From a virus (Duplodnaviria; Caudoviricetes): a stretch of DNA of 64,000 nt. Shown here piece by piece: positions 1 to 64,000 of this stretch. Both the position numbers and the translations under genes were made by a program. Location of the stretch: positions 14,519 to 78,518 of IMG/VR virus record IMGVR_UViG_3300005805_000071; one strand, given 5' to 3'. Below the pieces are notes generated by a model. The model had not been told where the DNA came from, searched no databases, and saw only the letters and a program-made list of their open reading frames with translations. Positions within the stretch are counted from its first letter, which is position 1. Every line of letters begins with the position of its first letter.

Positions 1-3000
1 CAATAGTATTTGCAGAATTGTTTGGAGATGCATTTGAAGTAATTGTTGGATTACCAGAAATTCCATCTCCATTTGTAATTGAAATACCAATACCAGATGC
101 AACAACACTTCTAGTTGCAGCAGTTCCAGTTGCAGTTCTAACAATCAATCCAGTTGTAGTTAATCCTGCAACTGCGGTTAAATCCGAATCTAATGGTTGA
201 GCATCAGTAATTCCATAACCAGATAGAGTTGTTGGATTTGTTCCTGAAGTTACCAAACCCTTGGCATTAATAGTCACAGATCTATATGTTCCTGCAGTTG
301 CAACAGTGGCAAGAGTTAATGCAGTAGAAGCATTTGCAGAACCATTGACGTTCATTGAACCAGTAGCATCTCCAGTGAAGGAGAGAGTTCTAGTTGATGT
401 CCACTGTCTAGCATCTCTAACAGTACCAACGATATCTGCATTATTAAATGTGGCAGTTGCGTTTACAGTTAGAGTATCACCGACAGCATTACCGATGATA
501 GTGTTTCCTCTAACAGTTAGATTACCTTCTGTTAAAATACTACCATCAGAAGATCCAACACTAAACTGAGTTGAAGTACCATCCGTAATTATGAAATCTT
601 CACCTGCACCAGCAGATCCGTTAATTGTTATTCCAGCGTTAGCAGTGATTAAACCAGTAACACCTAAAGTTGAAGATAATGTAGTTACCCCAGTAACTCC
701 TAAAGTTCCAGTAATAGTTGCATTTGTACCAACTCTCAATTGCTTAGCAATTGCTACACCGCCAGCAGTAGAAATTGATGCATTAGTATCAGTTGCGGTA
801 GATGCATCAGTAGTATTAGTCTGTCTAATAACACCAGAATAAGTCTGTGTTCCTTGATAATCAATACCACCTTGATAAACAGCTGCTCCATATACTTTAA
901 GATCACCATTAACAACAAAGTTTTCACCAATATGAGCACCACCAGTAACTTGTAAAGCGCCTGCTAGTGAGGGAATCGAAGCTCCGTTTGGAATTGTTCT
1001 TCCTGTTGCATTAGTAATAGTTGTTATTCCAGTAATACTAGTTGCATCGTCAATAGTAGTTGTTCCACCAGCAGAGTCAATTGTAAGGTTACCTGAAGAG
1101 GTATCAATTTCATTGTCACTAGCAATTCCAATACGAATATTGTCAATTGTAGCACCACCATTGGCATCAAGTAATCCAGTTAAAGTTGTCGATCCACCAA
1201 CATTTAAATTTTCTGAAATTCCAGTGCCACCAGTAACAATTAAAGTACCTGTGGTTGTTGAAGTGGATGAAGTACCAGTACTTAAACTTAATCTACCTGC
1301 AAATAATCTTGCATCAGTACCACCAAATACTTCAGAAGTATTACTAGCATTTTCTAAGAATCTATATCCTAATGAGGAATCATCCCAACCAAAGAAACCT
1401 AGTTTTGCTGATACATCAAAGTATCTAAACTCAATACCACGATCCTTATTATCGTCCGATGCTGGTGCAGTATCTCCACCGAGAGTTAGGATAGGATCAT
1501 CAACAGTAATAGTCGTCGCATTTACAGTTGTCGTTGTTCCATTTACGGTAAGATTTCCCGAAATAACTGTATTGGCATTTCTTATTGTGCAAGTTCCAGT
1601 TGTAGCTCCAATACTCAATGTAGTTGCGAAACCACCAAAGTTTATATTTGTTGTACCTGATGTATTGAGAAGATTGAACGTTGACTGAGTTGAATTTAAA
1701 TCTCCACCATCAACTCCTAAATCACCAGTTAAAGTTGTATTTCCATTAACTCTTAACTGCCCACCGATTCCTACACCACCAGTTACGACAAGAGCACCAT
1801 TACTGGTTGATGATGAGTCTGTAGAATTTGTAATCGATGTTACACCAGCAACTCCCAAAGTTCCACTAATAGAAGTATTACCTGATGCACCAAGTACGCT
1901 AAATTTAGCAGTATCTCCACTGTTTTTCTTGCCAACATAGAGACCTTCATTTGCTCCAGTACCACCAATATGAAGAGTAGTACCAATACCAGCACCACCA
2001 GTTATTCTTGCGTTAGTTGTAGTATGAGTCGCATATGAAGGAGTATATGATGCGGTGGATCCAAGTGTAGAAGTATATCGAACTTCTAGGTTGTTAACTC
2101 TCGAAGCAGTACCACCACTACCAGTATCTTTTAACTGTAGAGATCCATTTAAGTATAAGTTATTATTGAAAAGAGTATCTCCTTCAACATATCCACCACC
2201 ATCAAATTTGAATGATCCGTAATCTCCACCACTGATCTCCCACGCACCAGTAGTGCCATTTTGGACTACTGTTGGAATATCAGTATTTTGGAAATAAACA
2301 TAAGAACCAGATTGAGTAGTTAGATTACCAGTGAGAGTAGTTGCTCCAGTAACACCCAAAGTCGAACTTAATGTAGTTGCTCCAGTTACTCCTAATGTTC
2401 CAGAAATAGTAGTATTACCTGAAGAACTATCAACAACAAATTTGTCTACAGATGAAGCGTTTTGTATTTTAAATAATTCTGTTGCTGCTGTATTAGAACC
2501 AACAATCGTCACATTTTTGTTTAGTGTGACATTATCAGTAACGGTTACAGTTCCTTCAATTGTAGTATTACCAGTAGCAGAATCTACTAAAAACTTAGTT
2601 ACAGGAGTACCAGCACCATTAGTAATTCTGAAGTATTCGGTTGCTGCAGTTGTGTTACCAGCAATCGTTACACCATTATTAAATGTAGCTAGATTAGTGA
2701 CCCCTAGAGTGCCCTGTAAGGTAGTATTACCAGCAACATTCGCAGTTCCACCTACCCAAAGGTTCTCACTGATTCCAGTGCCACCAGTTACTACCAGAGT
2801 ACCTGTGGTTGTGCTAGTTGAACCAACGTTACTACTGAGGGCAAGGTTGCCAGCAATAAGACCAGCATCAGTACCAGTAAAGACTTCAGAAGTATTTGTT
2901 GCATTGTAGAGGAAACGATAACCACCAGTAGTTCCTGCTAGAGTCGTATATGAATCATCCCAACCATAGAAACCTAAACGTGCTTCAGTATCATAATACT

Positions 3001-4807
3001 TGAACTCAACACCACGATCCTTATTATCATCTGTAGTTGGAGTTTGATCACCACCAAGAGTTAGAATAACATCATCAATGGTGATAGTTGTTGAATTTAC
3101 AGTTGTCGTTGTTCCATCAACTTGAAGATTACCTTTGATTTGAACTGTACCAGTATCATCTCCAATTCCAGCTGGATCTAGAACAATTGTAGAATTGGTG
3201 GAACTTAATACGTTGTTTGCAAAATAGAAATCTTCAACACGAACATCAGCACTAGAAGAAATTAATGAAATCTGCTGTGCAGCTGCAAGAGAAATAGTTG
3301 TATTAGTTGAAGTAATATCAATAGATTCATCAGCAGTAACTTCAATCTTTGCTTCACCTGTACCTGCATTATTGGCAGTTAAACGAAGGAATCTATTAGA
3401 TGCTGTATTTGCATTCATTAACAGAGTTAATGAACCAGCACGATTGATAGTTTGAATTGCGGTGCTGGTTTTATCTAAAGTAATATCAGAGAAAATTGTT
3501 GAAGTTGTAGTATTAATATCTACATTATCATTAGCAGCAAGGCACTGAAGCAGAGGACTGCCCCCAGTAGTATTAACTGATAAATCGTTGATTGTGGTGA
3601 TGCCGCGATAGCCAGTAGAAGCAGTAAGCTCATTATCGAGCTCGTAAGCAGTATAGGAATTTCCATCAGCAAAACGAATTTGATTATTTTGAAGTTGAGT
3701 ATTATCTACACCTGCCGCTGCAATAGTTACGTGTCCGTTAACATCTACATCAAAGTCTTCCTGATCGAACGATGCAAGACCCTTCTGACGGGTTGTAACT
3801 AGTCCTAGGTGTCTCCACGACACTGTTCCGTCTGAGGCATCTCCAGAGGTGTGTGAGGGGGCAGTAGCACCTGAAGTACCTGCGTTTAATGCTTGATATA
3901 ATCTACCACCATTAGTAACTTTATCATAGCGAGAATATGAAGTTCCAGTTAACCATGCAGATGCAGTTGTTCCTTCTACTGCAGTTGCAATTGGATAATC
4001 TGTTGCAGCAGTAAATCTACCCCACTGGTCTACTGTAAATTGAGTTGCTTTAATTGTTTGAGTAGCACCTGCAATTGAAGGTGTATTGTAAGTTCCTGGG
4101 TTTACTGTTGTATTGATTAAATCTAAAGTTGGGTTACCCTGAACACCAGATCCATTAGTAACAGAAATTCTTCCTGCTGTACCAGTTACAGATCTAGTAA
4201 CAATATTACCATCAGAAACACGAGTAATAATACCTGTAGTAGTTAGGTCGGCAATTCCTTGAAGATCTCTGTCAAATGCTTGAGCAGATTCACCTTCAAC
4301 TGTACCATCTAGATTATATTCAGCAATATTAGATGGATTTGATGCATTACTGATACGACCTTTTGAATCAACAGTTACTCTAGTATAAGTGCCACTACTG
4401 TTGATAGTACCATCGTAATGCGGAAGTGTTGTAACTAATTTTAAATCGGTGACAAGATTTAAGTTTGCAGATCCATCAAAAGTGGACGATGCTGTAATAT
4501 CACCCGTTAAAGCAATTTGACGAGTGTTTGATAATCTTGTGGCAGTAGAAGCATTTCCAATTAAAGATGCTGTAATAGAACTTGCTTGGAAGTTTCCATC
4601 AGCATCTCTTTGTACTAGAGTATTTGGAGAGTTGGTTATTGATTCTAATGGTCTTTCATATCTCAAAGAACTCCATGGAGTAATACCATCACCAATCTTT
4701 ATACGACCAGTATCAATTTCAATTCCAAGTTCACCAATGGCTAACGTTGGGTTAACGTTTGACCACTCTTGAGCAGATCCTCTTCTTAATTGTATTCTAT
4801 TTGCCAT
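1..4807 (-). CDS. Long tail fibre / receptor-binding protein, 3'-truncated by the window edge (>1600 aa); not in ORF track
   Basis: ATG at 4807 reads MANRIQLRRGSAQEWSNVNPTLAIGELGIEIDTGRIKIGDG (Mtd_N/hyaluronidase-N type fibre anchor). The same frame is still open at position 2 (...SGNPTITSNASPNNSANTI). Gly/Thr-rich beta repeats. Late promoter 42 nt upstream. I checked the frame at both ends and at several internal points, not at every codon. Confidence 0.85.
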   Translation of the reverse strand, partial: MANRIQLRRGSAQEWSNVNPTLAIGELGIEIDTGRIKIGDGITPWSSLRYERPLESITNSPNTLVQRDADGNFQASSITASLIGNASTATRLSNTRQIALTGDITASSTFDGSANLNLVTDLKLVTTLPHYDGTINSSGTYTRVTVDSKGRISNASNPSNIAEYNLDGTVEGESAQAFDRDLQGIADLTTTGIITRVSDGNIVTRSVTGTAGRISVTNGSGVQGNPTLDLINTTVNPGTYNTPSIAGATQTIKATQFTVDQWGRFTAATDYPIATAVEGTTASAWLTGTSYSRYDKVTNGGRLYQALNAGTSGATAPSHTSGDASDGTVSWRHLGLVTTRQKGLASFDQEDFDVDVNGHVTIAAAGVDNTQLQNNQIRFADGNSYTAYELDNELTASTGYRGITTINDLSVNTTGGSPLLQCLAANDNVDINTTTSTIFSDITLDKTSTAIQTINRAGSLTLLMNANTASNRFLRLTANNAGTGEAKIEVTADESIDITSTNTTISLAAAQQISLISSSADVRVEDFYFANNVLSSTNSTIVLDPAGIGDDTGTVQIKGNLQVDGTTTTVNSTTITIDDVILTLGGDQTPTTDDNKDRGVEFKYYDTEARLGFYGWDDSYTTLAGTTGGYRFLYNATNTSEVFTGTDAGLIAGNLALSSNVGSTSTTTGTLVVTGGTGISENLWVGGTANVAGNTTLQGTLGVTNLATFNNGVTIAGNTTAATEYFRITNGAGTPVTKFLVDSATGNTTIEGTVTVTDNVTLNKNVTIVGSNTAATELFKIQNASSVDKFVVDSSSGNTTISGTLGVTGATTLSSTLGVTGATTLTGNLTTQSGSYVYFQNTDIPTVVQNGTTGAWEISGGDYGSFKFDGGGYVEGDTLFNNNLYLNGSLQLKDTGSGGTASRVNNLEVRYTSTLGSTASYTPSYATHTTTNARITGGAGIGTTLHIGGTGANEGLYVGKKNSGDTAKFSVLGASGNTSISGTLGVAGVTSITNSTDSSSTSNGALVVTGGVGIGGQLRVNGNTTLTGDLGVDGGDLNSTQSTFNLLNTSGTTNINFGGFATTLSIGATTGTCTIRNANTVISGNLTVNGTTTTVNATTITVDDPILTLGGDTAPASDDNKDRGIEFRYFDVSAKLGFFGWDDSSLGYRFLENASNTSEVFGGTDARLFAGRLSLSTGTSSTSTTTGTLIVTGGTGISENLNVGGSTTLTGLLDANGGATIDNIRIGIASDNEIDTSSGNLTIDSAGGTTTIDDATSITGITTITNATGRTIPNGASIPSLAGALQVTGGAHIGENFVVNGDLKVYGAAVYQGGIDYQGTQTYSGVIRQTNTTDASTATDTNASISTAGGVAIAKQLRVGTNATITGTLGVTGVTTLSSTLGVTGLITANAGITINGSAGAGEDFIITDGTSTQFSVGSSDGSILTEGNLTVRGNTIIGNAVGDTLTVNATATFNNADIVGTVRDARQWTSTRTLSFTGDATGSMNVNGSANASTALTLATVATAGTYRSVTINAKGLVTSGTNPTTLSGYGITDAQPLDSDLTAVAGLTTTGLIVRTATGTAATRSVVASGIGISITNGDGISGNPTITSNASPNNSANTI

Positions 4808-4848
4808 TGGTAATTATCCCAAAGTATCCGTTACAATATCCCTTTATA

Positions 4849-4856
4849 TATTTATA
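4849..4856 (-). promoter_or_regulatory. T4-type late promoter TATAAATA
   Basis: Exact TATAAATA on the minus strand upstream of the fibre gene. Confidence 0.85.
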
Positions 4857-4881
4857 AAAAAGAAGGGGGGCATATGCCCCC
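4857..4881 (-). terminator. Intrinsic terminator
   Basis: GGGGGC-ATAT-GCCCCC hairpin followed by CTTCTTTTTT on the minus strand, just after the 65-aa gene. Confidence 0.75.
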
Positions 4882-4885
4882 AAAA

Positions 4886-5083
4886 TCAGGATTCTACTTC
4901 ATCCTCACTTTCTTCTTCATTTCCAAGGTATTCTAAAGCTTCAATTGCGCCTAAAAGTTTTAGCGCCACAGCTTCATTCTCTTTAATTTTTTGTGCTAAT
5001 TGTTGATTTTCAGTGACGATAGATTGATATCTTTCACGAAATTGAGCAATTAATTCTTCTGGGGAAGATTTTTCAATTGACAT
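4886..5083 (-). CDS. Hypothetical coiled-coil protein, acidic tail
   Basis: 65 aa, overlaps the upstream gene, followed by a terminator. Confidence 0.75.
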   Translation of the reverse strand: MSIEKSSPEELIAQFRERYQSIVTENQQLAQKIKENEAVALKLLGAIEALEYLGNEEESEDEVES

Positions 5084-5309
5084 TATTTTTCTCCTGGACT
5101 AATAATTTAAGTAATGATTTAATTTCACCCATATCAGATGAAAGTGTAGAAACTTGATCTTTTAATTTTTCAAGATCTTTTTGTTGTTTCTTTAACCTGT
5201 GATAGTTGTCTAGATACTTATCACGGGCAGTCTTGTTATTATTTAGTACGGCATTTGTTTCCTCATCCCGTACTAAATCTTGATAATTTTCTATTTTTAC
5301 TAAATTCAT
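5073..5309 (-). CDS. Hypothetical coiled-coil protein
   Basis: 78 aa, starts 2 nt after the stop of the 2431-aa gene. Confidence 0.75.
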   Translation of the reverse strand: MNLVKIENYQDLVRDEETNAVLNNNKTARDKYLDNYHRLKKQQKDLEKLKDQVSTLSSDMGEIKSLLKLLVQEKNNVN

Positions 5310-5311
5310 AA

Positions 5312-8300
5312 TTAGATCGCCGTTGCTATAGCTCTGAAATATTTAATTTGTGGAACGTATGCTTGGTTTGTCGAAGTCATTACTATTTTAATTTGATATT
5401 TACTAAACTCAATACCAGAAACACTATACACATATGATTTAAATTGAACTCTATTTGAAGGAGTTACTAAAGCATCAGGTCCTCCAGTTTCATTGAAGAA
5501 TTCCCAAGAAATTGTGTTTTCATCTCCACTAAATCCTGGTGGAACTATTCTATAAAGAACTTTAAAGTCGCTTTCGGGTGGTCTGTAAGCATCAAAGTAT
5601 ACATGAATAGATCTAGATACTTGATTATCTAATGAAACCATTCTTGTAATATACACAGCATCATGAGGATCTCCAATAAATTGTTCAGATAGTTGCCAAT
5701 TATCTGGATTATTAATTCTACTACTTGTAGTAATGATACTACATCTATCAAGATCCACGATAGGAGTTAATAGACTAGTAGATGAAGACATTAGCAATTG
5801 CATAGTAAATGATTTTTGACCTGCAAGTTTTTCCTGCTCATTTCTACCAGAAAGAATTAATTTTTGTCCTGACAAATAATTTGTTTGATTCAAATCAACT
5901 TCAATATATTCACCACTATTAACAAATGAGGCTTCTGTTGTATTTCCATTATTGATAGATGTTCCAGAAACAGTGTTTATTCTTGCTAATATTGGAGTAG
6001 AAGCATGTTCTACTTTTTGAACTTGTGGATGGATGTACTCAAAAGGTATATTTTGAGTTGCTCTAACTTGAGATCCACCAGCAACTATTCCACTAGTAGA
6101 TACAGACTCACATTGTAAATCATAAGTATCTAGTGACACATTGTAAACTCCCTCATGAACTTTATTGATTTCAGTTAAAGGTATTCCATCCAAATTGTAG
6201 CACTCGACAAAAGATCCTTCTTGGTGAGCAGCAGCAACAGTTCCATCTAATCCTCTTCCTGATGATGGAATAGTAATCACTGTTCCATCATTTCCTATTG
6301 CAGTATAGGAAATAATTTCTCCATTAATTTTCATATAACCAGGATTAGATTCTGAGATTGGAAGTCCATTAATTACTGTATGGAAAGCCAATGCATCAGA
6401 GACGGTGATTGACAAATCAGTATTACTTATCGATGCCCTAAGAGTTGTTGGGCTAACCTCCGAAACTACGTCACGAATCTCAACAGTATTGGTTGGATCA
6501 TGCATTCCATGATTACGATGGAAAACAGTGACTCTCTTTGATAATGCTGAATATGTAGGACTTAATGATAAGTATTTTTGATATGTATCACCTGAATAGG
6601 TAGTATTTGTTTCGTCTACTGTTCCAGAGATAGATGGATTTGTTTGTGAAATTGTTTCACCATCATCAAAATCCTTCGACACATAATTTACAGATAGAGT
6701 TCCATATGTTCCACCACCATCTAAAGACCAACCAGTAACTATTGCAGTAGCTCCACTAGTTCCTCCAGTAACAGTACTCCCAATAGTATATGAACCTGTA
6801 GGAGAATCCACTCTTATACTACCAGTAGTTTGACTACTAATAATAGGATAGGATATTAAACCACCAATATTACTACCTTGCAAGAATGTTCCATCAACAT
6901 TTTCAATTACTAATTGATGTGGATTTGTAGATTCTATAAATTGTTGAATCGTTGCAGAAGCATTTGTAGTTTGTTGATAAATTCTTGCTCCAACTGTAAA
7001 TGAACCCGTATTATCATTTAATACTAAAGTTTGTGTTGCTTGTTTAGTTTGAATTGGATTTTCTCTAAGAATTCTTACTCCACCATTTTGCAATCCAAGA
7101 GAAGCATTATTTAAAACTAGAGTTCCATTTAAAGGACCGAATTCTGCTCTATAAATTTCAAACTTTAGATCCTGTAATTGGTTTGGAGTCCAAGTTGAAC
7201 CATTCTGGGATTTGAATAAAACACCCGCATAAGGTTGTTCGGAAATTGTTCTATCTCCAGTTATATCAACCTCACCAAATTCGGAAATCCAAACTGTATA
7301 TTTATTTGAGTCTGATAGTAAAACTACACAATATTCCTCTAGATCACTAACATAAACGGGGCAGTCAAATATAAATGAAGTAGGAATAGAAGCATTCTCA
7401 GAAATTTCTACTTCTTCAGGTTGTAATACTATTTGTGAATTTGGTTGAATAAATTTAGTTGGAATTCCACTCTCCATCCTCCTAATTTCACACCTAACTG
7501 GAATTCTTTCATCTTTAGTTGCAAAATATACATCAACCTTAGAAATATAACATCCACCTCTTTCCTGAACAATAAACGATTGCGCTAATGGATCATACCA
7601 TCCAACAATAGTAGACTCAGTGGTAGTTCTTGCAGGAACATTTTGTGATTCTGATGGAATAACTACATCTTCAATTACACCATCCCTGATACTTAATTGT
7701 TGCTCTTGCTCTTCCTGAAGAATTCCAGTTGCAGCATATTCAACCTGACCACTAGAAGAAGTTGTATCACCAATAGAAAGAGTTTCATTTGTAGAACTTG
7801 TAGTTAATTTAAATATTCTTCTTCCTGTAGCCCATCTTGGATTACTATCTACATTTTCATCTGGAATAAAGAATATTCCCTTAAAATTACCACTTGGATC
7901 CGTTATAAGTCTTCTATCTCTAATTACTGCTCTTGCTCCAGAGCTCAATCCTTCCACAACATAATTAATTTGGATATTTCCATAATATTCTGCATCTTCA
8001 AGTCCAGATAAAGTAGTAACATCAATATTTAAATATGGTGTGTTTGATGAATATACGTCACTGAGTTCTGTTAATTCACCAGTTAAAGTTGCTCCAGATG
8101 AAGCATATGGATCATATCTATACCCATCATTTAATCGAGCTACTTCTGCTCTAAAAATAATAGTATTAGTTCCAGTAGAAGAAGTTTCTATGATTTGAAC
8201 TACCTCACCAACCTGGAATGGTATATTATTTGAATTGGAATTTTCTGTTGAATCTTTAATAACTTCTATGAGTTTGGGGAAACAATATGAAGTTGCATCA

Positions 8301-11300
8301 ACATTATCGAAAAATGCATAGAATCTTGTAGATGGTTTTAATGCCTCTGCAGTTATACCAATATTTCTACTTCTAATCCAAGGAACATTACTTCTACTAA
8401 CAACTCTATCACCTAGAGATTCTGTTCTAAATGTTGGTCTTACTCTCTGTTGTGTTCCTGTTCGCCTCTCAACAATTCCAGTTGTAGTTATTGTTCTGGT
8501 CCCCCAAACAGCAATACCACCACCACTAGCATTCCATCCTTGAGGTCTACCGTCAGATGTAGTTGTTACTGCTCCAGTCCAATCTTGTGTCCAAGAACTC
8601 CATTGTAATGGACCAAATCCATTTTCAAAGTCAAATCCACCACCCTGTTCGGCAGTTCTCTCTCCAAGACTAACAACAAGAGCACTAAAGTTTCCTTCGA
8701 TATTGGTTACTTGTGTTGGTAATCTTCTAACGGAAACCCAGTCATCACTAGCAGGACTTAAAGTTATAGCACCTAAAAATGTGAAAACATTGAACGGGTT
8801 TACGTTTTCTGTTTTTGATGCATATGGTTGTTGAATTAATAATTGATGCTCAAATGGGAGAGTCACAATTCTTCTAGATTCTCTTACATTTGACGATGCT
8901 GAAGTATTCCATGTTAAAGGAACATTTGTAGTATAGTGCGATGGTCTTAAAATTCTTTCCGCAAAATCAATTGAGGCACCATAATCAGGATTAGTAATTT
9001 CAGCAACGTTCTGATTTTCGAATGAGTCTACAAAGAATCCATTTTTAAATTTATCATTTCCAAATTCATCTGTAATGGTAAGAGATTCTGTATCACTTTC
9101 TAGTAAAGTTAGAACGCTATAATATTCGACATTTTGTAATCTTGCATCTAGACCAGCAATATCTTTCATGGTATATCTTCTGATATTTTCTTTGAAGATA
9201 TAATTATCTGTATCCACATTGAATCCATACGCATTATGGGCTATTGTGGCCAATAACATTGCACCATCTATATTACTAGGTGGTTGAGGAACTTCTGCTG
9301 GTTTTCCTAGCGTTAGTAAAAATTCTCCAGTTGTATTAACAAATAGTTTATCAATTCTAGGCAGATAAAAAGTATAATCGCATCTAAAATCGGAGTCTGG
9401 TTTTGGTATATCAAAAGTAGTAGAATCTTCAGAATCTTTAAATACTCTACTTGCAAAATCGAAACTGGAACAATTCAAAGCAAATGGATCTGAAAGAGTT
9501 CCTGTTCCGTCTGCTAGAGCAGATACCCCTGGTCTGAAATCAAGAACATCTCTAAGTGCTTTTTGTGTGGATGTTGTATTTGTTCCACTTCCAACTGCAG
9601 ATACGAATGTTGGTATTTCAGCATACTCAACACCAACATACGAATCAATATTGAAATAATCTCCAGAACTTTCGTGTGAGAAATAATCTGCAACAATTTT
9701 TACTTTTCTAATTGGAGAGGCAACTCCCTTTTTTCTAACTATTCTTGAGACATCGTAGAAGAAGTTCTTCTGACCACTTTCTAGATAGAAAGAAGAAGTT
9801 ATATTTTTACTTCCCAAGTTGATAGAACCATCAGCATCACTTAGTAGCGATTGTAGAGCATTTCCATTACTGTCAAATCCAGTTATAGTCTCATTCTGTT
9901 GGAATGGAACAGAACCTTCATAAACAATTGTCAATCTTAGTGTACCAGTATTAAAATCTACTACGTAACCCTTTGCACCAGAAGTTTGCCCAGTAACTAA
10001 AGAACCTGTTGCAAAAAAGGTTGGTTCTACTAAAGTGACATATGGCACTACAGCATCATTATTATCAACAGATTCATAAACAGCTCGTAATTTATAGACA
10101 TCAGTTACTCCAAGAGAAATATCTACATCTTCAATTCTAGTTCCGTAAATATTTGAGTATGCTAACCCATATTGTATTTGGTCACTTTGACGAAGGGTTT
10201 TATTAACCTTCCATATTCTCATTTTGTTAGCATTTTTAACCTTTTCTACAACTATATTTTTCGATATAGCAGCATTAAATCTAATTGTTGTAATACCAAC
10301 TAAGTTTGCAACCGTAATAGTAGATCTTGGAGTTCCAGTTGTATTAAATGTTGTGTAAGCAGCTCCCGATGGATTATCATTTTGTAGGATAACAACATCT
10401 CCAACCGAATATGAAGATCCACCAGATACACTTGTAACTACTAGATTGTAATTTTCAGTTTCTACTGCTTGGAACTGTTCATTTGCAGCAAGAGCGATTG
10501 TGAAACTATTACTTGTAATTTGCGATTCGTAAGTTCTCTTAACGATCATACTTTCATCGCTAATAGATCTAATCGCTGTTTTTGGCATTTCAGTAAATAA
10601 ATCTCCATCTTCCTTGCCAAATAGGAATGGTCTAAGTCTTATAACTGTATTGTATTGTGTTCCATTAGTAGGAGTAAAACCTGGAGATGGAGTTACATTG
10701 ATGGATTGATCGGCATAATTAAATACTGAGGACAAACTAAAATTAGATGCTAAAGCATCAACTCGGAAATATTCAGACTCCGATACATACAGTAAATCAC
10801 CAGATCTAACTTCTGGAGATATATTACTATTGTAACCAGTTAAAACACCACTATCGTATGTGAAGAAATCTCCACCAAGCCTAAATGAATCCGTTAAAGA
10901 AACATCGCCAGTGAAAATTACATTATTTAGATTATCTCTCCCTACAACCTGCTTAATGTCCGAAAACTGATATGAATATACTCCTTGAATGGTTCCTTTA
11001 TCTCTCCCATCAACCTCTATAACTTCACCAACTCTGAATGTACCAGTAACGCCATACAAAGATACTGTTTGTCCAGTAAAACTGGTTCCTGAAGAAAGTC
11101 TTATAAAACCATTTGCGCCACTGGTCTTTCCTCTTATTCTAGAACCACCTTCAATTGTAGTTGATTGAGTTAAATAAATTTTTGTAATGAATGAAACATC
11201 AAAAGCAGTACAATTATAGATATCATTTAAATCACCTTCTAAAGCATCTCCACTACTAGAAAATTCCCAACTTGCAACTCTAGCCAATCCAACTATATTT

Positions 11301-12607
11301 CCTGCAGAATTTCCTGGAGTGGATGTAAAGTCATCTCTAAGTTCTATAATTTGGTATGAATCATCTATATCTGGACCACTGATAACTGGTGTTCCAAAAA
11401 CATTAGTAACTTTTATTACGTTACCAAGTTCGAATGGAATAATATTATTTTCAACCGTTTCAAAAGTTCTTGGTTTTGGAAGATCTAAAAATGTTTGAGA
11501 TTGCTTGTTGATAAGATAACCTTTTAAGTATACCTTACCAGGTGATACTTGCACAGCATATAAATTATCTGAAGTTATAACTCCAGTATCATCTGTTCTT
11601 TGCCCTGGAAGATATACACCATTATTAAAACCATCATTTAAAGACTCACGAAGTTTAATATCAAATGGTTTAATCATGAAATCGCCTGCCAAATCATAAA
11701 TCTGAGATGCAAAACGCTTTTCTAGCTCATTATATCCAGTTTCATCAACTTGTAATTCAACTTTTCCATTTTTCAATCGCATCAATTCATAAAAATTCTT
11801 ATCTGCATCATCATCAAAAGTTTTTTTAACTAATGTGGCTCTAATTCTGAATCTATGAGCTCCAGGTGCAGCATAGTTAGAAGTGCCTGCTGCATTATCA
11901 TTTAGACTGGTATCATCTTCAGATGTAATAATTGATTCCGAAACTTCTAATCCAATTCTATAAGATGGATCTACTTGATATTGATCAAGAATAATACTTT
12001 GATATGGAACATCAACAAAGAATCCTCTAATAAAGTAAACACCAGTATTAACGTAAGCTATAGAACCAGTTTGATTTGCTTCGTTTGGAATGAGTTGAGC
12101 TACTGGTGTTCCAATTTCAATCAGATTAGAACCATATGTAATTTCCGAATCTACAACGATCTGCTCGTTGTTAAGTAACTTAGTAACGGTTCGATCAGAT
12201 CCACCAGCTTCCTTGTATTTAACGTAAAGTGTTATAAATCCTTTCTCTGATTCATCTGAAGATAAGGTTTTAATTACCTCTGCTCTAACACCGCTAGTAA
12301 CGCCAGTAATAGTTTTTCCAACTAATTCTTTTCTATAATTTTCTACTTGAGAACCTAAAAATGATGATTGGATTAGGACACTATCCGCATTATTATCCCA
12401 TGCAACTTGACCTGGAATAACCATGGAACCATCTTTAAATAGATGATTACCAACACTTTCAACCTGATTCTGTAAGATTGACTGTAAAGTTGTTAGTTCT
12501 CTAGCTTGGATTGGAAATCCTGGTCTAAAAAGAACTCTATAAAAGTTCTTAAATTTATCAAAATCATCATAATAAGGGCTGACGTTAAGGTTGGTGTTTT
12601 GTGCCAT
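5312..12607 (-). CDS. Large virion structural protein, DUF4815 / VrlC-like
   Basis: 2431 aa. N-terminus TNLNVSPYYDDFD...FRPGFPIQARELTTLQSILQNQ and RRYTMKDIAGLDARLQNVEYY...FKNGFFVDSF are typical of this family. Lies directly after gp8. Confidence 0.85.
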   Translation of the reverse strand: MAQNTNLNVSPYYDDFDKFKNFYRVLFRPGFPIQARELTTLQSILQNQVESVGNHLFKDGSMVIPGQVAWDNNADSVLIQSSFLGSQVENYRKELVGKTITGVTSGVRAEVIKTLSSDESEKGFITLYVKYKEAGGSDRTVTKLLNNEQIVVDSEITYGSNLIEIGTPVAQLIPNEANQTGSIAYVNTGVYFIRGFFVDVPYQSIILDQYQVDPSYRIGLEVSESIITSEDDTSLNDNAAGTSNYAAPGAHRFRIRATLVKKTFDDDADKNFYELMRLKNGKVELQVDETGYNELEKRFASQIYDLAGDFMIKPFDIKLRESLNDGFNNGVYLPGQRTDDTGVITSDNLYAVQVSPGKVYLKGYLINKQSQTFLDLPKPRTFETVENNIIPFELGNVIKVTNVFGTPVISGPDIDDSYQIIELRDDFTSTPGNSAGNIVGLARVASWEFSSSGDALEGDLNDIYNCTAFDVSFITKIYLTQSTTIEGGSRIRGKTSGANGFIRLSSGTSFTGQTVSLYGVTGTFRVGEVIEVDGRDKGTIQGVYSYQFSDIKQVVGRDNLNNVIFTGDVSLTDSFRLGGDFFTYDSGVLTGYNSNISPEVRSGDLLYVSESEYFRVDALASNFSLSSVFNYADQSINVTPSPGFTPTNGTQYNTVIRLRPFLFGKEDGDLFTEMPKTAIRSISDESMIVKRTYESQITSNSFTIALAANEQFQAVETENYNLVVTSVSGGSSYSVGDVVILQNDNPSGAAYTTFNTTGTPRSTITVANLVGITTIRFNAAISKNIVVEKVKNANKMRIWKVNKTLRQSDQIQYGLAYSNIYGTRIEDVDISLGVTDVYKLRAVYESVDNNDAVVPYVTLVEPTFFATGSLVTGQTSGAKGYVVDFNTGTLRLTIVYEGSVPFQQNETITGFDSNGNALQSLLSDADGSINLGSKNITSSFYLESGQKNFFYDVSRIVRKKGVASPIRKVKIVADYFSHESSGDYFNIDSYVGVEYAEIPTFVSAVGSGTNTTSTQKALRDVLDFRPGVSALADGTGTLSDPFALNCSSFDFASRVFKDSEDSTTFDIPKPDSDFRCDYTFYLPRIDKLFVNTTGEFLLTLGKPAEVPQPPSNIDGAMLLATIAHNAYGFNVDTDNYIFKENIRRYTMKDIAGLDARLQNVEYYSVLTLLESDTESLTITDEFGNDKFKNGFFVDSFENQNVAEITNPDYGASIDFAERILRPSHYTTNVPLTWNTSASSNVRESRRIVTLPFEHQLLIQQPYASKTENVNPFNVFTFLGAITLSPASDDWVSVRRLPTQVTNIEGNFSALVVSLGERTAEQGGGFDFENGFGPLQWSSWTQDWTGAVTTTSDGRPQGWNASGGGIAVWGTRTITTTGIVERRTGTQQRVRPTFRTESLGDRVVSRSNVPWIRSRNIGITAEALKPSTRFYAFFDNVDATSYCFPKLIEVIKDSTENSNSNNIPFQVGEVVQIIETSSTGTNTIIFRAEVARLNDGYRYDPYASSGATLTGELTELSDVYSSNTPYLNIDVTTLSGLEDAEYYGNIQINYVVEGLSSGARAVIRDRRLITDPSGNFKGIFFIPDENVDSNPRWATGRRIFKLTTSSTNETLSIGDTTSSSGQVEYAATGILQEEQEQQLSIRDGVIEDVVIPSESQNVPARTTTESTIVGWYDPLAQSFIVQERGGCYISKVDVYFATKDERIPVRCEIRRMESGIPTKFIQPNSQIVLQPEEVEISENASIPTSFIFDCPVYVSDLEEYCVVLLSDSNKYTVWISEFGEVDITGDRTISEQPYAGVLFKSQNGSTWTPNQLQDLKFEIYRAEFGPLNGTLVLNNASLGLQNGGVRILRENPIQTKQATQTLVLNDNTGSFTVGARIYQQTTNASATIQQFIESTNPHQLVIENVDGTFLQGSNIGGLISYPIISSQTTGSIRVDSPTGSYTIGSTVTGGTSGATAIVTGWSLDGGGTYGTLSVNYVSKDFDDGETISQTNPSISGTVDETNTTYSGDTYQKYLSLSPTYSALSKRVTVFHRNHGMHDPTNTVEIRDVVSEVSPTTLRASISNTDLSITVSDALAFHTVINGLPISESNPGYMKINGEIISYTAIGNDGTVITIPSSGRGLDGTVAAAHQEGSFVECYNLDGIPLTEINKVHEGVYNVSLDTYDLQCESVSTSGIVAGGSQVRATQNIPFEYIHPQVQKVEHASTPILARINTVSGTSINNGNTTEASFVNSGEYIEVDLNQTNYLSGQKLILSGRNEQEKLAGQKSFTMQLLMSSSTSLLTPIVDLDRCSIITTSSRINNPDNWQLSEQFIGDPHDAVYITRMVSLDNQVSRSIHVYFDAYRPPESDFKVLYRIVPPGFSGDENTISWEFFNETGGPDALVTPSNRVQFKSYVYSVSGIEFSKYQIKIVMTSTNQAYVPQIKYFRAIATAI

Positions 12608-12626
12608 TTTTTTATTTCTCTTCTAA

Positions 12627-14159
12627 TTAGAATTCAATAACAATTTTGATATCTTCGATCTGATCATTTGCACGAGAGATCGGTCTTCTATTATCTATAT
12701 AGATTACTTCCCCAGTGTTTTTGGAAATTTCTGGGAATGCGTAACCTGCTGTAAATCTCATACCTAAGTCATATTCAGTATTATTAATTATTCTAGTTGA
12801 TTGACCTGGAGTAACTGGAAAGTTAACATCTGGTTCAGCTGAAGCTCCAGATGTATCTCCAATAATAATATTACTACCCTCAAATAAATTTAGAGATCCA
12901 ATAATTTCTGGGTAAATACCATCAACATTATTCTGATAGTACTTTAAAACTTTTGTTACTGAGTTCCATGAAATCACTCTTCCCCTAGAAGTAATTTGTT
13001 GACCTCCAACGGTTCTTGTTTGAGTAATAATTTCATCGACAACAAAATTTCCTTGGAAAGTCGGAGGAAAAATAACTGCTTTTGTAGCACTCAAAGTTAA
13101 ATCATCTGCTAATTCTTCGGTATTGTACTTATATGGATTTAATACCATTCCAATTCTTCGATAATCATTATCGATAGGGAAATCACCAGAACCCTCAGAA
13201 TACGAAAGTCTGGCATTTACCATTACTCTAAAACCACCTAATTCATAAATTGGATCAAATCCATGTCCACCTTGGGGAGGAATAATAATATCAACAACAC
13301 CACCAGTTCCAGTTCCAATTCCATTAATGGATTCTACATTTATTCTTCCAAAAGTATATCCAATACCACCAGAAGTAACAGTGGCATTAACAATTCTACC
13401 ACCGTCTACAATGACAGATACTCTTCCACCAACTCCATCACCAACAATAGGAACATTTTCATATGTTCCATTGTTATACCCACTACCAGATGAAGTAATA
13501 ACTACTGTATCAATTTCTCCAGATACAGCATTAGTTTTTACAGCAGAATCAGTTAATACTGGAATATAATCAGATGAGAAAAATTTTAAAACCTGAGCAA
13601 CAGGAATGGTATACATGAATTTCCATCTATACCCATCTGAGGTGGTAATAATTGATGTGGATGTTCCAGTAGGTTCGATTGTCGATGGTTTACCGTTAGG
13701 ATCGGATGGGGAAGTTCCATTATAAATGCACTTATATACCTGATACGTTGAATTCACAACATAAAAGTCTGATTCATATAAACGAGTAGATCCAGAAGCA
13801 GCTGTTTTTGTTGAAGAATAGTCATGACGATACATATCGTAAATATATCCCAAACCACCTGTAGTTTGTTCTGGTGGAATCCAGTCAATACGACGAACTA
13901 CTTGAATAGTATCATTTGCCAAAACTCTTTTTAGAGAAATCATGTCATCATATAGATCACTATATTCCTCAAAACTATCTTTTGGTGAGGGGGGATTATT
14001 TTCATTCTCCCAAGTTTGAGGGCGACCAATAAAGATGTATAATCTATCTCTATTAGAACCAGTCTCAAGATCACTTAAAGTTGAATCTGGTCCTTCGAGA
14101 GATTTTATAAATTTTCCAGCCGAATAAATTCGGAACTGATCGGTTAGAAGTGCTGTCAT
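12627..14159 (-). CDS. gp8: Baseplate wedge subunit gp8
   Basis: 510 aa. YIFIGRPQTWENENNPPSP, YDMYRHDYS, VYKCIYNG, DGYRWKFMYTIP and IYIDNRRPISR...IEDIKIVIEF are T4 gp8-family motifs. Confidence 0.9.
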   Translation of the reverse strand: MTALLTDQFRIYSAGKFIKSLEGPDSTLSDLETGSNRDRLYIFIGRPQTWENENNPPSPKDSFEEYSDLYDDMISLKRVLANDTIQVVRRIDWIPPEQTTGGLGYIYDMYRHDYSSTKTAASGSTRLYESDFYVVNSTYQVYKCIYNGTSPSDPNGKPSTIEPTGTSTSIITTSDGYRWKFMYTIPVAQVLKFFSSDYIPVLTDSAVKTNAVSGEIDTVVITSSGSGYNNGTYENVPIVGDGVGGRVSVIVDGGRIVNATVTSGGIGYTFGRINVESINGIGTGTGGVVDIIIPPQGGHGFDPIYELGGFRVMVNARLSYSEGSGDFPIDNDYRRIGMVLNPYKYNTEELADDLTLSATKAVIFPPTFQGNFVVDEIITQTRTVGGQQITSRGRVISWNSVTKVLKYYQNNVDGIYPEIIGSLNLFEGSNIIIGDTSGASAEPDVNFPVTPGQSTRIINNTEYDLGMRFTAGYAFPEISKNTGEVIYIDNRRPISRANDQIEDIKIVIEF

Positions 14160-14200
14160 TAATCTATCCTACTGTTATTGATACTGTAAATCCCTATCTC

Positions 14201-14207
14201 TATTTAG
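14201..14207 (-). promoter_or_regulatory. Late promoter variant CTAAATA
   Basis: Overlaps the stop of the 703-aa gene, about 40 nt upstream of gp8. Confidence 0.6.
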
Positions 14208-16315
14208 TTACGGAAATAATCATTTCTGACTGCTGTTGTATAATCAATAGATTCAATCCTCCAAGATCCTCCTGAAGATGATCCTGTAACTATTTCTCCT
14301 CCTAGTATTGCTTGAGCAATAGCTTGAATTCCAGATCCAGCGTCTATTGTTACAATTGGAGGAACTTCATATCCATATCCTCCAGTTTGAACTTCAATTG
14401 AAGTTACTTGGTCAGAGGTTAATGTCGAGGTTGCTGTTGCTGAAACTATGGACGTTGGAATAGTTATATTTGGAGCAGATGTATATCCAGAACCATTATC
14501 TAACATCCTAATTCCTACTACTGTTGAATTTTTGGAAAACTCATATAAGAAACCAATTTCAGGATCACCAGTGTTATATGGAATTACATCTTCGACAATT
14601 AAAGTTTGTGTATTTGGATCCCATGAGACCACTGTAGCTTCTATTAAAGACTCTGTGCCAATAATAGTTTCTCCAGCAATAAATCCAACTCCATTATAAT
14701 AATCTGGATTTCTAGTATCCATCTTAATTGAAACATATGCTTTATGATCAACACCTTCATTTAGTAAACCAGCATCAGTAACAGTAGCAACTCTATATGG
14801 ACTACTAGAATCTCTTATCTGATCGCCCTGGACAAATAGAGTTGTGTTTTGTCCACCAACAGTTTCTTCTATACCATATAGAGTTGTTTCATTACCAGCA
14901 TCTAATCCAATTTTACCTTCAAATGCAGTTCCAGTATTAATTAAATCTGGATATCCATCCCCTAAACCATCAAGTTCTAAAATGTCTTCGAATTTTTTAT
15001 TAACTAAAACTGTTAATGGATTTGTAAGTTGGTAAATTATACCCCCTTCAAAATTAACAATATTGTGAGGTAGTTGTGTAGAATTTGATGCATCAGCAGC
15101 ACCCCCATCAAAAACAGGAGCAGATTTTTCTCCAGGAGATCCTGCATCTATAAAAGCAAGTTCATCAACAATAAAAGATATAAAGAGTTCTGCTGTTGTT
15201 GGAATCCAGTCATAAACAATTGCTATCTTACTAGATGCACTTTCTAATACTCTTGCAATTCTATCACCAATATTGAATTGATAACCACTTATTCCTGTAT
15301 CTGGATCAGTTGCATTAGTATCTAGAACTATTCTTTGATCGTACCTAAAGTTTATTCCTCTTGTACAACCAATAAATCTATTTTCGTCTTTACCAGTATA
15401 ACGTATTAATTCTTTTTCTAATAAAATAACTCCAGTTGGATCAAATGCTTCTGTTGAACCAACATAAATCGTATTATCTGATCTAGAAACATCTCTAGTA
15501 AGACCTGTTATATCATATACAGTAGCATTATACAACTGCCTATTTCTTGCAACTCTTTTTAAAGTTGCTTGTCTTCCAAATATAACTTTTGGTGGACTAG
15601 TATAGTTTACACCAGACTCTATTAATTTAATTTCTGATATTTCGCCTTGGTATACAACTGCCTCTGCTTTTGCTCCAATACCACCGCCGCCAGTCAATAG
15701 GATGTAAGGTGGTGTTTGATAAAAGTTTCCTGGATTTGATATTGTTATATTAGATGATACTATACCTTTAGTATCTGCCTCAGCAACAGCAAAAGCACCT
15801 GTTCCACCACCACCATTAATACTTAAAAATGGATCGGTTTCATAATTTCTACCTACATTTAATAAAGATATACCTGTAACTGTTTGAGAAATTGGAACTA
15901 CCGTTGCACCACCTCCAACTGCTCCTTTGATTTCTGCTGTTACTGGATAATACTGTTTATTACCAGTATTAATCATTTGTATATAAGAAATAGATCCATC
16001 ATCATTAAGATTTACTTTAGCACTGCAAGGATCTGGAATATCCTCCCCTTCAGGAACTTGTGGTGTAAATTCAATTCTTAATGGATCATATCCCTCTCCA
16101 CCATCGAGTACTCTTACCGCAATTATCTTTCCATTTGCTATTACTGGTTTCAAAACTGCATCTCTAATTGGTTGACCACAATTTCCAATTTTCAATAATG
16201 GTGGTTGCTCTGGATCATAACCAGAACCACCATGTTCTACAATTACAGAATCTACTTCAAATTTATCATTAAATACTGGAGTAATCCTTGCTCCAGATCC
16301 AGGTACTAATGCCAT
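14204..16315 (-). CDS. Baseplate-associated structural protein
   Basis: 703 aa with repeated GxGYxxxPxVxIxGGGGxGAxAxA modules shared with the gp7-like protein; lies in the baseplate operon. Confidence 0.75.
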   Translation of the reverse strand: MALVPGSGARITPVFNDKFEVDSVIVEHGGSGYDPEQPPLLKIGNCGQPIRDAVLKPVIANGKIIAVRVLDGGEGYDPLRIEFTPQVPEGEDIPDPCSAKVNLNDDGSISYIQMINTGNKQYYPVTAEIKGAVGGGATVVPISQTVTGISLLNVGRNYETDPFLSINGGGGTGAFAVAEADTKGIVSSNITISNPGNFYQTPPYILLTGGGGIGAKAEAVVYQGEISEIKLIESGVNYTSPPKVIFGRQATLKRVARNRQLYNATVYDITGLTRDVSRSDNTIYVGSTEAFDPTGVILLEKELIRYTGKDENRFIGCTRGINFRYDQRIVLDTNATDPDTGISGYQFNIGDRIARVLESASSKIAIVYDWIPTTAELFISFIVDELAFIDAGSPGEKSAPVFDGGAADASNSTQLPHNIVNFEGGIIYQLTNPLTVLVNKKFEDILELDGLGDGYPDLINTGTAFEGKIGLDAGNETTLYGIEETVGGQNTTLFVQGDQIRDSSSPYRVATVTDAGLLNEGVDHKAYVSIKMDTRNPDYYNGVGFIAGETIIGTESLIEATVVSWDPNTQTLIVEDVIPYNTGDPEIGFLYEFSKNSTVVGIRMLDNGSGYTSAPNITIPTSIVSATATSTLTSDQVTSIEVQTGGYGYEVPPIVTIDAGSGIQAIAQAILGGEIVTGSSSGGSWRIESIDYTTAVRNDYFRN

Positions 16316-18003
16316 TATCTCTTACCTCTAATTCTTGGAAAAACTTGACCTGTAGTTGGTCTTGATTTATGATTTGTTGAAGGATGGATATGACCTTCAT
16401 AACGTCTCTTTGGCCAATAATATAGATATCTATTATTATCAGTGCTGCCTATAGTAAAATAGGGAAATTCTGTTGGAGATAATTGCCCATAGTTTGTCCA
16501 CTCCTGAGAAGGTTCTTGCAAATGTAATTGACCACTTTTGCTACCATTACCAACAGTTAAATATTCCATAACTTCTTCTTGTGTCATATCTGGTTGCTGT
16601 TCCAATAGACATGCCACAACTCCAGTAACCTGAGGAGTAGCCATACTAGTCCCACCAGTCGCCGCAAGTTTGTAGTTACTATCTCTTGGATCATTTACTA
16701 TAACTCCACCCAGATCATCACTAGTGTTGTAAATAGATGAGATTATATTTTCACCAGGAGCCCATATATCAATAGCGGGTCCAAAATCACTAAAGTCAGC
16801 TTTAACATCTAAAAATAAACCATCAACAGCACCAACACAAACTACTCCATCAGCGTCAGCTGGAGTTGAACCTCTAGTATGATAGTATGTAACTCCATTA
16901 TGGATAAATCTATTATCATAGTCAATATCTCCTGGAACAGAGTGTTGCCAATAACCGTTCCCAGCGGCCGCAAGTACTAAAACACCATCGGCAATAGCAT
17001 CTACTATGTCCGCATCCACAGAAGTCTGTCTGGCTGGTATCCTAGTAACAAAGTTAGTATATGGAACAGGCACACCATTAGATTCTAAAATCTGTCTTTT
17101 TTGTGATGTTGTCAGACCAGATAATCCTGTAGTAGTACCTCTAAATGTTACAGAAGATATTCCACTTAAATTGAACGTAGAATTATAAGAATAACCCCAA
17201 CTATTATTTGTTATTGTTGGATTCCTTCTACCTGTTACTGGATTTATTGGTTTGTTTTTATGAAACGCTCTAATATAATCAAATAACAATAATGTCCAAG
17301 AAGTTAGACTAGGAGACTGAGTATAGAACGGAGAGATATTGTAAATATTTGCATCTCTAGCCCATCCTTGTGTATTTCCTGCTGCTGTTCCAGCAACATG
17401 AGTTCCATGACTGCCAGTGAAATCATATGTGTAATTTAGACCAGTAACAATTCCTAGATAGCTACTATATGTTTGAAACCAGTCTATTAAATTAGCTCTA
17501 GAACCTCCAGATCCATCTGGATTTACTGCAAACTCAGGATGATTTTGATTGATATGCTCATCAACAATTACAACATCAACATGTCTACCAGAACTACTAG
17601 TTCTTATAGTATCTGAAATTGTATTATAGTCTCCATCTTCACCCCAGTTGTCTGTTGGTTCCTCACCAGTTATACATCTCCACAAACCCCAATTTTTATC
17701 ATTACTAGTAAAAGTAGAATATACATCTTTAGCAAAATCACCAGTTTGAGTCCACATTAGTACTGGTGTCAATCCTCTTTCTTCAGGTGTTAATTGAACA
17801 TCCAATACTCTGGGATCTTGTCTTACAACATCCGCCTCCTCATCTGTCAGTAAATAGTGAGTATTCCTACTAATTGGTCTTCTCAGATGACAATCTACCT
17901 TTCTTTCTGGAATATACAGATTCCCTCCAGGAGTCTCCATATCCTCATAGAAATTATCAAGATCCTCAAAGTTTTTTAGTGTTACTATATATTCTTTTTG
18001 CAT
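16315..18003 (-). CDS. Subtilisin-family (S8) serine peptidase
   Basis: 562 aa. Catalytic motifs VDVVIVD (Asp), HGTHVAGTAAG (His), GTSMATPQVTG (Ser), plus oxyanion AAAGNG. Confidence 0.92.
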   Translation of the reverse strand: MQKEYIVTLKNFEDLDNFYEDMETPGGNLYIPERKVDCHLRRPISRNTHYLLTDEEADVVRQDPRVLDVQLTPEERGLTPVLMWTQTGDFAKDVYSTFTSNDKNWGLWRCITGEEPTDNWGEDGDYNTISDTIRTSSSGRHVDVVIVDEHINQNHPEFAVNPDGSGGSRANLIDWFQTYSSYLGIVTGLNYTYDFTGSHGTHVAGTAAGNTQGWARDANIYNISPFYTQSPSLTSWTLLLFDYIRAFHKNKPINPVTGRRNPTITNNSWGYSYNSTFNLSGISSVTFRGTTTGLSGLTTSQKRQILESNGVPVPYTNFVTRIPARQTSVDADIVDAIADGVLVLAAAGNGYWQHSVPGDIDYDNRFIHNGVTYYHTRGSTPADADGVVCVGAVDGLFLDVKADFSDFGPAIDIWAPGENIISSIYNTSDDLGGVIVNDPRDSNYKLAATGGTSMATPQVTGVVACLLEQQPDMTQEEVMEYLTVGNGSKSGQLHLQEPSQEWTNYGQLSPTEFPYFTIGSTDNNRYLYYWPKRRYEGHIHPSTNHKSRPTTGQVFPRIRGKR

Positions 18004-18004
18004 A

Positions 18005-19108
18005 TTAGAGTTCCAACTGAAGTAAAGTTAAAGTTACCTCAACAGTACCAGTAGAACCAGATAAATTTTTAACTTTTAAATATATGGTTCCAGATGGTAC
18101 ATTATCATTATTAAATCCTAAAGTTCCTGGTGTTAGCAATACAGTTTGATTTCCATTAGTTATAACTTCAGCAATAACTCCAGAACCAGGATACGGATCA
18201 GTAGTTTCACTCCTAGATGCATCATTAGTTCTAGAAGTTTGATCTGTATATACTGTTACCCAAGCAGCTCTATTAGTAGAAATTTTCATCAACAAATATG
18301 ATTTAAATCCTGTAACATCGATATTCTGACTAGCGTTATTTGCTAGTGATGAAGAAGTTGCAGAAATAGTTCCTCTAGATGGTGCGAGTGTGGTTGGTTT
18401 ATTTGAAAGATCATCGTAACTTAACTGACCATTAACAAAATTACTGCCATTGTATTTAAGAACTTGACCTGAAGATGGTGCAGTAACAACTACATCATCT
18501 AATTCATCTAAAGTTAATGCACCTGTCTCCAAATTTGGTAAATTGCTTAAATCATTATAATCACCAGAAAAAGCAACATCAGAAAACGGTGCAGGACTAA
18601 GTGCAGTTGGTTTATTCGTTAGATCATTCCAACTTCCAGAAAACAAAGATGGTTTAAATAAAAGATCGGTGTAACTTCCAGATGTGGCAACAGTAGATAA
18701 AACTGGACGATTTGTTAGATCATTATAATTACCAGTTATAGAAACAGTTGATAATGTTGGTTTATCTATCAAATCGTCATAGGCACCAGAAAATAATGCT
18801 GGTTTATTTAAGATATAAGACGGTCCTGATGTTGCTGCCCAGTCAGATTGAACTTGTGCAGCTGGAATGGTCGGTAAATTTGATAGATCATTATAACTTA
18901 ACTTTGCACTAACAAACTGAGAACCATTGGATCTTAGTACATTTCCAGATATTACACTGTTAATGTCTATAGACAAATTAATACCATCTTCACCCAAAGA
19001 ATTATATAGTTCATTTATAGAACTATTAATTTTTTGGGCACCAGATCTAATACTATCACCAGTGCCATCATTAGCTTGTGAACCAACATTAATTAGCTGT
19101 TTTGCCAT
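18005..19108 (-). CDS. gp9-like baseplate/fibre connector with internal repeats
   Basis: 367 aa. N-terminal KQLINVGSQANDGTGDSIRSGAQKIN..INELY is the gp9/gp10-type anchor. About 7 SGxYxDLxNKP repeats. Confidence 0.7.
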   Translation of the reverse strand: MAKQLINVGSQANDGTGDSIRSGAQKINSSINELYNSLGEDGINLSIDINSVISGNVLRSNGSQFVSAKLSYNDLSNLPTIPAAQVQSDWAATSGPSYILNKPALFSGAYDDLIDKPTLSTVSITGNYNDLTNRPVLSTVATSGSYTDLLFKPSLFSGSWNDLTNKPTALSPAPFSDVAFSGDYNDLSNLPNLETGALTLDELDDVVVTAPSSGQVLKYNGSNFVNGQLSYDDLSNKPTTLAPSRGTISATSSSLANNASQNIDVTGFKSYLLMKISTNRAAWVTVYTDQTSRTNDASRSETTDPYPGSGVIAEVITNGNQTVLLTPGTLGFNNDNVPSGTIYLKVKNLSGSTGTVEVTLTLLQLEL

Positions 19109-19130
19109 TTTTTTAGTTTCTCTATGTACT

Positions 19131-19137
19131 TATTTAT
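19131..19137 (-). promoter_or_regulatory. Late promoter ATAAATA
   Basis: Intergenic, 22 nt upstream of the gp9-like start. Confidence 0.7.
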
Positions 19138-19145
19138 GAATAATT

Positions 19146-22100
19146 TTATACCTGATCAAATGTCACAGCATTAGTATCCCAAGAAGCCTCATTATCATCA
19201 AATTTAAACTCAAATCCTTCTGGAGGTGGTGGAACATCATATACTATATCAACAGTAGGATATGCATAACCAGATCCCCTGTTATTTACAACAACTCTAG
19301 AAACACCTACCTGTGCTCTTGCTTGAGCATCAAATCCAGTTAAAGAGTTGAAGGATATGATTGGTTCTGATGTATATCCTTCACCACCAGAAGTTAACTG
19401 AATATTTTTAATTCTTCCATTAATAATTTCAGTTAAAGCTTCAGCACCATTTCCTAAAACACTTCCAAGATAATCAAAAGTTATTAATGAATTCGAAGAT
19501 TCGATAACCGCAACAGTTCTATCTTCAAGTTCCCCTTCTATACGTAATTTATCTCCAATTTCAACTGGAGGAATTACATCTACAGAAATAACATCAGTAT
19601 CAGAACCAATATAAGAGAATGCAACAAAAGTAGAACCAGCTCTGGGAACCTCAGCAAAAATAACTCTAGAACCAACAAGTTCAAATGCAACACCAGGTTC
19701 CTGAATAACTCCATTTAAGGATATAATAATATTATTTTCTGGTCTAATTGTTGATGATTGAACTCCATCGGTAAGTGTTAGTGAATAGAAAGAATCATTC
19801 AACTTCAAGTTGAAAGTACTTCTAAGTGAATCAAATTGGAATCCAATATCATCTAACTGGCGTAATTTTCCTAGATATACTGCACTAAACAATGATCCAA
19901 TTGTAGGTGGTTCTGAGAATTGAACAGTATCACCAAATATAGTATAACTGGATCCAGGTGGTTGTAAAACACCATTTAAGAATAGTAATAAATGACCGTC
20001 TTCTGGTGGGAAATAAGGATCGCCATTATTTTCAGTTAACGCAAAAGTATCTTGTATTCCATTAAATCCAACAAAAGATCTAGAAACTCTACCAGCAACT
20101 TCGACTACGTTTGTAACCGCTGCTCTATAGTTATATGAAGCAATAACCTGAGAATATGGGGAAAGATTGCCAACAACATTTCCTAGATATAGTCGATATC
20201 CTAATCCAATTTGAGATATCTTAGTTATTGTTGCATATGATTCTGTTGCAGTAATTAATACATTACTTATAGTACCACTTCCAGATGGGAAAACTTCACC
20301 GTCGTCAAAATAGGAAACTACGTTACCAGTAACAAAATCATCTTCTGTAAAATTAGCAACATAGATATATGCTTGAGAGTCATTATTAATAAGTTCTACA
20401 TTTAGAATTTTTGCGGAACTTGTTGTAGGAATAAGACCATTCACTTTAAATAATGTAGATCCAATTGGGAATTTTGAACCAACCTGAGCATTTATATCAA
20501 CCGTTAGCCTTACTGTTCTTGTTGTTCTAATAATATCATTTATACCAACAAGAGTTCCTTGAGGATCAACAATATCAATATAATGAGAAGTATTATTTGA
20601 ATATACTAATCTAGAAGGTAAAAACTCTCCTTGCAATGCTTCAGTCTCTAGAGTTAATTTGGAACCAGTATTCGATAAAATTGGACATACATTATAATCA
20701 AAATTATTTGAAGTGAGATCAGCACCAGAATATAATCCACTGATATATTCATCAGATCCAAACGATCCTATAACATTTACTAGTTGAACTCTATTTGTAA
20801 TTGATGTAATTGTAGCTAAGTAACCATTATCATCTATTAGTGTGTGACCTACCGAGAACTGTCCAGAAGTCATAGACACATCGATATAGCTAACAAATTC
20901 TCCGTTTTCAGTTGATACTATAGTACCAGTGGTTCCAGGGAAACCCTGTCTAGTTACACTTGTATTATGTGAGAATACTTCATCAGGATCATTATATTGT
21001 ATTTCTAATCTACGAAGAATATTTTTAACATATCCCCTATTATTAATTATAGATTCAACTTCAGCAAATTCACCGCTAGTAGATCCATAGATATAATCTC
21101 CAACAGATAAAGATCCTTTAATTGGTGTAAATGGTTCTCTTGAAGGATATGATTTTTGTGGGACAGATAAAGAATTTACACCAATAATTTGATTTATCTC
21201 TATATAAGAGGAATTATTCAATGTACCTAATAAAATAGACATATTATCAGTAATGAAATTCTGGATTTCTGTCAAATTCGATCCAGTGATACTAATATTT
21301 GGATCTGTATATGCGTATTGTCCAGAAGCCGTTGCTGGAGAAGTTAGAGTTTCCGCAACTGCAAGTTTCATATAATCCAATACTCTATTATATGCATATA
21401 TACTTTGAACTAACTCTCCCTCCAAAGATACAATCGTTCCAGTTGTAGCATCGATATAGGATAACGTAGCATTCAGTATACCAGTATTGCCGTTAGTAAG
21501 TAAATCATACACAATAGCATCAATAATATATCCCATATCACGTAAACATTTTGCATTTCCACCAGGAATACTAAAACTTGGATATTGGTTTAATGTTCTT
21601 TGAAGTGATTCGTACTTAATATATTCTTTATTAAATAGGAGCAGTTTAGCTGCATCTCTGTATAGTTTATTTGCATTGCTTTCCGACTGTCTAGTAACAT
21701 GATTCATGTTACCATTGGTTACAGCAGTAGTTAATATTGAGAATAGTGTGGTAATTGATGATGCTACGTTAGCGCAAGTTGGATTGCTCGGATCCACCTC
21801 AATCGTATTATCAATGACTTGAGTAAGAGATGAATAACCACCAATAGTAATGGATTGATTACGCATAGCTTCAATTGCCATGTCTCTTGCTTGATTGAAA
21901 GCATAATTCGATTGAATTTGTTCTCCAGAGAGATATGAATTAATTGTATATACTTGAGAATAATCGAAGGTACGAGCATTACCACCATTTCTCAAATCAT
22001 AGATTATAGCATCTAAAATATCTACAATATCATCAATACAATTTTGATTACCATTAGGAATTGTAAATGCTGGATATGCATTTAACATTCTACCAACAGC

Positions 22101-25100
22101 AACTTCAGCAATTAATTGTTTGTTAGATTCAATTAAGTTTGATGCATCATAATATCTTCCGAAGAACGAATTTCTTTCTGGTATGAGAATACCAATACCA
22201 ATATTGAATAATGTATCTATAGTTGCCTTTATTCTTTCGCAATTTCCACCATAAGTTCCATCATCAGCAGGGATAGTTAAGTCTTTATATTTTGGTGCAG
22301 TCGCGCCATAAGTGGTAGCATATTCCGAAGATGTTGTACCGCTAATAATCCAGTTATCAACTGCATACTGAGAAAGTTCATTAACCTTTTCAAATGCTAT
22401 TACAGTTTGTAGAAGTTCATCTTTTACATATTCTATTTCTGCATTTCCGATATAGAATTCCATAGCACTAATAATATTATCATTACCACCTGTTAACATG
22501 TCTGCAATTATAGAAGGGATAATATAATCAGTTATATCTCTTTCACATTTAGATGAGTTTCCATTTGGATATGTTAATGCAGTATAATTAACTCCATTCA
22601 ACTGATATGTGAAGTAATTTTCAATATAACCTGTTGCTTCTTGTGCAATAAAATTACGATTAAACCATAATTGATTAGCAGCATCTATATAAGCTTGATC
22701 TACTGGCGACAGTATAGTATTAATAAGAGTCCATAGGGAATCTATTGCGGACCTAACATCTGCACAAGCACCAGGATCTACAATAACATCATAAGGAGGA
22801 ACTGGTAATATATCTGAATATAATGGTGTATCACTTAAATTACCTATAACTGCATCCTGACATAACTCACTCATCTGAGTATGAGCATAGAGACTTTGTA
22901 GAATCTGTAGTTTTATAAATCTCAAACCACCATTAGAATCTAGATAGAATCTTGCTGCAGTTGTGGTATTATAATTACCACCCACTTCAATATCTTCTGC
23001 TACAGCATCCAATAGTAATGATAAATCTAATTTACAACGATTAGTTCCTTCAATATTACCTCCCTCATCTCCAGGAATAATCAGATCTGGATATCTAGAT
23101 TTCATTCTACCAGCAGCTTCTTCAACAATATGAGCAGCATTTAATCTAATTAAATTTGCAGCGTCTCTAAATCTATGTCTATTATCGAGGTCTATTTGAC
23201 CAGTGATAATTTTCTTATTGTTTGTCTGTATTTGATTAACAGTGAACGGAACAGTTAAATACTGTGATGTTACAGCGGATACTGATCCAGAAGTTATTGT
23301 TTCACCCAAATTGAAATCACCAGATTGATTTCCTAAGAAAAGTGTTTTAAGTGCATAATTTATTCCAATAATCTCTGCTGTTTCCCCTGAATCTGAACCA
23401 GTTATAATATCTCCCTGGAAGAAATTACCTCCAGAAAGAGTGTGATATGTTAATCTCTTGGATACAATAATTTCACCAGAAGTAAAATCATCACTTTCAT
23501 TAATATAATTAACATATAAACTCTGCAATAAATCATTTGCAATTACATTAGTTCCTGTATTATAATTAAAATCTAAAACTATATTAGTAATATCTTCAAA
23601 AGGAACGAAGTTTATTTCATATTTCTGCTCATCATCTTCGATATTTACTACTTCAACAACACTATTACCAATATCATCCAAAATTGTATTTGGTCTATCT
23701 GGAATAATTTCTCTAGAGAATATCAATCCTGTAAAAGTGCTAGGATCACTAATAGAAATTGACGAAATTGGTTGTTCTGTTGAAGGATCTAAATATGGTG
23801 AAAGTGTTGTAATTCGTGCAAAAACTCCTGTTCTTGCACTTAAAATATAGTCACCTATATCTAAATCTAATACGCCTGATGGATTTAGATAAGTTCCTGA
23901 AGTTTTACTAATTGTAATCTCATTTGTAACAATATTATTTGTCGTATTAAGATTAATTTCTTCAACAACAGCAGTATCTTTAGTTGTGTTAGTTATTACT
24001 TCTTCAAATTGATAAATGTTATCAACGTTGAAGGTCTCTTGAGATACTAGGATTGCATTCATTCCTGTTGCAGTTGAGATGATAACCTCACCATTCTCAA
24101 ATCCATCTCCAGTTATATTATATACTCTTAGTGATCCTGATGTTGATTGAACAATGTTGGCTGTAGTATTAGTAGTAATACCTCTAATTGATCCACCAAA
24201 TTCAGGTAAAATTCCAGATAGGTTTGAAATATTAAGAATTTGAGTAGGAACAAATTGCAGTGTCAGTTTAGCATAGCTAATTTTTGTTGGAGCAGCTGGA
24301 GGTTCAGTGAAAATTATATTTCCCTGCTGTACTACGAACGAAGATCCTGGAGGTTGTATAACACCATTAATAGTGATTAAGAACTGACTACTATCTGCAA
24401 TAACAGGTTCTCCTAGAATTGTTAGTGGAAAAGCTGTTCGTTCTCCATCAAAGAGATTGGAAATATCATCTAGTCTTTGTACGACAGATGTTAAAATTTC
24501 TTCAGATGTAGTTAATTTTTTGTTTCTAAATAAAACTTGAGTGTTATCAAAATCAGAGTATACTGGCTCAACAATAGCATAGTCTTGAATTGTTGAAACA
24601 ACAGAACTTTCAATTAAATTAACGCTCTTTGTTAATTCAAATTCAGTTTTATTCGTTATTCCTTTCTTATTCTCTACAAGATCAATTTCACCAAAAACTT
24701 TAAAACCAGCAGGATGCACGTTTTCAATTAAAGTTTCTCTCCATAGTTCAATTGGAACTGGTGATTTTATATTGTATGAGAAGTTTTGATATAGGTATGA
24801 ATCTTGTATTTTTTGTACAATTTCTCCAAGTTTTCCTACATCCGAAGTAAATTTACCTGCAGTTGTGGTTGTTGAATCTACCTCAAGAACTCCCTTTGCA
24901 TTACTAATACTATCAATTATTCCACTGGCTTTTGAAATTAAACCAGTTACAGGTTGACCAACTGTAAATACACCATCTATATTTACAATTTTAAGAAGTC
25001 TTGGTCCAATTTGCCACCCATCATTAGTAGATACATATGCAGTTGCAGTTGCATTTTCATAAGTTTCACCTTGATAAATCAATTCACCTGATAAAAATCT

Positions 25101-28100
25101 TCCAACTTCAACAATAGATTCTGCCGCTCCACCAAAAGAGTCGGTAAGAATAATCTGTCTTCCTGTACCAGCATTTACAAAAGAAATATAATTACCACTA
25201 ATAGCATCTTGGGGTGTTAATGCGACTCTTAGTTGCTCATCTTCAAGACCATTTTCTAGTCCAGTAATAGCATAATAAGTTTGATTTGGATTTATATAAC
25301 CAAAAGAAGTAAGAGGGAACTGAGTTCCTTCACCAACATCTTGATTTGTAAATGTTATTTCAGATCCACTCACAATTCCATGTGGGAATGAGAACTGGAA
25401 TAAACCCAAATCAATGTTAACAACGTAAGTAAATGCAGACTTCAATGAAATAGTTGGAGCTGTAGAATAACCAGATCCAGTTTCTTTAACAATAATAGAG
25501 CTAAGTCTACCATTTCTAATTTCTGCTATAGCTGTAGCGCCAGATCCGCCGCCACCTTCAATTACTACTTCTGGTGCAGTAGTGTAACCAGTACCAGGAT
25601 TAGTAATCTTAATACCACTAATTACGCTAGTACTTGTTAATTGTAAGTTAAGAGGGAATGTGATTTCTGGTCTTAATGTATAGTCATGGGTGTAATTAAA
25701 TCCATAATTATTATTCTTTAAATTCTTAATTTTTCCAACTTGAGTACCCTTAGTGAATATAGATGCTCCAGAACCAAATGGGGGAATTTCAACTTCTAAA
25801 ACAGCACCAGAACCACTTAAAAGTGGACCAAGAATACCATCAATAGCATCAACATCAATATAAGCTTGTGTGTACCCTTTTCCTGGATCTGTAATGGTTA
25901 CTTCAACAATTTGACCAGCTGGATCTGTAGTTCCATCAACCAAGATTGAAACTTTTCCACCATTACCATCACCCAAGATAGGAATACCAAAGTATTGTCC
26001 AGCTGCATATTCGCTACCAGGTTCTATGATATTGACTCTTTCAATCTTTCTACTTGATTCAATTCCAGAAACAACAGGAAGTTTTTTATAAAATCCTCCT
26101 CCACTAATTAATTTTATAGACGAGATAGGTCCAGAGTCTTTCAGTGATTCTGTCGAATATGAAGATGATGCCGTAGTAGCGTTCTTTTCTGGCTCGTATG
26201 CCAAATTAAATTTAAATACATTTGGACCTTGAGTAATAGATCCACCATCTAAATCTGTAACTACAAATTTACCAATATAAGGACTTAATTGAATGTCTAG
26301 ATATGAATCGTTAGTAACTGGTCCATCAGCAGTTAGATTGGATGGATCAGCATAGTAAGTAATATTAGAAACATCATCCGTAATCTTAAACGAAATATAA
26401 GGAGATGCTCCAGGTTGATCAAATCCAGGAGTACCACGTCTAACAATATTTTTGAAAGTATATTCAATCTTATACAAATTATCTCTATAGAAAGATAGAT
26501 AATGTCCCTGCATCGAAGGATCAGCTGTATCAAATGTATATTGCTGTCCGTAAATAAATCTAAATACTGGAGTTTTAACGTAAACTGATACAGTTTGAGC
26601 ACTTGTAATATTTGATACTGGAATATCTCTCAATTCCAGGATAAATTCCTTTTTGGATATAACACTATGTACATCAAAAGTTCCATTTAGAGGTTCATAA
26701 TTTACTGGAGATACTTGACAATATACTATATCACGAGTTTTTAAATAATGACTAGTTGCAGTTCTAACAAATATTAAATCGGTGTTATTTTTAGTATCGA
26801 TCTGTAATACCTTAGTTAAATTTGTGATAATACTTATTTTAGTTACTGCGGTAAGATTTGTGATCGTAGCTTCTTTTCTATCACTAGTAAAAGAAATATC
26901 ATTACTGCTAATTGTTACAATTGATCCAACAACGTAAGATGATCCCTGAAGAACTTCATCAATTCTAATCAAATAGTCATTATCAGAATAATCTTTAAAA
27001 ATTCCAAAAATTTCATTAGGAATTTCAATATCAAAAGTTCCTGGTGTTGTATTATTTACTTCTGCAAAAACATATCCTTGAATTTCATTTACAAAATTAT
27101 CTGAACTTTGTAAATAACCAGTTGTCTCTGAGAATGACCCAGTTGCATCTCCAACTATTAGGTCATTATTTTCTAAATCTTTATCAATAATTCTTGCAGT
27201 AGCAATAATAGCACCAAGATTATTTCTTTGATATAGAGTTGTTCCAACATTAAAATCAAATCCTTGATTCAAAGTTAATCTAAGAACATTATCAGTTTTT
27301 TCTGTCTGGAAATGTTTAAAGAAGAATTTATCAAAAGTTTTAGCACGAACCTTAACCTTACTTCCTCCAACTGTAGGAATCGTTGCCGTTCTGACTGACC
27401 ATTTATCAAGTCTAACTGTTGGGATAGCATAATCTTGCGCTAATCCAGAAATAGCATTATTAAAATCTAAAATCTGCAAACCTTCTGGTGCTAGAGTATA
27501 TGTTGATGATGAAATAATAACATCTTGCTCAGCAGCATTAGGAGTATACAATGATCTAGTGATTGCTATATCATTTGTAGTTAAGTTAATAGTACCTAAT
27601 CTATCTGCATCAGCATTTTTATCCGTCTTAAATGAAAGACCAGATGGATTTCCGTAATCTGCTTTTAAATATCCTTCTGTTGGTACTCCAATAGTAGGAT
27701 ATGAACTATACCTAATATCATCAATCTTCATTGGCCAAGATTGATATGCTGTTGTTGATCCAAACTCAATCGTAGATGGACTTACATTTACGTTTTCTGA
27801 AATTGTTGCAGATAGAGTATCATTCCAATATAGTTTATATGTACTTACTCCTGAATTATATTCTTTTGTTACCTTTAAATGTACCCAATCAGTAGTTAAA
27901 TCGGTAATATGTGTAGATGTTGATGAAATCTGTGATACTGTAGCACCATCATTACTTAAACGAATTTTACCATATGTAGATGGTGAAGAAGTGTCAGCAA
28001 ATACAACAACTCGTACTCCATTTACACCATCAGTAGCTCTTATTAATACTGGAGTTTTTGCAGTTGCAGTATTATCCCACTTAATCCATTCTTCAATTGT

Positions 28101-31100
28101 CCAATCATTAGAAGTATTTGTTAACGATCCTGCCGTTAACTTTGCATTTTGAGTTACTTCATAAGATCCTGTTCCATACTTAGTATCTACACTGATATTT
28201 ACAGTTCCGCTGCTTGTTAAATCTAGTGATCTTTCTGTAATATCTTCATATGCGTTTTCTGCATTGAATAAGAATTGGGTTCTATTATCATATACAGTTC
28301 CCAATATAATGGGATCTCCAGAAACATCTGATATACAAGCAGATGTTTCAAAACCTTTTACTAAAGATGAAATCTTGGTTGATTTTAAAACTTTTCCATC
28401 ATACCTAAATTTAAACACACCAACTTGCTTAGTACCATCTAAATTGTTATTAATCGTGTATGAAACATTGACATCACCAAAAATGTCGATGGAACACTTA
28501 CCACAAGAAATGTCTACCGCTGGAGCAATTGTATTAAAACGATTTTTTACGATAGATCCGTCATTTGCAAGTCTAAAAAACTGTACAATATTTTTTACAT
28601 TTGTTATCGTATTTTTTACTGCAGATGTGATATATAATTCATCATTTTCATCAATAACAGACGATATATTATTGAATGAATAATTTGTTATACTAAACTC
28701 CTTAGTCCATTCAACTAATAATCTATTAGATGAGAGATATAATTTAGATACTAAAATATTATTTACATTTGAATTACCAACTATAAAAATATTACCATTA
28801 GAGTCAACATTTATAGAATGTATTTTTTCTTCTAAAGATAATGAGGTTAGTTTTCTCTTGGTGATTAAATCTCCAGAGCTATTCATGTATAGTAATATAC
28901 CATCATTAATACTGGTAGTATTTGTATTAGTATACCCAGTAACAATAATATTTTCATTTAAACATACAACGTCAGTAGCGTAATCTGCTCTAGTTATTCC
29001 ACTAATACCTGCAAACTCTCTTTGCCATGAGAGAGAAACTGTAGAACCTGTGGTATTTTCAGTATATCTAGCAATTATAATATCAGGGTTAAATACTGAA
29101 TTTAAGTTGCCATTTGGTTTAGTTATTCCTACGACATAGATTTTATTATCTTTTTTCTTTACAGATACCAACTCACAGTAATTATTTGGTGTTCCAGGTT
29201 GCGTAGAAGATAGTGATTTTGTCCAAACTACTGTTCCGTCTGAAGATAATTTTTGTAAGAATCCATGGTAGTTTCCATCAGGTAATTTTACTTTACCAAC
29301 AACAATAGCGGTCTTGTCATCAGAAACAATACCATTAAGAATAGTAACCTCACCGTTAGTTGTATTGTGAGAAGTGTAATAGTAATCAGCTTTCTTCTTT
29401 GTTTGTGGGTGTGATACTCTAACAATTGGATCTGTTAAGTAACCATCACCAGAATTTATAATGTCAAAATTTTCAATGACACCATTAGAAGAAACTACAG
29501 GAGTAATTTTTCCATACTCGCCAGTTGGAGATTCGATATTAACAGTAGGAATTTCATCAGATAAGTATCCAGTTCCAACTTGAGTTACTTCAACTCTCTC
29601 AATTCCTCTGATTGACTTAACGAGAATTGTTTTTGAAGTTGGTTCCATTTCTGGAACAGTATTTAATGTTACAATATCACCTACAATTAGATTATGAGGT
29701 TCTGATGTTGCAACTCTACCTTTGAATACATCTTCTTGATTATCATATTCATATGTATATGATGTTATCTGCTTTCCTTTAATTGAAGAAATTCTTGCAG
29801 AAGCACCGTAACCAGCTGTACCCTCATTATCAAATACTAATCTATCACCAACCTGATAATCATCTCCTTCATTTTCAATTAAGAATCCACTAATTTTAGC
29901 ATCTTCAAATTTAGTAGTTGTGTTAACTTCAATATCTACTTTTGATGAAATATTAATTTTTGGGAAGTAATCAAATACTTCTAATCTATCCTCTTCAAAA
30001 ATGACATCAGGATCATCTATTTCACTCTGATCAATTATACCATCTTTATTTTCATCTTCAATATCAAAGGTTAGAAAATCTCCATTTTCTAATGTTAAAG
30101 CATTTGTAGATTCATTTGGTTGTCTTTCAACATCAATGTCAACATTTTCAAAGGGAGTTCTATAACGAACAACACCAGTAGGTATATTTGATTGTGTAGC
30201 AAATTGATTTAAGTTCCATAATTCTGGACTTGAATTAAACTCTGGACCTAAAACATATGGGAACTTGGATTGACCAGCAGCATCTATAGTAACAAAATAA
30301 GCATATGTTCCATTTGGATACTCTGGTGTTTTTGTAAATCTTCCATTATATTCATCTAGATAAACTGAAAGACTATTGAATGTATATTCATAATCTTCAA
30401 TGAAAGTTCCAGCTGGATATTCTGATAGATCTGGACCTTCAATTCTAGATGGAACAGGATTGGTGTTTTGATCGAAAACTAGATTTGTTTTTAAAACGTA
30501 ACTACTTTGAATAGGTACTATACTGCTGGATAAATTTGTAGGATCACTTAGTCCATAAGGTCCGTATATGGGATTTCCATCAAAAGCCCATCCTAAGATT
30601 GGTGAATGGAGTACGGATTCTCTCTCAATCAATTCACCATTAACAATATCGATATTATCTCCAAGAACATATCTTAATTGTTTTGGATTTGAGATATGTG
30701 CGTATTCTCCACCAAACTGGTTATTAAAACCTTCAAAGATAGATCCATTTGCATAGTCAAATGTAGTAGTTTGATTTAAATTAAAAGTCCATTCGAAAAT
30801 TTCAGACTCAAACTCGGCAAGTTCTCCAACAGATTCTAATCTAATTTGAGTTGTTCCTTGAACATATCCAATACCACGATTTACAATTTCTATACTAATA
30901 ACTCTTCCTGAATCTACTCCTTCAGTTGAAATGATAGCTCTAGCTACAGCACCATATCCATTTCCAGTTATAATTACCTTTGGCGCAGTAGTATAACCAG
31001 TACCAGCAGCAATAATAGCAATAGAAATAATTCTACCATTACTTACATATGCCTGTGCAGCTGCCCCTTGACCACTACTAATTGACACTTTTGGTGGAGA

Positions 31101-34100
31101 TGTGTAGCTTGTTCCTGGATTTGTAACTACAACTTCTTTAATTGGACCTCTAACAACTGCTCTTGCTTCAGCACCAACACCACCTCCACCAGTAATAGTT
31201 ACTATAGGTTCGGATGTATATCCAGATCCAGGAGTATTTAATAGAATATTTGTTAATCTTCCATTAGTGACCACAGCAGTTCCAGCTGCACCAATACCAT
31301 CAGATCCATAAATTGAAACCAAAGGTGCATCGGTATAACCACTACCTCCATTTAATACTTCAAATCCAATAACGGATCCATCCACCACTACTTCTGCAGA
31401 TGCATTTTGTCCACCACCTCCAGAAATAGTTAAAATAGGAGGAACAGATGCATCATAATCTTTTCCAGAATTGGTGATATTTACAGATGTTACTGGACCA
31501 TATGGTAGTGTTTTGGTTGATTTGTAACTCCAAATAGAAATACCATTAACAAAACTTCCAATAGGACCTGGTTTTATAACAGTTTTTAGTGATATTGTAT
31601 TTGGTATTCTTGGGAATTTGTATAACTTTCTTTGGTTTCCAGGTAACAATGCTGTACCTGGGAAAGGACCAATTTTATAGTTTGGAATTCCAGATGCAGC
31701 AACATAGACATCAGTATCATTCAAGAATGTATTTTGAATATTTGAGGGGTATTTGCTAATAGTATTATTGATAGTATCATTATCACTCTTTCCTGTATTC
31801 AGGTCAATTGATATTAGAATATTTCCTTGAGGATCTGCAACTGCAGGTTGAGGTATTTCATATTTAAATACTGTATCACTTTCTCTTGCTGTTACCAAGA
31901 AAGATCCATTATATACAATAGGATTTGCTCCATATACAGTGAATTTATCTCCAACCAATAGACCATGAGGAGTATCAGTTGTCACTGATACTGTTCTATT
32001 GTTAAGACCACCAAAGGTCATATCTTCTACTTTAAGTAGTTTTTTGACATTATATAACCAACTAGTAACAAGTTCGGATGTGTCATCAGTACCTAATTTG
32101 GAAATTGAAAGTTTATCTCCCTCTAAGTAGTAGTTACCATCATCAATGAGAATCGTTTTATTTGCATCAATAATGCCTAGTATTGACAAGATAACTTCAT
32201 TAGAAGTCCCCTTATTCAAATAAACATAAACGTTAGAAACGACTTCTGTTCCAGCATCCCACTTTGTTGGTTCAGTACCATACAGTCCTCTAGTACACTC
32301 AATAAATTGAGTTAAAGTTTTTTCCTTATATCTAATAATTTCTGATCCAATAATCACCTCACCATTTCTGTCTGGCCAACCAATTGTAGAGTCAACATTA
32401 ACTATCAAATCTTCAGGATCTACTCTTTCAATTAATTTTGTGCTGTATGGAATAACAAATTTACCAACAACACTTTCTTCAGATAAAATTAATTCATATA
32501 CATCATAAAACGCTGTCTGAATAGCTGTATAATTTTCTACTAATGCACTTGCATATGAAACGTTTGTATCAATAGGATCATCCAACTGCTCCATTAAGGA
32601 GTCTTTAATATTATTAGGATCACCAGATATTAATTTTGCTCTCAATACAGTGTCTACAGACCAAGTTGACGCTGATGGTTTAATAATTTGATCTTTAGGA
32701 TATGTTACCGAAACCGATTCACCATATAGTAATTTAAACAAATATTTTACTGAATTTACTGTTCCCTTTGATGCATAAAAATCCTTAATAGTACTCAATA
32801 CATTAGAAATGTTTAGTGTATTTGTATCTAATGATGGTAATCCTGGTAAATATTGCTCACAAATTCTATCAACAATTTTCTTAAGAAAAACGCTATCGAT
32901 ACTAATTACTGAAGCATTTGCTTTATGTACAGTTGGTATAGATTCAGACTCTTTTTTAAATACAACATCATTTATATCATATCTTAATAAACCGCTAACT
33001 CCTCTGCTGCAATTAACAAATTCAGATTTGATATATCTTTCCCCATGATTGATCAGTTCAAAACCAGTTATCTGATCTTCACCAATTTCAGCAGATACTT
33101 TAGCTCCTACTGTTGGTGAAATATAAACCTTTGGTGGAAACTGTCTTGAATATCCACTACCAAAATCGGTGATATTGATATCAATAATTTCACCATTAAA
33201 TATTGCTGCGACTGCTTTTGCTCCAGTTCCACCAATGAAATTTCCTAGATTATCTTTTCTTTCATCAACAATGTAAATACTTGGTACATCATTATATCCA
33301 AATCCACTATCTAATAGTTCAATATTAATTACTCTTCCAAAATCATCTACTTCAACATCTAATATTTGTGCCCCTGTTGGCTGTACAACTTTTACTCTAG
33401 GCGGATTTAGATATGAATATCCTCTTCCAGGAGCTAAAATATTTACCGCAACTAAAACTCCATCATCGTTAAGAACTCCCTCTGCTACAGCTTGAATGCC
33501 ATTTGAATCTTCTGGTAAATCGATATAAATGTGTGGAGCAACGGTATAACCAAATCCACCAGAAATTACTTCAATACTTACTAGAGAGTCTCCATCCACA
33601 ACTGGATTACCAACTTCCGCTCCATATGGATTTACGATTTGAACCCTAGGAACAAAATCATAACCAGATCCGCTACTAGTCAGATTAATAGATTGTATTG
33701 AACCATCAGTATTTACTGTAACTTCTGCGGTTGCTTGTTTACCTTCTGGATTAGTTGGCGAATTAATTACAACAGAAGGAGGATTTGTTTGTGAATATCC
33801 ATATCCACCATCCAATAATGTTAGTTTGGTTATCCCTCCAACTAAAGCTGTAGCCGTTGCATTGATACCTGAACCACCAACTATAGTTACCTGTGGAGTA
33901 TTTTCAATCTTATATCCACTACCACCAACTCTAGGAACGATTTTTTCAATTCTTCCTTGATTGTCAACAACACTAAAAGACTCTGCTCCAGATCCGACCG
34001 AAACTAAATTTGCATTGATGTATCCTACATATATACTTTCTCTTGGAGCAACTTTAAAGATTATATTATTTTGATAAATGCTATAATCTATTGATGGCAT

Positions 34101-34889
34101 GAGATAATTACCATCGGCAATAACTACGCACAATGAAGTTGCTGATGGATAAAATGGAACATTATTAACTTTTAAATTGAAAATATATTTTAGTGGAGTA
34201 TTTTCATCTGACGGCACTAAAGTATCCATAACCTGGATATTGGATTGCGAAAATCCTTTCAGGTATTCTATACTGATACTTGTAGCAGTATCAGATAAAT
34301 TGATAATATCAAAAGTTCTAGGAGCTTGAGTGAAAACAATCTCATCATTTTCGACAGTATAATCTACTTCTGGAATTAAAAACTCATCGTAAATTTTAAC
34401 TATTAGATGCTTACTAGATGCTGGAAATATTGGTATATTATCTGATGTTAGTTCAAACCTTTTTCTAGTGCCGTCAAAAAGGTTAAAAGGATTTGCTAAT
34501 TCAATTTTCTTAGTATTAAATTCTCCTATAGAAATTCCCGAAGTTAAAATTATACTAGGAGATTTTTTTAGATATTCATAATAAATGATCTCATCATCTA
34601 TCAATATAGTTCCGTCTTGCTCAACAAAACCATAAGTATTTTCAACTTCAATATTTTTAGTTTGATGATCAATATCAAAAATTAGTGTTGTGTGTCCATC
34701 TAACTTTGTCAGATCATACTTTCCAATATTCAAATAATCTGATAGATTATTTACAATATCAATTGGTCCACCAGTCCTTTCTTGAGATTTGTAGTATTGT
34801 GATACAAAATCTTCAAATAAAGGACTATTTTCTTTTATGAATGCAGGAAGTTGATTTAATACTGAAAGCGAAACGGATGCGTGTTGCAT
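19146..34889 (-). CDS. gp7: Giant baseplate wedge initiator, gp7-like, multidomain
   Basis: 5247 aa directly after gp6. Contains the QLPAFIKENSPLFEDFVSQYY start, IKDFYASKGT..SVKYLFKLLYG, QDSYLYQNFSYNIKS...VHPAGFKVFG, many GxGY repeats, YHYH-like and LamG-like segments and four globin-like repeats. Confidence 0.8.
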   Translation of the reverse strand: MQHASVSLSVLNQLPAFIKENSPLFEDFVSQYYKSQERTGGPIDIVNNLSDYLNIGKYDLTKLDGHTTLIFDIDHQTKNIEVENTYGFVEQDGTILIDDEIIYYEYLKKSPSIILTSGISIGEFNTKKIELANPFNLFDGTRKRFELTSDNIPIFPASSKHLIVKIYDEFLIPEVDYTVENDEIVFTQAPRTFDIINLSDTATSISIEYLKGFSQSNIQVMDTLVPSDENTPLKYIFNLKVNNVPFYPSATSLCVVIADGNYLMPSIDYSIYQNNIIFKVAPRESIYVGYINANLVSVGSGAESFSVVDNQGRIEKIVPRVGGSGYKIENTPQVTIVGGSGINATATALVGGITKLTLLDGGYGYSQTNPPSVVINSPTNPEGKQATAEVTVNTDGSIQSINLTSSGSGYDFVPRVQIVNPYGAEVGNPVVDGDSLVSIEVISGGFGYTVAPHIYIDLPEDSNGIQAVAEGVLNDDGVLVAVNILAPGRGYSYLNPPRVKVVQPTGAQILDVEVDDFGRVINIELLDSGFGYNDVPSIYIVDERKDNLGNFIGGTGAKAVAAIFNGEIIDINITDFGSGYSRQFPPKVYISPTVGAKVSAEIGEDQITGFELINHGERYIKSEFVNCSRGVSGLLRYDINDVVFKKESESIPTVHKANASVISIDSVFLKKIVDRICEQYLPGLPSLDTNTLNISNVLSTIKDFYASKGTVNSVKYLFKLLYGESVSVTYPKDQIIKPSASTWSVDTVLRAKLISGDPNNIKDSLMEQLDDPIDTNVSYASALVENYTAIQTAFYDVYELILSEESVVGKFVIPYSTKLIERVDPEDLIVNVDSTIGWPDRNGEVIIGSEIIRYKEKTLTQFIECTRGLYGTEPTKWDAGTEVVSNVYVYLNKGTSNEVILSILGIIDANKTILIDDGNYYLEGDKLSISKLGTDDTSELVTSWLYNVKKLLKVEDMTFGGLNNRTVSVTTDTPHGLLVGDKFTVYGANPIVYNGSFLVTARESDTVFKYEIPQPAVADPQGNILISIDLNTGKSDNDTINNTISKYPSNIQNTFLNDTDVYVAASGIPNYKIGPFPGTALLPGNQRKLYKFPRIPNTISLKTVIKPGPIGSFVNGISIWSYKSTKTLPYGPVTSVNITNSGKDYDASVPPILTISGGGGQNASAEVVVDGSVIGFEVLNGGSGYTDAPLVSIYGSDGIGAAGTAVVTNGRLTNILLNTPGSGYTSEPIVTITGGGGVGAEARAVVRGPIKEVVVTNPGTSYTSPPKVSISSGQGAAAQAYVSNGRIISIAIIAAGTGYTTAPKVIITGNGYGAVARAIISTEGVDSGRVISIEIVNRGIGYVQGTTQIRLESVGELAEFESEIFEWTFNLNQTTTFDYANGSIFEGFNNQFGGEYAHISNPKQLRYVLGDNIDIVNGELIERESVLHSPILGWAFDGNPIYGPYGLSDPTNLSSSIVPIQSSYVLKTNLVFDQNTNPVPSRIEGPDLSEYPAGTFIEDYEYTFNSLSVYLDEYNGRFTKTPEYPNGTYAYFVTIDAAGQSKFPYVLGPEFNSSPELWNLNQFATQSNIPTGVVRYRTPFENVDIDVERQPNESTNALTLENGDFLTFDIEDENKDGIIDQSEIDDPDVIFEEDRLEVFDYFPKINISSKVDIEVNTTTKFEDAKISGFLIENEGDDYQVGDRLVFDNEGTAGYGASARISSIKGKQITSYTYEYDNQEDVFKGRVATSEPHNLIVGDIVTLNTVPEMEPTSKTILVKSIRGIERVEVTQVGTGYLSDEIPTVNIESPTGEYGKITPVVSSNGVIENFDIINSGDGYLTDPIVRVSHPQTKKKADYYYTSHNTTNGEVTILNGIVSDDKTAIVVGKVKLPDGNYHGFLQKLSSDGTVVWTKSLSSTQPGTPNNYCELVSVKKKDNKIYVVGITKPNGNLNSVFNPDIIIARYTENTTGSTVSLSWQREFAGISGITRADYATDVVCLNENIIVTGYTNTNTTSINDGILLYMNSSGDLITKRKLTSLSLEEKIHSINVDSNGNIFIVGNSNVNNILVSKLYLSSNRLLVEWTKEFSITNYSFNNISSVIDENDELYITSAVKNTITNVKNIVQFFRLANDGSIVKNRFNTIAPAVDISCGKCSIDIFGDVNVSYTINNNLDGTKQVGVFKFRYDGKVLKSTKISSLVKGFETSACISDVSGDPIILGTVYDNRTQFLFNAENAYEDITERSLDLTSSGTVNISVDTKYGTGSYEVTQNAKLTAGSLTNTSNDWTIEEWIKWDNTATAKTPVLIRATDGVNGVRVVVFADTSSPSTYGKIRLSNDGATVSQISSTSTHITDLTTDWVHLKVTKEYNSGVSTYKLYWNDTLSATISENVNVSPSTIEFGSTTAYQSWPMKIDDIRYSSYPTIGVPTEGYLKADYGNPSGLSFKTDKNADADRLGTINLTTNDIAITRSLYTPNAAEQDVIISSSTYTLAPEGLQILDFNNAISGLAQDYAIPTVRLDKWSVRTATIPTVGGSKVKVRAKTFDKFFFKHFQTEKTDNVLRLTLNQGFDFNVGTTLYQRNNLGAIIATARIIDKDLENNDLIVGDATGSFSETTGYLQSSDNFVNEIQGYVFAEVNNTTPGTFDIEIPNEIFGIFKDYSDNDYLIRIDEVLQGSSYVVGSIVTISSNDISFTSDRKEATITNLTAVTKISIITNLTKVLQIDTKNNTDLIFVRTATSHYLKTRDIVYCQVSPVNYEPLNGTFDVHSVISKKEFILELRDIPVSNITSAQTVSVYVKTPVFRFIYGQQYTFDTADPSMQGHYLSFYRDNLYKIEYTFKNIVRRGTPGFDQPGASPYISFKITDDVSNITYYADPSNLTADGPVTNDSYLDIQLSPYIGKFVVTDLDGGSITQGPNVFKFNLAYEPEKNATTASSSYSTESLKDSGPISSIKLISGGGFYKKLPVVSGIESSRKIERVNIIEPGSEYAAGQYFGIPILGDGNGGKVSILVDGTTDPAGQIVEVTITDPGKGYTQAYIDVDAIDGILGPLLSGSGAVLEVEIPPFGSGASIFTKGTQVGKIKNLKNNNYGFNYTHDYTLRPEITFPLNLQLTSTSVISGIKITNPGTGYTTAPEVVIEGGGGSGATAIAEIRNGRLSSIIVKETGSGYSTAPTISLKSAFTYVVNIDLGLFQFSFPHGIVSGSEITFTNQDVGEGTQFPLTSFGYINPNQTYYAITGLENGLEDEQLRVALTPQDAISGNYISFVNAGTGRQIILTDSFGGAAESIVEVGRFLSGELIYQGETYENATATAYVSTNDGWQIGPRLLKIVNIDGVFTVGQPVTGLISKASGIIDSISNAKGVLEVDSTTTTAGKFTSDVGKLGEIVQKIQDSYLYQNFSYNIKSPVPIELWRETLIENVHPAGFKVFGEIDLVENKKGITNKTEFELTKSVNLIESSVVSTIQDYAIVEPVYSDFDNTQVLFRNKKLTTSEEILTSVVQRLDDISNLFDGERTAFPLTILGEPVIADSSQFLITINGVIQPPGSSFVVQQGNIIFTEPPAAPTKISYAKLTLQFVPTQILNISNLSGILPEFGGSIRGITTNTTANIVQSTSGSLRVYNITGDGFENGEVIISTATGMNAILVSQETFNVDNIYQFEEVITNTTKDTAVVEEINLNTTNNIVTNEITISKTSGTYLNPSGVLDLDIGDYILSARTGVFARITTLSPYLDPSTEQPISSISISDPSTFTGLIFSREIIPDRPNTILDDIGNSVVEVVNIEDDEQKYEINFVPFEDITNIVLDFNYNTGTNVIANDLLQSLYVNYINESDDFTSGEIIVSKRLTYHTLSGGNFFQGDIITGSDSGETAEIIGINYALKTLFLGNQSGDFNLGETITSGSVSAVTSQYLTVPFTVNQIQTNNKKIITGQIDLDNRHRFRDAANLIRLNAAHIVEEAAGRMKSRYPDLIIPGDEGGNIEGTNRCKLDLSLLLDAVAEDIEVGGNYNTTTAARFYLDSNGGLRFIKLQILQSLYAHTQMSELCQDAVIGNLSDTPLYSDILPVPPYDVIVDPGACADVRSAIDSLWTLINTILSPVDQAYIDAANQLWFNRNFIAQEATGYIENYFTYQLNGVNYTALTYPNGNSSKCERDITDYIIPSIIADMLTGGNDNIISAMEFYIGNAEIEYVKDELLQTVIAFEKVNELSQYAVDNWIISGTTSSEYATTYGATAPKYKDLTIPADDGTYGGNCERIKATIDTLFNIGIGILIPERNSFFGRYYDASNLIESNKQLIAEVAVGRMLNAYPAFTIPNGNQNCIDDIVDILDAIIYDLRNGGNARTFDYSQVYTINSYLSGEQIQSNYAFNQARDMAIEAMRNQSITIGGYSSLTQVIDNTIEVDPSNPTCANVASSITTLFSILTTAVTNGNMNHVTRQSESNANKLYRDAAKLLLFNKEYIKYESLQRTLNQYPSFSIPGGNAKCLRDMGYIIDAIVYDLLTNGNTGILNATLSYIDATTGTIVSLEGELVQSIYAYNRVLDYMKLAVAETLTSPATASGQYAYTDPNISITGSNLTEIQNFITDNMSILLGTLNNSSYIEINQIIGVNSLSVPQKSYPSREPFTPIKGSLSVGDYIYGSTSGEFAEVESIINNRGYVKNILRRLEIQYNDPDEVFSHNTSVTRQGFPGTTGTIVSTENGEFVSYIDVSMTSGQFSVGHTLIDDNGYLATITSITNRVQLVNVIGSFGSDEYISGLYSGADLTSNNFDYNVCPILSNTGSKLTLETEALQGEFLPSRLVYSNNTSHYIDIVDPQGTLVGINDIIRTTRTVRLTVDINAQVGSKFPIGSTLFKVNGLIPTTSSAKILNVELINNDSQAYIYVANFTEDDFVTGNVVSYFDDGEVFPSGSGTISNVLITATESYATITKISQIGLGYRLYLGNVVGNLSPYSQVIASYNYRAAVTNVVEVAGRVSRSFVGFNGIQDTFALTENNGDPYFPPEDGHLLLFLNGVLQPPGSSYTIFGDTVQFSEPPTIGSLFSAVYLGKLRQLDDIGFQFDSLRSTFNLKLNDSFYSLTLTDGVQSSTIRPENNIIISLNGVIQEPGVAFELVGSRVIFAEVPRAGSTFVAFSYIGSDTDVISVDVIPPVEIGDKLRIEGELEDRTVAVIESSNSLITFDYLGSVLGNGAEALTEIINGRIKNIQLTSGGEGYTSEPIISFNSLTGFDAQARAQVGVSRVVVNNRGSGYAYPTVDIVYDVPPPPEGFEFKFDDNEASWDTNAVTFDQV

Positions 34890-34911
34890 TTTTGAATATC
34901 TCTCTTTGTAC

Positions 34912-34918
34912 TATTTAA
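34912..34918 (-). promoter_or_regulatory. Possible late promoter variant TTAAATA
   Basis: Intergenic, 22 nt upstream of the gp7-like start; one mismatch from consensus. Confidence 0.5.
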
Positions 34919-34925
34919 CAGAGTT

Positions 34926-36884
34926 TTAACTGAAGCAAGATGCGAAATCTGCGGTTACAGCAACAGGGGAAGTAAATGTCAAGGTTTGTGGATTTGCTGC
35001 TAAGGAATTTGGATTTCCTGTTGATGCTCCTGGACCAGTAGAAGGAATATCAGTTCCTACATTAATTTCTGGAGTTGGAATACTTATAATTGCTCCAGCG
35101 GGAGGAGTAATATTATTTGGATTTAGTGGATTAACTGAAATCACAATATTCGTTGGACATGTTGCATCTGGAGGACACTGTGTTGTTATTGGTCCAACTA
35201 CTACCTGTCCATTATCGCAATTATATGTTCCAGCATTAGTATTTGTAATGACTGGTTGATTATTGTCAATATAGTATGACACTAAATTACCATTACCATC
35301 ATCCTGTAAATACTGTGGTTGTACTATACCTGGAGTATAAAATGCAGATGATTGAACAGTGTTTCCAGCAGCAGAATCACAACTACAATTTAATTGCATT
35401 CCAAAATTTAATGTCCATGTTGAAGGATCAGTCAAATCCTCATAAGGTATTATTTGATATGGTGTAATTCCAAATTGAACATCATTAATATTTGGATCTG
35501 AATTTAAAATAATTTTTTCTAACTGAGAAATGGATAGCGATCTTCCAAAATTTCCTAAATCTTGCTGATCTCCATAGTCTTGCAATGCTGCCAACACTCT
35601 TCTTCTTATATCATCTGCAGTATTTTGACTTAATGAATCATCTGATAAAACACTTCTAAATGTATTTGCAGCAATAAAGATTCTAAGATTAACATAAAAA
35701 TCATCTGGATCAACAATAACCGTTTCGACAGATGCCATAGCATATGGTCTAAGCTTAGAAATAATCTCATTACGAGTTAGGTTATTTAATTTTGTACCAG
35801 TTGTAGTTTTAATTGCTACAATAACCTTTCCGTATACTGGGGGATTTAATATTTCTCCTCCAAATGCATTTACATATTTCGCATTGGGATATATATTTCT
35901 AATAATTGCCTCATAATCCCTAGCTGTTACTGCTCTGTTTTGTGCCGCATAGTATTTTGGTGCATTAAACTTGATAGATTTAATTGATTCTGCGGGTGAC
36001 CCAAGTTGAGATTTATCATTTAGGACCATTCTAACGGATAATGGTGCAATTCCATTTGAATCTACCATCGTTCCAATAAAAGACATGGAGTTTACATTAT
36101 TTCCTGCATCTCCACTTGATCTTACATATTCAAAATATATTACTTCATTGTCTTCTAATTTTTTTCCTATCACTCCATCACCAAAAGTTAATTCATATCT
36201 TCTATCTTCAGTTTCATTTAAGAAATAAATTTTATCTGTAGATTCCACAGATGTCACATTCATTACTCTATTAAATCTGTCATATTGAGTGGATTGAATA
36301 TTAGGTTTCACATAAACAGTTAACGTATCTGTATCTACATTATCATTTGGAATAATGTAATTTTGTTGAATATTTGTATCTACAACATATTGATATGATA
36401 ATAAATTTCCCTCATAAATTTTAAAATTGTCAAATATAGCTTCTCCAGTTGCTCTATTTACTGATACAGTCTTATCACTCAATACTACAAATGTATAGGT
36501 AATTCCATTTACAACACCAGAAGCAACATCACCTTTCAGTAAAGTGACTGTTGTAGGAAAGGAACCATCAACGCCTAAAACTGTTTGAACAACACAAGTA
36601 ACACATGCTTTTGCTGTAGATACTGATCTTGGGGTATAATTAATAAATCTTGCTAAAGATACTACATTATCCCTTATCGATGCTGTATCCAAAAATAGTT
36701 CGTTTAGTGCCATGTTAGCATTGAACGCACTGTAATAAGTGTTGTATGCTAACAAATCAATAAGATATGAAAGAGTAGAACCAGTAAAATCATAGTCAGT
36801 AAACTCTGGACGAGTTCTTAAATATGACTTGATAGATTCTCTAATGTCATCAAAATCTATATTAACTAAATTAGTAGGTTTCAT
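34926..36884 (-). CDS. gp6: Baseplate wedge subunit gp6
   Basis: 652 aa. DFDDIRESIKSYLR..PEFTDYDFTGSTLSYLIDLLAYNTYY and APKYYAAQNRAVTARDYEAII are gp6-family motifs. Confidence 0.93.
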   Translation of the reverse strand: MKPTNLVNIDFDDIRESIKSYLRTRPEFTDYDFTGSTLSYLIDLLAYNTYYSAFNANMALNELFLDTASIRDNVVSLARFINYTPRSVSTAKACVTCVVQTVLGVDGSFPTTVTLLKGDVASGVVNGITYTFVVLSDKTVSVNRATGEAIFDNFKIYEGNLLSYQYVVDTNIQQNYIIPNDNVDTDTLTVYVKPNIQSTQYDRFNRVMNVTSVESTDKIYFLNETEDRRYELTFGDGVIGKKLEDNEVIYFEYVRSSGDAGNNVNSMSFIGTMVDSNGIAPLSVRMVLNDKSQLGSPAESIKSIKFNAPKYYAAQNRAVTARDYEAIIRNIYPNAKYVNAFGGEILNPPVYGKVIVAIKTTTGTKLNNLTRNEIISKLRPYAMASVETVIVDPDDFYVNLRIFIAANTFRSVLSDDSLSQNTADDIRRRVLAALQDYGDQQDLGNFGRSLSISQLEKIILNSDPNINDVQFGITPYQIIPYEDLTDPSTWTLNFGMQLNCSCDSAAGNTVQSSAFYTPGIVQPQYLQDDGNGNLVSYYIDNNQPVITNTNAGTYNCDNGQVVVGPITTQCPPDATCPTNIVISVNPLNPNNITPPAGAIISIPTPEINVGTDIPSTGPGASTGNPNSLAANPQTLTFTSPVAVTADFASCFS

Positions 36885-37300
36885 TAATCGTTCGGCCTTT
36901 CTAGAATAAACTGGTTTTGTATAATCTTTGGTTCACCAATAATTCTATAGGTCACGGTTACTACAGCAGCATCTTCGTTATCCATAATTGCTACTTTAAC
37001 TTCTTGGACATCTACTCTTTTTTCGTAGTTTTGAATTGTAGTAAGTATTTTACTCTGTAATTCCATACTACTAAAGACATCCAGGGGTTCAAATAACATT
37101 GAATATACATCTGAACCCACTGTTGGTTGCATGAGTCTCTCCCCAAATCTGGTTTGTACTAGATTTCGTATTGACTGTGTTATTGCAGCCTCATTTTTCA
37201 CAGCGTAAATGTCTTTGGTGATCGGATTACTCCTAAAATCAACATTTATATCTGTATAAGATCTAATGTATCTAGTTTCTTCCGAAGACCTGTTTGGCAT
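36884..37300 (-). CDS. gp25: Baseplate wedge subunit gp25
   Basis: 138 aa. YTDINVDF..NPITKDI..VKNEAAITQSIRNLVQTRFGERLMQPTVGS...YEKRV (GPW_gp25 family). Confidence 0.92.
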   Translation of the reverse strand: MPNRSSEETRYIRSYTDINVDFRSNPITKDIYAVKNEAAITQSIRNLVQTRFGERLMQPTVGSDVYSMLFEPLDVFSSMELQSKILTTIQNYEKRVDVQEVKVAIMDNEDAAVVTVTYRIIGEPKIIQNQFILERPND

Positions 37301-37326
37301 TACACGAAGATTAATTTATCTATGGT

Positions 37327-37334
37327 TATTTATA
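37327..37334 (-). promoter_or_regulatory. T4-type late promoter TATAAATA
   Basis: Exact match 26 nt upstream of gp25. Confidence 0.85.
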
Positions 37335-37337
37335 CTA

Positions 37338-37538
37338 CTAGTGCCATCTTTCTACATAGTCATCAAACCCACCTTTACCTCCACAGGGACGAGAAAAACG
37401 GTCAGATGGGGGTTCGTTCGTCTTCTTTTTTGCTTTTTCTAGGTAATAATCCGCTTTTCTATCAGTAATTAAACAAATAGTACCAAAATCATGCTCCATC
37501 ATGTCAATATTTCTGTCTGGATTGGGGTGAATTGCCAT
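37338..37538 (-). CDS. Hypothetical protein
   Basis: 66 aa, preceded by GGAGA; I recall similar small genes before gp25 in cyanomyoviruses. Confidence 0.7.
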   Translation of the reverse strand: MAIHPNPDRNIDMMEHDFGTICLITDRKADYYLEKAKKKTNEPPSDRFSRPCGGKGGFDDYVERWH

Positions 37539-37599
37539 CTGTTTTCTCCAAAATAGGGTAAACAGAACTTTTTACGGGGTTGCTATCCCGAAAAATGAC

Positions 37600-37636
37600 A
37601 AAAAAGGGATTGAAATACTCCAATCCCCTTAAAAAA
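37600..37636 (-). terminator. Intrinsic terminator
   Basis: GGGATTG-N8-CAATCCC hairpin followed by a T run on the minus strand, just after the 48-aa gene. Confidence 0.75.
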
Positions 37637-37638
37637 TA

Positions 37639-37785
37639 CTATTTTCCTTGTCCACGATAACGTTTTGTGCGACCATTACGAGAACTGGAACCAAGATGCG
37701 TATTCTGAGAACGACCTTGGCGAGTTTTTTTCGGTTTACCAGGGGTATAACCAGATTTATTCAGTCCTACTTTTGCTTTTGCCAT
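37639..37785 (-). CDS. Small very basic protein (48 aa); not in ORF track
   Basis: MAKAKVGLNKSGYTPGKPKKTRQGRSQNTHLGSSSRNGRTKRYRGQGK*, translated by hand. Confidence 0.85.
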   Translation of the reverse strand: MAKAKVGLNKSGYTPGKPKKTRQGRSQNTHLGSSSRNGRTKRYRGQGK

Positions 37786-37827
37786 AATTTCTTCGTCAGA
37801 GACTCCTGTATTGTACCATAAATGGTG

Positions 37828-38358
37828 TTATTTGCCAACTGTGACGTTGGGTGACCCCTGTGAGATCTTCGCTGTACAGGGCGGTCCTAGTGGATCTCCT
37901 ACACATGCTACACGTCTTTTCTCAAAGTAAACTGTAGTTGCTGTCGATTTAACTACTCTTGTGTGTCCCTTTCCAAAATTGTCTTCTTTTGTCAATAAAC
38001 TACAGAGGCAATCGACTATAATTGGTTTAGTACAAGCAGGTGGATCTCCAGTAAACCATAAATTAGTAACTTTATTAGTACACGTTGAAATATGATTAGT
38101 TAAAATATCTCCATCAGCAAGAGGTATTGCACCATTAACTTTAATAGTTTTAATTGCTGTTGCAGGATTTAAATGTGTAGTTGGAGTTGGGGGCCAATAG
38201 CAAGTTGAAATCATCTTTGCTAAAGGTAAAATCTTACATGCTGTATTTGCAGGCGGACAAGGAGGCATTTGACATTTTGTTATGTCATGCATGTTTGCAG
38301 CAACACAAACACCTTCACCGCTACAAGTTCCTGTATTTAATGCTACTAATCCTGGCAT
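37828..38358 (-). CDS. PAAR-like spike tip protein (gp5.4-like), Cys-rich
   Basis: 176 aa. IKVNGAIPLADGDILTNH, GHTRVVKSTATTVYFEKRRVACVGDPLGPPC and ISQGSPNVTVG resemble PAAR repeats. Confidence 0.75.
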   Translation of the reverse strand: MPGLVALNTGTCSGEGVCVAANMHDITKCQMPPCPPANTACKILPLAKMISTCYWPPTPTTHLNPATAIKTIKVNGAIPLADGDILTNHISTCTNKVTNLWFTGDPPACTKPIIVDCLCSLLTKEDNFGKGHTRVVKSTATTVYFEKRRVACVGDPLGPPCTAKISQGSPNVTVGK

Positions 38359-41300
38359 TATATTTCTTCGTACTGATCGGGATCACTTAATTGATTTGGT
38401 GCATTTGGATTGTGATTATCAACAGCACCTATAAAATTATTTATTGCACTTTCATTAATTACTTTCGAATCTTCATATCTTCTACCACACTTAAAATCAT
38501 AAGGATTTCCATATTTATTGACAGCATCAACAAAAGTATCAGTCTCTAAACTCAAATCATGAAGTATTTCAAGATTTCCTGAAAACTCATAGTCCCTACA
38601 ACCTTCGTAAATATATTGAGGACCATATTGTTCCTTAATATAATCAAGATTAAAACCAAGAAAACCATATGAAGATGAATATGGGAGGGTATAACCAGTA
38701 GTACGAGGGATACCATATGGTTGCCCATCAGATTGCCCAGCATATAATACATTGGCATAATAGACTTGACACCATGCATCAGCAAGTTCAACATTGCTGG
38801 CACCATATTCATCAACTAAATCGTCGTATGCATTCATAACTGCACTGTCTTCATAGATACATGATTTACATGGACCTCTATCATTATCATAATCAAATGG
38901 AACCTTTACCCCAATATTAACTCTCATAAAAGTGTTTTGCCTTGGATCTGGACAATATCCTTTGATTAAGTATATTTTTTTACTTGTAGCACAAGGCAGA
39001 TTATAAAAAGCATAACGAACTCTAGATTCCTTAGCACCATCATATATAATAGTTCTATTTTCATCTAAATCCATTTCCCACATTTTATTAATATCTGCTT
39101 CGTATTGTGCATCAATCTGGTTTAATGCCTTTTCAAAAGTATTATTGGAACCTTTAGTGTAAGTTTTATAAAACTCCTTAAATTGTTTCCCATAATAATT
39201 GCCATCATCCAAGTTTGATACTGATACTTTTATTGTTTTAGCTTGATCTATACTAGAATTGTTAAATGACGTTGGTGGAGCATATTGTATTGAACTAGAT
39301 TGTTGTTTAGTATTTTTTAAACTTCCAGTAATAGCAGAAGGAACCGAAGTCTTAACCTTAGAAAACTCCGCATCACTCAAACCATTGTTTATAAGACTTA
39401 ATTGCTTATTCGCGTTATCTTTTAAAGATTGTACATTTAATTGGGTTTGCTTATCGATACTTGCTTTTAAATTTTTATAATCCTTTGATGCCTTTGAACT
39501 TGATTTAGCCGAGTTTGATGGCGGCAAATAGAATTGGGCATTTTCCTTAGGAAATCCAGATTTGGGTTTAGTATATAATTGAGAATTTTTTTCCTTTAAT
39601 AACTCTTTAATAGGACCCTTCAGATAGGTATTTGATTGTTCTGCGTGTACGGGAGCCTGTAGTTTTGAATACTCATTATAATCGAATCCAGATTTATTTA
39701 CCGTCTTAGTTTTACTTGTTCCTGCAATATATTTGCCAGAAAAAACTCCTTCGCTATTTGTAACAGGAACTTGATTTGATTTAGAATCGTTTGAACTGTC
39801 TATTGCCTGTTGATAAGAATAACTTTTAGTAGAAAGTTTTTTGAATGCTTCCGACTTATCAAATAATTCTTTATTTGCGGATTCTGCGGTTGATATATTT
39901 GAAGATGGTTTTAATACATTTTTATATGATCTTGCAATATAGGGAACAGTTACGAATGGTGGGGTGGTTTCAGAATATCCTGAACCACCGTTAATGATTT
40001 TAATATCTGTTAAAACACCGCCAGTAAACACTGGTTCTGCCTTAGCTAATTTTGCAGACTTGCTTTTTGCTTTTTTAAATGCTGTATCTGGATCAACACC
40101 ATCTTCAATATATTCCAAATATTTTTCTGTATTTACATATGGAGGTGGATATTGAATTGCAATTTTAATATCTTCTATATTAGTATCTTTTAAATTTTTT
40201 CCTGGACTTAAGATATTTACTTTAGATACCTTTCCATTTTTAATAACTGCCTGTAGCTTTGGTTTAACTACGTCCAAACCATCAAAGGGAACTTCTGGAT
40301 TAGGGATTGCTGTACTATACACAATCTCCTTTCTTTGAAATTCATATTTACCAATGATGATTGCTCTATCTGGTATTCCCCATCCTGCTCTTACAAAGAT
40401 ATCAATTCCAGAAGAGGTATTGTAAACAGTATCTTTATCGAAGTCTGCAGTTCCATCAGTGATTTCAGCAATGTGCATGTTGAAATCTTCGTCGGTATGT
40501 TTTAATGATGTGATCGTCCATCCATTAACAGTATCACCTACCTGTAAATATTCCTGACCTTCACTAAATTCACCATCCTGAGTTGTTGACACCATAAGAG
40601 CAATACCAACTTTATTGGTAGCATCTGCAGATGGATAATACAAGTAATAGACATCTTGACCAGTATAGTTTACACCATCTCCAGGTTCATATCCACTTCC
40701 AGATCTAACAACTCTTAATATTTTCCAACGAGTCCAATAGCTACTACTATCATCGTCATAGTAAGACCTTAATTCCATCCTGATAATAGTTCCCCCAGGA
40801 AGGGTATAGTCTCTCACTACAACGGTATTTCTAGATTCCCAAACACCATTTCCAGCTGGAGACATGTATGAGATTCCTCTAGATCCATCCCAAGCAGCAT
40901 AGAACCCTAAACTAGAAAGAGATTGCCCAACATCACCAGGACTCATATCATATGCTTCATTGATATGAAAAGTAATTGGTATACCAGGTCTTATATCACT
41001 ACGTACTATGTTTGGAAATCTTACTTGCCCGATCTGACGATAACGAGTTGTATTTGTCTCCATTCTACCCCATAGTTCATATGTGGTGTTTTCTTGTAAT
41101 GAATTAGTATCATTACCTACAACAGAAACATTTTTAATTTTAAATTTAGAATCATCTCTGCTACCATCACCAACACCTTCAAATGGTCTAAAGGTTGCTC
41201 TAAGTCTAGCAAGGACAGTTCCGCTACTATTTCTTACTTCTAATTCAGTATGATATCTATGACCAGAAGACCTGCTATCTAGGAAATTTTCATGCGGTCC

Positions 41301-42242
41301 AATCTCGGTGTATAGTTCTCCCTGTGATTGTCCAGCAACATTTAACATTAATTTCCAAGAACCAAGAGTATCACTACCAACATCTTGCCCTTCTATACCA
41401 TATGCTCTAACTTCAACATCAGCAGATACCTCTGCACCAGGATAAGAAAACGCAATACGATTGTTAGTTGTACCACAAGTCCAAATCAATGGATATGGAT
41501 CATAATCACTCTCAGGAGTAATCTTACCGTCTTCTAAAGAGTAATTAATATAAGTTTGAATTGGATCACATGCACAATCATAAGGAACTTTTCTAATTCC
41601 AAAATAAGTAGAATATGAAGTGGTAGTACGAGTTGCACCAGGAACCCCAGCATTACCATCACCAGCTCCAGTTGTCCTAAGTGTATACATGTAAAAGCAC
41701 ATTACATGGCAAGGTTGTCCTACCACGCCATTTTCAGTCTTATACAAATAATAGAACCAACTATCAGAGCGAATTGGTTCAAAACTAATTTCTGTAGGAT
41801 AGTGTTCCCAATATCTTTTCTTTACAGGAGGAGTTCTGGTGTTATAAGTTCCAAAGTTACCATAACTATAGAATTGTGGACAAATCTCATCATTATTTTC
41901 CCACCAATAACCTAGGGGAATACTCTTACAAATTCTTCCACCATAAGGATTACTATCAGATGATAACCCCCACTGTACTTCTTCTGTTACTTGATTATTC
42001 TCATCTGGATCGTTAGATGTGGATCCACCTAAAGGAGTGTGTACACCAGGTTGACCGCAATAGTCATCAAAATAATACATGATACGATCACGCTCCCAAG
42101 TAGGTGCGTTAATCCTAGAAGTATCCCATTGAGGAAATACCTTTTTCTCAAATTGAACTCCACAAGGATTTGAACACGGTGGTCCACAAGTTCCGTCAGA
42201 TGTAGGAGTATATTGATCGCAAGTCTCTTCGTTGCAAGGCAT
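38358..42242 (-). CDS. Large virion-associated protein of unknown function
   Basis: 1294 aa, stop overlaps the PAAR start; Cys/Tyr-rich ends and GSGY modules. Confidence 0.7.
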   Translation of the reverse strand: MPCNEETCDQYTPTSDGTCGPPCSNPCGVQFEKKVFPQWDTSRINAPTWERDRIMYYFDDYCGQPGVHTPLGGSTSNDPDENNQVTEEVQWGLSSDSNPYGGRICKSIPLGYWWENNDEICPQFYSYGNFGTYNTRTPPVKKRYWEHYPTEISFEPIRSDSWFYYLYKTENGVVGQPCHVMCFYMYTLRTTGAGDGNAGVPGATRTTTSYSTYFGIRKVPYDCACDPIQTYINYSLEDGKITPESDYDPYPLIWTCGTTNNRIAFSYPGAEVSADVEVRAYGIEGQDVGSDTLGSWKLMLNVAGQSQGELYTEIGPHENFLDSRSSGHRYHTELEVRNSSGTVLARLRATFRPFEGVGDGSRDDSKFKIKNVSVVGNDTNSLQENTTYELWGRMETNTTRYRQIGQVRFPNIVRSDIRPGIPITFHINEAYDMSPGDVGQSLSSLGFYAAWDGSRGISYMSPAGNGVWESRNTVVVRDYTLPGGTIIRMELRSYYDDDSSSYWTRWKILRVVRSGSGYEPGDGVNYTGQDVYYLYYPSADATNKVGIALMVSTTQDGEFSEGQEYLQVGDTVNGWTITSLKHTDEDFNMHIAEITDGTADFDKDTVYNTSSGIDIFVRAGWGIPDRAIIIGKYEFQRKEIVYSTAIPNPEVPFDGLDVVKPKLQAVIKNGKVSKVNILSPGKNLKDTNIEDIKIAIQYPPPYVNTEKYLEYIEDGVDPDTAFKKAKSKSAKLAKAEPVFTGGVLTDIKIINGGSGYSETTPPFVTVPYIARSYKNVLKPSSNISTAESANKELFDKSEAFKKLSTKSYSYQQAIDSSNDSKSNQVPVTNSEGVFSGKYIAGTSKTKTVNKSGFDYNEYSKLQAPVHAEQSNTYLKGPIKELLKEKNSQLYTKPKSGFPKENAQFYLPPSNSAKSSSKASKDYKNLKASIDKQTQLNVQSLKDNANKQLSLINNGLSDAEFSKVKTSVPSAITGSLKNTKQQSSSIQYAPPTSFNNSSIDQAKTIKVSVSNLDDGNYYGKQFKEFYKTYTKGSNNTFEKALNQIDAQYEADINKMWEMDLDENRTIIYDGAKESRVRYAFYNLPCATSKKIYLIKGYCPDPRQNTFMRVNIGVKVPFDYDNDRGPCKSCIYEDSAVMNAYDDLVDEYGASNVELADAWCQVYYANVLYAGQSDGQPYGIPRTTGYTLPYSSSYGFLGFNLDYIKEQYGPQYIYEGCRDYEFSGNLEILHDLSLETDTFVDAVNKYGNPYDFKCGRRYEDSKVINESAINNFIGAVDNHNPNAPNQLSDPDQYEEI

Positions 42243-42247
42243 CTAAC

Positions 42248-42532
42248 TTAGTTCTCCTCCGTAGTATTATTTAGACGCTGATAGATGAGATCTAGGTTTT
42301 CCTTGAGAGTAAGATAATCTTCTTCTCCTTCAGGACGATAACGAATATTACCTGGATGAGTAACTTGAGTTGTTACATATTCCTCTAATTTGTTCAATCG
42401 ATCAATTAATCCTTTACAGATTTCATTGATGACATTGTGAGCAATTTCATTATCTTTAGCAAGATACATCAGATCACCTTCCGATGCACTTTGAGATTTA
42501 CGTACTAGTCTTGTTAATTCTGTTTCAAACAT
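42248..42532 (-). CDS. Hypothetical protein
   Basis: 94 aa in the late operon. Confidence 0.65.
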   Translation of the reverse strand: MFETELTRLVRKSQSASEGDLMYLAKDNEIAHNVINEICKGLIDRLNKLEEYVTTQVTHPGNIRYRPEGEEDYLTLKENLDLIYQRLNNTTEEN

Positions 42533-42578
42533 CTTTCATAATACCTCTGAGTTTTACGCGCAGCGAACGCGCTACGCG

Positions 42579-42746
42579 CTATTTTTCTTCCTTAAACATT
42601 CTAAAACCTAATCCGTCGTCCTCCAATTCGTATCTGAGGACATCACCTTCCATAAGTCCTAGCTCATCAACAATCTCCTGAGGGAACTCAAGAATGAGAT
42701 CACCTTCAGGAGATTCCTGTAACTCGATTATAAATTTACGTGACAT
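42579..42746 (-). CDS. Small AbrB/MazE-like protein (55 aa); not in ORF track
   Basis: MSRKFIIELQESPEGDLILEFPQEIVDELGLMEGDVLRYELEDDGLGFRMFKEEK*. The GDLILEFPQEIVDELGLxEGDxL pattern is AbrB-type swapped hairpin. Confidence 0.65.
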   Translation of the reverse strand: MSRKFIIELQESPEGDLILEFPQEIVDELGLMEGDVLRYELEDDGLGFRMFKEEK

Positions 42747-42996
42747 ATTCCTTTACCCTTGAAAAATATCCATATAAGTTTGTGAGATTATTGGCGAAAT
42801 CTTCTGCCTGCTTATATGTATCGAAAAACATAACTTCATCAACTAATATATCGATCAGATGTTCTTCGTTTGATACTCTCAAATGTCCAGACTCTTCATT
42901 AACTTCATATAAAGGTCTGTACTTGGGCTCGATGTTTGGATTTGGGAGTGCGACCTCCACGTACCACTTAGTAATCTTCCATTCCTCCTGAGGCAT
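42736..42996 (-). CDS. Hypothetical protein
   Basis: 86 aa, overlaps both neighbours. Confidence 0.65.
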   Translation of the reverse strand: MPQEEWKITKWYVEVALPNPNIEPKYRPLYEVNEESGHLRVSNEEHLIDILVDEVMFFDTYKQAEDFANNLTNLYGYFSRVKEYVT

Positions 42997-43309
42997 AATA
43001 ATCCTTCCATTCCTTACTGTTCATAATCTTTAGCATCTTTTTGAGTTGATCGGGAATCTCTGACTCATCAATACCATCGGGATTTAATCCAAGATTTTCT
43101 CTGATTTCTCGATAGTCCTCCTTCGTTATTAAGGTAGGAGTCTCATCGATATAATCAGTGATCAATCTCTTAAATGTTCCCATGGCACCCGAGGGACTCG
43201 CACCTACCACAGTCACAAACTTCATTTCCTTCGATTCCCTCTCTTGATAACGAATAATATATTGATTATTATTCGCAAGATAAATTTGATCTTCTTCCAT
43301 TTTTTTCAC
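42968..43309 (-). CDS. Hypothetical protein, first gene of the late block
   Basis: 113 aa (start may be 43300), downstream of tandem CTAAATA promoters. Confidence 0.7.
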   Translation of the reverse strand: MKKMEEDQIYLANNNQYIIRYQERESKEMKFVTVVGASPSGAMGTFKRLITDYIDETPTLITKEDYREIRENLGLNPDGIDESEIPDQLKKMLKIMNSKEWKDYYASGGMEDY

Positions 43310-43359
43310 CGCGAAAATTTTTTAATATAGGGACTCCGAGGGGGGACCCTTTCGAATAA

Positions 43360-43418
43360 TATTTAGATGCCTTCCGTAACACTTTATAGCTTACAAGGAC
43401 CCATTGTTTTATATTTAG
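43360..43418 (-). promoter_or_regulatory. Tandem late promoters CTAAATA (43360-43366, 43412-43418)
   Basis: Two copies 52 nt apart at the head of the structural block. Confidence 0.65.
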
Positions 43419-43482
43419 GGCCGCCCCCGACCCCGAAAACCCGCGCCACGACTGGGATCTGGGCGGAGTTCGTTATACTTAA

Positions 43483-43504
43483 GAGGGGCATTTGACTGCC
43501 CCTC
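43483..43504 (-). terminator. Hairpin/terminator closing the early region
   Basis: Perfect GAGGGGCA-N6-TGCCCCTC stem 8 nt after the last early gene; weak U-tract. Confidence 0.65.
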
Positions 43505-43512
43505 AGTATAAC

Positions 43513-43683
43513 TCAGAACTCGATCTCTTGCAGGGTAGGAATACCCAGAGCGGTCTCAATAGCAGGCGACTCGATATAGTCGAAACTGCTCACATTGTCG
43601 CTGGCGATAACATCGAGAATGCTGAGAATCTCGTTGCCAGTGTTACCTTGACGAAGCATGGAGATGAGAACTTGCTTAGACAT
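43513..43683 (-). CDS. Small early protein (56 aa); not in ORF track
   Basis: MSKQVLISMLRQGNTGNEILSILDVIASDNVSSFDYIESPAIETALGIPTLQEIEF*, with an A/C-rich leader. Confidence 0.8.
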   Translation of the reverse strand: MSKQVLISMLRQGNTGNEILSILDVIASDNVSSFDYIESPAIETALGIPTLQEIEF

Positions 43684-43746
43684 AGTTGGGTTGTTCGTTG
43701 TTAGTTAGTGTGTGTTGGTTAGTTTATAGTCATGCCCAGGACTATC

Positions 43747-43797
43747 TGTGGAAAAAGTTAATTAGTTTTCCACAGGTTTGTTATATTCTGTGGAAAA
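43747..43797. promoter_or_regulatory. DnaA-box array 1 (3 x TTTTCCACA)
   Basis: Boxes at 43747-55 (reverse), 43766-74 (forward), 43789-97 (reverse); each fits TT(A/T)TNCACA. Confidence 0.7.
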
Positions 43798-43799
43798 CT

Positions 43800-44117
43800 T
43801 CAGGCGATTCGCATACCTGAGAAGAAAGGAATTACACCGTAATCTTTAGACTGGAAGAACCATTGATAGTTCTTTTGGAAGATACCTTCGTCGCCAACTC
43901 CATGCTCTTTGAGAATAGCATTGAGGCGAGACTTTGTGGTGTTAGATTGCCAACCACCATCGAAAAGTTCGATCCATGTTTCACCAATTCGGGCGATCAG
44001 ATTGCCGTGCAGATAGACATCGGAGACGTTGGAACATGCAACGACTTCAGTGTTATCGAGTTTCCAATCTTTACCTGCAGTGATAGCAGCATTCATGAGA
44101 CGTTCGATCTTACGCAT
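43800..44117 (-). CDS. Early hypothetical protein (105 aa)
   Basis: Start moved to MRKIERLMNAAI; the track start lies inside the promoter. VYLHGNLIA...FDGGWQSNTTKSRLNAIL. Confidence 0.8.
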   Translation of the reverse strand: MRKIERLMNAAITAGKDWKLDNTEVVACSNVSDVYLHGNLIARIGETWIELFDGGWQSNTTKSRLNAILKEHGVGDEGIFQKNYQWFFQSKDYGVIPFFSGMRIA

Positions 44118-44184
44118 GGGAGGCGATTTAAGAGGGGTTTGGTATGTCGGGGGTGGGGTTGTTTCCCTTCCCTCCGATGCACTC

Positions 44185-44238
44185 AATATAGGCGATTCTG
44201 GGGGGCACGTCAAGCGTTTTCTGATCAGTGCTGCTTAT
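44185..44238 (-). promoter_or_regulatory. Sigma70-type early promoter with upstream box
   Basis: TTGACG-N17-TATATT; box ATAAGCAGCACTGATC at 44223-44238. Confidence 0.8.
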
Positions 44239-44271
44239 CATTGAGATAAGGTGATTTTATGAGTCTGAGGG

Positions 44272-44300
44272 TTGCAATCTTCGAGAAAGTGTGATAGACT
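44272..44300 (+). promoter_or_regulatory. Divergent plus-strand sigma70-type promoter
   Basis: TTGCAA-N17-TAGACT with an extended TGn motif; no plus-strand ORF follows. Confidence 0.6.
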
Positions 44301-44394
44301 GCGGACTTAACTTGCATCTCTGAGTGACCTTTACTGTACGTTTCTTAAGAGTTAAACAGAACGCATACATATGTTTTTTTAGGTATTTTTAAAC

Positions 44395-44445
44395 TGTGGA
44401 AAAAGTGCCTTAATTTTCCACAGTTTTCCGCATACTTGTGGAAAA
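44395..44445. promoter_or_regulatory. DnaA-box array 2 (3 exact + 1 single-mismatch)
   Basis: 44395-403 (reverse), 44414-22 (forward), 44424-32 TTTTCCGCA, 44437-45 (reverse); same 10- and 14-nt spacing as array 1. Confidence 0.7.
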
Positions 44446-44446
44446 C

Positions 44447-44605
44447 TCAATTATACCTACCTTGTGATCTTTCGTAGAGTCGCTTATCCACATGATCGAG
44501 GTATTCATCAGGGGTGAGTATATCATCCCAGTCTAATGTATCCCTGTATTGTTGTTCATGAGAGAGTGCAATCGTACAGGGGTCAGTATAGGTGAAGTCG
44601 TTCAT
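44447..44605 (-). CDS. Small hypothetical protein (52 aa); not in ORF track
   Basis: MNDFTYTDPCTIALSHEQQYRDTLDWDDILTPDEYLDHVDKRLYERSQGRYN*, starts 4 nt after the upstream stop. Confidence 0.65.
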   Translation of the reverse strand: MNDFTYTDPCTIALSHEQQYRDTLDWDDILTPDEYLDHVDKRLYERSQGRYN

Positions 44606-44609
44606 TTTG

Positions 44610-44876
44610 TCAACCTTCAGTGATAACTTGCTCTAGGAGATTGTCTAGGACTTCTTCATCATACAGTTCTACGATTTCATCTTTGAGTTCATCTTGATCA
44701 TACGATTTGAGATTTTCGATGATAGAATCAATGGCAAGTTGTACCAGAGTTTTCATATCCATATCGTCCACAATCATGTAGGCATAGGACTCTTTGAGTT
44801 GGTCGAATTGCTGTTCGGTCAGTGTCATTGGAGTGGGTTCAGATTTGAGGATTTCAGTGTAAAGATCTACGGTCAT
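44610..44876 (-). CDS. Acidic hypothetical protein
   Basis: 88 aa, tightly packed in the operon. Confidence 0.7.
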   Translation of the reverse strand: MTVDLYTEILKSEPTPMTLTEQQFDQLKESYAYMIVDDMDMKTLVQLAIDSIIENLKSYDQDELKDEIVELYDEEVLDNLLEQVITEG

Positions 44877-44879
44877 TTT

Positions 44880-45083
44880 TCAGTCGGCAGTGCTATTATA
44901 CATCACATCTTTTTCGATCTCGTTGAGTGTTTGATCAGTCCACTTTTCCATCACGGGATTATCATTTTCATCGAACAGTTCGCTATACCAATAGTCAAAG
45001 ACTTGCTGATTCAAGTTGATAAGTTCGTTGAGACCTTGGGCAATGGCATTGTTCATTTCAGTTTGCACGAGTAGGGTAGTCAT
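44880..45083 (-). CDS. Hypothetical protein
   Basis: 67 aa, ATGA overlap with the upstream ORF. Confidence 0.7.
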   Translation of the reverse strand: MTTLLVQTEMNNAIAQGLNELINLNQQVFDYWYSELFDENDNPVMEKWTDQTLNEIEKDVMYNSTAD

Positions 45084-45181
45084 TTGGTCGTTTTGTGTGT
45101 GGGTTTGTTGTTAAACAGTACAGGGCGGATTTGTACTGTTTGCTGGCGGATTGCGTTGGTTTGGCGTTGCTCTCGGGACAT
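45080..45181 (-). CDS. Small peptide (33 aa); not in ORF track
   Basis: MSREQRQTNAIRQQTVQIRPVLFNNKPTHKTTK*, GGAGA upstream, coupled to both neighbours. Confidence 0.5.
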   Translation of the reverse strand: MSREQRQTNAIRQQTVQIRPVLFNNKPTHKTTK

Positions 45182-45182
45182 G

Positions 45183-45293
45183 TTATTCTCCTTGAATGAT
45201 GTTAGCAACGGAATGAAGTGCGCTGCCCGTAGTATAACGTACAGAGGGCACAGTGATGAACAAAAGAATAAAGATCAGACCGAGAACTTTCAT
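45183..45293 (-). CDS. Small membrane peptide (36 aa); not in ORF track
   Basis: MKVLGLIFILLFITVPSVRYTTGSALHSVANIIQGE*. Confidence 0.55.
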   Translation of the reverse strand: MKVLGLIFILLFITVPSVRYTTGSALHSVANIIQGE

Positions 45294-45334
45294 CTTATCA
45301 GGTGATTTGAAAGTGAGGGATTTACGGCGACTCA

Positions 45335-45550
45335 TTAACCACCACCGTACTCGTAAGAGATAACACCTGCTTCCCCTACAGATACAGATTCGATAACAGT
45401 GAACTTGGCATGGTTATCAAACTCATGAGCATGATATTCACTGAACTCTTTGATAAACAATTCACGGCACTGTTCTTTAGACTCTGCTGCGATAACTGCC
45501 ATTCCAGAAGTCCAATCAGAGAGAACGTTGTTGAGGATGAAGAGTTTCAT
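45335..45550 (-). CDS. Hypothetical protein
   Basis: 71 aa early ORF. Confidence 0.7.
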   Translation of the reverse strand: MKLFILNNVLSDWTSGMAVIAAESKEQCRELFIKEFSEYHAHEFDNHAKFTVIESVSVGEAGVISYEYGGG

Positions 45551-45578
45551 GATTTCAGGAATGAATGTGTTAGTTAAA

Positions 45579-45833
45579 TCAGAGATCTTGGAGCATTTCG
45601 TTCATCTCGATGCGGTTGATCTTACGATCATTCCATTTCACACCGTCAGGAGTTTCTTTCTGTCCAAACTCTTCATAGAGCACGGTGACGAGATCATCGT
45701 AATCAGAAAAGTTGCGTGCCAGATCATACAAACCTTCATCATTTCCGATCCACAGTGCAACATTCCAGGTCTCGTAATTCGTCCAACCGTTATAGGTTTG
45801 GTCTGCAATGTTGGTTTGGTAGGTGACAGTCAT
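45579..45833 (-). CDS. Conserved phage hypothetical protein (YNGWTNYETW family)
   Basis: 84 aa. YNGWTNYETWNVALWIGNDEGLY...TPDGVKW is a widespread phage motif. Confidence 0.8.
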   Translation of the reverse strand: MTVTYQTNIADQTYNGWTNYETWNVALWIGNDEGLYDLARNFSDYDDLVTVLYEEFGQKETPDGVKWNDRKINRIEMNEMLQDL

Positions 45834-45868
45834 TTGAGTGATTTGTGTGTGGGTTAGTGTTAATGAAC

Positions 45869-46135
45869 TCAGTTCAGATCTGCTGCCTGAGAATACACAT
45901 CGTAGAACATATCCCAGGCAAACTTATCAGCAACAAAGGTCTGAATGTCACACTGATCGCATACCCAATCGTATGCAGTATCGCAATCTGCGTTAGTATC
46001 AATCACGAAATCGTAGAGACCTTCGATTGCACTACGGAAAGCATCATTCTCAACCAGAGAAACAAAGAACCGACCAGATTCGTTGTCTTTCATGATCATT
46101 TTACCAGAGACAGAGTAGGCAGGAGAGTAGGACAT
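45869..46135 (-). CDS. Hypothetical protein
   Basis: 88 aa, first gene after the 46.2-kb promoter. Confidence 0.7.
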   Translation of the reverse strand: MSYSPAYSVSGKMIMKDNESGRFFVSLVENDAFRSAIEGLYDFVIDTNADCDTAYDWVCDQCDIQTFVADKFAWDMFYDVYSQAADLN

Positions 46136-46186
46136 TTGAGTGAAGTTTGTTTGTGGTGGGGGTCTCTCTCAACCCCCGATGAACAT

Positions 46187-46273
46187 ACAATAACCGATCA
46201 CCCCACCCCCCGTAGTTCACCGTGATACAAAACCAGAGATTTATTGATCAGTGCTGCTTATGGGTCTGATAAG
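46187..46273 (-). promoter_or_regulatory. Early promoter lacking a canonical -35, with an NtcA-like site and the upstream box
   Basis: -10 TATTGT (46187-92); GTA-N8-AAC at 46215-28, 22 nt upstream; box at 46246-61. Confidence 0.5.
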
Positions 46274-46284
46274 CACAATTTATA

Positions 46285-46467
46285 TCACTCAACCTTGCAA
46301 TCTGGGTGCCAGGTGTTAAGTTGAGCACAAACTTGCTCCTTTTGATTATACACAGCATCGAACAGTTTGTTATCACGTTGGATCAGAAATGCGTTCCAAC
46401 CGATCATTGCGGCAAATGCAATTACAAATGCGGCAATATACTTAGGAGATAGATTCATGATCACCAA
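46285..46467 (-). CDS. Small membrane protein
   Basis: 60 aa with an N-terminal hydrophobic helix. Confidence 0.65.
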   Translation of the reverse strand: MVIMNLSPKYIAAFVIAFAAMIGWNAFLIQRDNKLFDAVYNQKEQVCAQLNTWHPDCKVE

Positions 46468-46724
46468 GTTCCTCGTTGAATGTGAATGTTGCGGATCTCA
46501 CTATAAATGAACTTCTTCAGTTTTAGGTCATCAGTATTATCAAATGCAACATAAAGACGATTCAAATACTCATCCTGCGTCATACATTTGATAGTCTTTG
46601 CTGTGCTCATTCCGATCTCCGTAAGTGTTGAACCTGCTTGCACTTTGTTCCGTCCGAAGTTACCTGAAACCCTACCAGTTGTTCTCAGTTTGGGTTTGAT
46701 CTTTGAGAGATTGGAGTAAGTCAT
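46461..46724 (-). CDS. Hypothetical protein (87 aa)
   Basis: Start moved to MTYSNLSKIKPKLRTTG because the track extension overlaps the upstream ORF. Confidence 0.7.
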   Translation of the reverse strand: MTYSNLSKIKPKLRTTGRVSGNFGRNKVQAGSTLTEIGMSTAKTIKCMTQDEYLNRLYVAFDNTDDLKLKKFIYSEIRNIHIQRGTW

Positions 46725-46728
46725 GCGA

Positions 46729-46887
46729 TCACAGATCTCCAAAATTGTTGACAAGAAAATCTTCAAGTTCAACCAGTTTGCTATCACTGAGAGAGGTCAA
46801 ATACTCATCAATGATAGTAGCAAGCAGGTCAGGATCTTGCCTACATTTGTCATACAGAAACTCAAACATAGGATTTACAGTCATCAT
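46729..46887 (-). CDS. Small hypothetical protein (52 aa); not in ORF track
   Basis: MMTVNPMFEFLYDKCRQDPDLLATIIDEYLTSLSDSKLVELEDFLVNNFGDL* fills the gap exactly. Confidence 0.7.
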   Translation of the reverse strand: MMTVNPMFEFLYDKCRQDPDLLATIIDEYLTSLSDSKLVELEDFLVNNFGDL

Positions 46888-47180
46888 CAAACTCCGAGAA
46901 GTACAGGGGCAGGTTGAACAGAATAGGTGACTCCACCTTTATACTCAGCAGACACACTTACAGCATGAGAAGGTGCTCCAAGTTCATCCACAATCTTCCA
47001 CGAATCCTCTCCATCTTCGATCACAACATAACCGAAAGTTCCTGCAATCGAGAGAGATTTGAGACCCCACTTTTCTGCTTGAGATTGACGATCCCACCAA
47101 GTTCTTTCATTCCAGAATTGTGCAGGATCATCATTGCGAGGTCCGAAAGTGATGCAAACAAAACGATCCATGTTAATCAA
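46887..47180 (-). CDS. Hypothetical protein
   Basis: 97 aa (start may be 47171). Confidence 0.7.
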   Translation of the reverse strand: MINMDRFVCITFGPRNDDPAQFWNERTWWDRQSQAEKWGLKSLSIAGTFGYVVIEDGEDSWKIVDELGAPSHAVSVSAEYKGGVTYSVQPAPVLLGV

Positions 47181-47344
47181 CCTCCGAAAAGTTCTTCAAA
47201 GAGAGGAGTTTCAGCAAAACGTTGCTGATCGTATTCATCACGAACACGATAGATTTCATCTTCAACCATCCGAACTTCCGCACGTTTCATGTTAAGTTTG
47301 TGCCGAAGTTCGTAGAGTCGTTGATTGCGTTCTGTGAGTGTCAT
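47177..47344 (-). CDS. Small coiled-coil protein (55 aa); not in ORF track
   Basis: MTLTERNQRLYELRHKLNMKRAEVRMVEDEIYRVRDEYDQQRFAETPLFEELFGG*, directly after a promoter. Confidence 0.8.
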   Translation of the reverse strand: MTLTERNQRLYELRHKLNMKRAEVRMVEDEIYRVRDEYDQQRFAETPLFEELFGG

Positions 47345-47350
47345 TTGTTT

Positions 47351-47422
47351 GATTTCTTTGACTCTTATAGTATTGCAGAGATCAGGGCAGAAGTCAAGGG
47401 GTTTGAGATCAGTGTTTCTAAT
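47351..47422 (-). promoter_or_regulatory. Early promoter cassette copy 1
   Basis: TTGACT(47392-97)-N17-AATACT(47369-74); degenerate box at 47407-22. Confidence 0.75.
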
Positions 47423-47606
47423 GAGTCAAATCTGCTTTGATAAGTTCTCTGCATAGTTTAAATCGTTCCCATTCGTTATCATCGAAGTTGTCAGATGCGT
47501 ATGGGATACCTACAATGTAGGCACAAGTCTTATTTACATCTTCCTGATCCTGAATTGCATGTGCTTGACTATTACTCAAGACTGCGGCAAGTGCAAACTC
47601 AATCAT
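47418..47606 (-). CDS. Hypothetical protein, possibly exported
   Basis: 62 aa, signal-like N-terminus, Cys pair. Confidence 0.65.
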   Translation of the reverse strand: MIEFALAAVLSNSQAHAIQDQEDVNKTCAYIVGIPYASDNFDDNEWERFKLCRELIKADLTH

Positions 47607-47809
47607 TTCAGAACAATGCGATAATCAATGGATTTGATACACCAACCTGTCGCACAAGTGATCTCTTCAACTAGATCATCTTCGTCATCTGCTTCCCAGA
47701 TACTACCAAACACACCATCACGGAGTTCTTCTTTGTATTCATCAGTGATGGGTTCATCATAAGCATCATCGCTAAAATCAAAGGCGATTTCAGTAACTTG
47801 GAATTGCAT
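47603..47809 (-). CDS. Acidic hypothetical protein
   Basis: 68 aa; WEADDEDDLVEEITCATGWCIKSIDY. Confidence 0.75.
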   Translation of the reverse strand: MQFQVTEIAFDFSDDAYDEPITDEYKEELRDGVFGSIWEADDEDDLVEEITCATGWCIKSIDYRIVLK

Positions 47810-47811
47810 AA

Positions 47812-47976
47812 TCAGTAGTTAGAAACAGTGGTGAAGATGATGCCAGTTTCGTTATAACGAAGGTCAACATCACACTGATACTCTTCAGAGAGATCATAGG
47901 CAAGATCGTATGCACGATCCATGTCTACAGTAGTGTTCTCCCAAGGAGCAGCATGACACTTAACGTCGATTCGCAT
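47812..47976 (-). CDS. Hypothetical protein (54 aa)
   Basis: Start moved to MRIDVKCHAAPWE; the track start lies inside the promoter cassette. Confidence 0.75.
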   Translation of the reverse strand: MRIDVKCHAAPWENTTVDMDRAYDLAYDLSEEYQCDVDLRYNETGIIFTTVSNY

Positions 47977-47982
47977 TTGTTT

Positions 47983-48055
47983 GATTTCTTTGACTCTTAT
48001 AGTATGGCACAGATGGGGGGCAGAGTCAACCCCCCAGACCATTAATGTTGCTTAT
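47983..48055 (-). promoter_or_regulatory. Early promoter cassette copy 2
   Basis: TTGACT(48024-29)-N17-CATACT(48001-06); box at 48040-55. Confidence 0.75.
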
Positions 48056-48095
48056 AGGCATCATGAGGACCGATTAAGTATCCTCATGGCAACAT

Positions 48096-49328
48096 TCATC
48101 GAGTCATGGTAGAAATAGCAGGGACACCTTGCACAAAGATAGTATCAACAACAGACTGCAATCGCTTGGCAATAGCACTACCATAGTTGGTGAACACGGG
48201 CACGATCACACTACCAAACTGTTTGCGATACAGATGACATGCACCAGCAGGAATCTTGCCAGATGCAATATCAGCAGCATCATCTTTGTCCATACGGATA
48301 ACACGTCCTACGGTCTGTGCCATCTCGATGATAGGCATTTGACGCAACATAATGCAGTGAGAGAGACCAGGAACGTTGATACCTTCGGACAGAATACTAT
48401 AGTGAAGCAGCACAAACTTCTTAGATTTGTCTTTGCCCCACTCGGTCAGAGTGTCAAAGAACTTCTCACGATTGACCTTTGTACGATTAACATAGGCACC
48501 GTGCTTAGATGTAATGTGAAGGATGCCATATCCACGATCTTCCAACTCTTTCAGGATGTCAGAGTTAGTGAGCATATTCCACATAACTTTCGTGCTGGGA
48601 GCAGCTACGAGCACCTTAGGATTGTCATGCTCGATGTTATCGAGAATGTCCACAATCATGTTACGATCTGCCTCTGCTGCAGTACGTTTGTCACGGGTAA
48701 TATCTACTTTGTAGGTATCAACTTGCGGAGGAATGATACAACCAGTCTCAATCAGTTCTTTAGCACGAACGTTGTGAATCACGTTTCCGTAGATGCTAAC
48801 GTTGTTCATGCCGTTAGCATTAGGATTGGTGTGATGTTTGGGAGTTGCAGTAAAGAAATACTTGCTATCTGCGGACAGAGATGTAGCAGCAGTGGCAATA
48901 AAATGCTTCTTCTGAGTAGAATTGTGTGCCTCATCGAAGTATGCTACATCAGCACACACACCAGCATCAACTACACGACCGAGAGAATGATAGGTAGTGA
49001 AGATGATACGATTGGTGTCCGCATGTTGAGTAACCCAATCCGCAATCTTGTCGGATTTGGTAGAAGAATAGTGATGAGTTTCACCACTATGAACGTGCAT
49101 CACATTGGCAGAGGTGATAAACTCCAGAAACTCTGCGGAGAGTTGCTCAGCAAGCAGAATACGAGGTGCAACAACAACAGCAATTTGACCAGGATTCTGC
49201 ACAAAACGTTGCAGCAGATTCATGATCATGCAGAGAGTCTTGCCACCACCAGTAGGAATAACGATCTGACCGATCTTGTGCTGGTTCATTGCATCAAGCA
49301 CACGGGATTGGTGGAGTCGCAGTTTCAT
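48096..49328 (-). CDS. Superfamily 2 DEAH-box helicase (ResIII-like)
   Basis: PTGGGKT, FDEAH, FTATP, ILSEGINVPG, QTVGRVIR; start moved to MKLRLHQ, downstream of the promoter. Confidence 0.9.
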   Translation of the reverse strand: MKLRLHQSRVLDAMNQHKIGQIVIPTGGGKTLCMIMNLLQRFVQNPGQIAVVVAPRILLAEQLSAEFLEFITSANVMHVHSGETHHYSSTKSDKIADWVTQHADTNRIIFTTYHSLGRVVDAGVCADVAYFDEAHNSTQKKHFIATAATSLSADSKYFFTATPKHHTNPNANGMNNVSIYGNVIHNVRAKELIETGCIIPPQVDTYKVDITRDKRTAAEADRNMIVDILDNIEHDNPKVLVAAPSTKVMWNMLTNSDILKELEDRGYGILHITSKHGAYVNRTKVNREKFFDTLTEWGKDKSKKFVLLHYSILSEGINVPGLSHCIMLRQMPIIEMAQTVGRVIRMDKDDAADIASGKIPAGACHLYRKQFGSVIVPVFTNYGSAIAKRLQSVVDTIFVQGVPAISTMTR

Positions 49329-49351
49329 AGTAATTTGATTGGTATGTGAAT

Positions 49352-49406
49352 ACAATAGAGCACAAAGGTCTAGAAGTCAACCCCCTAGACCATTAGACAA
49401 TCTTAT
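49352..49406 (-). promoter_or_regulatory. Early promoter with upstream box
   Basis: TTGACT(49375-80)-N17-TATTGT(49352-57); degenerate box at 49391-406. Confidence 0.8.
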
Positions 49407-49417
49407 GGATAAGATAA

Positions 49418-49951
49418 TCAATCCTTATCGTTATTTTCTTTTTCGCTATTTTGATCAGGTGTAATAGTTTGAAGAGATTTATTTCCAACCATAAACTCCA
49501 TAAATCTATCTGTCCCCAAATAATACCATTGCCCTGCAATTTCATACTGAAGATTCATATTGAAGTGCATTGAGTTTCGTATAATCCAATTCAGAACGAC
49601 AGAATCAATTTTCTCACCACACTCTCGTACTTGCCAGTAAGTAAATTGTTCAGATGCAACTGCATCTTCAACTACACGCTCAGTAATAATTACTTTGGAT
49701 TTATCAGGTCTCATCCATAACGGAAGTGCAATCGGTTGCTGTAACCAAAGACATTTGTAATCTTTACACATATCTGGACGATGTTCGTAGATTGTGCAAC
49801 ATCCACCAGAACAACCCTCATTTACAAAGTGGCACGGATTATTTGCTTCCATTTTATACTCAAAAATGTCACCAGATAACCAACCCTGGCAACACATAGA
49901 GCACGATCCACAATCTCTCTTATAGTCTATAGATTCAATGAAATAAGTCAT
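49418..49951 (-). CDS. YkgJ-like Cys-cluster (Zn/Fe-S) protein
   Basis: CGSCSMCC ... CHF ... CTIYEHRPDMCKDYKCLW. Confidence 0.8.
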   Translation of the reverse strand: MTYFIESIDYKRDCGSCSMCCQGWLSGDIFEYKMEANNPCHFVNEGCSGGCCTIYEHRPDMCKDYKCLWLQQPIALPLWMRPDKSKVIITERVVEDAVASEQFTYWQVRECGEKIDSVVLNWIIRNSMHFNMNLQYEIAGQWYYLGTDRFMEFMVGNKSLQTITPDQNSEKENNDKD

Positions 49952-50223
49952 ACGGAATAAATTAACTTCTGTTGTAATTTAGGCATGGCACTGTAGGGAG
50001 TTGTCTTATTCAAATCCACTACATTACCCATTGTTTTACTATTCTTTGGTGCGTAGAATTGTTTTGTCTTGGTGTTGTAGAATCCCCAGATACAACTACA
50101 TTCAGCACCATTATTGTAGTCAAACCGACGATCAAAGTGAATCCAGATTGCAATAACATTGCTCTTAAAGTCTCGCTTCTCATAGTGATAACCTTCAGGT
50201 GGTTTGTGAAATAATAGTTTCAT
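49948..50223 (-). CDS. Hypothetical protein
   Basis: 91 aa, overlapping start/stop with neighbours. Confidence 0.75.
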   Translation of the reverse strand: MKLLFHKPPEGYHYEKRDFKSNVIAIWIHFDRRFDYNNGAECSCIWGFYNTKTKQFYAPKNSKTMGNVVDLNKTTPYSAMPKLQQKLIYSV

Positions 50224-50414
50224 GCTGTTTGCCAGGATTGTGCTTCTTTAATATCACTATCCCAATACTTCAACATGATGCTGTTAATAACAGGATACCA
50301 TGGTTCGTTAGCACTAGGATACCCACATTCTTGTGCTTGGCGAAGAAACTTTAGGATGCAAGTCTCTTCATCTTTAGTGAACTCAACTCGGTTGAGAGTG
50401 TAACCAGTGTTCAT
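50220..50414 (-). CDS. Hypothetical protein
   Basis: 64 aa. Confidence 0.7.
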   Translation of the reverse strand: MNTGYTLNRVEFTKDEETCILKFLRQAQECGYPSANEPWYPVINSIMLKYWDSDIKEAQSWQTA

Positions 50415-50418
50415 GATT

Positions 50419-50580
50419 TCAGACAGAAGGAGTAACTTCGATTTCTTTAATGTTTAGTCCACACAACTGATTGTAGACACGGTTGAGAATCAATTTGTCT
50501 GCGGACTTTGCCTTGGATTTCTCATACCAAATGGTAACACATTGATCGTAGGTTTCAACCCGAACACGATAGTTCTTCAT
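50419..50580 (-). CDS. Hypothetical protein (53 aa)
   Basis: Start moved to MKNYRVRVETYD; the track start lies inside the promoter cassette. Confidence 0.7.
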   Translation of the reverse strand: MKNYRVRVETYDQCVTIWYEKSKAKSADKLILNRVYNQLCGLNIKEIEVTPSV

Positions 50581-50586
50581 CGAAGC

Positions 50587-50659
50587 GATTTCTTTGACTC
50601 TTATAGTATTGCAGAGATCACAGCAGAAGTCAACCCCCTGATCCATTAGTGTCTCCTAT
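50587..50659 (-). promoter_or_regulatory. Early promoter cassette copy 3
   Basis: TTGACT(50628-33)-N17-AATACT(50605-10); 45/47 nt identical to copy 1; box at 50644-59. Confidence 0.75.
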
Positions 50660-50881
50660 CCATCCATCTCTCTTAGTTAAGATATTCTCATCTACTTCAA
50701 TTACTTCAAAATCTTCACCAACAGAGACAGATTCAATCATACCAGTTCCAATGTTTTTATCTTGACTAAGTAACTGAATATATTCAATAATTTCTCCTGG
50801 ATGTAATGGACTCTCAATGCGTCTTATATCTACATCACCATCTAAAAAGTTTATTTGTATGGTATAACGATACTTCTTCAT
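50630..50881 (-). CDS. Hypothetical protein
   Basis: 83 aa, AT-rich; stop overlaps the -35 of cassette 3. Confidence 0.6.
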   Translation of the reverse strand: MKKYRYTIQINFLDGDVDIRRIESPLHPGEIIEYIQLLSQDKNIGTGMIESVSVGEDFEVIEVDENILTKRDGWIGDTNGSGG

Positions 50882-50887
50882 AGTTAG

Positions 50888-51805
50888 TTACCAGGATTTA
50901 GCGATAGTGAAATTGTAGAACGAGAACTTCTCCCGTTTGACTAACTTGAACGTGCCAAACTTGTTACTAGCAACGAAACCCTCATGATTGACTCGTTCGA
51001 TGTCAACACCAAGATCAATGATAGTATCAACAATCTCGCAAGATGCAAGACCTTCCATGATCATTTCCTTTGCTTGAGTGATGAGATTGAACAGCAGCAA
51101 CATATTGCCAGAGATACAATCAACAGGACGATTATCTTTGATACACTTGTTAATTGCAATCTTCAGTCTTTCGATCTCTTTCTTGTCCGTAGGGTACTTA
51201 ACAAAATTGCTAACCACACTTGCAAGACCAAGAATGTAATCAACTCTACGACGACGGGAGGTAATGTGTGCATTGGTATTTACAAAATAGGTTGACATAA
51301 AGTTATTCTTCAGATACTCAGGTACACTGAAAGATGCAGTCAATTCTTTGATCGAGGGTCCAGTATAATATGTATGACAAGCAAACACAATAGAGCAATT
51401 AAGAATATCTTTGTGTTTAGAATCAAAAATATAGGTAATAGTATTTGCTTTAAGAGTAGTTTGACCACCAAAACCAATAAAATCACCCTGATAAATGCCT
51501 TCCACCCTCGGCAATGCTTCAAGACAGGTATGAAGTACACCAGCAACTTTCGGATTGTTGCTGTGATTCTTCTCGATGTCAGCATGAGTATAATTGATCT
51601 TAACTTTTACCTTGTTGAATATACTTTTAGTTGCAACAAAGAACTTACCATTCTCAGGATTCGTGCCAAATACAATAGCAGGAGCACCATCCCATTTTGT
51701 AGATACAGTGCTATCTTTCTCCCTAAGGAAATTGATAACTTGCTGGACAGATTGCTTGCCCAGCAGTACAGAATCTTCGGGATGCTCTAGATGAATGTTT
51801 TTCAT
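50888..51805 (-). CDS. DUF6267-type protein with ligase-like nucleotidyltransferase motifs
   Basis: Start moved to MKNIHLEHPED; STKWDGAPAIVFG, YQGDF, HEGFV, FKLVKREKFS. Confidence 0.7.
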   Translation of the reverse strand: MKNIHLEHPEDSVLLGKQSVQQVINFLREKDSTVSTKWDGAPAIVFGTNPENGKFFVATKSIFNKVKVKINYTHADIEKNHSNNPKVAGVLHTCLEALPRVEGIYQGDFIGFGGQTTLKANTITYIFDSKHKDILNCSIVFACHTYYTGPSIKELTASFSVPEYLKNNFMSTYFVNTNAHITSRRRRVDYILGLASVVSNFVKYPTDKKEIERLKIAINKCIKDNRPVDCISGNMLLLFNLITQAKEMIMEGLASCEIVDTIIDLGVDIERVNHEGFVASNKFGTFKLVKREKFSFYNFTIAKSW

Positions 51806-51811
51806 GATTCT

Positions 51812-51866
51812 AGTATTGCACAAAAAAAGGGGTCTGTCAAGACCCCTGAGCATTAGTGTTGCTTAT
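51812..51866 (-). promoter_or_regulatory. Early promoter with upstream box
   Basis: TTGACA(51835-40)-N17-AATACT(51812-17); box ATAAGCAACACTAATG at 51851-66. Confidence 0.8.
51822..51847 (-). terminator. Intrinsic terminator whose loop is the -35 hexamer
   Basis: AGGGGTC-TTGACA-GACCCCT followed by a T run on the minus strand. Confidence 0.7.
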
Positions 51867-52081
51867 CACTGATCAGTGCAGGCATAGAATACCTTATCAG
51901 TGAGAAAGTTGAAGAGTTTGCTAACATCTTCAACCAGTTTGTTCACCTCATAAGTGTGAATCTCCCAACGCACCTTGATGTCTTGAATGTATTGCTCCCG
52001 AGTGATAAGAACTTGAGGAACTTTCACTTCAGGAGTAACAACAACAGGAGCAACAGGTTGCTGTTTGCGAGTGCGAGGCAT
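51866..52081 (-). CDS. Hypothetical protein (71 aa)
   Basis: Start moved to MPRTRKQQ; LITREQYIQDIKVRWEIHTYEV. Confidence 0.75.
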   Translation of the reverse strand: MPRTRKQQPVAPVVVTPEVKVPQVLITREQYIQDIKVRWEIHTYEVNKLVEDVSKLFNFLTDKVFYACTDQ

Positions 52082-52105
52082 AGTTGATTTGTTTTGTACT
52101 TTCAT

Positions 52106-52134
52106 AGAATAGGGTATGGGACAGAGAAAGTCAA
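52106..52134 (-). promoter_or_regulatory. Early promoter
   Basis: TTGACT-N17-TATTCT; the upstream sequence is TGTGACAGACTGTTAA instead of the usual box. Confidence 0.75.
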
Positions 52135-52166
52135 GGGGTCTTAACAGTCTGTCACATTTATACTAA

Positions 52167-52295
52167 TTAACGACGATAAGGAGAGTTCCAATACTTACGG
52201 AAGGCAGCAACAATAATAATAAACGTCGAAACAACACCAACAAAACCAATGAAGGTGGTAACATCACCGTTGAAAGAATAAGTATCAGGAGTCAT
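52167..52295 (-). CDS. Small membrane protein (42 aa); not in ORF track
   Basis: MTPDTYSFNGDVTTFIGFVGVVSTFIIIVAAFRKYWNSPYRR*. Confidence 0.75.
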   Translation of the reverse strand: MTPDTYSFNGDVTTFIGFVGVVSTFIIIVAAFRKYWNSPYRR

Positions 52296-52297
52296 GA

Positions 52298-52489
52298 TTA
52301 GTTAGAACGAGAGGAACCGAACAGTGTACCAATAAGCAATACAATCACCAGGCATTTCCAGAAGGCAAGTGTAATACCGAACCATCCTAGCACAACACCT
52401 AACACCCATGCTTGCAATCCAAGGAGAGCAATAGCAAATGCAATTATGCCGAGAAATACACCCAAAGGCACTTTCTTATGGGTTTTCAT
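52298..52489 (-). CDS. Small two-helix membrane protein
   Basis: 63 aa, strongly hydrophobic. Confidence 0.7.
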   Translation of the reverse strand: MKTHKKVPLGVFLGIIAFAIALLGLQAWVLGVVLGWFGITLAFWKCLVIVLLIGTLFGSSRSN

Positions 52490-52587
52490 TAGTTATCGTC
52501 CTCAAATCGTTGTGGTCCTTGTAGTACATAATTGATGAAGATTCCACCAATCATAGCACCAGTAAAAGCAAATAGAAAAGTCACCAT
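52489..52587 (-). CDS. Small membrane peptide (32 aa); not in ORF track
   Basis: MVTFLFAFTGAMIGGIFINYVLQGPQRFEDDN*, coupled to both neighbours. Confidence 0.55.
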   Translation of the reverse strand: MVTFLFAFTGAMIGGIFINYVLQGPQRFEDDN

Positions 52588-52820
52588 CAAAGTCTCCCTG
52601 CTTGATTAACAAAATCTTTGGCATCGCAAACTGTTTGGAAATGTGCGATAGTTTCGAGATCAATAGCAGCAGCACCAGCAGCAAGTTTGATCTCATTTAC
52701 TTTGCGAAGTTCGTATCCTTCAAGTACAGTACCATGGATCTCTCCAATATACTGACCATCAGAAAAGATCCACTCACAATACTTTGGATCTGCAAAGTTC
52801 ATCTCGTAAGTGATGCTCAT
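52587..52820 (-). CDS. Hypothetical protein (77 aa)
   Basis: Start moved to MSITYEMNF, downstream of the promoter. Confidence 0.7.
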   Translation of the reverse strand: MSITYEMNFADPKYCEWIFSDGQYIGEIHGTVLEGYELRKVNEIKLAAGAAAIDLETIAHFQTVCDAKDFVNQAGRL

Positions 52821-52843
52821 GTCGTTTTGTTGTGTACCTTGAT

Positions 52844-52899
52844 AGTATTGCATGGGATTGGGGGTCTTGTCAACCCCCTGAATGATTAGAGATTCTTAT
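52844..52899 (-). promoter_or_regulatory. Early promoter with upstream box
   Basis: TTGACA(52868-73)-N18-AATACT(52844-49); degenerate box at 52884-99. Confidence 0.7.
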
Positions 52900-53213
52900 G
52901 GGCAATCTGTCCTGCTTCCAATGATAGGAATACCCAGCACGGTAAGTGATGACGTACCACAGATAATCTCTCTTGGATAACGTCTATAAACTCTTGGTGG
53001 TGCAGGTCTACCTACGGGAGGAACATAACCATATATTTCACACGGTTCTACTACATCTTCCTCCATTGTGTAAGAACTATGCCAGCGACCATACCTATCA
53101 TAATGTCCTGCAATTACAGTCCGTTTAGTTCTAACACACATGCTAACTTCATCATGATGAGCAAGAACAGGAGCAGGCAAAAATAATAGTAAAGGAAGAA
53201 GTAGTTTTAACAT
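52896..53213 (-). CDS. Exported hypothetical protein
   Basis: 105 aa with a signal peptide (APVLA|HH). Confidence 0.7.
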   Translation of the reverse strand: MLKLLLPLLLFLPAPVLAHHDEVSMCVRTKRTVIAGHYDRYGRWHSSYTMEEDVVEPCEIYGYVPPVGRPAPPRVYRRYPREIICGTSSLTVLGIPIIGSRTDCP

Positions 53214-53214
53214 T

Positions 53215-53553
53215 TTATTCAGTATAATTTGCGATATGCTCTAGCAGCATAAATCCATAGGTTTCTCCATCTTCGGCATCAACCCATTCTTTATACTCTT
53301 GATAGATTGCAAGAGCATTTAGTTCATCTCCAGTTTCTAGATGATGATTGAATACTTTTTCCATCTTTTCAAGTTGATCCTGAATAATATCATTTGCATG
53401 ATAAACAGGATTACTGAAGAACTTTTTTAATTTGTTCTTACTGAGCATTTTGTAGTCTCCTGAGAAAGAGTTTTTTCGCTTTTTTGAGTTGACGAGTCCT
53501 AGCGGATCGCTTAGGACTCTTATCATTTCTACCACGAGATCGTGGAGATTCAT
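53215..53553 (-). CDS. Hypothetical protein
   Basis: 112 aa; start uncertain. Confidence 0.65.
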   Translation of the reverse strand: MNLHDLVVEMIRVLSDPLGLVNSKKRKNSFSGDYKMLSKNKLKKFFSNPVYHANDIIQDQLEKMEKVFNHHLETGDELNALAIYQEYKEWVDAEDGETYGFMLLEHIANYTE

Positions 53554-53588
53554 GTGATTTTAGGTGCATTGTTTTGACCTCTTGGAGT

Positions 53589-53642
53589 AGAATAGGGTAC
53601 AACCCCAAGAATGTCAAGGGGTTTTGTATTAGTGTTGCTTAT
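53589..53642 (-). promoter_or_regulatory. Early promoter with upstream box
   Basis: TTGACA(53612-17)-N17-TATTCT(53589-94); box ATAAGCAACACTAATA at 53627-42. Confidence 0.8.
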
Positions 53643-53651
53643 GAATAAAAG

Positions 53652-53885
53652 TCATAGATCAAGTTTTTTTAATGCGTTGTCAGTTTGAGATAATCGTTTT
53701 GCCCAAGTCATACCACCTTCTTTACCTAAACATGGATTTGCACAGTTCTGTCTTTTTTCTTCAGGCAGATTGTTACAGACGAGACCAGCAAGATCCAGTT
53801 CATTCCCCTTTTTTGCAGTACCAGACCAATAATGCTGTCCGTCGATCCATTTTGCTCCACAAACAGAGCAAAGTTTTGTTTCCAT
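53652..53885 (-). CDS. Small Cys-containing, possibly Zn-binding protein
   Basis: 77 aa; CSVCGAKWIDGQHYWS...DLAGLVCN...CANP; I recall similar proteins in cyanobacteria. Confidence 0.7.
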   Translation of the reverse strand: METKLCSVCGAKWIDGQHYWSGTAKKGNELDLAGLVCNNLPEEKRQNCANPCLGKEGGMTWAKRLSQTDNALKKLDL

Positions 53886-53930
53886 TGATCGACTCCTATA
53901 AGGATTTACTATTTAGTATCACGATAAACT

Positions 53931-54521
53931 TTATTTACTATTATTCATAACCTTTGTCACGATAGTATGATAATCTTCTCTACTACGATTATATTGCACT
54001 TTCAGTTCATCAAGTTCACCATCTACCTTATAGAATAGATCTTGGAGTTCTTCATGTGACCGTTCTAGATCTTTATACTTATCGTTGAGTTTGTTGTACT
54101 CATCAATAGCAGCACGATAGTTCTTATAGATTTGCTCCTTAGATTCAGCAAGCATAGGATTAAGATCTAGATATGCACGTTGATTATAGTATTCTGCTTC
54201 ACGCAGATTATATTCATAACACTGTTCTTTCTCTTGTTGAGAGGCAGCAGCATCACACATAGCATCTAATTCTTCATCAGTGTATTGTGCTTGATACTTT
54301 CGATCTTGAATTGATTCAGTTGTAGAACCTACAACTTCGTTCCATGCGTTCTTAAATGCTTTATCTTGTTTGTCAATAAAGTATTCAAACAGATCAACTG
54401 CCACTGCGAGAACTTTAGGATCTTCAGTGTTATCACGAATCAGATCACGAACAGTTAGATAGTTCGTGATCGTAGAATCAAGATCATTCATCACATCCCA
54501 ATACGGACTCGTCATCTTCAA
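53931..54521 (-). CDS. Coiled-coil hypothetical protein
   Basis: 196 aa; contains YTDEELDAMCDAAA. Confidence 0.75.
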   Translation of the reverse strand: MKMTSPYWDVMNDLDSTITNYLTVRDLIRDNTEDPKVLAVAVDLFEYFIDKQDKAFKNAWNEVVGSTTESIQDRKYQAQYTDEELDAMCDAAASQQEKEQCYEYNLREAEYYNQRAYLDLNPMLAESKEQIYKNYRAAIDEYNKLNDKYKDLERSHEELQDLFYKVDGELDELKVQYNRSREDYHTIVTKVMNNSK

Positions 54522-54669
54522 GCATCCTCGTAATTGATTGTTCTAGGATAGCAGTAATCTCTGCCTCTGTCAAGTCATTTAGAAATGAGTATTTGGGATC
54601 CTCTTTATCCCAAGAGATCTGAAGTGTTCCATCTTCATTCTCAGTTACCTGCAATGTATCCTCTTCCAC
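54484..54669 (-). CDS. Acidic hypothetical protein
   Basis: 61 aa; VTENEDGTLQISWDKEDPKYSFLN. Confidence 0.7.
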   Translation of the reverse strand: MEEDTLQVTENEDGTLQISWDKEDPKYSFLNDLTEAEITAILEQSITRMLEDDESVLGCDE

Positions 54670-54857
54670 TATGAATCTCCTAACGTAAAGTTTTTAAGTG
54701 TTGACCATTTGGGGTTGTCAAGTATATCTTGTCTGTTCTGCAATTCATATAACTCATTAGATAACCCTATATTTTCCTCTTCCAAGTATGCAACACGTTC
54801 TTCTAAATCTTTCAGTCTTTCATGTAGATTTTTGATTGCGAGTTCGTAATACTTCAT
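54669..54857 (-). CDS. Coiled-coil hypothetical protein
   Basis: 62 aa. Confidence 0.7.
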   Translation of the reverse strand: MKYYELAIKNLHERLKDLEERVAYLEEENIGLSNELYELQNRQDILDNPKWSTLKNFTLGDS

Positions 54858-55012
54858 TGAAACCTCATGTTAGGGTGAACATCGGAAGCACCATCTAAGG
54901 ATTTAACTAGAAGTTCAGTAAATCGTTCCATCTTTTCTGGATGTACTGATGCTGGGTAATTAGTGATAGCATCTTTCAATGCTTTCATTTCATTCCATTC
55001 ATCTTGGGTCAT
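54854..55012 (-). CDS. Small hypothetical protein (52 aa); not in ORF track
   Basis: MTQDEWNEMKALKDAITNYPASVHPEKMERFTELLVKSLDGASDVHPNMRFQ*. Confidence 0.75.
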   Translation of the reverse strand: MTQDEWNEMKALKDAITNYPASVHPEKMERFTELLVKSLDGASDVHPNMRFQ

Positions 55013-55077
55013 AGAAATCTCCTTGATTACCATACTATATTATCCAGAAATCAACACAAATCAAGGATTCTTAATGT

Positions 55078-55377
55078 TTAATTTAGACTGCTGTAACATT
55101 CTGCAACATAATCTTTTTTCACAAGTTTGTGCCGTTCGATGTATTTATGAACGTGTGATTCATGAGAGAACCAGCACACTTTCTTGCCTTTTGGTTCTGC
55201 ATGTTCAATACGATAGGGAAAGGTTTCATATGGAAACTTATCCAGATCACTCGTAGGTTTGATGATCTGAGTATCATCTACTTTCTTTGCCCTAGGTTTA
55301 GGTGCTGGTTTCTTCTTAGCAGCAGGTTTCTTCTTTGCTACTGGTTTAATCTCTTCAACCTTTTTAGTTCTTGGCAT
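55078..55377 (-). CDS. Hypothetical protein with a Lys/Ala/Pro-rich N-terminus
   Basis: 99 aa; KPVAKKKPAAKKKPAPKPRAKK. Confidence 0.75.
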   Translation of the reverse strand: MPRTKKVEEIKPVAKKKPAAKKKPAPKPRAKKVDDTQIIKPTSDLDKFPYETFPYRIEHAEPKGKKVCWFSHESHVHKYIERHKLVKKDYVAECYSSLN

Positions 55378-55775
55378 CAGTGTCCTGTGACATCGGTGTA
55401 GTCCTGTATCCTACCATATCGGAAGTGAATCCGCAACCTGGGCCAATCTTGCCACTTTCCTTCCCAATTAGCAGGATAGATTTCCACATATTTGGTTAAT
55501 CCATGAACAAGAACTTTACCATGATTGCCATTAGGTTCCCAGATAAAATTAAGATATGTTTTCTCACTATGATACCTCTCATCATCTTCTCCAATTTGAA
55601 CGAAATCAGCAGTGTGAGAGTAATCAATATTATACAAATATCCTGCAGGATCTATCCAATAAAATGACAATGTGCCACCAATGCCATATTCTTCAATATC
55701 TTTAGTTTGACACTCTACATTAGTAAAGTGTGGTCCTAGATCGTATGATGATCTAATCGTATCAAACATTCCCAT
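55377..55775 (-). CDS. Hypothetical protein
   Basis: 132 aa; MGMFDTIRSSYDLG...QTKDIE. Confidence 0.75.
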   Translation of the reverse strand: MGMFDTIRSSYDLGPHFTNVECQTKDIEEYGIGGTLSFYWIDPAGYLYNIDYSHTADFVQIGEDDERYHSEKTYLNFIWEPNGNHGKVLVHGLTKYVEIYPANWEGKWQDWPRLRIHFRYGRIQDYTDVTGH

Positions 55776-55944
55776 GTTTCTCTACCGTAGTCATGCCTGT
55801 GAAACTATCTATAAAGCATTTCCATCCTTCTTCTAATTGTTTATCTGCCCATCCCCATGCGCCGTGCTCCATGCCATCAATTTGAGCAGCATCAATCTCT
55901 TGTTTAATGAGATGACGTAGCAATTCAATTTGTTCTTTAGTCAT
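55762..55944 (-). CDS. Hypothetical protein (60 aa)
   Basis: Start moved to MTKEQIELL (ATGA overlap). Confidence 0.65.
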   Translation of the reverse strand: MTKEQIELLRHLIKQEIDAAQIDGMEHGAWGWADKQLEEGWKCFIDSFTGMTTVEKHGNV

Positions 55945-56252
55945 CCAACTACCCTCCAACATACAGTAGCATTACCCTTTCGTGTTGATTCAATGTGAGC
56001 AAATGCAGCATACGATAGATCTAGATCAGCATGAGAATATGGACCACGATCATTAACTCTCACAATTACTTGTTTTCCATTGTCTTGATTCGTAACCCTA
56101 ATTTTAGTTCCCATAGGTAGGTAAGGGTGAGCAGCAGTCCAACGATAAGCATCGAAACGTTCTCCGTTTGCAGTTCGCTGCCCATGAAAACCATCACCCA
56201 TACCATAAAATGTAGTGATACCACAGGTCAATCCAGCAATCAATCCAATCAT
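55941..56252 (-). CDS. rlpA: RlpA-like double-psi beta-barrel protein (septal lytic transglycosylase family)
   Basis: FYG..DGFHGQRTANGERFD..WTAAHPYLPMGTKIRVTN..NGKQVIVRVNDRGPY...DLDLSYAAF. Confidence 0.88.
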   Translation of the reverse strand: MIGLIAGLTCGITTFYGMGDGFHGQRTANGERFDAYRWTAAHPYLPMGTKIRVTNQDNGKQVIVRVNDRGPYSHADLDLSYAAFAHIESTRKGNATVCWRVVG

Positions 56253-56491
56253 TTGTTCTTCTCACAATACAAGAAATACTTATACTCTCTAGCTTGATGT
56301 GGTGCATACCTTACCACATCACACTCTTTGTACTTATCAACCACTTCAAATGATGATTCGTTGATTGGTTTATCACCAGAGGCAAAGTATGCTAATACCA
56401 TCATGAGAACAATAAAGACAGCAGAGGCACCAAGAAATACACTAACACCACGGATCAACTCTTTGAGAGCATACTTATCTTCTTCAGTCAT
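56249..56491 (-). CDS. Membrane-anchored hypothetical protein (paralog of 58633-58875)
   Basis: 80 aa; TM helix followed by VVDKYKECDVV...YKYFLYC. Confidence 0.75.
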   Translation of the reverse strand: MTEEDKYALKELIRGVSVFLGASAVFIVLMMVLAYFASGDKPINESSFEVVDKYKECDVVRYAPHQAREYKYFLYCEKNK

Positions 56492-56757
56492 CGGTCTTCA
56501 TTATAAAATACAAATCCTGTTGCTGTTTTTTCGCAGTAGTAATAATACTCCTGAAATACACCATTCATAAAGTCTTCAAGTGTTTCCAAACTATCACTAC
56601 CAGTTGAATGATAACATTCTAACACAAAATCCTGATACTCACCAACAAAACCACAACACCTATCACCAAACTTTGAGATGTTTTTGTCTGGAAAGAGTTC
56701 GTAGTATGTGTCTAATACTTCTTGCCCATACTCTTCTAGGATGTCTTCAAAGGTCAT
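56488..56757 (-). CDS. Acidic hypothetical protein
   Basis: 89 aa. Confidence 0.65.
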   Translation of the reverse strand: MTFEDILEEYGQEVLDTYYELFPDKNISKFGDRCCGFVGEYQDFVLECYHSTGSDSLETLEDFMNGVFQEYYYYCEKTATGFVFYNEDR

Positions 56758-56932
56758 AAGGTTGTTGGGGATCTTTCTTCCAGGTTTCAGTATAGCACAT
56801 CCATTGCTCTTCGTGTGGTGACATTACGGCAGTCCAATGCTGTCCATTCTCATCAATAGCATCCAAATAATGAATGCCACTCCTGGGACCAATCACTCGT
56901 GTGATAGTTTTGAATTTTACTCGTTCAGTCAT
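56747..56932 (-). CDS. Hypothetical protein
   Basis: 61 aa. Confidence 0.7.
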   Translation of the reverse strand: MTERVKFKTITRVIGPRSGIHYLDAIDENGQHWTAVMSPHEEQWMCYTETWKKDPQQPYDL

Positions 56933-57252
56933 TTCAGTTCTCCATAAGAAAGTGCTTTGATTTCTTCTACATTCAAGATTTTGACATAACCACGAGGATA
57001 ATCATTATCATAAGCATTAAAGACAAAAACAGGAATGTTTCGTTCTTTACAGATTTGTTTGAACTTTTCTTCGTCCAGTTCAAACTTACCAACATACTCA
57101 ACACTTGGATAATTGTCCCAAGATGCTACAAGTCCTTTTGGATAATAGTCCCACTCAAACTCATCAAGTTCTTGAATAATGTTTTCTACCTCTTGAATTT
57201 TCTCTGGATTAGTGTAGATGCGTCCGTATCCTTTGTAAGTGAAGGCAGTCAT
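56929..57252 (-). CDS. Hypothetical protein
   Basis: 107 aa, ATGA overlaps at both ends. Confidence 0.7.
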   Translation of the reverse strand: MTAFTYKGYGRIYTNPEKIQEVENIIQELDEFEWDYYPKGLVASWDNYPSVEYVGKFELDEEKFKQICKERNIPVFVFNAYDNDYPRGYVKILNVEEIKALSYGELK

Positions 57253-57506
57253 TTCAGTTCCTCTTCATCTTGTTCAATCTGAAAGATAGCATTTAGAAAC
57301 TCCAGACCATACTTACCTACAACCCAGGCATCTTTATCCTCAAAGAACCGATTACCTATGGTTCTCATATCATATCCTTCTTTGTCTTTATCAAAGACGG
57401 CAATAGTATAACACATTTCTTTGTCAATACTATCTTCATACCACCTAACAAGTTCATACTTGTTGTTGTATTTGCTCCAACGGAACTCTACTTTACGAAA
57501 CCTCAT
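57249..57506 (-). CDS. Hypothetical protein
   Basis: 85 aa, ATGA overlaps. Confidence 0.7.
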   Translation of the reverse strand: MRFRKVEFRWSKYNNKYELVRWYEDSIDKEMCYTIAVFDKDKEGYDMRTIGNRFFEDKDAWVVGKYGLEFLNAIFQIEQDEEELK

Positions 57507-57736
57507 TTGTATGCCTCTAAAATAGCATTAGCAAGAGCAATCGCAAGATCTTTATTTTCGATGCTCATATCTTCCCGAGCACCACCAGAACAAGAGGTAA
57601 TGAAAATGCCAGCATTATCTACTGTGAGTTCTACTCGTTCAGTTTCATTTTCATTTTCGGGATTGGTCCAGGTGAAGACATCAATCTTACTACGGAGCAC
57701 ATCTGTGCCAGGGAGACAAGTATAGAAGTTAGACAT
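57503..57736 (-). CDS. Hypothetical protein
   Basis: 77 aa. Confidence 0.7.
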   Translation of the reverse strand: MSNFYTCLPGTDVLRSKIDVFTWTNPENENETERVELTVDNAGIFITSCSGGAREDMSIENKDLAIALANAILEAYK

Positions 57737-57918
57737 TAGAAATCAATCTCCTCATCAAAAGTAAAGTATTCGTAGATCTGTGACATCACAGCATCTTCAA
57801 TGTGCTCAATGATAGCACCCTCAGTAGGACTTTCTACATGTTTGTGTGCCCGTGCATAACCACGTCGCACACCTTCTTCGATTGCTAGTTCTAGAATAAC
57901 TCGGATTTTAGGTTTCAT
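57736..57918 (-). CDS. Hypothetical protein
   Basis: 60 aa; ILELAIEEGVRRGYARAHKH. Confidence 0.7.
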   Translation of the reverse strand: MKPKIRVILELAIEEGVRRGYARAHKHVESPTEGAIIEHIEDAVMSQIYEYFTFDEEIDF

Positions 57919-57991
57919 TTATCAAACAAATATGGAAGAACAAAGAAAAGAACGAAGAATATAATAACAACCCAACCAAGAAAGAACAGAA

Positions 57992-58228
57992 TCATAAAAT
58001 CACATCCTTAATTTCAGTAATAACTTCCCAGTGTGCATCTGCTTTGTCACCGAAACGATTAGTTCCAGTGCGAGTTGCTACCCACATAGCATACTTACCA
58101 TTCTCAGATACTAAGAACAGTTCTCCACCAGTGTCCTGCTCAACAATGCAAACAGGATTGCCTTCCATTACATTAGCAAGACGGTTCTTTGCCTTGCTGG
58201 ATTTAGGTTTTACAACTACTTTTCTCAT
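57992..58228 (-). CDS. Hypothetical protein
   Basis: 78 aa, first gene after the 58.3-kb promoter. Confidence 0.75.
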   Translation of the reverse strand: MRKVVVKPKSSKAKNRLANVMEGNPVCIVEQDTGGELFLVSENGKYAMWVATRTGTNRFGDKADAHWEVITEIKDVIL

Positions 58229-58274
58229 GATTGTAGATGTTTGATCAACTCAGGGAAGTTTGCTTTACCATGCC

Positions 58275-58330
58275 ATAATACCCCACCGATCACGCACATG
58301 TCAAGCAGGAAAAGGATTAGTAAAAATAAT
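58275..58330 (-). promoter_or_regulatory. Early promoter
   Basis: TTGACA(58299-304)-N18-TATTAT(58275-80); only half of the upstream box (ACTAATC) at the expected offset. Confidence 0.7.
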
Positions 58331-58351
58331 GTGAGGTATAACTTATCCTTA

Positions 58352-58687
58352 TCAGTCGATTTCATCATACCTTTCGTGATTACGATACCATTCTAAGTTG
58401 CGTGGTTTGAAATGCAATAATGCAAAACGAATCTCAAACCATTTGTATCGGATTGAGAAACCAAATAAGTCATGTGGACCAATACCAAATAAAATACATG
58501 GCAACCATTCAGTAGCAGGAAACTCATCCCACTGAATTACACAATCTATCAGTGCAAACTTAGGATAGTTTGAGAGCAGTTGGAAATACCATTCATGCCC
58601 AAAATCATTATAGTAAACGTAATCAAAGAGTTTCATTTTGGGCAATGCAAAAAGTATTTGTATTCGGCAAGAGCACCGTAATGCCAT
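58352..58687 (-). CDS. Aromatic-rich hypothetical protein
   Basis: Up to 111 aa; true start probably MKLFDY near 58636. Confidence 0.65.
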   Translation of the reverse strand: MALRCSCRIQILFALPKMKLFDYVYYNDFGHEWYFQLLSNYPKFALIDCVIQWDEFPATEWLPCILFGIGPHDLFGFSIRYKWFEIRFALLHFKPRNLEWYRNHERYDEID

Positions 58688-58875
58688 TGTACCACATCAC
58701 AACCTTTATACTTGCTGACTACAGTATAAGTGCCATGATTGGGTTCAGATTGTTCTACTTTTGTTTCTGGTTCTTTGACATCCAGTGCCACACCAATCAT
58801 GTAAATTAACGTGAGTGAGGACATACCCAACACTGCACCAAGTACAACTGCTCTCATATAATCAAGGTTCCTCAT
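58633..58875 (-). CDS. Membrane-anchored hypothetical protein (paralog of 56249-56491)
   Basis: 80 aa; TM helix followed by VVSKYKGCDVV...YKYFLHC. Confidence 0.75.
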   Translation of the reverse strand: MRNLDYMRAVVLGAVLGMSSLTLIYMIGVALDVKEPETKVEQSEPNHGTYTVVSKYKGCDVVQWHYGALAEYKYFLHCPK

Positions 58876-59054
58876 ACTGTTTCATTGCTATAATATACTC
58901 TAAGATTGTCTCCACCGATATTCATGTGGTAGATCTTGCCATCATTGGTATAGATACCAATCCATACATGACGACCTTCCTCCATTGTTTCATAGTGGAA
59001 CATTCTAATATCTTCCAGCACAATTTCGTCTGGGTTCTTTACAAAGTGGCTCAT
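58872..59054 (-). CDS. Hypothetical protein
   Basis: 60 aa. Confidence 0.7.
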   Translation of the reverse strand: MSHFVKNPDEIVLEDIRMFHYETMEEGRHVWIGIYTNDGKIYHMNIGGDNLRVYYSNETV

Positions 59055-59302
59055 TGTCCCTCCACATAAATCTTATACACATATGGTTTTTCACCTAGTC
59101 GGATCTGACGAACATGTGAAATAGTAGGATTGAAGGCATCATCATAAGGATAGATATATTCCATATACCAACCTAGAGACAATCCTTCCCAGAAATCATC
59201 ATATCCCCATTCATCACCATCATTATAGCAATCCAGGCAATTCCAGAAGTTATGAAATCCTTCTATGAATAGTTCCCATTTTGTAGGTTCTTGGAATCTC
59301 AT
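59051..59302 (-). CDS. Trp-rich hypothetical protein
   Basis: 83 aa. Confidence 0.7.
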   Translation of the reverse strand: MRFQEPTKWELFIEGFHNFWNCLDCYNDGDEWGYDDFWEGLSLGWYMEYIYPYDDAFNPTISHVRQIRLGEKPYVYKIYVEGQ

Positions 59303-59583
59303 GCCAAGCTCCTCAATACTTTACGAAGAAACTGAATAGAACCATAGAACTCTTGTCCATCTTGCCCACCAATCACAATCCAATCAATTTCTTCTAGAGC
59401 AAGTTGAATTCGTTGCTCTCGGGTAAGATCTTCAAAATCTTTCTCAGCAAATTCTTTTCTTTCAATCGCAGCAAGATGTTGAAATGCTCCACTATGTTCA
59501 TTCATAATGTTCTTTGCGATGTCTAGAACTTTGTTCTCTTTTTCACGACGTTCTGCTTCTTCCATCATTTCTTCATGCGTCAT
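59299..59583 (-). CDS. Hypothetical protein
   Basis: 94 aa, helical. Confidence 0.7.
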   Translation of the reverse strand: MTHEEMMEEAERREKENKVLDIAKNIMNEHSGAFQHLAAIERKEFAEKDFEDLTREQRIQLALEEIDWIVIGGQDGQEFYGSIQFLRKVLRSLA

Positions 59584-59956
59584 CGTCTAATTCTACTCCA
59601 TCTGTCAACTCTTTCATCCGTTCAAAGAAATCTTCATCTAGAGGAATAAGTTTCTCTTTACCACTATCAATATCATCACAAAGTTGCTGCAGATATTCTA
59701 GAAACTCTTTGGGATATGTATTATCTTCACCAAGAGATACCCAGAACCATTCATAACATTCGGTAAAAGGATCTTCGACAGATGCCAACATCCCATAATC
59801 AGCAAAGTTATCTGTCATGAGATCACACCAGATACGAAATGCACCAGCAATAGATTGCCAACCAGTCATCCAACAATGACCGATCCAGTAATCATACCAG
59901 TTCAATCCCACGGTTTCCTTTTGCGTTCCTTCGATTCTTGTACTATACCTGGACAT
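59573..59956 (-). CDS. Trp-rich acidic hypothetical protein
   Basis: 127 aa; FLEYLQQLCDDIDSGKEKLIPLDEDFF. Confidence 0.7.
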   Translation of the reverse strand: MSRYSTRIEGTQKETVGLNWYDYWIGHCWMTGWQSIAGAFRIWCDLMTDNFADYGMLASVEDPFTECYEWFWVSLGEDNTYPKEFLEYLQQLCDDIDSGKEKLIPLDEDFFERMKELTDGVELDDDA

Positions 59957-60090
59957 GATTGATAAAACTCTCCATTAATGTAACATGCCTCACCTTTCTT
60001 ATAGAATTGCATGGGAGCAGGTGAGTTGTCTCGCACACAGATATAGTTACCTTGAATGCAAAGTTGCAGGACTGTAATAACTTCTAGCAT
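59902..60090 (-). CDS. Small Cys-rich hypothetical protein
   Basis: 62 aa; overlaps the downstream gene by 55 nt. Confidence 0.55.
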   Translation of the reverse strand: MLEVITVLQLCIQGNYICVRDNSPAPMQFYKKGEACYINGEFYQSCPGIVQESKERKRKPWD

Positions 60091-60365
60091 TTCTCAAAAC
60101 ATACCGAATTAAATTTACCTTTCACACCACGCAATTCTATTTTAGTGTGACTTGAATGAACATAAACATGCTCAACATGATACTTATCACCCACAAATAA
60201 GTCTGGATTTGGGTCATCATTGTTACCCCATGCAATCTGTTCTTTAGAACATCCTAAGAACTTTACACAATCTCCTGCTCTAATTTCCATATGCCTTCTT
60301 GCCCACCCTAAATTAGGCCACGTATCTCTATATATTTGATTGAGTTTCTCATTCTCGTAATACAT
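60084..60365 (-). CDS. Hypothetical protein
   Basis: 93 aa; GCSKEQIAWGNNDDP...FNSVCFE. Confidence 0.7.
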   Translation of the reverse strand: MYYENEKLNQIYRDTWPNLGWARRHMEIRAGDCVKFLGCSKEQIAWGNNDDPNPDLFVGDKYHVEHVYVHSSHTKIELRGVKGKFNSVCFEKC

Positions 60366-60544
60366 CAGAGAATCCCCATATACTTCAGATATCTACGATA
60401 TGCCATATATCGTCCTAACTTAGGTTGATCCTTTACACCAAGTTGGTGACAAATCTCACAGTACATTAACCATTCGTACCATGGAGTTGTTGGATCTAAT
60501 TCGTGGTAAGGATAATCAGAGTTTTCCACCAACTTTTCCATCAT
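60365..60544 (-). CDS. Small hypothetical protein (up to 59 aa); not in ORF track
   Basis: ...SDYPYHELDPTTPWYEWLMYCEICHQLGVKDQPKLGRYMAYRRYLKYMGIL*; start uncertain. Confidence 0.7.
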   Translation of the reverse strand: MMEKLVENSDYPYHELDPTTPWYEWLMYCEICHQLGVKDQPKLGRYMAYRRYLKYMGIL

Positions 60545-60752
60545 TCAGTACCCTAGTAGATTCTTCATCCCATCCTTCCTGTCTACCTTTTAGATAGAAT
60601 CGAGTGCCAGAGATACATTGTTCTTCAGTCATGGCAGTAACTAACTCTTCACCGTCTTTTGCTGCACTGTGCCACAAACCATACTTAGTTTTGTAGACAC
60701 GGAAGGTATCATCAATCCATTCATGTTCAGTGATTTCGGGATGTTCACTCAT
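60516..60752 (-). CDS. Hypothetical protein
   Basis: 78 aa. Confidence 0.75.
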   Translation of the reverse strand: MSEHPEITEHEWIDDTFRVYKTKYGLWHSAAKDGEELVTAMTEEQCISGTRFYLKGRQEGWDEESTRVLNDGKVGGKL

Positions 60753-61069
60753 TCAAATTCTCCTGTACGATTATAATTTGTTTTGATTAGTGGAACAGTA
60801 GGTTGTGCCTCATAAATTTCTACATTTACCACAGTTTCATCATTCCAGTGTCGAATCACACCAGCAACAATAAAACAGTTGGTCAGTAAATAGGTGGCAA
60901 AAATGATAGTACGAATCACTGCAACTTTATCTGCAATGTTATCCTTCTTGTGTGCCTTCTCCCCGATTGCTTTTGCCCAAAGTCTCCACATGGTTTTCAA
61001 GTACAAGTTGACGTTCAAGTTCATATTTAAGTGGTAGCAGATGTGATGTGGTAAAACCTTCCCAGGCAT
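60749..61069 (-). CDS. Small membrane protein
   Basis: True start probably MWRLWAKAIGEKA; ADKVAVIRTIIF TM segment. Confidence 0.7.
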   Translation of the reverse strand: MPGKVLPHHICYHLNMNLNVNLYLKTMWRLWAKAIGEKAHKKDNIADKVAVIRTIIFATYLLTNCFIVAGVIRHWNDETVVNVEIYEAQPTVPLIKTNYNRTGEFE

Positions 61070-61145
61070 TACCTCGCATTAGATTGGAGATGTTTTCAAT
61101 CTGCATCAATGCAAGAATGAGTTTAGTCTTCTTATTCATACCCAT
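60939..61145 (-). CDS. Hypothetical protein
   Basis: 68 aa. Confidence 0.6.
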   Translation of the reverse strand: MGMNKKTKLILALMQIENISNLMRGNAWEGFTTSHLLPLKYELERQLVLENHVETLGKSNRGEGTQEG

Positions 61146-61663
61146 TCTGGTTTACGATCAGGTTTGCGAAGATAGTTGTCTTTGACCCATGGTTTAGATG
61201 CAACATACATCTTGTATGCTGTTGGTGTATCTATACTCGTATCAAGTTTGTATTCATCAGGCATAGCACGAGCGAAGTCATCTGCCATACAATAGCATGT
61301 AATTGCCTTGCCTGTCTTCTCATGAAACAATTTCTTTGCCTCAAACAGAGATTTGTTGCAGGCATGAATCTTACCATACCGATATTTGTATTCAGTACAA
61401 AGTGCAAGACCATGTACAATTAACCATGCAGTATTGTAGATGTTCTTTGCTGCCCATTGAGTACATGGATGGTTGCGGAATGCACCACCTTTGGTCTCAT
61501 AGTCACAACCATCTTTCTTGGGAATAGTACCCCAATCGTAATACCACTTAGAATAGATGATAGAGAGCATCTGACACGATTCTAGTGGCATCTTGACCAC
61601 ATGTTTGTCAGGAAGAACTCTTGCTGATTGGTGTGGATTCGTAGAGGTCACGAAGATGTTCAT
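61136..61663 (-). CDS. Pyrimidine-dimer DNA glycosylase-like protein (endonuclease V superfamily)
   Basis: Start moved to MNIFVTS; DKHVVKMPLESCQMLS and HPCTQWA...LCTEYKYRYGKIH. Confidence 0.75.
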   Translation of the reverse strand: MNIFVTSTNPHQSARVLPDKHVVKMPLESCQMLSIIYSKWYYDWGTIPKKDGCDYETKGGAFRNHPCTQWAAKNIYNTAWLIVHGLALCTEYKYRYGKIHACNKSLFEAKKLFHEKTGKAITCYCMADDFARAMPDEYKLDTSIDTPTAYKMYVASKPWVKDNYLRKPDRKPEWV

Positions 61664-61793
61664 GATAAAGTTGGATGTACTTCTGATAGAGTAGTTCAAG
61701 CATAGCAGCATCGTCAGATTCGTCAAGTTCAAGCATACGATCTCTCGCATCTTGTAACAAATCACAAATACGCATAATTCTTAGATGTTTCAT
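61608..61793 (-). CDS. Hypothetical protein
   Basis: 61 aa; overlaps the start of the downstream gene. Confidence 0.55.
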   Translation of the reverse strand: MKHLRIMRICDLLQDARDRMLELDESDDAAMLELLYQKYIQLYHEHLRDLYESTPISKSSS

Positions 61794-61969
61794 TAGGTTG
61801 GTTGTTCTCTTCGCTGAGTATAAGCGAGGTCGAACAGTTCGTCAAGGATTTCCGAACACTCCCAATATTGTTCGGAATCAAGAATACACTTCTCAAATTG
61901 ATACCGTCGAACAGCAGTGAATACAGTTTGCCATTGACGATCAGATAGATTCGGAATAGTCTGGTTCAT
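61793..61969 (-). CDS. Small hypothetical protein (58 aa); not in ORF track
   Basis: MNQTIPNLSDRQWQTVFTAVRRYQFEKCILDSEQYWECSEILDELFDLAYTQRREQPT*. Confidence 0.7.
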   Translation of the reverse strand: MNQTIPNLSDRQWQTVFTAVRRYQFEKCILDSEQYWECSEILDELFDLAYTQRREQPT

Positions 61970-62114
61970 GATACTTTAGGAATTCACGGAAGGTCATTTT
62001 CATCTCTTTTTGAGTCATGCCACAGTGGTCAGCAGCAGCAGGAAGATTCATTGTAGCACGAAAGAGTGCCCAGTTTGCTTCCTTTACAGTCTCAGGTGTG
62101 GTTCTATTTGTCAT
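61941..62114 (-). CDS. Small HTH-like protein (57 aa); not in ORF track
   Basis: MTNRTTPETVKEANWALFRATMNLPAAADHCGMTQKEMKMTFREFLKYHEPDYSESI*; NLPAAADHCGMTQKEM resembles a Fis-type HTH. Confidence 0.7.
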   Translation of the reverse strand: MTNRTTPETVKEANWALFRATMNLPAAADHCGMTQKEMKMTFREFLKYHEPDYSESI

Positions 62115-62641
62115 ATAAATGTTGTAACTAATACAATTCTACGTTTTTCTTTTGGTGGTCTATGACAATGAAGACCTTGAAACAAAATAATATCATCTTC
62201 TTTAGGATGATGTTCAATTCTATTGCCATTTTCCAACACTACAGTTTCTCCACCAGCATCATTTAAATATATTATCATATTAAAATGATCAAATTTATGA
62301 TCGTAATGTGGAACTGTTAAATTATTTGTTTTAGTTGGATGTACACAGTTAGCGTTAATTCGAATAAAGGAATTTAAAGTTAAATTATTGAAATTAACTA
62401 CTTCCACTAAAGCATCATGAACAAGATTAATAAATCCAGAGGAAACTTCTGGATACATCTTGTTCTCATTCCAACTAGGTCTCTTTAAAAAAGAATGACC
62501 ATAAAAAGACACATTATCATAATCACTATGGTTATTATGAGTTGATGTCTCATCATAAAACCAAGCTAATCTTTCAGAATTAATTAATTGTTTTAACTCA
62601 AAATAAAGATCACTTTTAGGATTATCTAGAACTGTAATCAT
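62111..62641 (-). CDS. 2OG-Fe(II) oxygenase
   Basis: RINANC...PHYDH...NMIIYLNDAGGET...FQGLHCH...RRIVL (HxD...H facial triad). Confidence 0.85.
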   Translation of the reverse strand: MITVLDNPKSDLYFELKQLINSERLAWFYDETSTHNNHSDYDNVSFYGHSFLKRPSWNENKMYPEVSSGFINLVHDALVEVVNFNNLTLNSFIRINANCVHPTKTNNLTVPHYDHKFDHFNMIIYLNDAGGETVVLENGNRIEHHPKEDDIILFQGLHCHRPPKEKRRIVLVTTFI

Positions 62642-62643
62642 AT

Positions 62644-62841
62644 TTAAAATTTATCTGTATGCATATCTTCTAGTTTATCCATCAAACCATCAAACGTTTG
62701 AATTTGTTCAATACGACAAATAGACTCTGAGATTGCATTACAAACTACGGGACGTTCGTTTCGTGCAGCAAACGCAAGTGCATTACGCAAAGATGCTTGT
62801 GCTTCATCTAGAGACTCTTGTACTTGTTGTGATAGTGCCAT
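62644..62841 (-). CDS. Hypothetical protein
   Basis: 65 aa; SLDEAQASLRNALAFAARNERP. Confidence 0.75.
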   Translation of the reverse strand: MALSQQVQESLDEAQASLRNALAFAARNERPVVCNAISESICRIEQIQTFDGLMDKLEDMHTDKF

Positions 62842-63059
62842 TAGTCAGATGCCCTCCATTTTGGTCTAGGTTTTAGGTAAGTTACTTCTTTGCCTAGTTT
62901 TGCTCGCATTTGTTGAAACTCTTCAACAGTTTCTAGGATTTCTTGTGCGATGACTTCACCATCATGATAGAAATCCCAGGTTTCATCGTTTCGACCCTTA
63001 TTGTACGCACTATAAAGATGCGTCATCAGGGAATCAATTAGTAGATCGTGGTGTGTCAT
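62841..63059 (-). CDS. Hypothetical protein
   Basis: 72 aa. Confidence 0.7.
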   Translation of the reverse strand: MTHHDLLIDSLMTHLYSAYNKGRNDETWDFYHDGEVIAQEILETVEEFQQMRAKLGKEVTYLKPRPKWRASD

Positions 63060-63181
63060 CCTACAAGTTGTCGAATTACTTCTTCTTCATCGCCAAGAAC
63101 GGCAGAAGTCCAATCATCTTCTTCTGATTCATGAATGTGATCAAACTGCTCATCAATCAGAGAGAAATCGAAATCGTCCAT
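63056..63181 (-). CDS. Highly acidic peptide (41 aa); not in ORF track
   Basis: MDDFDFSLIDEQFDHIHESEEDDWTSAVLGDEEEVIRQLVG*, directly after a promoter. Confidence 0.7.
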   Translation of the reverse strand: MDDFDFSLIDEQFDHIHESEEDDWTSAVLGDEEEVIRQLVG

Positions 63182-63205
63182 GTCCTTTGTGTGTTGTACC
63201 TAGGA

Positions 63206-63234
63206 ACTATAGGGCAAAACAGATGGTCTGTCAA
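63206..63234 (-). promoter_or_regulatory. Early promoter
   Basis: TTGACA-N17-TATAGT. Confidence 0.75.
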
Positions 63235-63482
63235 GTGTCGTCCGATTGCTTTTTCTTATGGTTCCATGGAATCAGTGGCAGACCCAGTTCTCGATTGAAC
63301 TTATTCAGTTCTCTCAATAGTTTCCACTTCATATAGATTCTCATAACTTCGGTCTTTGCAAATCGAAGTTGCAAGTTTAGATAAATTAAAACTCGGTTCA
63401 TTCCCTCTGGATAGATCCAGAAGAAATAACCGAGTACGCATATAAATGCGACAAATGTATAATAAGAAGGGCTATTTATCAT
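63231..63482 (-). CDS. Small membrane protein
   Basis: 83 aa, N-terminal TM helix. Confidence 0.7.
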   Translation of the reverse strand: MINSPSYYTFVAFICVLGYFFWIYPEGMNRVLIYLNLQLRFAKTEVMRIYMKWKLLRELNKFNRELGLPLIPWNHKKKQSDDT

Positions 63483-63654
63483 TTAAGTAAGGATCCAATG
63501 TGGCGATTAGTCGCTCCCACATTTGCTTTTCTGGTTTAGTTTGATTCCTTTGTGATTGATCCCAGTCAAGAAGAACATTCACAAGAAACTTACATTCTGC
63601 TTCTGTGAGAACGACATTAGTAGTTGGGTCTTTGAGTTTCATAGTAATTACCAA
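63472..63654 (-). CDS. Hypothetical protein
   Basis: 60 aa; start uncertain. Confidence 0.6.
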   Translation of the reverse strand: MVITMKLKDPTTNVVLTEAECKFLVNVLLDWDQSQRNQTKPEKQMWERLIATLDPYLNDK

Positions 63655-63767
63655 TCAGTAGTGTATTCGATAAAATCAGACTCAGGATAATCATCAAAAT
63701 CAATGCTCATGTCATTGATTTGATCATCGAGGTCAATATCTTCAGTAAAGAACTCTTCTTCGTCCAT
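63648..63767 (-). CDS. Highly acidic peptide (39 aa); not in ORF track
   Basis: MDEEEFFTEDIDLDDQINDMSIDFDDYPESDFIEYTTDW*, coupled to the upstream stop. Confidence 0.7.
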   Translation of the reverse strand: MDEEEFFTEDIDLDDQINDMSIDFDDYPESDFIEYTTDW

Positions 63768-63952
63768 CAACCCCAATCCTCCTCATAATATTCAGTATTA
63801 GAAAGATCAAATTTCTTCTTACCCTTTTTGCGAGAAGAAAATTCTCCAAATTCTTCGTTACGAGTATAACGTTCAGAGTTACCTTTCTGGCGGCGATCTT
63901 TGTTATATTTGCCCCAAGAATGGTGGTCATCTCGACGATAGGTGCGACCCAT
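63767..63952 (-). CDS. Small basic/acidic bipartite protein (61 aa)
   Basis: Start moved to MGRTYRRDD, after an A/C-rich leader. Confidence 0.7.
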   Translation of the reverse strand: MGRTYRRDDHHSWGKYNKDRRQKGNSERYTRNEEFGEFSSRKKGKKKFDLSNTEYYEEDWG

Positions 63953-64000
63953 AGGTTTTTCGGTTTGTTTGCGAACTACTTCTATATAGTACACCAGGAA

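What the first reader, a model, noticed from the sequence alone, without database searches (positions are those of the whole stretch)
21214..23174. Four tandem phycobiliprotein-like domains with conserved bilin-binding cysteines inside a virion baseplate protein
Seen: the gp7-like protein has four repeats of about 165-175 aa, starting RFRDAANLI, YIDAANQLW, RYYDASNLI and LYRDAAKLL. Repeat 1 reads RDAANLIRLNAAHIVEEAAGRMKSRYPDLIIPGDEGGN..TNRCKLDLSLLLDAV..DIEVGG. Repeat 4 reads PSFSIPGGNAKCLRDMGYIIDAIVYDLLTNG. Established: phycocyanin beta reads roughly [60 protein letters not shown]..AG and ends [24 protein letters not shown].AAV (recalled from memory). Its CLRD Cys (beta-84) and C-terminal Cys (beta-155) carry bilins. 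All four repeats keep C-x-x-D (Cys codons at 23034, 22545, 22038, 21546) and a GN motif just before it. Repeats 1-3 also keep a C-terminal Cys in a matching helix: DPGACADVRSAIDSLW (22764), GNCERIKATIDTLF (22239), DPSNPTCANVASSITTLFSILTTAV (21774). Repeat length equals one phycobiliprotein subunit. Inference: a globin-fold antenna subunit was captured and multiplied in the virion. If chromophorylated, the baseplate would be pigmented or light-responsive. That could give a substrate to the bilin reductases and T-type lyases (CpeT-like, which act on beta-155) that many cyanomyoviruses encode. A purely structural role or a Cys-Cys disulfide is equally possible. I recall similar repeats in other cyanophage structural proteins but do not know of them being described as phycobiliprotein-like.
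Basis: partly seen in the sequence, partly recalled or inferred. Interest (0 to 1): 0.92.

Follow-up and report, generated by a model that had tools for sequence, protein, structure and literature searches.

The report
Pigment-protein domains in a cyanophage baseplate
A giant baseplate protein of a T4-like virus of cyanobacteria contains four domains that are true relatives of the host's light-harvesting pigment proteins and keep the pigment-attachment motif, so the virus particle may carry pigment, though this has not been shown.

Summary
Residues 3904-4575 of a 5247-aa ORF (19146-34889, minus strand, gp7 position) form four tandem 163-180-aa domains.

The domains are real phycobiliprotein (PBP) relatives:
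- Pfam PF00502 scores 60.9 bits.
- Profile-profile alignment gives probability 97%, E 2.8e-11.
- AlphaFold models match phycoerythrin beta (Z 16.0).

The first Cys aligns with PBP Cys-84. The second aligns with beta-155.

The module forms a large family: 1363 clusters, with 1-34 copies per protein. It occurs in cyanomyovirus baseplate and 'short tail fibre' proteins and in uncultured jumbo phages. Across 853 copies the C-x-R-D bilin motif is kept (Cys 96.5%, Arg 75%, Asp 98.6%). In 45% of copies it is the only Cys, so disulfides do not explain it.

My best reading (0.45) is covalent bilin binding. A purely structural role (0.35) remains open.

The co-occurrence collapses to one clade. P-SSM4 and P-RSM4 carry cpeT but have lost these Cys.

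Presence or absence of the domains matches published light-dependent adsorption in four phages, which is only anecdotal.

I found no paper describing this. The scan flagged the same domains earlier in two other genomes.

The parts
19146..34889 (-). Giant ORF of 5247 aa (P0001), the gp7-position baseplate / virion structural protein
   Evidence: ORF list and translation. It lies between a gp6-like and a gp9-like gene. Homologues are annotated 'baseplate wedge subunit/initiator' and 'virion structural protein', T4-GC 969. Pfam finds YHYH at 93.8 bits, and a weak Baseplate_wedge PF23786 match at 16.7 bits, below its cut-off.
22692..23180 (-). PBP-like domain R1 (aa 3904-4066), motif C-K-L-D. It keeps the PBP-like spacing of 12 residues between the conserved Pro and the Cys.
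   Evidence: Local hmmsearch envelope. PF00502 scores 22.2 bits, at the cut-off. Spacing.
22158..22691 (-). PBP-like domain R2 (aa 4067-4244), motif C-E-R-D, with a predicted beta-hairpin insert in the loop before the Cys helix
   Evidence: It has no Pfam hit on its own. The AF2 model has pLDDT 82.8 and pTM 0.82. All top Foldseek hits are PBP beta subunits; 5aqd_M gives E 2.9e-3 and TM 0.54-0.57.
21666..22157 (-). PBP-like domain R3 (aa 4245-4408), motif C-I-D-D
   Evidence: The AF2 model has pLDDT 86.3 and pTM 0.85. VIA-align gives Z 16.0, rmsd 3.0 A over 150 residues to phycoerythrin beta 5aqd_M residues 23-184, and the top 8 hits are all PBP or ApcE. Foldseek TM is 0.60-0.70.
21165..21665 (-). 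PBP-like domain R4 (aa 4409-4575), motif C-L-R-D as in phycocyanin beta, with no second Cys
   Evidence: PF00502 scores 27.0 bits, matching profile positions 33-138 of 155. phmmer alignments to phycocyanin alpha are.
23034..23036 (-). Cys 3952, the Cys-84 equivalent of R1. The same position in R2-R4 is at 22545-22547, 22038-22040 and 21546-21548.
   Evidence: Codon check. Aligned on the Cys of C-x-R-D in PDB phycocyanins and in the profile-profile alignment.
22764..22766 (-). Cys 4042, the beta-153/155 equivalent of R1. The same position in R2 and R3 is at 22239-22241 and 21774-21776. R4 lacks it.
   Evidence: Codon check. hhalign places it on the Cys of the beta-subunit 'GDC'.
22860..22862 (-). 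Extra Cys 4010 in R1 (third, variable Cys position; present in 16% of copies family-wide)
30279..30722 (-). YHYH domain (aa 1390-1537) of the same giant protein
   Evidence: Pfam PF14240, 93.8 bits.
34926..36884 (-). gp6-like baseplate wedge subunit, immediately upstream of the giant ORF
   Evidence: phrog_219, E 2.7e-185.
36884..37300 (-). gp25-like baseplate wedge subunit
   Evidence: phrog_261, E 6.4e-48.
18005..19108 (-). gp9-like baseplate wedge / tail-fibre connector, immediately downstream of the giant ORF
   Evidence: phrog_677, E 7.5e-21. S-SM1 has the same gene order, with gp9 after the giant gene.

Best explanation
Shown:
- The C-terminal third of the gp7-position giant baseplate protein carries four tandem, strongly diverged phycobiliprotein-fold (globin-like) domains.
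- They match beta-type subunits best in structure, but alpha and beta sequence profiles do not separate them.
- They lack the N-terminal X helix that real subunits use for alpha/beta pairing.
- Most copies lack about 7 residues just before the attachment Cys.
- They belong to a large family of virion-protein modules with 1-34 copies per protein.

Inferred (most likely, about 0.45): the domains are chromophorylated in the infected cell. The invariant Cys of the C-x-R-D motif would form a thioether with a host- or phage-made bilin. Attachment would be autocatalytic, as in ApcE, or use a host S-type lyase. The Asp and Arg would hold the pyrrole nitrogens and a propionate, as they do in phycobiliproteins. 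The baseplate periphery of the released virion would then carry bilins.

More speculative: the pigment makes the baseplate or fibre apparatus light-responsive, which could underlie the light-dependent adsorption known for some cyanomyoviruses.

A structural spacer function exists alongside this and does not need the pigment, because some lineages kept the domain after losing the Cys and Asp.
For: Homology and fold.

Motif conservation in 853 full copies from 256 proteins at about 25-30% pairwise identity: Cys-84 equivalent 96.5%, Arg-86 equivalent 75%, Asp-87 equivalent 98.6%. In one jumbo-phage protein all 34 copies keep C-x-x-D and 29 keep C-x-R-D.

The Cys is not part of a disulfide system:
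- It is the only Cys in 380 of 853 copies.
- The second Cys is no rarer at array ends (43% against 39%, p 0.28).
- By my recollection of phycocyanin structures, positions 84 and 155 lie roughly 30 A apart in a PBP fold.

Cys is otherwise rare in these proteins: 0.35% outside the domains against 1.04% inside. In this protein 8 of the 19 Cys lie in the 672-aa array.

The site is dispensable for the fold. P-SSM4 copies lost Cys in 3 of 3 and Asp in 2 of 3. Its conservation elsewhere therefore points to a function such as ligand binding, not to folding.

Context:
- cpeT lies 0.7-1.5 kb upstream, on the same strand, of a giant PBP-like 'short tail fibre' gene in S-PM2, Syn1 and S-RSM4.
- Phages with light-dependent adsorption have the domains: P-HM1 6, P-HM2 6, S-PM2 11. 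P-SSM2, which adsorbs in the dark, has none (phenotypes from PMC6628666).
Against: There is no direct evidence of a chromophore, and I could not inspect model coordinates for a pocket.

About two thirds of copies lack the ~7 residues before the Cys. In phycocyanin beta these include Arg77 and Arg78, which I recall bind the bilin propionates.

The X helix is absent: the structural alignment starts at PBP residue 23.

Arg is kept in only 75% of copies family-wide, and in only 2 of the 4 copies in this window.

The CpeT link fails finer tests, and bilin reductases do not track the domain.

Jumbo-phage records with 8-34 copies show no psbA, CpeT, CpeS (only two of the five records searched), bilin reductase or heme oxygenase in the 33-52% recovered. 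Their capsid proteins are closest to those of phages of heterotrophs.

Copy numbers of up to 34 look like a length-setting structural repeat.

To my knowledge no coloured or fluorescent cyanophage preparation has been reported.

The adsorption match rests on about three independent phages.
Confidence: 0.45

Rival explanations
1. Apo structural module. The phycobiliprotein fold was co-opted purely as a compact all-helical 'bead' that sets the length and geometry of baseplate and fibre proteins. No pigment is bound, and the Cys and Asp are kept for local packing or helix capping.
For: Copy number varies from 1 to 34 per protein, and the domain occurs in several kinds of virion protein: gp7-position giants and 'short tail fibre' giants.

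Most copies lack the ~7-residue segment before the Cys, and the X helix is missing.

P-SSM4 and P-RSM4 keep the domain without the Cys.

No bilin genes appear in the recovered parts of the jumbo-phage records.
Against: It does not explain why Cys (96.5%) and Asp (98.6%), exactly the bilin-binding residues of the parent family, are among the best-kept columns in 853 copies, with Arg at 75%. Nor does it explain why a lone thiol is preserved in a particle that lives in oxygenated, sunlit water. If these residues were needed for folding, P-SSM4 could not have lost them.
Confidence: 0.35
2. The conserved Cys/Asp pair binds something other than a bilin. Candidates are a metal ion shared between chains of a fibre, or a covalent cross-link to another virion protein or to the host surface.
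For: Cys and Asp lie one helical turn apart (i, i+3) and are both nearly invariant. I recall that phage fibres often hold metal ions on their axis (T4 gp12 and gp37).
Against: The fold and the motif C-x-R-D are those of a bilin site. Arg at 75% has no obvious role in metal binding. I found no fibre-like trimer signature.
Confidence: 0.12
3. The Cys residues form disulfide bonds, within a domain or stapling neighbouring domains, that stabilise the virion after release.
For: In this window the pattern fits a staple model by eye. R4, the last domain, lacks the second Cys, and R1, the first, has an extra Cys. The second Cys almost never occurs without the first: 1 case in 336 copies.
Against: The Cys-84 equivalent is the only Cys in 380 of 853 copies. 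The second Cys is not depleted in last-of-array domains (43% against 39%, p 0.28), and the third Cys is not enriched in first-of-array domains (16% against 16%). By recollection of phycocyanin structures, positions 84 and 155 are far apart in a PBP fold.
Confidence: 0.05

Closest known systems
Phycobiliprotein beta subunits (CpcB, CpeB, cryptophyte PE/PC beta; Pfam PF00502)
   Same: The globin-like PBP fold (Z 16.0 to phycoerythrin beta). Shared sequence motifs D-A-x-N, N-x-x-x-I, P-G-G-N, C-x-R-D and G-G. Cys at the position of beta-82/84 and, in three of the four repeats, at beta-153/155. A long loop before the last helix, as in beta subunits.
   Different: The domains are concatenated inside a 5247-aa virion protein and are not free 172-aa subunits. 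There is no X helix. Most copies have a ~7-residue deletion before the Cys. Identity is only about 18-22%. No partner alpha subunit or trimer assembly is expected. Chromophore attachment is unknown. Alpha and beta profiles score the copies about equally (alpha wins 194, beta 141), so a 'beta-type' origin rests on structure and on the second Cys only.
ApcE (core-membrane linker LCM) bilin-binding domain
   Same: A PBP-fold domain fused into a large multi-domain protein (Z 13.8, rmsd 2.0 A over 117 residues). I recall that ApcE attaches its bilin without a lyase, which would be a precedent for autocatalytic loading.
   Different: ApcE has one PBP domain followed by linker REP domains and works inside the phycobilisome. 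As I recall, its attachment Cys is at a different position.
BBAGs (bilin biosynthesis-associated globins) and the bacterial fluorescent protein 8u0f
   Same: PBP relatives outside cyanobacterial antennae (PMC10151467). 8u0f appears among both sequence and fold hits.
   Different: They are free cellular proteins encoded next to bilin-synthesis genes, not virion repeats. The paper does not mention phage structural proteins. Membership was not tested here.
T4 gp7 baseplate wedge protein
   Same: The gene position between gp6 and the gp8/gp9-type genes, and the baseplate annotation of homologues.
   Different: This protein is five times longer. Only a sub-threshold PF23786 match was found in this copy. 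As far as I know, T4 gp7 has no globin-like domain. None of more than 1100 non-cyanophage T4-like records has the module.

Membership tests
Phycobiliprotein family (Pfam PF00502 Phycobilisome protein) | Significant match to the family profile | tested here: met
   The array scores 60.9 bits against a cut-off of 22.2. R1 scores 22.2, R4 27.0, R3 15.1 and R2 has no hit. hhalign against 146 true subunits gives probability 97.2% and E 2.8e-11.
Phycobiliprotein family (Pfam PF00502 Phycobilisome protein) | Globin-like PBP fold (helices A/B, E, F', F, G, H) | tested here: met
   R3 model: Z 16.0, rmsd 3.0 A over 150 residues to 5aqd_M. The top 8 hits are all PBP or ApcE, and globin sensors score Z 11 or less. 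R2 model: all top Foldseek hits are PBP beta. R1 and R4 were not modelled.
Phycobiliprotein family (Pfam PF00502 Phycobilisome protein) | Attachment Cys-84 with Arg-86 and Asp-87 (C-x-R-D) | tested here: met
   Cys and Asp are present in all four repeats. Arg is present in R2 and R4 only. Family-wide the figures are 96.5%, 75% and 98.6%.
Phycobiliprotein family (Pfam PF00502 Phycobilisome protein) | N-terminal X-Y helix hairpin that pairs alpha with beta subunits | tested here: not met
   The structural alignment starts at PBP residue 23, and sequence alignments start at residues 36-38. No counterpart of helix X was found. The repeats follow each other with loops of only about 12 residues.
Phycobiliprotein family (Pfam PF00502 Phycobilisome protein) | Covalently bound bilin chromophore | not testable with these tools
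   This needs expression with bilin-synthesis genes or mass spectrometry of virions.
Phycobiliprotein family (Pfam PF00502 Phycobilisome protein) | Free subunit of about 160-185 aa that assembles into (alpha-beta)3 discs of an antenna | tested here: not met
   The domains are embedded at aa 3904-4575 of a 5247-aa baseplate protein.
T4 gp7-type baseplate wedge initiator | Gene between gp6 and gp8/gp9 in a baseplate module, and a match to the baseplate-wedge profile | tested here: inconclusive
   The position requirement is met. PF23786 scores only 16.7 bits against a cut-off of 27 in this copy, but many homologues carry it as a precomputed hit.
Substrate of T-type bilin lyase (CpeT/CpcT) | A Cys at the beta-153/155 position whose presence tracks the lyase | tested here: not met
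   The Cys position matches. Phages without CpeT keep it (S-ShM2 4/4), while CpeT-bearing P-SSM4 (0/3) and P-RSM4 (0/3) lack it. The co-occurrence is confined to one clade.

The most novel reading that the evidence does not exclude
The virion carries covalently bound bilins on phycobiliprotein-derived domains of its baseplate and short-fibre proteins. These would act as the phage's own photoreceptor, gating baseplate or fibre conformation so that adsorption occurs only in the light. Virus particles would then sense light directly, which would explain the photosynthesis-independent, light-dependent adsorption of S-PM2 and P-HM1/P-HM2.
Probability: 0.2. Interest if true: 0.95.

Novelty: new variant of a known kind. 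Interest (0 to 1): 0.8.

Why it matters
Phycobiliproteins are known as free antenna subunits of cyanobacteria and algae, and recently from a few bacterial relatives. Here the fold, with its pigment-attachment motif intact, is a repeated building block of virus particles. It is found in 361 phage records and 1363 protein clusters.

If the domains bind bilins, two long-standing puzzles become directly testable:
- What makes the adsorption of some cyanomyoviruses depend on light independently of host photosynthesis (PMC6628666, citing Jia et al. 2010)?
- Why do cyanophages carry bilin-related genes whose role is 'unresolved' (PMC3037559)?

If the domains do not bind bilins, this is still a clear case of a host antenna protein turned into a virion structural repeat. 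The family would also offer hundreds of natural, diverged PBP scaffolds.

Databases already flag PF00502 in these proteins, but I found no paper that discusses it.

Tried and rejected
1. CpeT as the dedicated lyase for the second Cys. The raw co-occurrence in 22 complete genomes looked strong: 14 with both, 3 with the domains only, 0 with CpeT only, 5 with neither, Fisher p about 0.002 by hand. On a gp23 tree the five double negatives form one clade, leaving 1-2 independent contrasts and sign test p = 1. The per-genome Cys count contradicts the prediction. In that tree the Syn9 and Syn19 rows were truncated or wrong ORFs and sit on a long branch. This does not affect the clade in question.

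2. Inter-domain disulfide staple. This window's pattern suggested it, but 853 copies reject it.

3. Bilin genes in the window's own record. No CpeT or CpeS was found, but the record is a 78.5-kb fragment judged 44% complete, so this says nothing.

4. Bilin and photosynthesis genes in the jumbo-phage records. None were found, but the records are only 33-52% complete.

5. Isolated non-cyanophage hosts of the module. tblastn with both the cyanophage version and the jumbo-phage version found only cyanophage records.

6. Alpha-type versus beta-type origin from profile scores. The result was mixed: alpha wins 194, beta wins 141.

7. Pocket inspection and Cys-Cys distance. No model coordinates are exposed.

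9. The Gasper et al. 2017 paper on phage CpeT is not held, so I make no claim about its results.

Full report
WHAT IS THERE

The finding lies inside one ORF, 19146..34889 on the minus strand, which encodes 5247 aa. A local profile search places four domains at aa 3904-4066, 4065-4244, 4243-4408 and 4409-4575. The domains are 24-33% identical to one another, and at the DNA level no repeat is left.

The gene sits in a T4-type baseplate module. A gp25-like and a gp6-like gene lie upstream, and a gp9-like connector and further wedge subunits lie downstream. Elsewhere the protein carries a YHYH domain and a weak laminin-G-like match. Its homologues in isolates are annotated 'baseplate wedge subunit/initiator' or 'virion structural protein': S-CREM1 (63% identity in this region), S-H38, and S-SM1 SSM1_102, which precedes gp9. 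The window is part of a 78.5-kb IMG/VR virus record judged 44% complete.

ARE THEY PHYCOBILIPROTEIN DOMAINS? YES

- Pfam PF00502 matches the array at E 1.8e-16 and 60.9 bits, against a cut-off of 22.2 bits.
- A profile of the four repeats finds only phycobiliproteins among 177,635 PDB sequences, as does a profile of 50 copies drawn from the window and related IMG/VR loci.
- I fetched 146 genuine phycocyanin alpha and beta subunits from cyanobacterial genomes. hhalign against them gives probability 97.2% and E 2.8e-11 over 126 columns, pairing query 11-162 with beta-subunit residues 36-172.
- In that alignment the first Cys falls on the Cys of A-C-L-R-D (beta-82/84). The second Cys falls on the Cys of 'GDC' (beta-153/155).
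- AlphaFold2 on a 50-row alignment gives a confident model of R3 (pLDDT 86.3, pTM 0.85).
- In Foldseek all top hits to the R3 model are PBP beta subunits, with TM 0.60-0.70.
- An exhaustive VIA-align search over 48,161 chains puts phycoerythrin beta first (Z 16.0, rmsd 3.0 A, 150 residues, chain residues 23-184). Far-red allophycocyanin, ApcE and other PBPs follow (Z 12-14). Heme globin sensors and RsbR-type globins come only at Z 11 or below.
- R2, the one repeat with no Pfam hit, was modelled separately (pLDDT 82.8). It also has PBP beta subunits as all its top hits.

DIFFERENCES FROM REAL SUBUNITS

- There is no counterpart of helix X.
- About two thirds of 336 copies have only 4-6 residues between the conserved Pro and the Cys, where phycocyanin beta has 12. 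R1 of this window keeps 12.
- R2 has a predicted beta-hairpin insert.

HOW WIDESPREAD

- tblastn finds the module in 361 phage records, all Synechococcus or Prochlorococcus phages.
- For comparison, about 459 cyanomyovirus records and more than 1100 other T4-like records hold the neighbouring gp6-like gene.
- An exhaustive HMMER search of 1.84 billion cluster representatives finds 1363 proteins at E <= 1e-3 and 445 at E <= 1e-30. Most are 1-7 kaa long with 3-34 copies.
- The three of these that I scanned show no Pfam family above its cut-off other than PF00502.
- In isolates the module also occurs in a second giant protein annotated 'short tail fiber' (T4-GC 734) in S-PM2, Syn1, S-RSM4 and others.
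- Proteins with 34 copies lie on 120-183-kb IMG/VR contigs judged 33-52% complete. Their gp23-type capsid protein is 66-73% identical to those of jumbo phages of heterotrophs (Phosso, Vibrio 2.275.O, PA5oct, CBB, GAP32). Their host is unknown. One fragment had been binned with a Synechococcaceae MAG and another with Actinobacteria.

WHAT DOES THE CONSERVED CYS MEAN?

In 853 full-length copies from 256 proteins the conservation is: Cys-84 equivalent 96.5%, Asp-87 equivalent 98.6%, Arg-86 equivalent 75%, and Cys-155 equivalent 40.7%. In the closer 336-copy set the second Cys stands at 76%. The jumbo 34-copy protein keeps C-x-x-D in 34 of 34 copies and C-x-R-D in 29 of 34.

Cys is three times as frequent inside the domains as outside. 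In this protein 8 of the 19 Cys lie in the array.

A disulfide explanation fails for three reasons:
- In 380 of 853 copies this Cys is the only one in the domain.
- The staple model that this window's pattern suggests predicts no second Cys in the last domain and an extra Cys in the first. It finds no support: 43% against 39% (p 0.28), and 16% against 16%.
- By my recollection of phycocyanin structures, positions 84 and 155 are roughly 30 A apart in this fold.

The site is also not needed for folding. P-SSM4 copies have lost the Cys (0/3), mostly the Asp (1/3), and the second Cys (0/3). P-RSM4 is similar. A fold-independent, usually conserved and occasionally lost site is what one expects of a ligand site, and in this fold the known ligand is a bilin.

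This is inference. No chromophore has been shown, and I could not inspect a pocket because no coordinates are exposed.

CpeT (PF06206) and the module co-occur in 22 complete genomes as follows: 14 have both, 3 have the module only, 0 have CpeT only, and 5 have neither. On a gp23 tree the five double negatives (P-SSM2, S-SSM7, S-SM2, P-TIM68, S-CRM01) form one well-supported clade. Only one or two independent contrasts remain, and the association has no statistical weight.

A sharper prediction fails. Phages without a CpeT hit keep the second Cys (S-ShM2 4/4, S-SKS1 1/1). CpeT-bearing P-SSM4 and P-RSM4 lack it.

Bilin reductases do not track the module either. P-SSM2 has a reductase but no domain. 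S-PM2 and Syn9 have domains but no reductase.

One contextual hint remains. In S-PM2, Syn1 and S-RSM4, cpeT lies 0.7-1.5 kb upstream, on the same strand, of the PBP-like 'short tail fibre' giant gene, with a 2OG-Fe(II) oxygenase gene between them in S-PM2 and Syn1. These three phages are one clade, so this may be a single inherited arrangement.

A LINK TO A KNOWN PHENOTYPE

Liu et al. 2019 (PMC6628666) report that P-HM1 and P-HM2 do not adsorb in the dark. They report that S-PM2 adsorption is light-dependent but independent of photosynthesis (citing Jia et al. 2010). [quoted passage not shown]

The profile finds 6, 6 and 11 domains in P-HM1, P-HM2 and S-PM2, and none in P-SSM2. That is about three independent data points that also follow phylogeny. 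It is a lead, not evidence.

VERDICT

The module is a new variant of a known family: phycobiliprotein domains concatenated into virion proteins.

| Reading of the conserved site | Probability |
|---|---|
| Covalent bilin binding | about 0.45 |
| Purely structural | 0.35 |
| Another ligand or cross-link | 0.12 |
| Disulfides | 0.05 |

The full photoreceptor scenario stands at about 0.2.

I found no publication that describes the domains, although precomputed Pfam annotation already marks PF00502 in these proteins. The scan's own earlier notes reached a similar reading on two other genomes.
- the family-wide Cys statistics;
- the rejection of the disulfide models;
- the rejection of the CpeT link after phylogenetic correction;
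- the Cys-less natural variants;
- the jumbo-phage arrays;
- the match with adsorption phenotypes.

Noticed in passing
L045, L048, L050, L052, L053 (IMG/VR contigs of 121-183 kb): These uncultured phages have gp23 capsid proteins 66-73% identical to those of jumbo phages of heterotrophs (Phosso, PA5oct, CBB, GAP32). They encode giant proteins with 8-34 tandem PBP-like domains, and all 34 copies in one protein keep C-x-x-D. The host is unknown. No psbA, CpeT, bilin reductase or heme oxygenase was found in the recovered 33-52% of the genomes (CpeS was searched in L045 and L048 only).
   Followed up: partly
L200 (S-PM2 160500-178500), L201 (Syn1), L202 (S-RSM4): These three phages, which form one clade, keep cpeT just upstream of a giant PBP-like 'short tail fiber' (T4-GC 734) followed by gp12. 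S-PM2 and Syn1 also share a hypothetical T4-GC 730 gene before cpeT and a 2OG-Fe(II) oxygenase gene (T4-GC 104) after it.
   Followed up: partly
L200 8057-12884 (NC_006820 S-PM2): The RefSeq record places 16 tRNA features inside the 3779-aa 'short tail fiber' CDS, all under locus tag S-PM2t009. This looks like an annotation coordinate error in the record.
   Followed up: no
L239 (P-SSM4), L233 (P-RSM4): The PBP-like domains of these Prochlorococcus phages have lost the Cys-84 equivalent, the second Cys and mostly the Asp, while the phages still carry cpeT. They are natural pigment-site-less variants that could serve as controls.
   Followed up: partly
P0038 aa 685-1354 and 1658-1750; P0042 aa 4187-4453: These proteins contain runs of ~43-aa units that match only the first helix of the domain (profile positions 2-37), repeated in tandem before the full domains. 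This is a sub-domain repeat of unknown meaning.
   Followed up: no
window 22500-22580 (aa ~4100-4112 of the ORF): R2 carries an insert (around T-Y-Q-L-N-G-V-N-Y-T) that is predicted to form a beta-hairpin in the loop before the Cys helix. The other three repeats lack it.
   Followed up: no
window 5312-12607 (-): A second giant ORF of 2431 aa lies in the same baseplate/fibre module. It matches phrog_358 (unknown function) end to end.
   Followed up: no
window 37828-38358 (-) and 38358-42242 (-): A PAAR-motif-like protein of 176 aa (phrog_281) lies next to a 1294-aa baseplate wedge-like protein (phrog_719), upstream of the gp25-like gene.
   Followed up: no
window 33700-33900 and 31200-31700 (N-terminal third of the giant ORF): Many short units with the motif G-G-x-G-Y (for example V-x-x-G-G-S-G-Y) recur in the N-terminal part of the giant protein. 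They suggest a second, beta-rich repeat type, which I did not analyse.
   Followed up: no

Follow-up and report, generated by a model that had tools for sequence, protein, structure and literature searches.

The viral DNA analyzed here carries two arrays of exact TTTTCCACA sites, in the form of the cyanobacterial DnaA box, which bracket one early cassette made up of an AT-rich motif, a leader of about 250 nt and gp96. The analyzed stretch, called the window below, comprises 64,000 nucleotides (64 kb) of a 78.5-kb record of a T4-like cyanomyovirus with an estimated completeness of 44%; its closest isolates, S-CREM1 and S-SZBM1 (Kyanoviridae), are Synechococcus phages that infect the estuarine Synechococcus CB0101. 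In the current view, T4-like phages replicate and transcribe their early genes independently of the host initiator. Lambda, P1, F and pSC101 borrow the host initiator through consensus DnaA boxes, but these are temperate or plasmid replicons with initiator sites of their own, and we know of no DnaA dependence described for any lytic T4-like phage that carries a complete replisome. The conservation of the arrays in abundant marine and estuarine cyanophages suggests that they may serve as a viral read-out of the replication status of the host. It is conceivable, at a chance that we place just short of even, that Kyanoviridae dock DnaA on these arrays of oriC-type grammar, thereby sensing the replication competence of the host and timing either the early cassette or the first replication round. 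If true, this would be the first T4-like lytic phage dependent on host DnaA, and it would connect cyanophage development at the molecular level with the light- and cell-cycle-driven replication of the host. Among the papers searched we found none linking DnaA boxes and cyanophages; new here are the comparison of box grammar with host clusters, the slot shared with the terminators of relatives, the link to the gp96 neighborhood with its limits, and the negative melting and skew results. The features of the locus are as follows.

43722–43745, minus strand: promoter-like motif ATAGTCCTGGGCATGACTATAAAC, between array 1 and the next gene (43513–43683)
43746–43799: array 1, exact TTTTCCACA boxes at 43747–43755 (−), 43766–43774 (+) and 43789–43797 (−)
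43800–44117, minus strand: gp96, 105-aa Kyano_Gp96 protein (PF23790, E = 1.3e-41; phrog_554)
44118–44367, minus strand: non-coding gp96 leader of about 250 nt, containing the block GCAAGTTAAG(T/C)C
44147–44177, minus strand: 5'UTR hairpin GGAGGGAAGGG...CCCCACCCCC, within the gp96 leader
44213–44185, minus strand: sigma-70-type promoter TTGACG-17-TATATT, within the gp96 leader
44368–44393, minus strand: AT-rich motif reading TTTAAAAATACCTAAAAAAACATATG on that strand, adjoining array 2
44394–44447: array 2, exact TTTTCCACA boxes at 44395–44403 (−), 44414–44422 (+) and 44437–44445 (−)
44447–44605, minus strand: 52-aa ORF (phrog_18655), upstream of array 2

By exact-match search, all six TTTTCCACA copies reported in the initial annotation were located in the two arrays (43747–43797 and 44395–44445), and its observation that the window holds no further copy can be extended to the full 78.5-kb record, in which zero copies lie outside the arrays. 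In both arrays a reverse box is followed after 10 nt by a forward box and after a further 14 nt by a second reverse box; the spacers, read by eye, are identical at 6/10 and 4/14 positions, which agrees with the claim of one geometry with differing spacers. The expectation by chance, roughly estimated before at 0.01 exact copies per 700 bp, was computed at about 0.014. Moreover, dinucleotide-preserving shuffles of the 64-kb window (n = 100) contained a mean of 1.27 and a maximum of 4 copies of TTTTCCACA, and 0/100 reached six, while box variants with one mismatch were not enriched in the window (24 found vs. 30 expected). Two further elements described for array 2 were also present, namely the weak box TTTTCCGCA at 44424–44432 (+) and the adjoining T-rich tract at 44370–44393; TTTTCCGCA is the sole tandem partner in the window, at a spacing of 1 bp, and no double box spaced by 2–3 bp occurs there.

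All credible genes at the locus are encoded on the minus strand, along which the order is 52-aa ORF, array 2, AT-rich motif, leader, gp96, array 1, promoter-like motif and small gene. Array 2 begins 1 nt past the stop codon of the 52-aa ORF and array 1 begins 2 nt past that of gp96, and in the window and its relatives alike the arrays start 1–11 nt past the preceding stop codon, ahead of promoter-like motifs. In the relatives L155, L188 and L201 the same slot is occupied by a GC-rich intrinsic terminator instead. The AT-rich motif, which may be promoter-like or architectural, also accompanies the box arrays of S-PM2, S-CREM1 and many cyanomyovirus loci from IMG/VR. With regard to neighboring elements, the sequence GTCCTGG-N3-4-ATGAC-(A/T)TTAAAC recurs 3' of gp96 in many relatives, whether boxes are present or absent, and this GTCCTGG..ATGAC motif probably marks a class of phage promoters in which the -10 element is TATAAA-like. 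Just 5' of the 52-aa ORF preceding array 2 there is a sigma-70 promoter close to consensus (TTGACA-17-TATACT, 44613–44585, minus strand). Many cyanomyoviruses conserve the gp96 leader with its GCAAGTTAAG(T/C)C block, a TTGACR-17-TATATT promoter and the 5'UTR hairpin, the arms of which covary in L133 and L153; the hairpin could be a regulatory RNA element, and no Rfam family or tRNA was matched at the locus or leader.

Arrays of the same box recur well beyond the window. A scan of IMG/VR for the inverted box pair returned at least 120 stretches, mostly cyanomyovirus-like, and among the matches listed 56 carried a gp96 homologue within the fetched piece. In loci found via gp96 alone, arrays are positioned at −255 to −330 from the gp96 ATG and/or 3–61 nt past its stop codon; at the homologous upstream site they persist as gp96 identity declines from 86% to 39%, and in several lineages, again down to 39% gp96 identity, they are found on both sides of the gene. 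S-CREM1 possesses arrays at both homologous sites, arranged as forward-N12-reverse downstream and as forward, forward, N13, reverse upstream. Orthologues of array 1 with the same 10-nt spacer were found in L152, L172 and L179, and the array-1 site holds forward-reverse only in S-CREM1, L153 and L161. At the array-2 site the window reads forward-reverse-forward on the gene strand (reverse-forward-reverse on the plus strand), and elsewhere this site holds forward-reverse-reverse, forward-forward-forward (L172, L179 and L189) or one box with a weak one (L084 and L120). In 68 distinct loci ascertained via gp96, the exact box was present 48 times and any single one-mismatch variant at most 8 times. 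Thus, the exact boxes are kept in relatives while spacers, number and orientation drift, which points to a reader of single asymmetric (monomeric) sites. The initial annotation had taken conserved spacing with diverged spacers as a sign of protein binding, and had listed a third box and spacing not kept by relatives among the results that would refute its reading: boxes do persist while spacers diverge and the arrays themselves are retained, but the three-box geometry is not conserved in S-CREM1 and others, and on this point alone the check went against the reading.

The inverted arrangement of the boxes also allows for a role without any protein, in which hairpins would serve as terminators or protectors of mRNA ends, or in which the arrays would be PeSL-like recombination cassettes that shuffle the gp96 module. 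If transcribed, the folds are stable (−16.5 to −22.7 kcal/mol, z of −2.9 to −5.3), and they occupy the slot that holds an intrinsic terminator in relatives. However, a terminator scan detected no intrinsic terminator at the arrays, no T-run follows the stem, the polarity is U4-stem...stem-A4, and the arms are invariant without compensatory change while the loops diverge. Furthermore, the all-direct arrays of L172, L179 and L189 stand at the homologous site and cannot fold, which argues against a hairpin. As for recombination, PeSLs are known in T4-like phages (PMC2839356, PMC4122927), where small early genes of the hyperplastic region are separated by these short, conserved inverted repeats, beside promoters and flanking exchangeable modules; the arrays resemble them in these respects, and the module between the arrays is found in some relatives and missing from others. 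In PeSLs, which are numerous, the stem has the form of a terminator (A3-4G3-loop-C3T3-4) and a consensus sigma-70 promoter is joined to it (PMC2839356, PMC4122927). By contrast, the arms of the phage arrays are the host DnaA box, no T-run is present, and the nearest sigma-70 promoters (44213–44185 and 44613–44585) are well away from the arrays. Only two such cassettes occur in 78.5 kb, with one cluster per genome rather than many, and no more than 9–10 bp of identity would be available for recombination. Taken together, a role without protein is regarded as highly improbable.

The DnaA box consensus is TT(A/T)TNCACA (TTWTNCACA), and the 9-mer of the window fits it in the form used by the class Cyanobacteriia. 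The comparison was made with the photosynthetic members of this class, and the identity tests relied on features outside the motif search, i.e., form, flanks, tandem spacing and inverted-pair spacing. The double box TTTTCCACA-N2-3-TTTTCCACA was found in 100/151 Cyanobacteriia genomes, in many of them beside dnaN, vs. 0 for the reversed-pattern control. In 30 cyanobacterial oriC-like loci, TTTTCCACA occurred 166 times and TTATCCACA seven times, so that the strict T at position 3 of the phage box is a cyanobacterial habit and the assignment to a cyanobacterial type in the initial annotation is upheld for the sequence form. The flanks are likewise in accordance: in 445 distinct phage instances A is preferred at −2, G is found at −1 with a frequency of 0.63 and a purine at +9 with 0.90, and the boxes of cyanobacterial oriC-like clusters show G at −1 with 0.56 and G/A at +9 with 0.93. 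Among the direct pairs in the phages, eight are spaced by 3 bp and one by 2 bp, so that 9/14 fall at 2–3 bp, and this tandem spacing is also habitual in host clusters. In E. coli, double boxes 2–3 bp apart are the rule for DnaA binding in vivo (PMC11317965). With respect to inverted pairs, reverse-N9-11-forward is the commonest at host clusters (11/15), and the N10 pair of the window falls into this class. By contrast, the commonest phage arrangement is the convergent forward-N12-15-reverse pair, represented in the window with N14, which was present in 0 of 30 host clusters and in 3/121 genomes of the phylum. The proposed comparison with host oriC spacing therefore bears out the reverse-N10-forward pair and, in relatives, the 2–3-bp tandems, but leaves the forward-N14-reverse pair without a host counterpart. 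The phage arrays thus share with the cyanobacterial oriC clusters beside dnaN the exact TTTTCCACA, the G at −1, the G/A at +9, the 2–3-bp tandems (phage relatives) and the reverse-N9-11-forward pairs (window), and they differ in having three boxes each, in flanking a phage gene, in the convergent pair and in the lack of an adjoining easily melted element. Judged by form, flanks and part of the spacing grammar, the identification of the arrays as putative DnaA boxes is well supported, and on the same grounds DnaA probably binds them, which we consider quite likely. Finally, an inverted-repeat scan of genome contigs gave diverse bacteria among the matches listed, and the count was near chance for the size of the database.

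A different phage- or host-encoded protein might instead read aGTTTTCCACAR, the match to the DnaA box then being coincidence or mimicry. This would be in line with the phage-specific convergent pair and with the distribution of the clusters, which were found only in T4-like cyanophages with gp96 (8/8 with gp96; 4/4 without gp96 had no cluster). The eight complete Kyanoviridae genomes with gp96, namely P-SSM7, S-RIM8, S-SZBM1, S-CREM1, Syn9, S-PM2 and two IMG/VR records (putatively S-RIM50 and S-CAM22), each contain 4–8 exact copies in one cluster, with a gp96 homologue within about 3 kb of it in 8/8. The Prochlorococcus myoviruses P-SSM2, P-SSM4, P-HM1 and P-HM2 (4/4) have neither cluster nor gp96; the T7-like cyanophages P-SSP7, Syn5 and P60 have zero boxes, the siphovirus P-SS2 has two scattered copies and T4 has no cluster. 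Against a separate reader stand the flanks, the strict T at position 3, the 2–3-bp tandems and the N10 divergent pairs, all of which match host clusters, and we regard it as quite improbable. As a candidate reader, gp96 itself was rejected: its AF2 model (pLDDT 93.5) gave no Foldseek match in the PDB at E ≤ 0.001 and a best VIA-align Z of 4.2, so that no solved fold and no DNA-binding fold was matched, and box-less homologues exist in S-B05, the podovirus S-CBP42, Vibrio phage VEN and Pseudomonas phage phiPstEGF. Hence, gp96 is a neighbor of the arrays and not a convincing reader. The association has limits in the other direction as well: roughly two in three gp96 loci lack a box within 1.5 kb, some of these carrying a GC-rich intrinsic terminator in the slot past gp96, and no box is present in 40 kb of S-B05, a partial Kyanoviridae genome with gp96, which indicates that the arrays are dispensable. 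In P-SSM7, S-RIM8 and the putative S-RIM50 and S-CAM22 the cluster is located 0.4–3 kb downstream of gp96, so gp96 is not always the gated unit. As regards the protein family, the box-less homologues of Vibrio and Pseudomonas T7-like phages sit in early regions, and Kyano_Gp96 homologues are found among the first early genes of T7-like Pseudomonas, Vibrio, Dickeya, Ralstonia and Burkholderia phages. An invariant TTKSRLNA motif is present, and Kyano_Gp96 is, by homology, a widespread early phage protein.

If DnaA is the reader, the arrays could mark a DnaA-assisted start of replication, with DnaA opening or organizing DNA beside the AT-rich motif, or with the leader transcript acting as primer. 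Transcript-primed replication is known from oriF and oriG of T4. Consistent with an origin, each complete genome has a single cluster, placed at a conserved site in the same hyperplastic region, the boxes show oriC-type grammar and a non-coding leader follows the arrays. For Syn9, a single theta origin has been predicted (review PMC2984593), and in S-PM2 an AT-rich repeat block follows the array. However, the flank in the window is not easily melted: the T-rich flank ranks in the top 5% for meltability at 40 bp, but at lengths of 80 and 150 bp it drops to 17% and 39%, respectively, and in P-SSM7 and S-RIM8 0 of the six easiest-melting sites were at arrays. Similarly, neither the window nor these two complete relatives show an inflection in cumulative GC skew, which is monotonic and carries no origin signal. 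Moreover, the box beside the AT-rich motif flips its orientation among relatives, unlike in a basal unwinding system, arrays are present on both sides of a gene, and four Prochlorococcus myoviruses as well as many gp96 loci lack arrays. An origin function is therefore considered unlikely.

The arrays could also act on DnaA itself, either by late titration in the manner of datA or by DARS-like nucleotide exchange, and thereby alter host initiation. As putative perfect high-affinity sites the boxes would suit a sink, and six per genome multiplied by the replicated copies would exceed the 23–44 exact copies per comparison genome, a range taken from five Cyanobacteriota genomes of 1.8–2.5 Mb without photosystem genes, which are not candidate hosts. 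By this copy-number arithmetic a sink is possible only late in infection: one infecting genome offers just six sites early, when control of the host would matter, and the tight placement at gene borders beside promoter-like motifs would be needless. With E. coli DARS1/DARS2 and datA (PMC6868365) the arrays have in common that they are non-origin clusters of 3–5 DnaA boxes including opposite orientations, and the inverted pairs recall DARS boxes I/II (PMC6868365). The DARS core, which acts on ADP-DnaA, has boxes I and II head-to-head 5 bp apart and box III head-to-tail (PMC6868365), whereas the boxes of the window are spaced by 10 and 14 bp in alternating orientation, and no IHF- or Fis-type region was identified. 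All in all, action of the arrays on DnaA itself appears improbable.

We favor the explanation that the arrays gate or insulate the early cassette, since they fill the spacer between stop codon and promoter-like element on both sides, relatives carry terminators in the same slot and DnaA is known to act as a roadblock. In E. coli, DnaA represses and activates transcription and blocks elongating RNA polymerase, including roadblock termination (PMC11317965). Following this, we propose that the host initiator and transcription factor DnaA would occupy both arrays at the borders of the cassette and, once bound, would gate its transcription, possibly as a bidirectional roadblock to read-through from upstream genes, by tuning the adjacent promoter-like elements or by bridging the matched pair of arrays across 650 bp; the cassette would then be expressed according to the DnaA status of the host. 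The E. coli promoters and roadblock terminators regulated by DnaA (PMC11317965) similarly have a small number of high-affinity boxes, which border transcription units and lie near promoters, whereas here matched arrays flank one cassette of a lytic T4-like phage and are known from sequence. The sequence shows the sites and where they lie, their conservation and a grammar of oriC type, and from these we infer DnaA occupancy and gating. Should DnaA bind, the chances that it gates the cassette are almost balanced; as an explanation of the whole locus, gating by DnaA arrays is put forward tentatively, at somewhat less than an even chance. Among the three functions suggested in the initial annotation, control of flanking transcription fits the position best, a DnaA sink would be confined to late infection, and an origin finds no support in the melting and GC skew of the window. 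The arrays also open two questions to testing, namely where and how cyanomyoviruses start or time their replication and what makes infection dependent on light and on the cell cycle of the host. Each array offers a defined target of 54 bp, both for binding assays and for mutagenesis by existing cyanophage genetics.

Some observations concern S-PM2 and more distant genomes. In S-PM2 (AJ630128.1), two tRNA genes annotated in GenBank overlap the box array at 19177–19333 (L436 3440–3596), and neither is found by ARAGORN; the coordinates of the tRNA annotation look shifted. About 200 nt 3' of this array, at L436 3700–3880, AT-rich inverted and tandem repeats (AAATCTCAAAATC... and three copies of TTCTTAAGATTTAAGATT) are present, and a repeat block of this type is absent from the window. 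Among non-photosynthetic Cyanobacteriota (L346–L348, L422, L425–L428 and L406–L416), clusters of TTTTCTACA (in low-GC genomes of about 2 Mb) or of TTATCCACA were found upstream of dnaN. An assignment of the low-GC TTTTCTACA genomes to Prochlorococcus and of the high-GC TTATCCACA genomes to Synechococcus was ruled out as they have no photosystem reaction-centre genes, and a test of host/phage co-variation was dropped because these non-photosynthetic Cyanobacteriota are not hosts. A scan of IMG/VR for the TTTTCTACA inverted repeat gave 49 unrelated matches, none with gp96. DnaA-box dialects appear to be lineage-specific, with photosynthetic Cyanobacteriia using TTTTCCACA. Additionally, an unrelated group of IMG/VR viruses with a GC content of about 0.49 (L357, L361, L367, L370, L373 and others) carries about eight TGTAGAAAA/TTTCTACA iterons in one short region.
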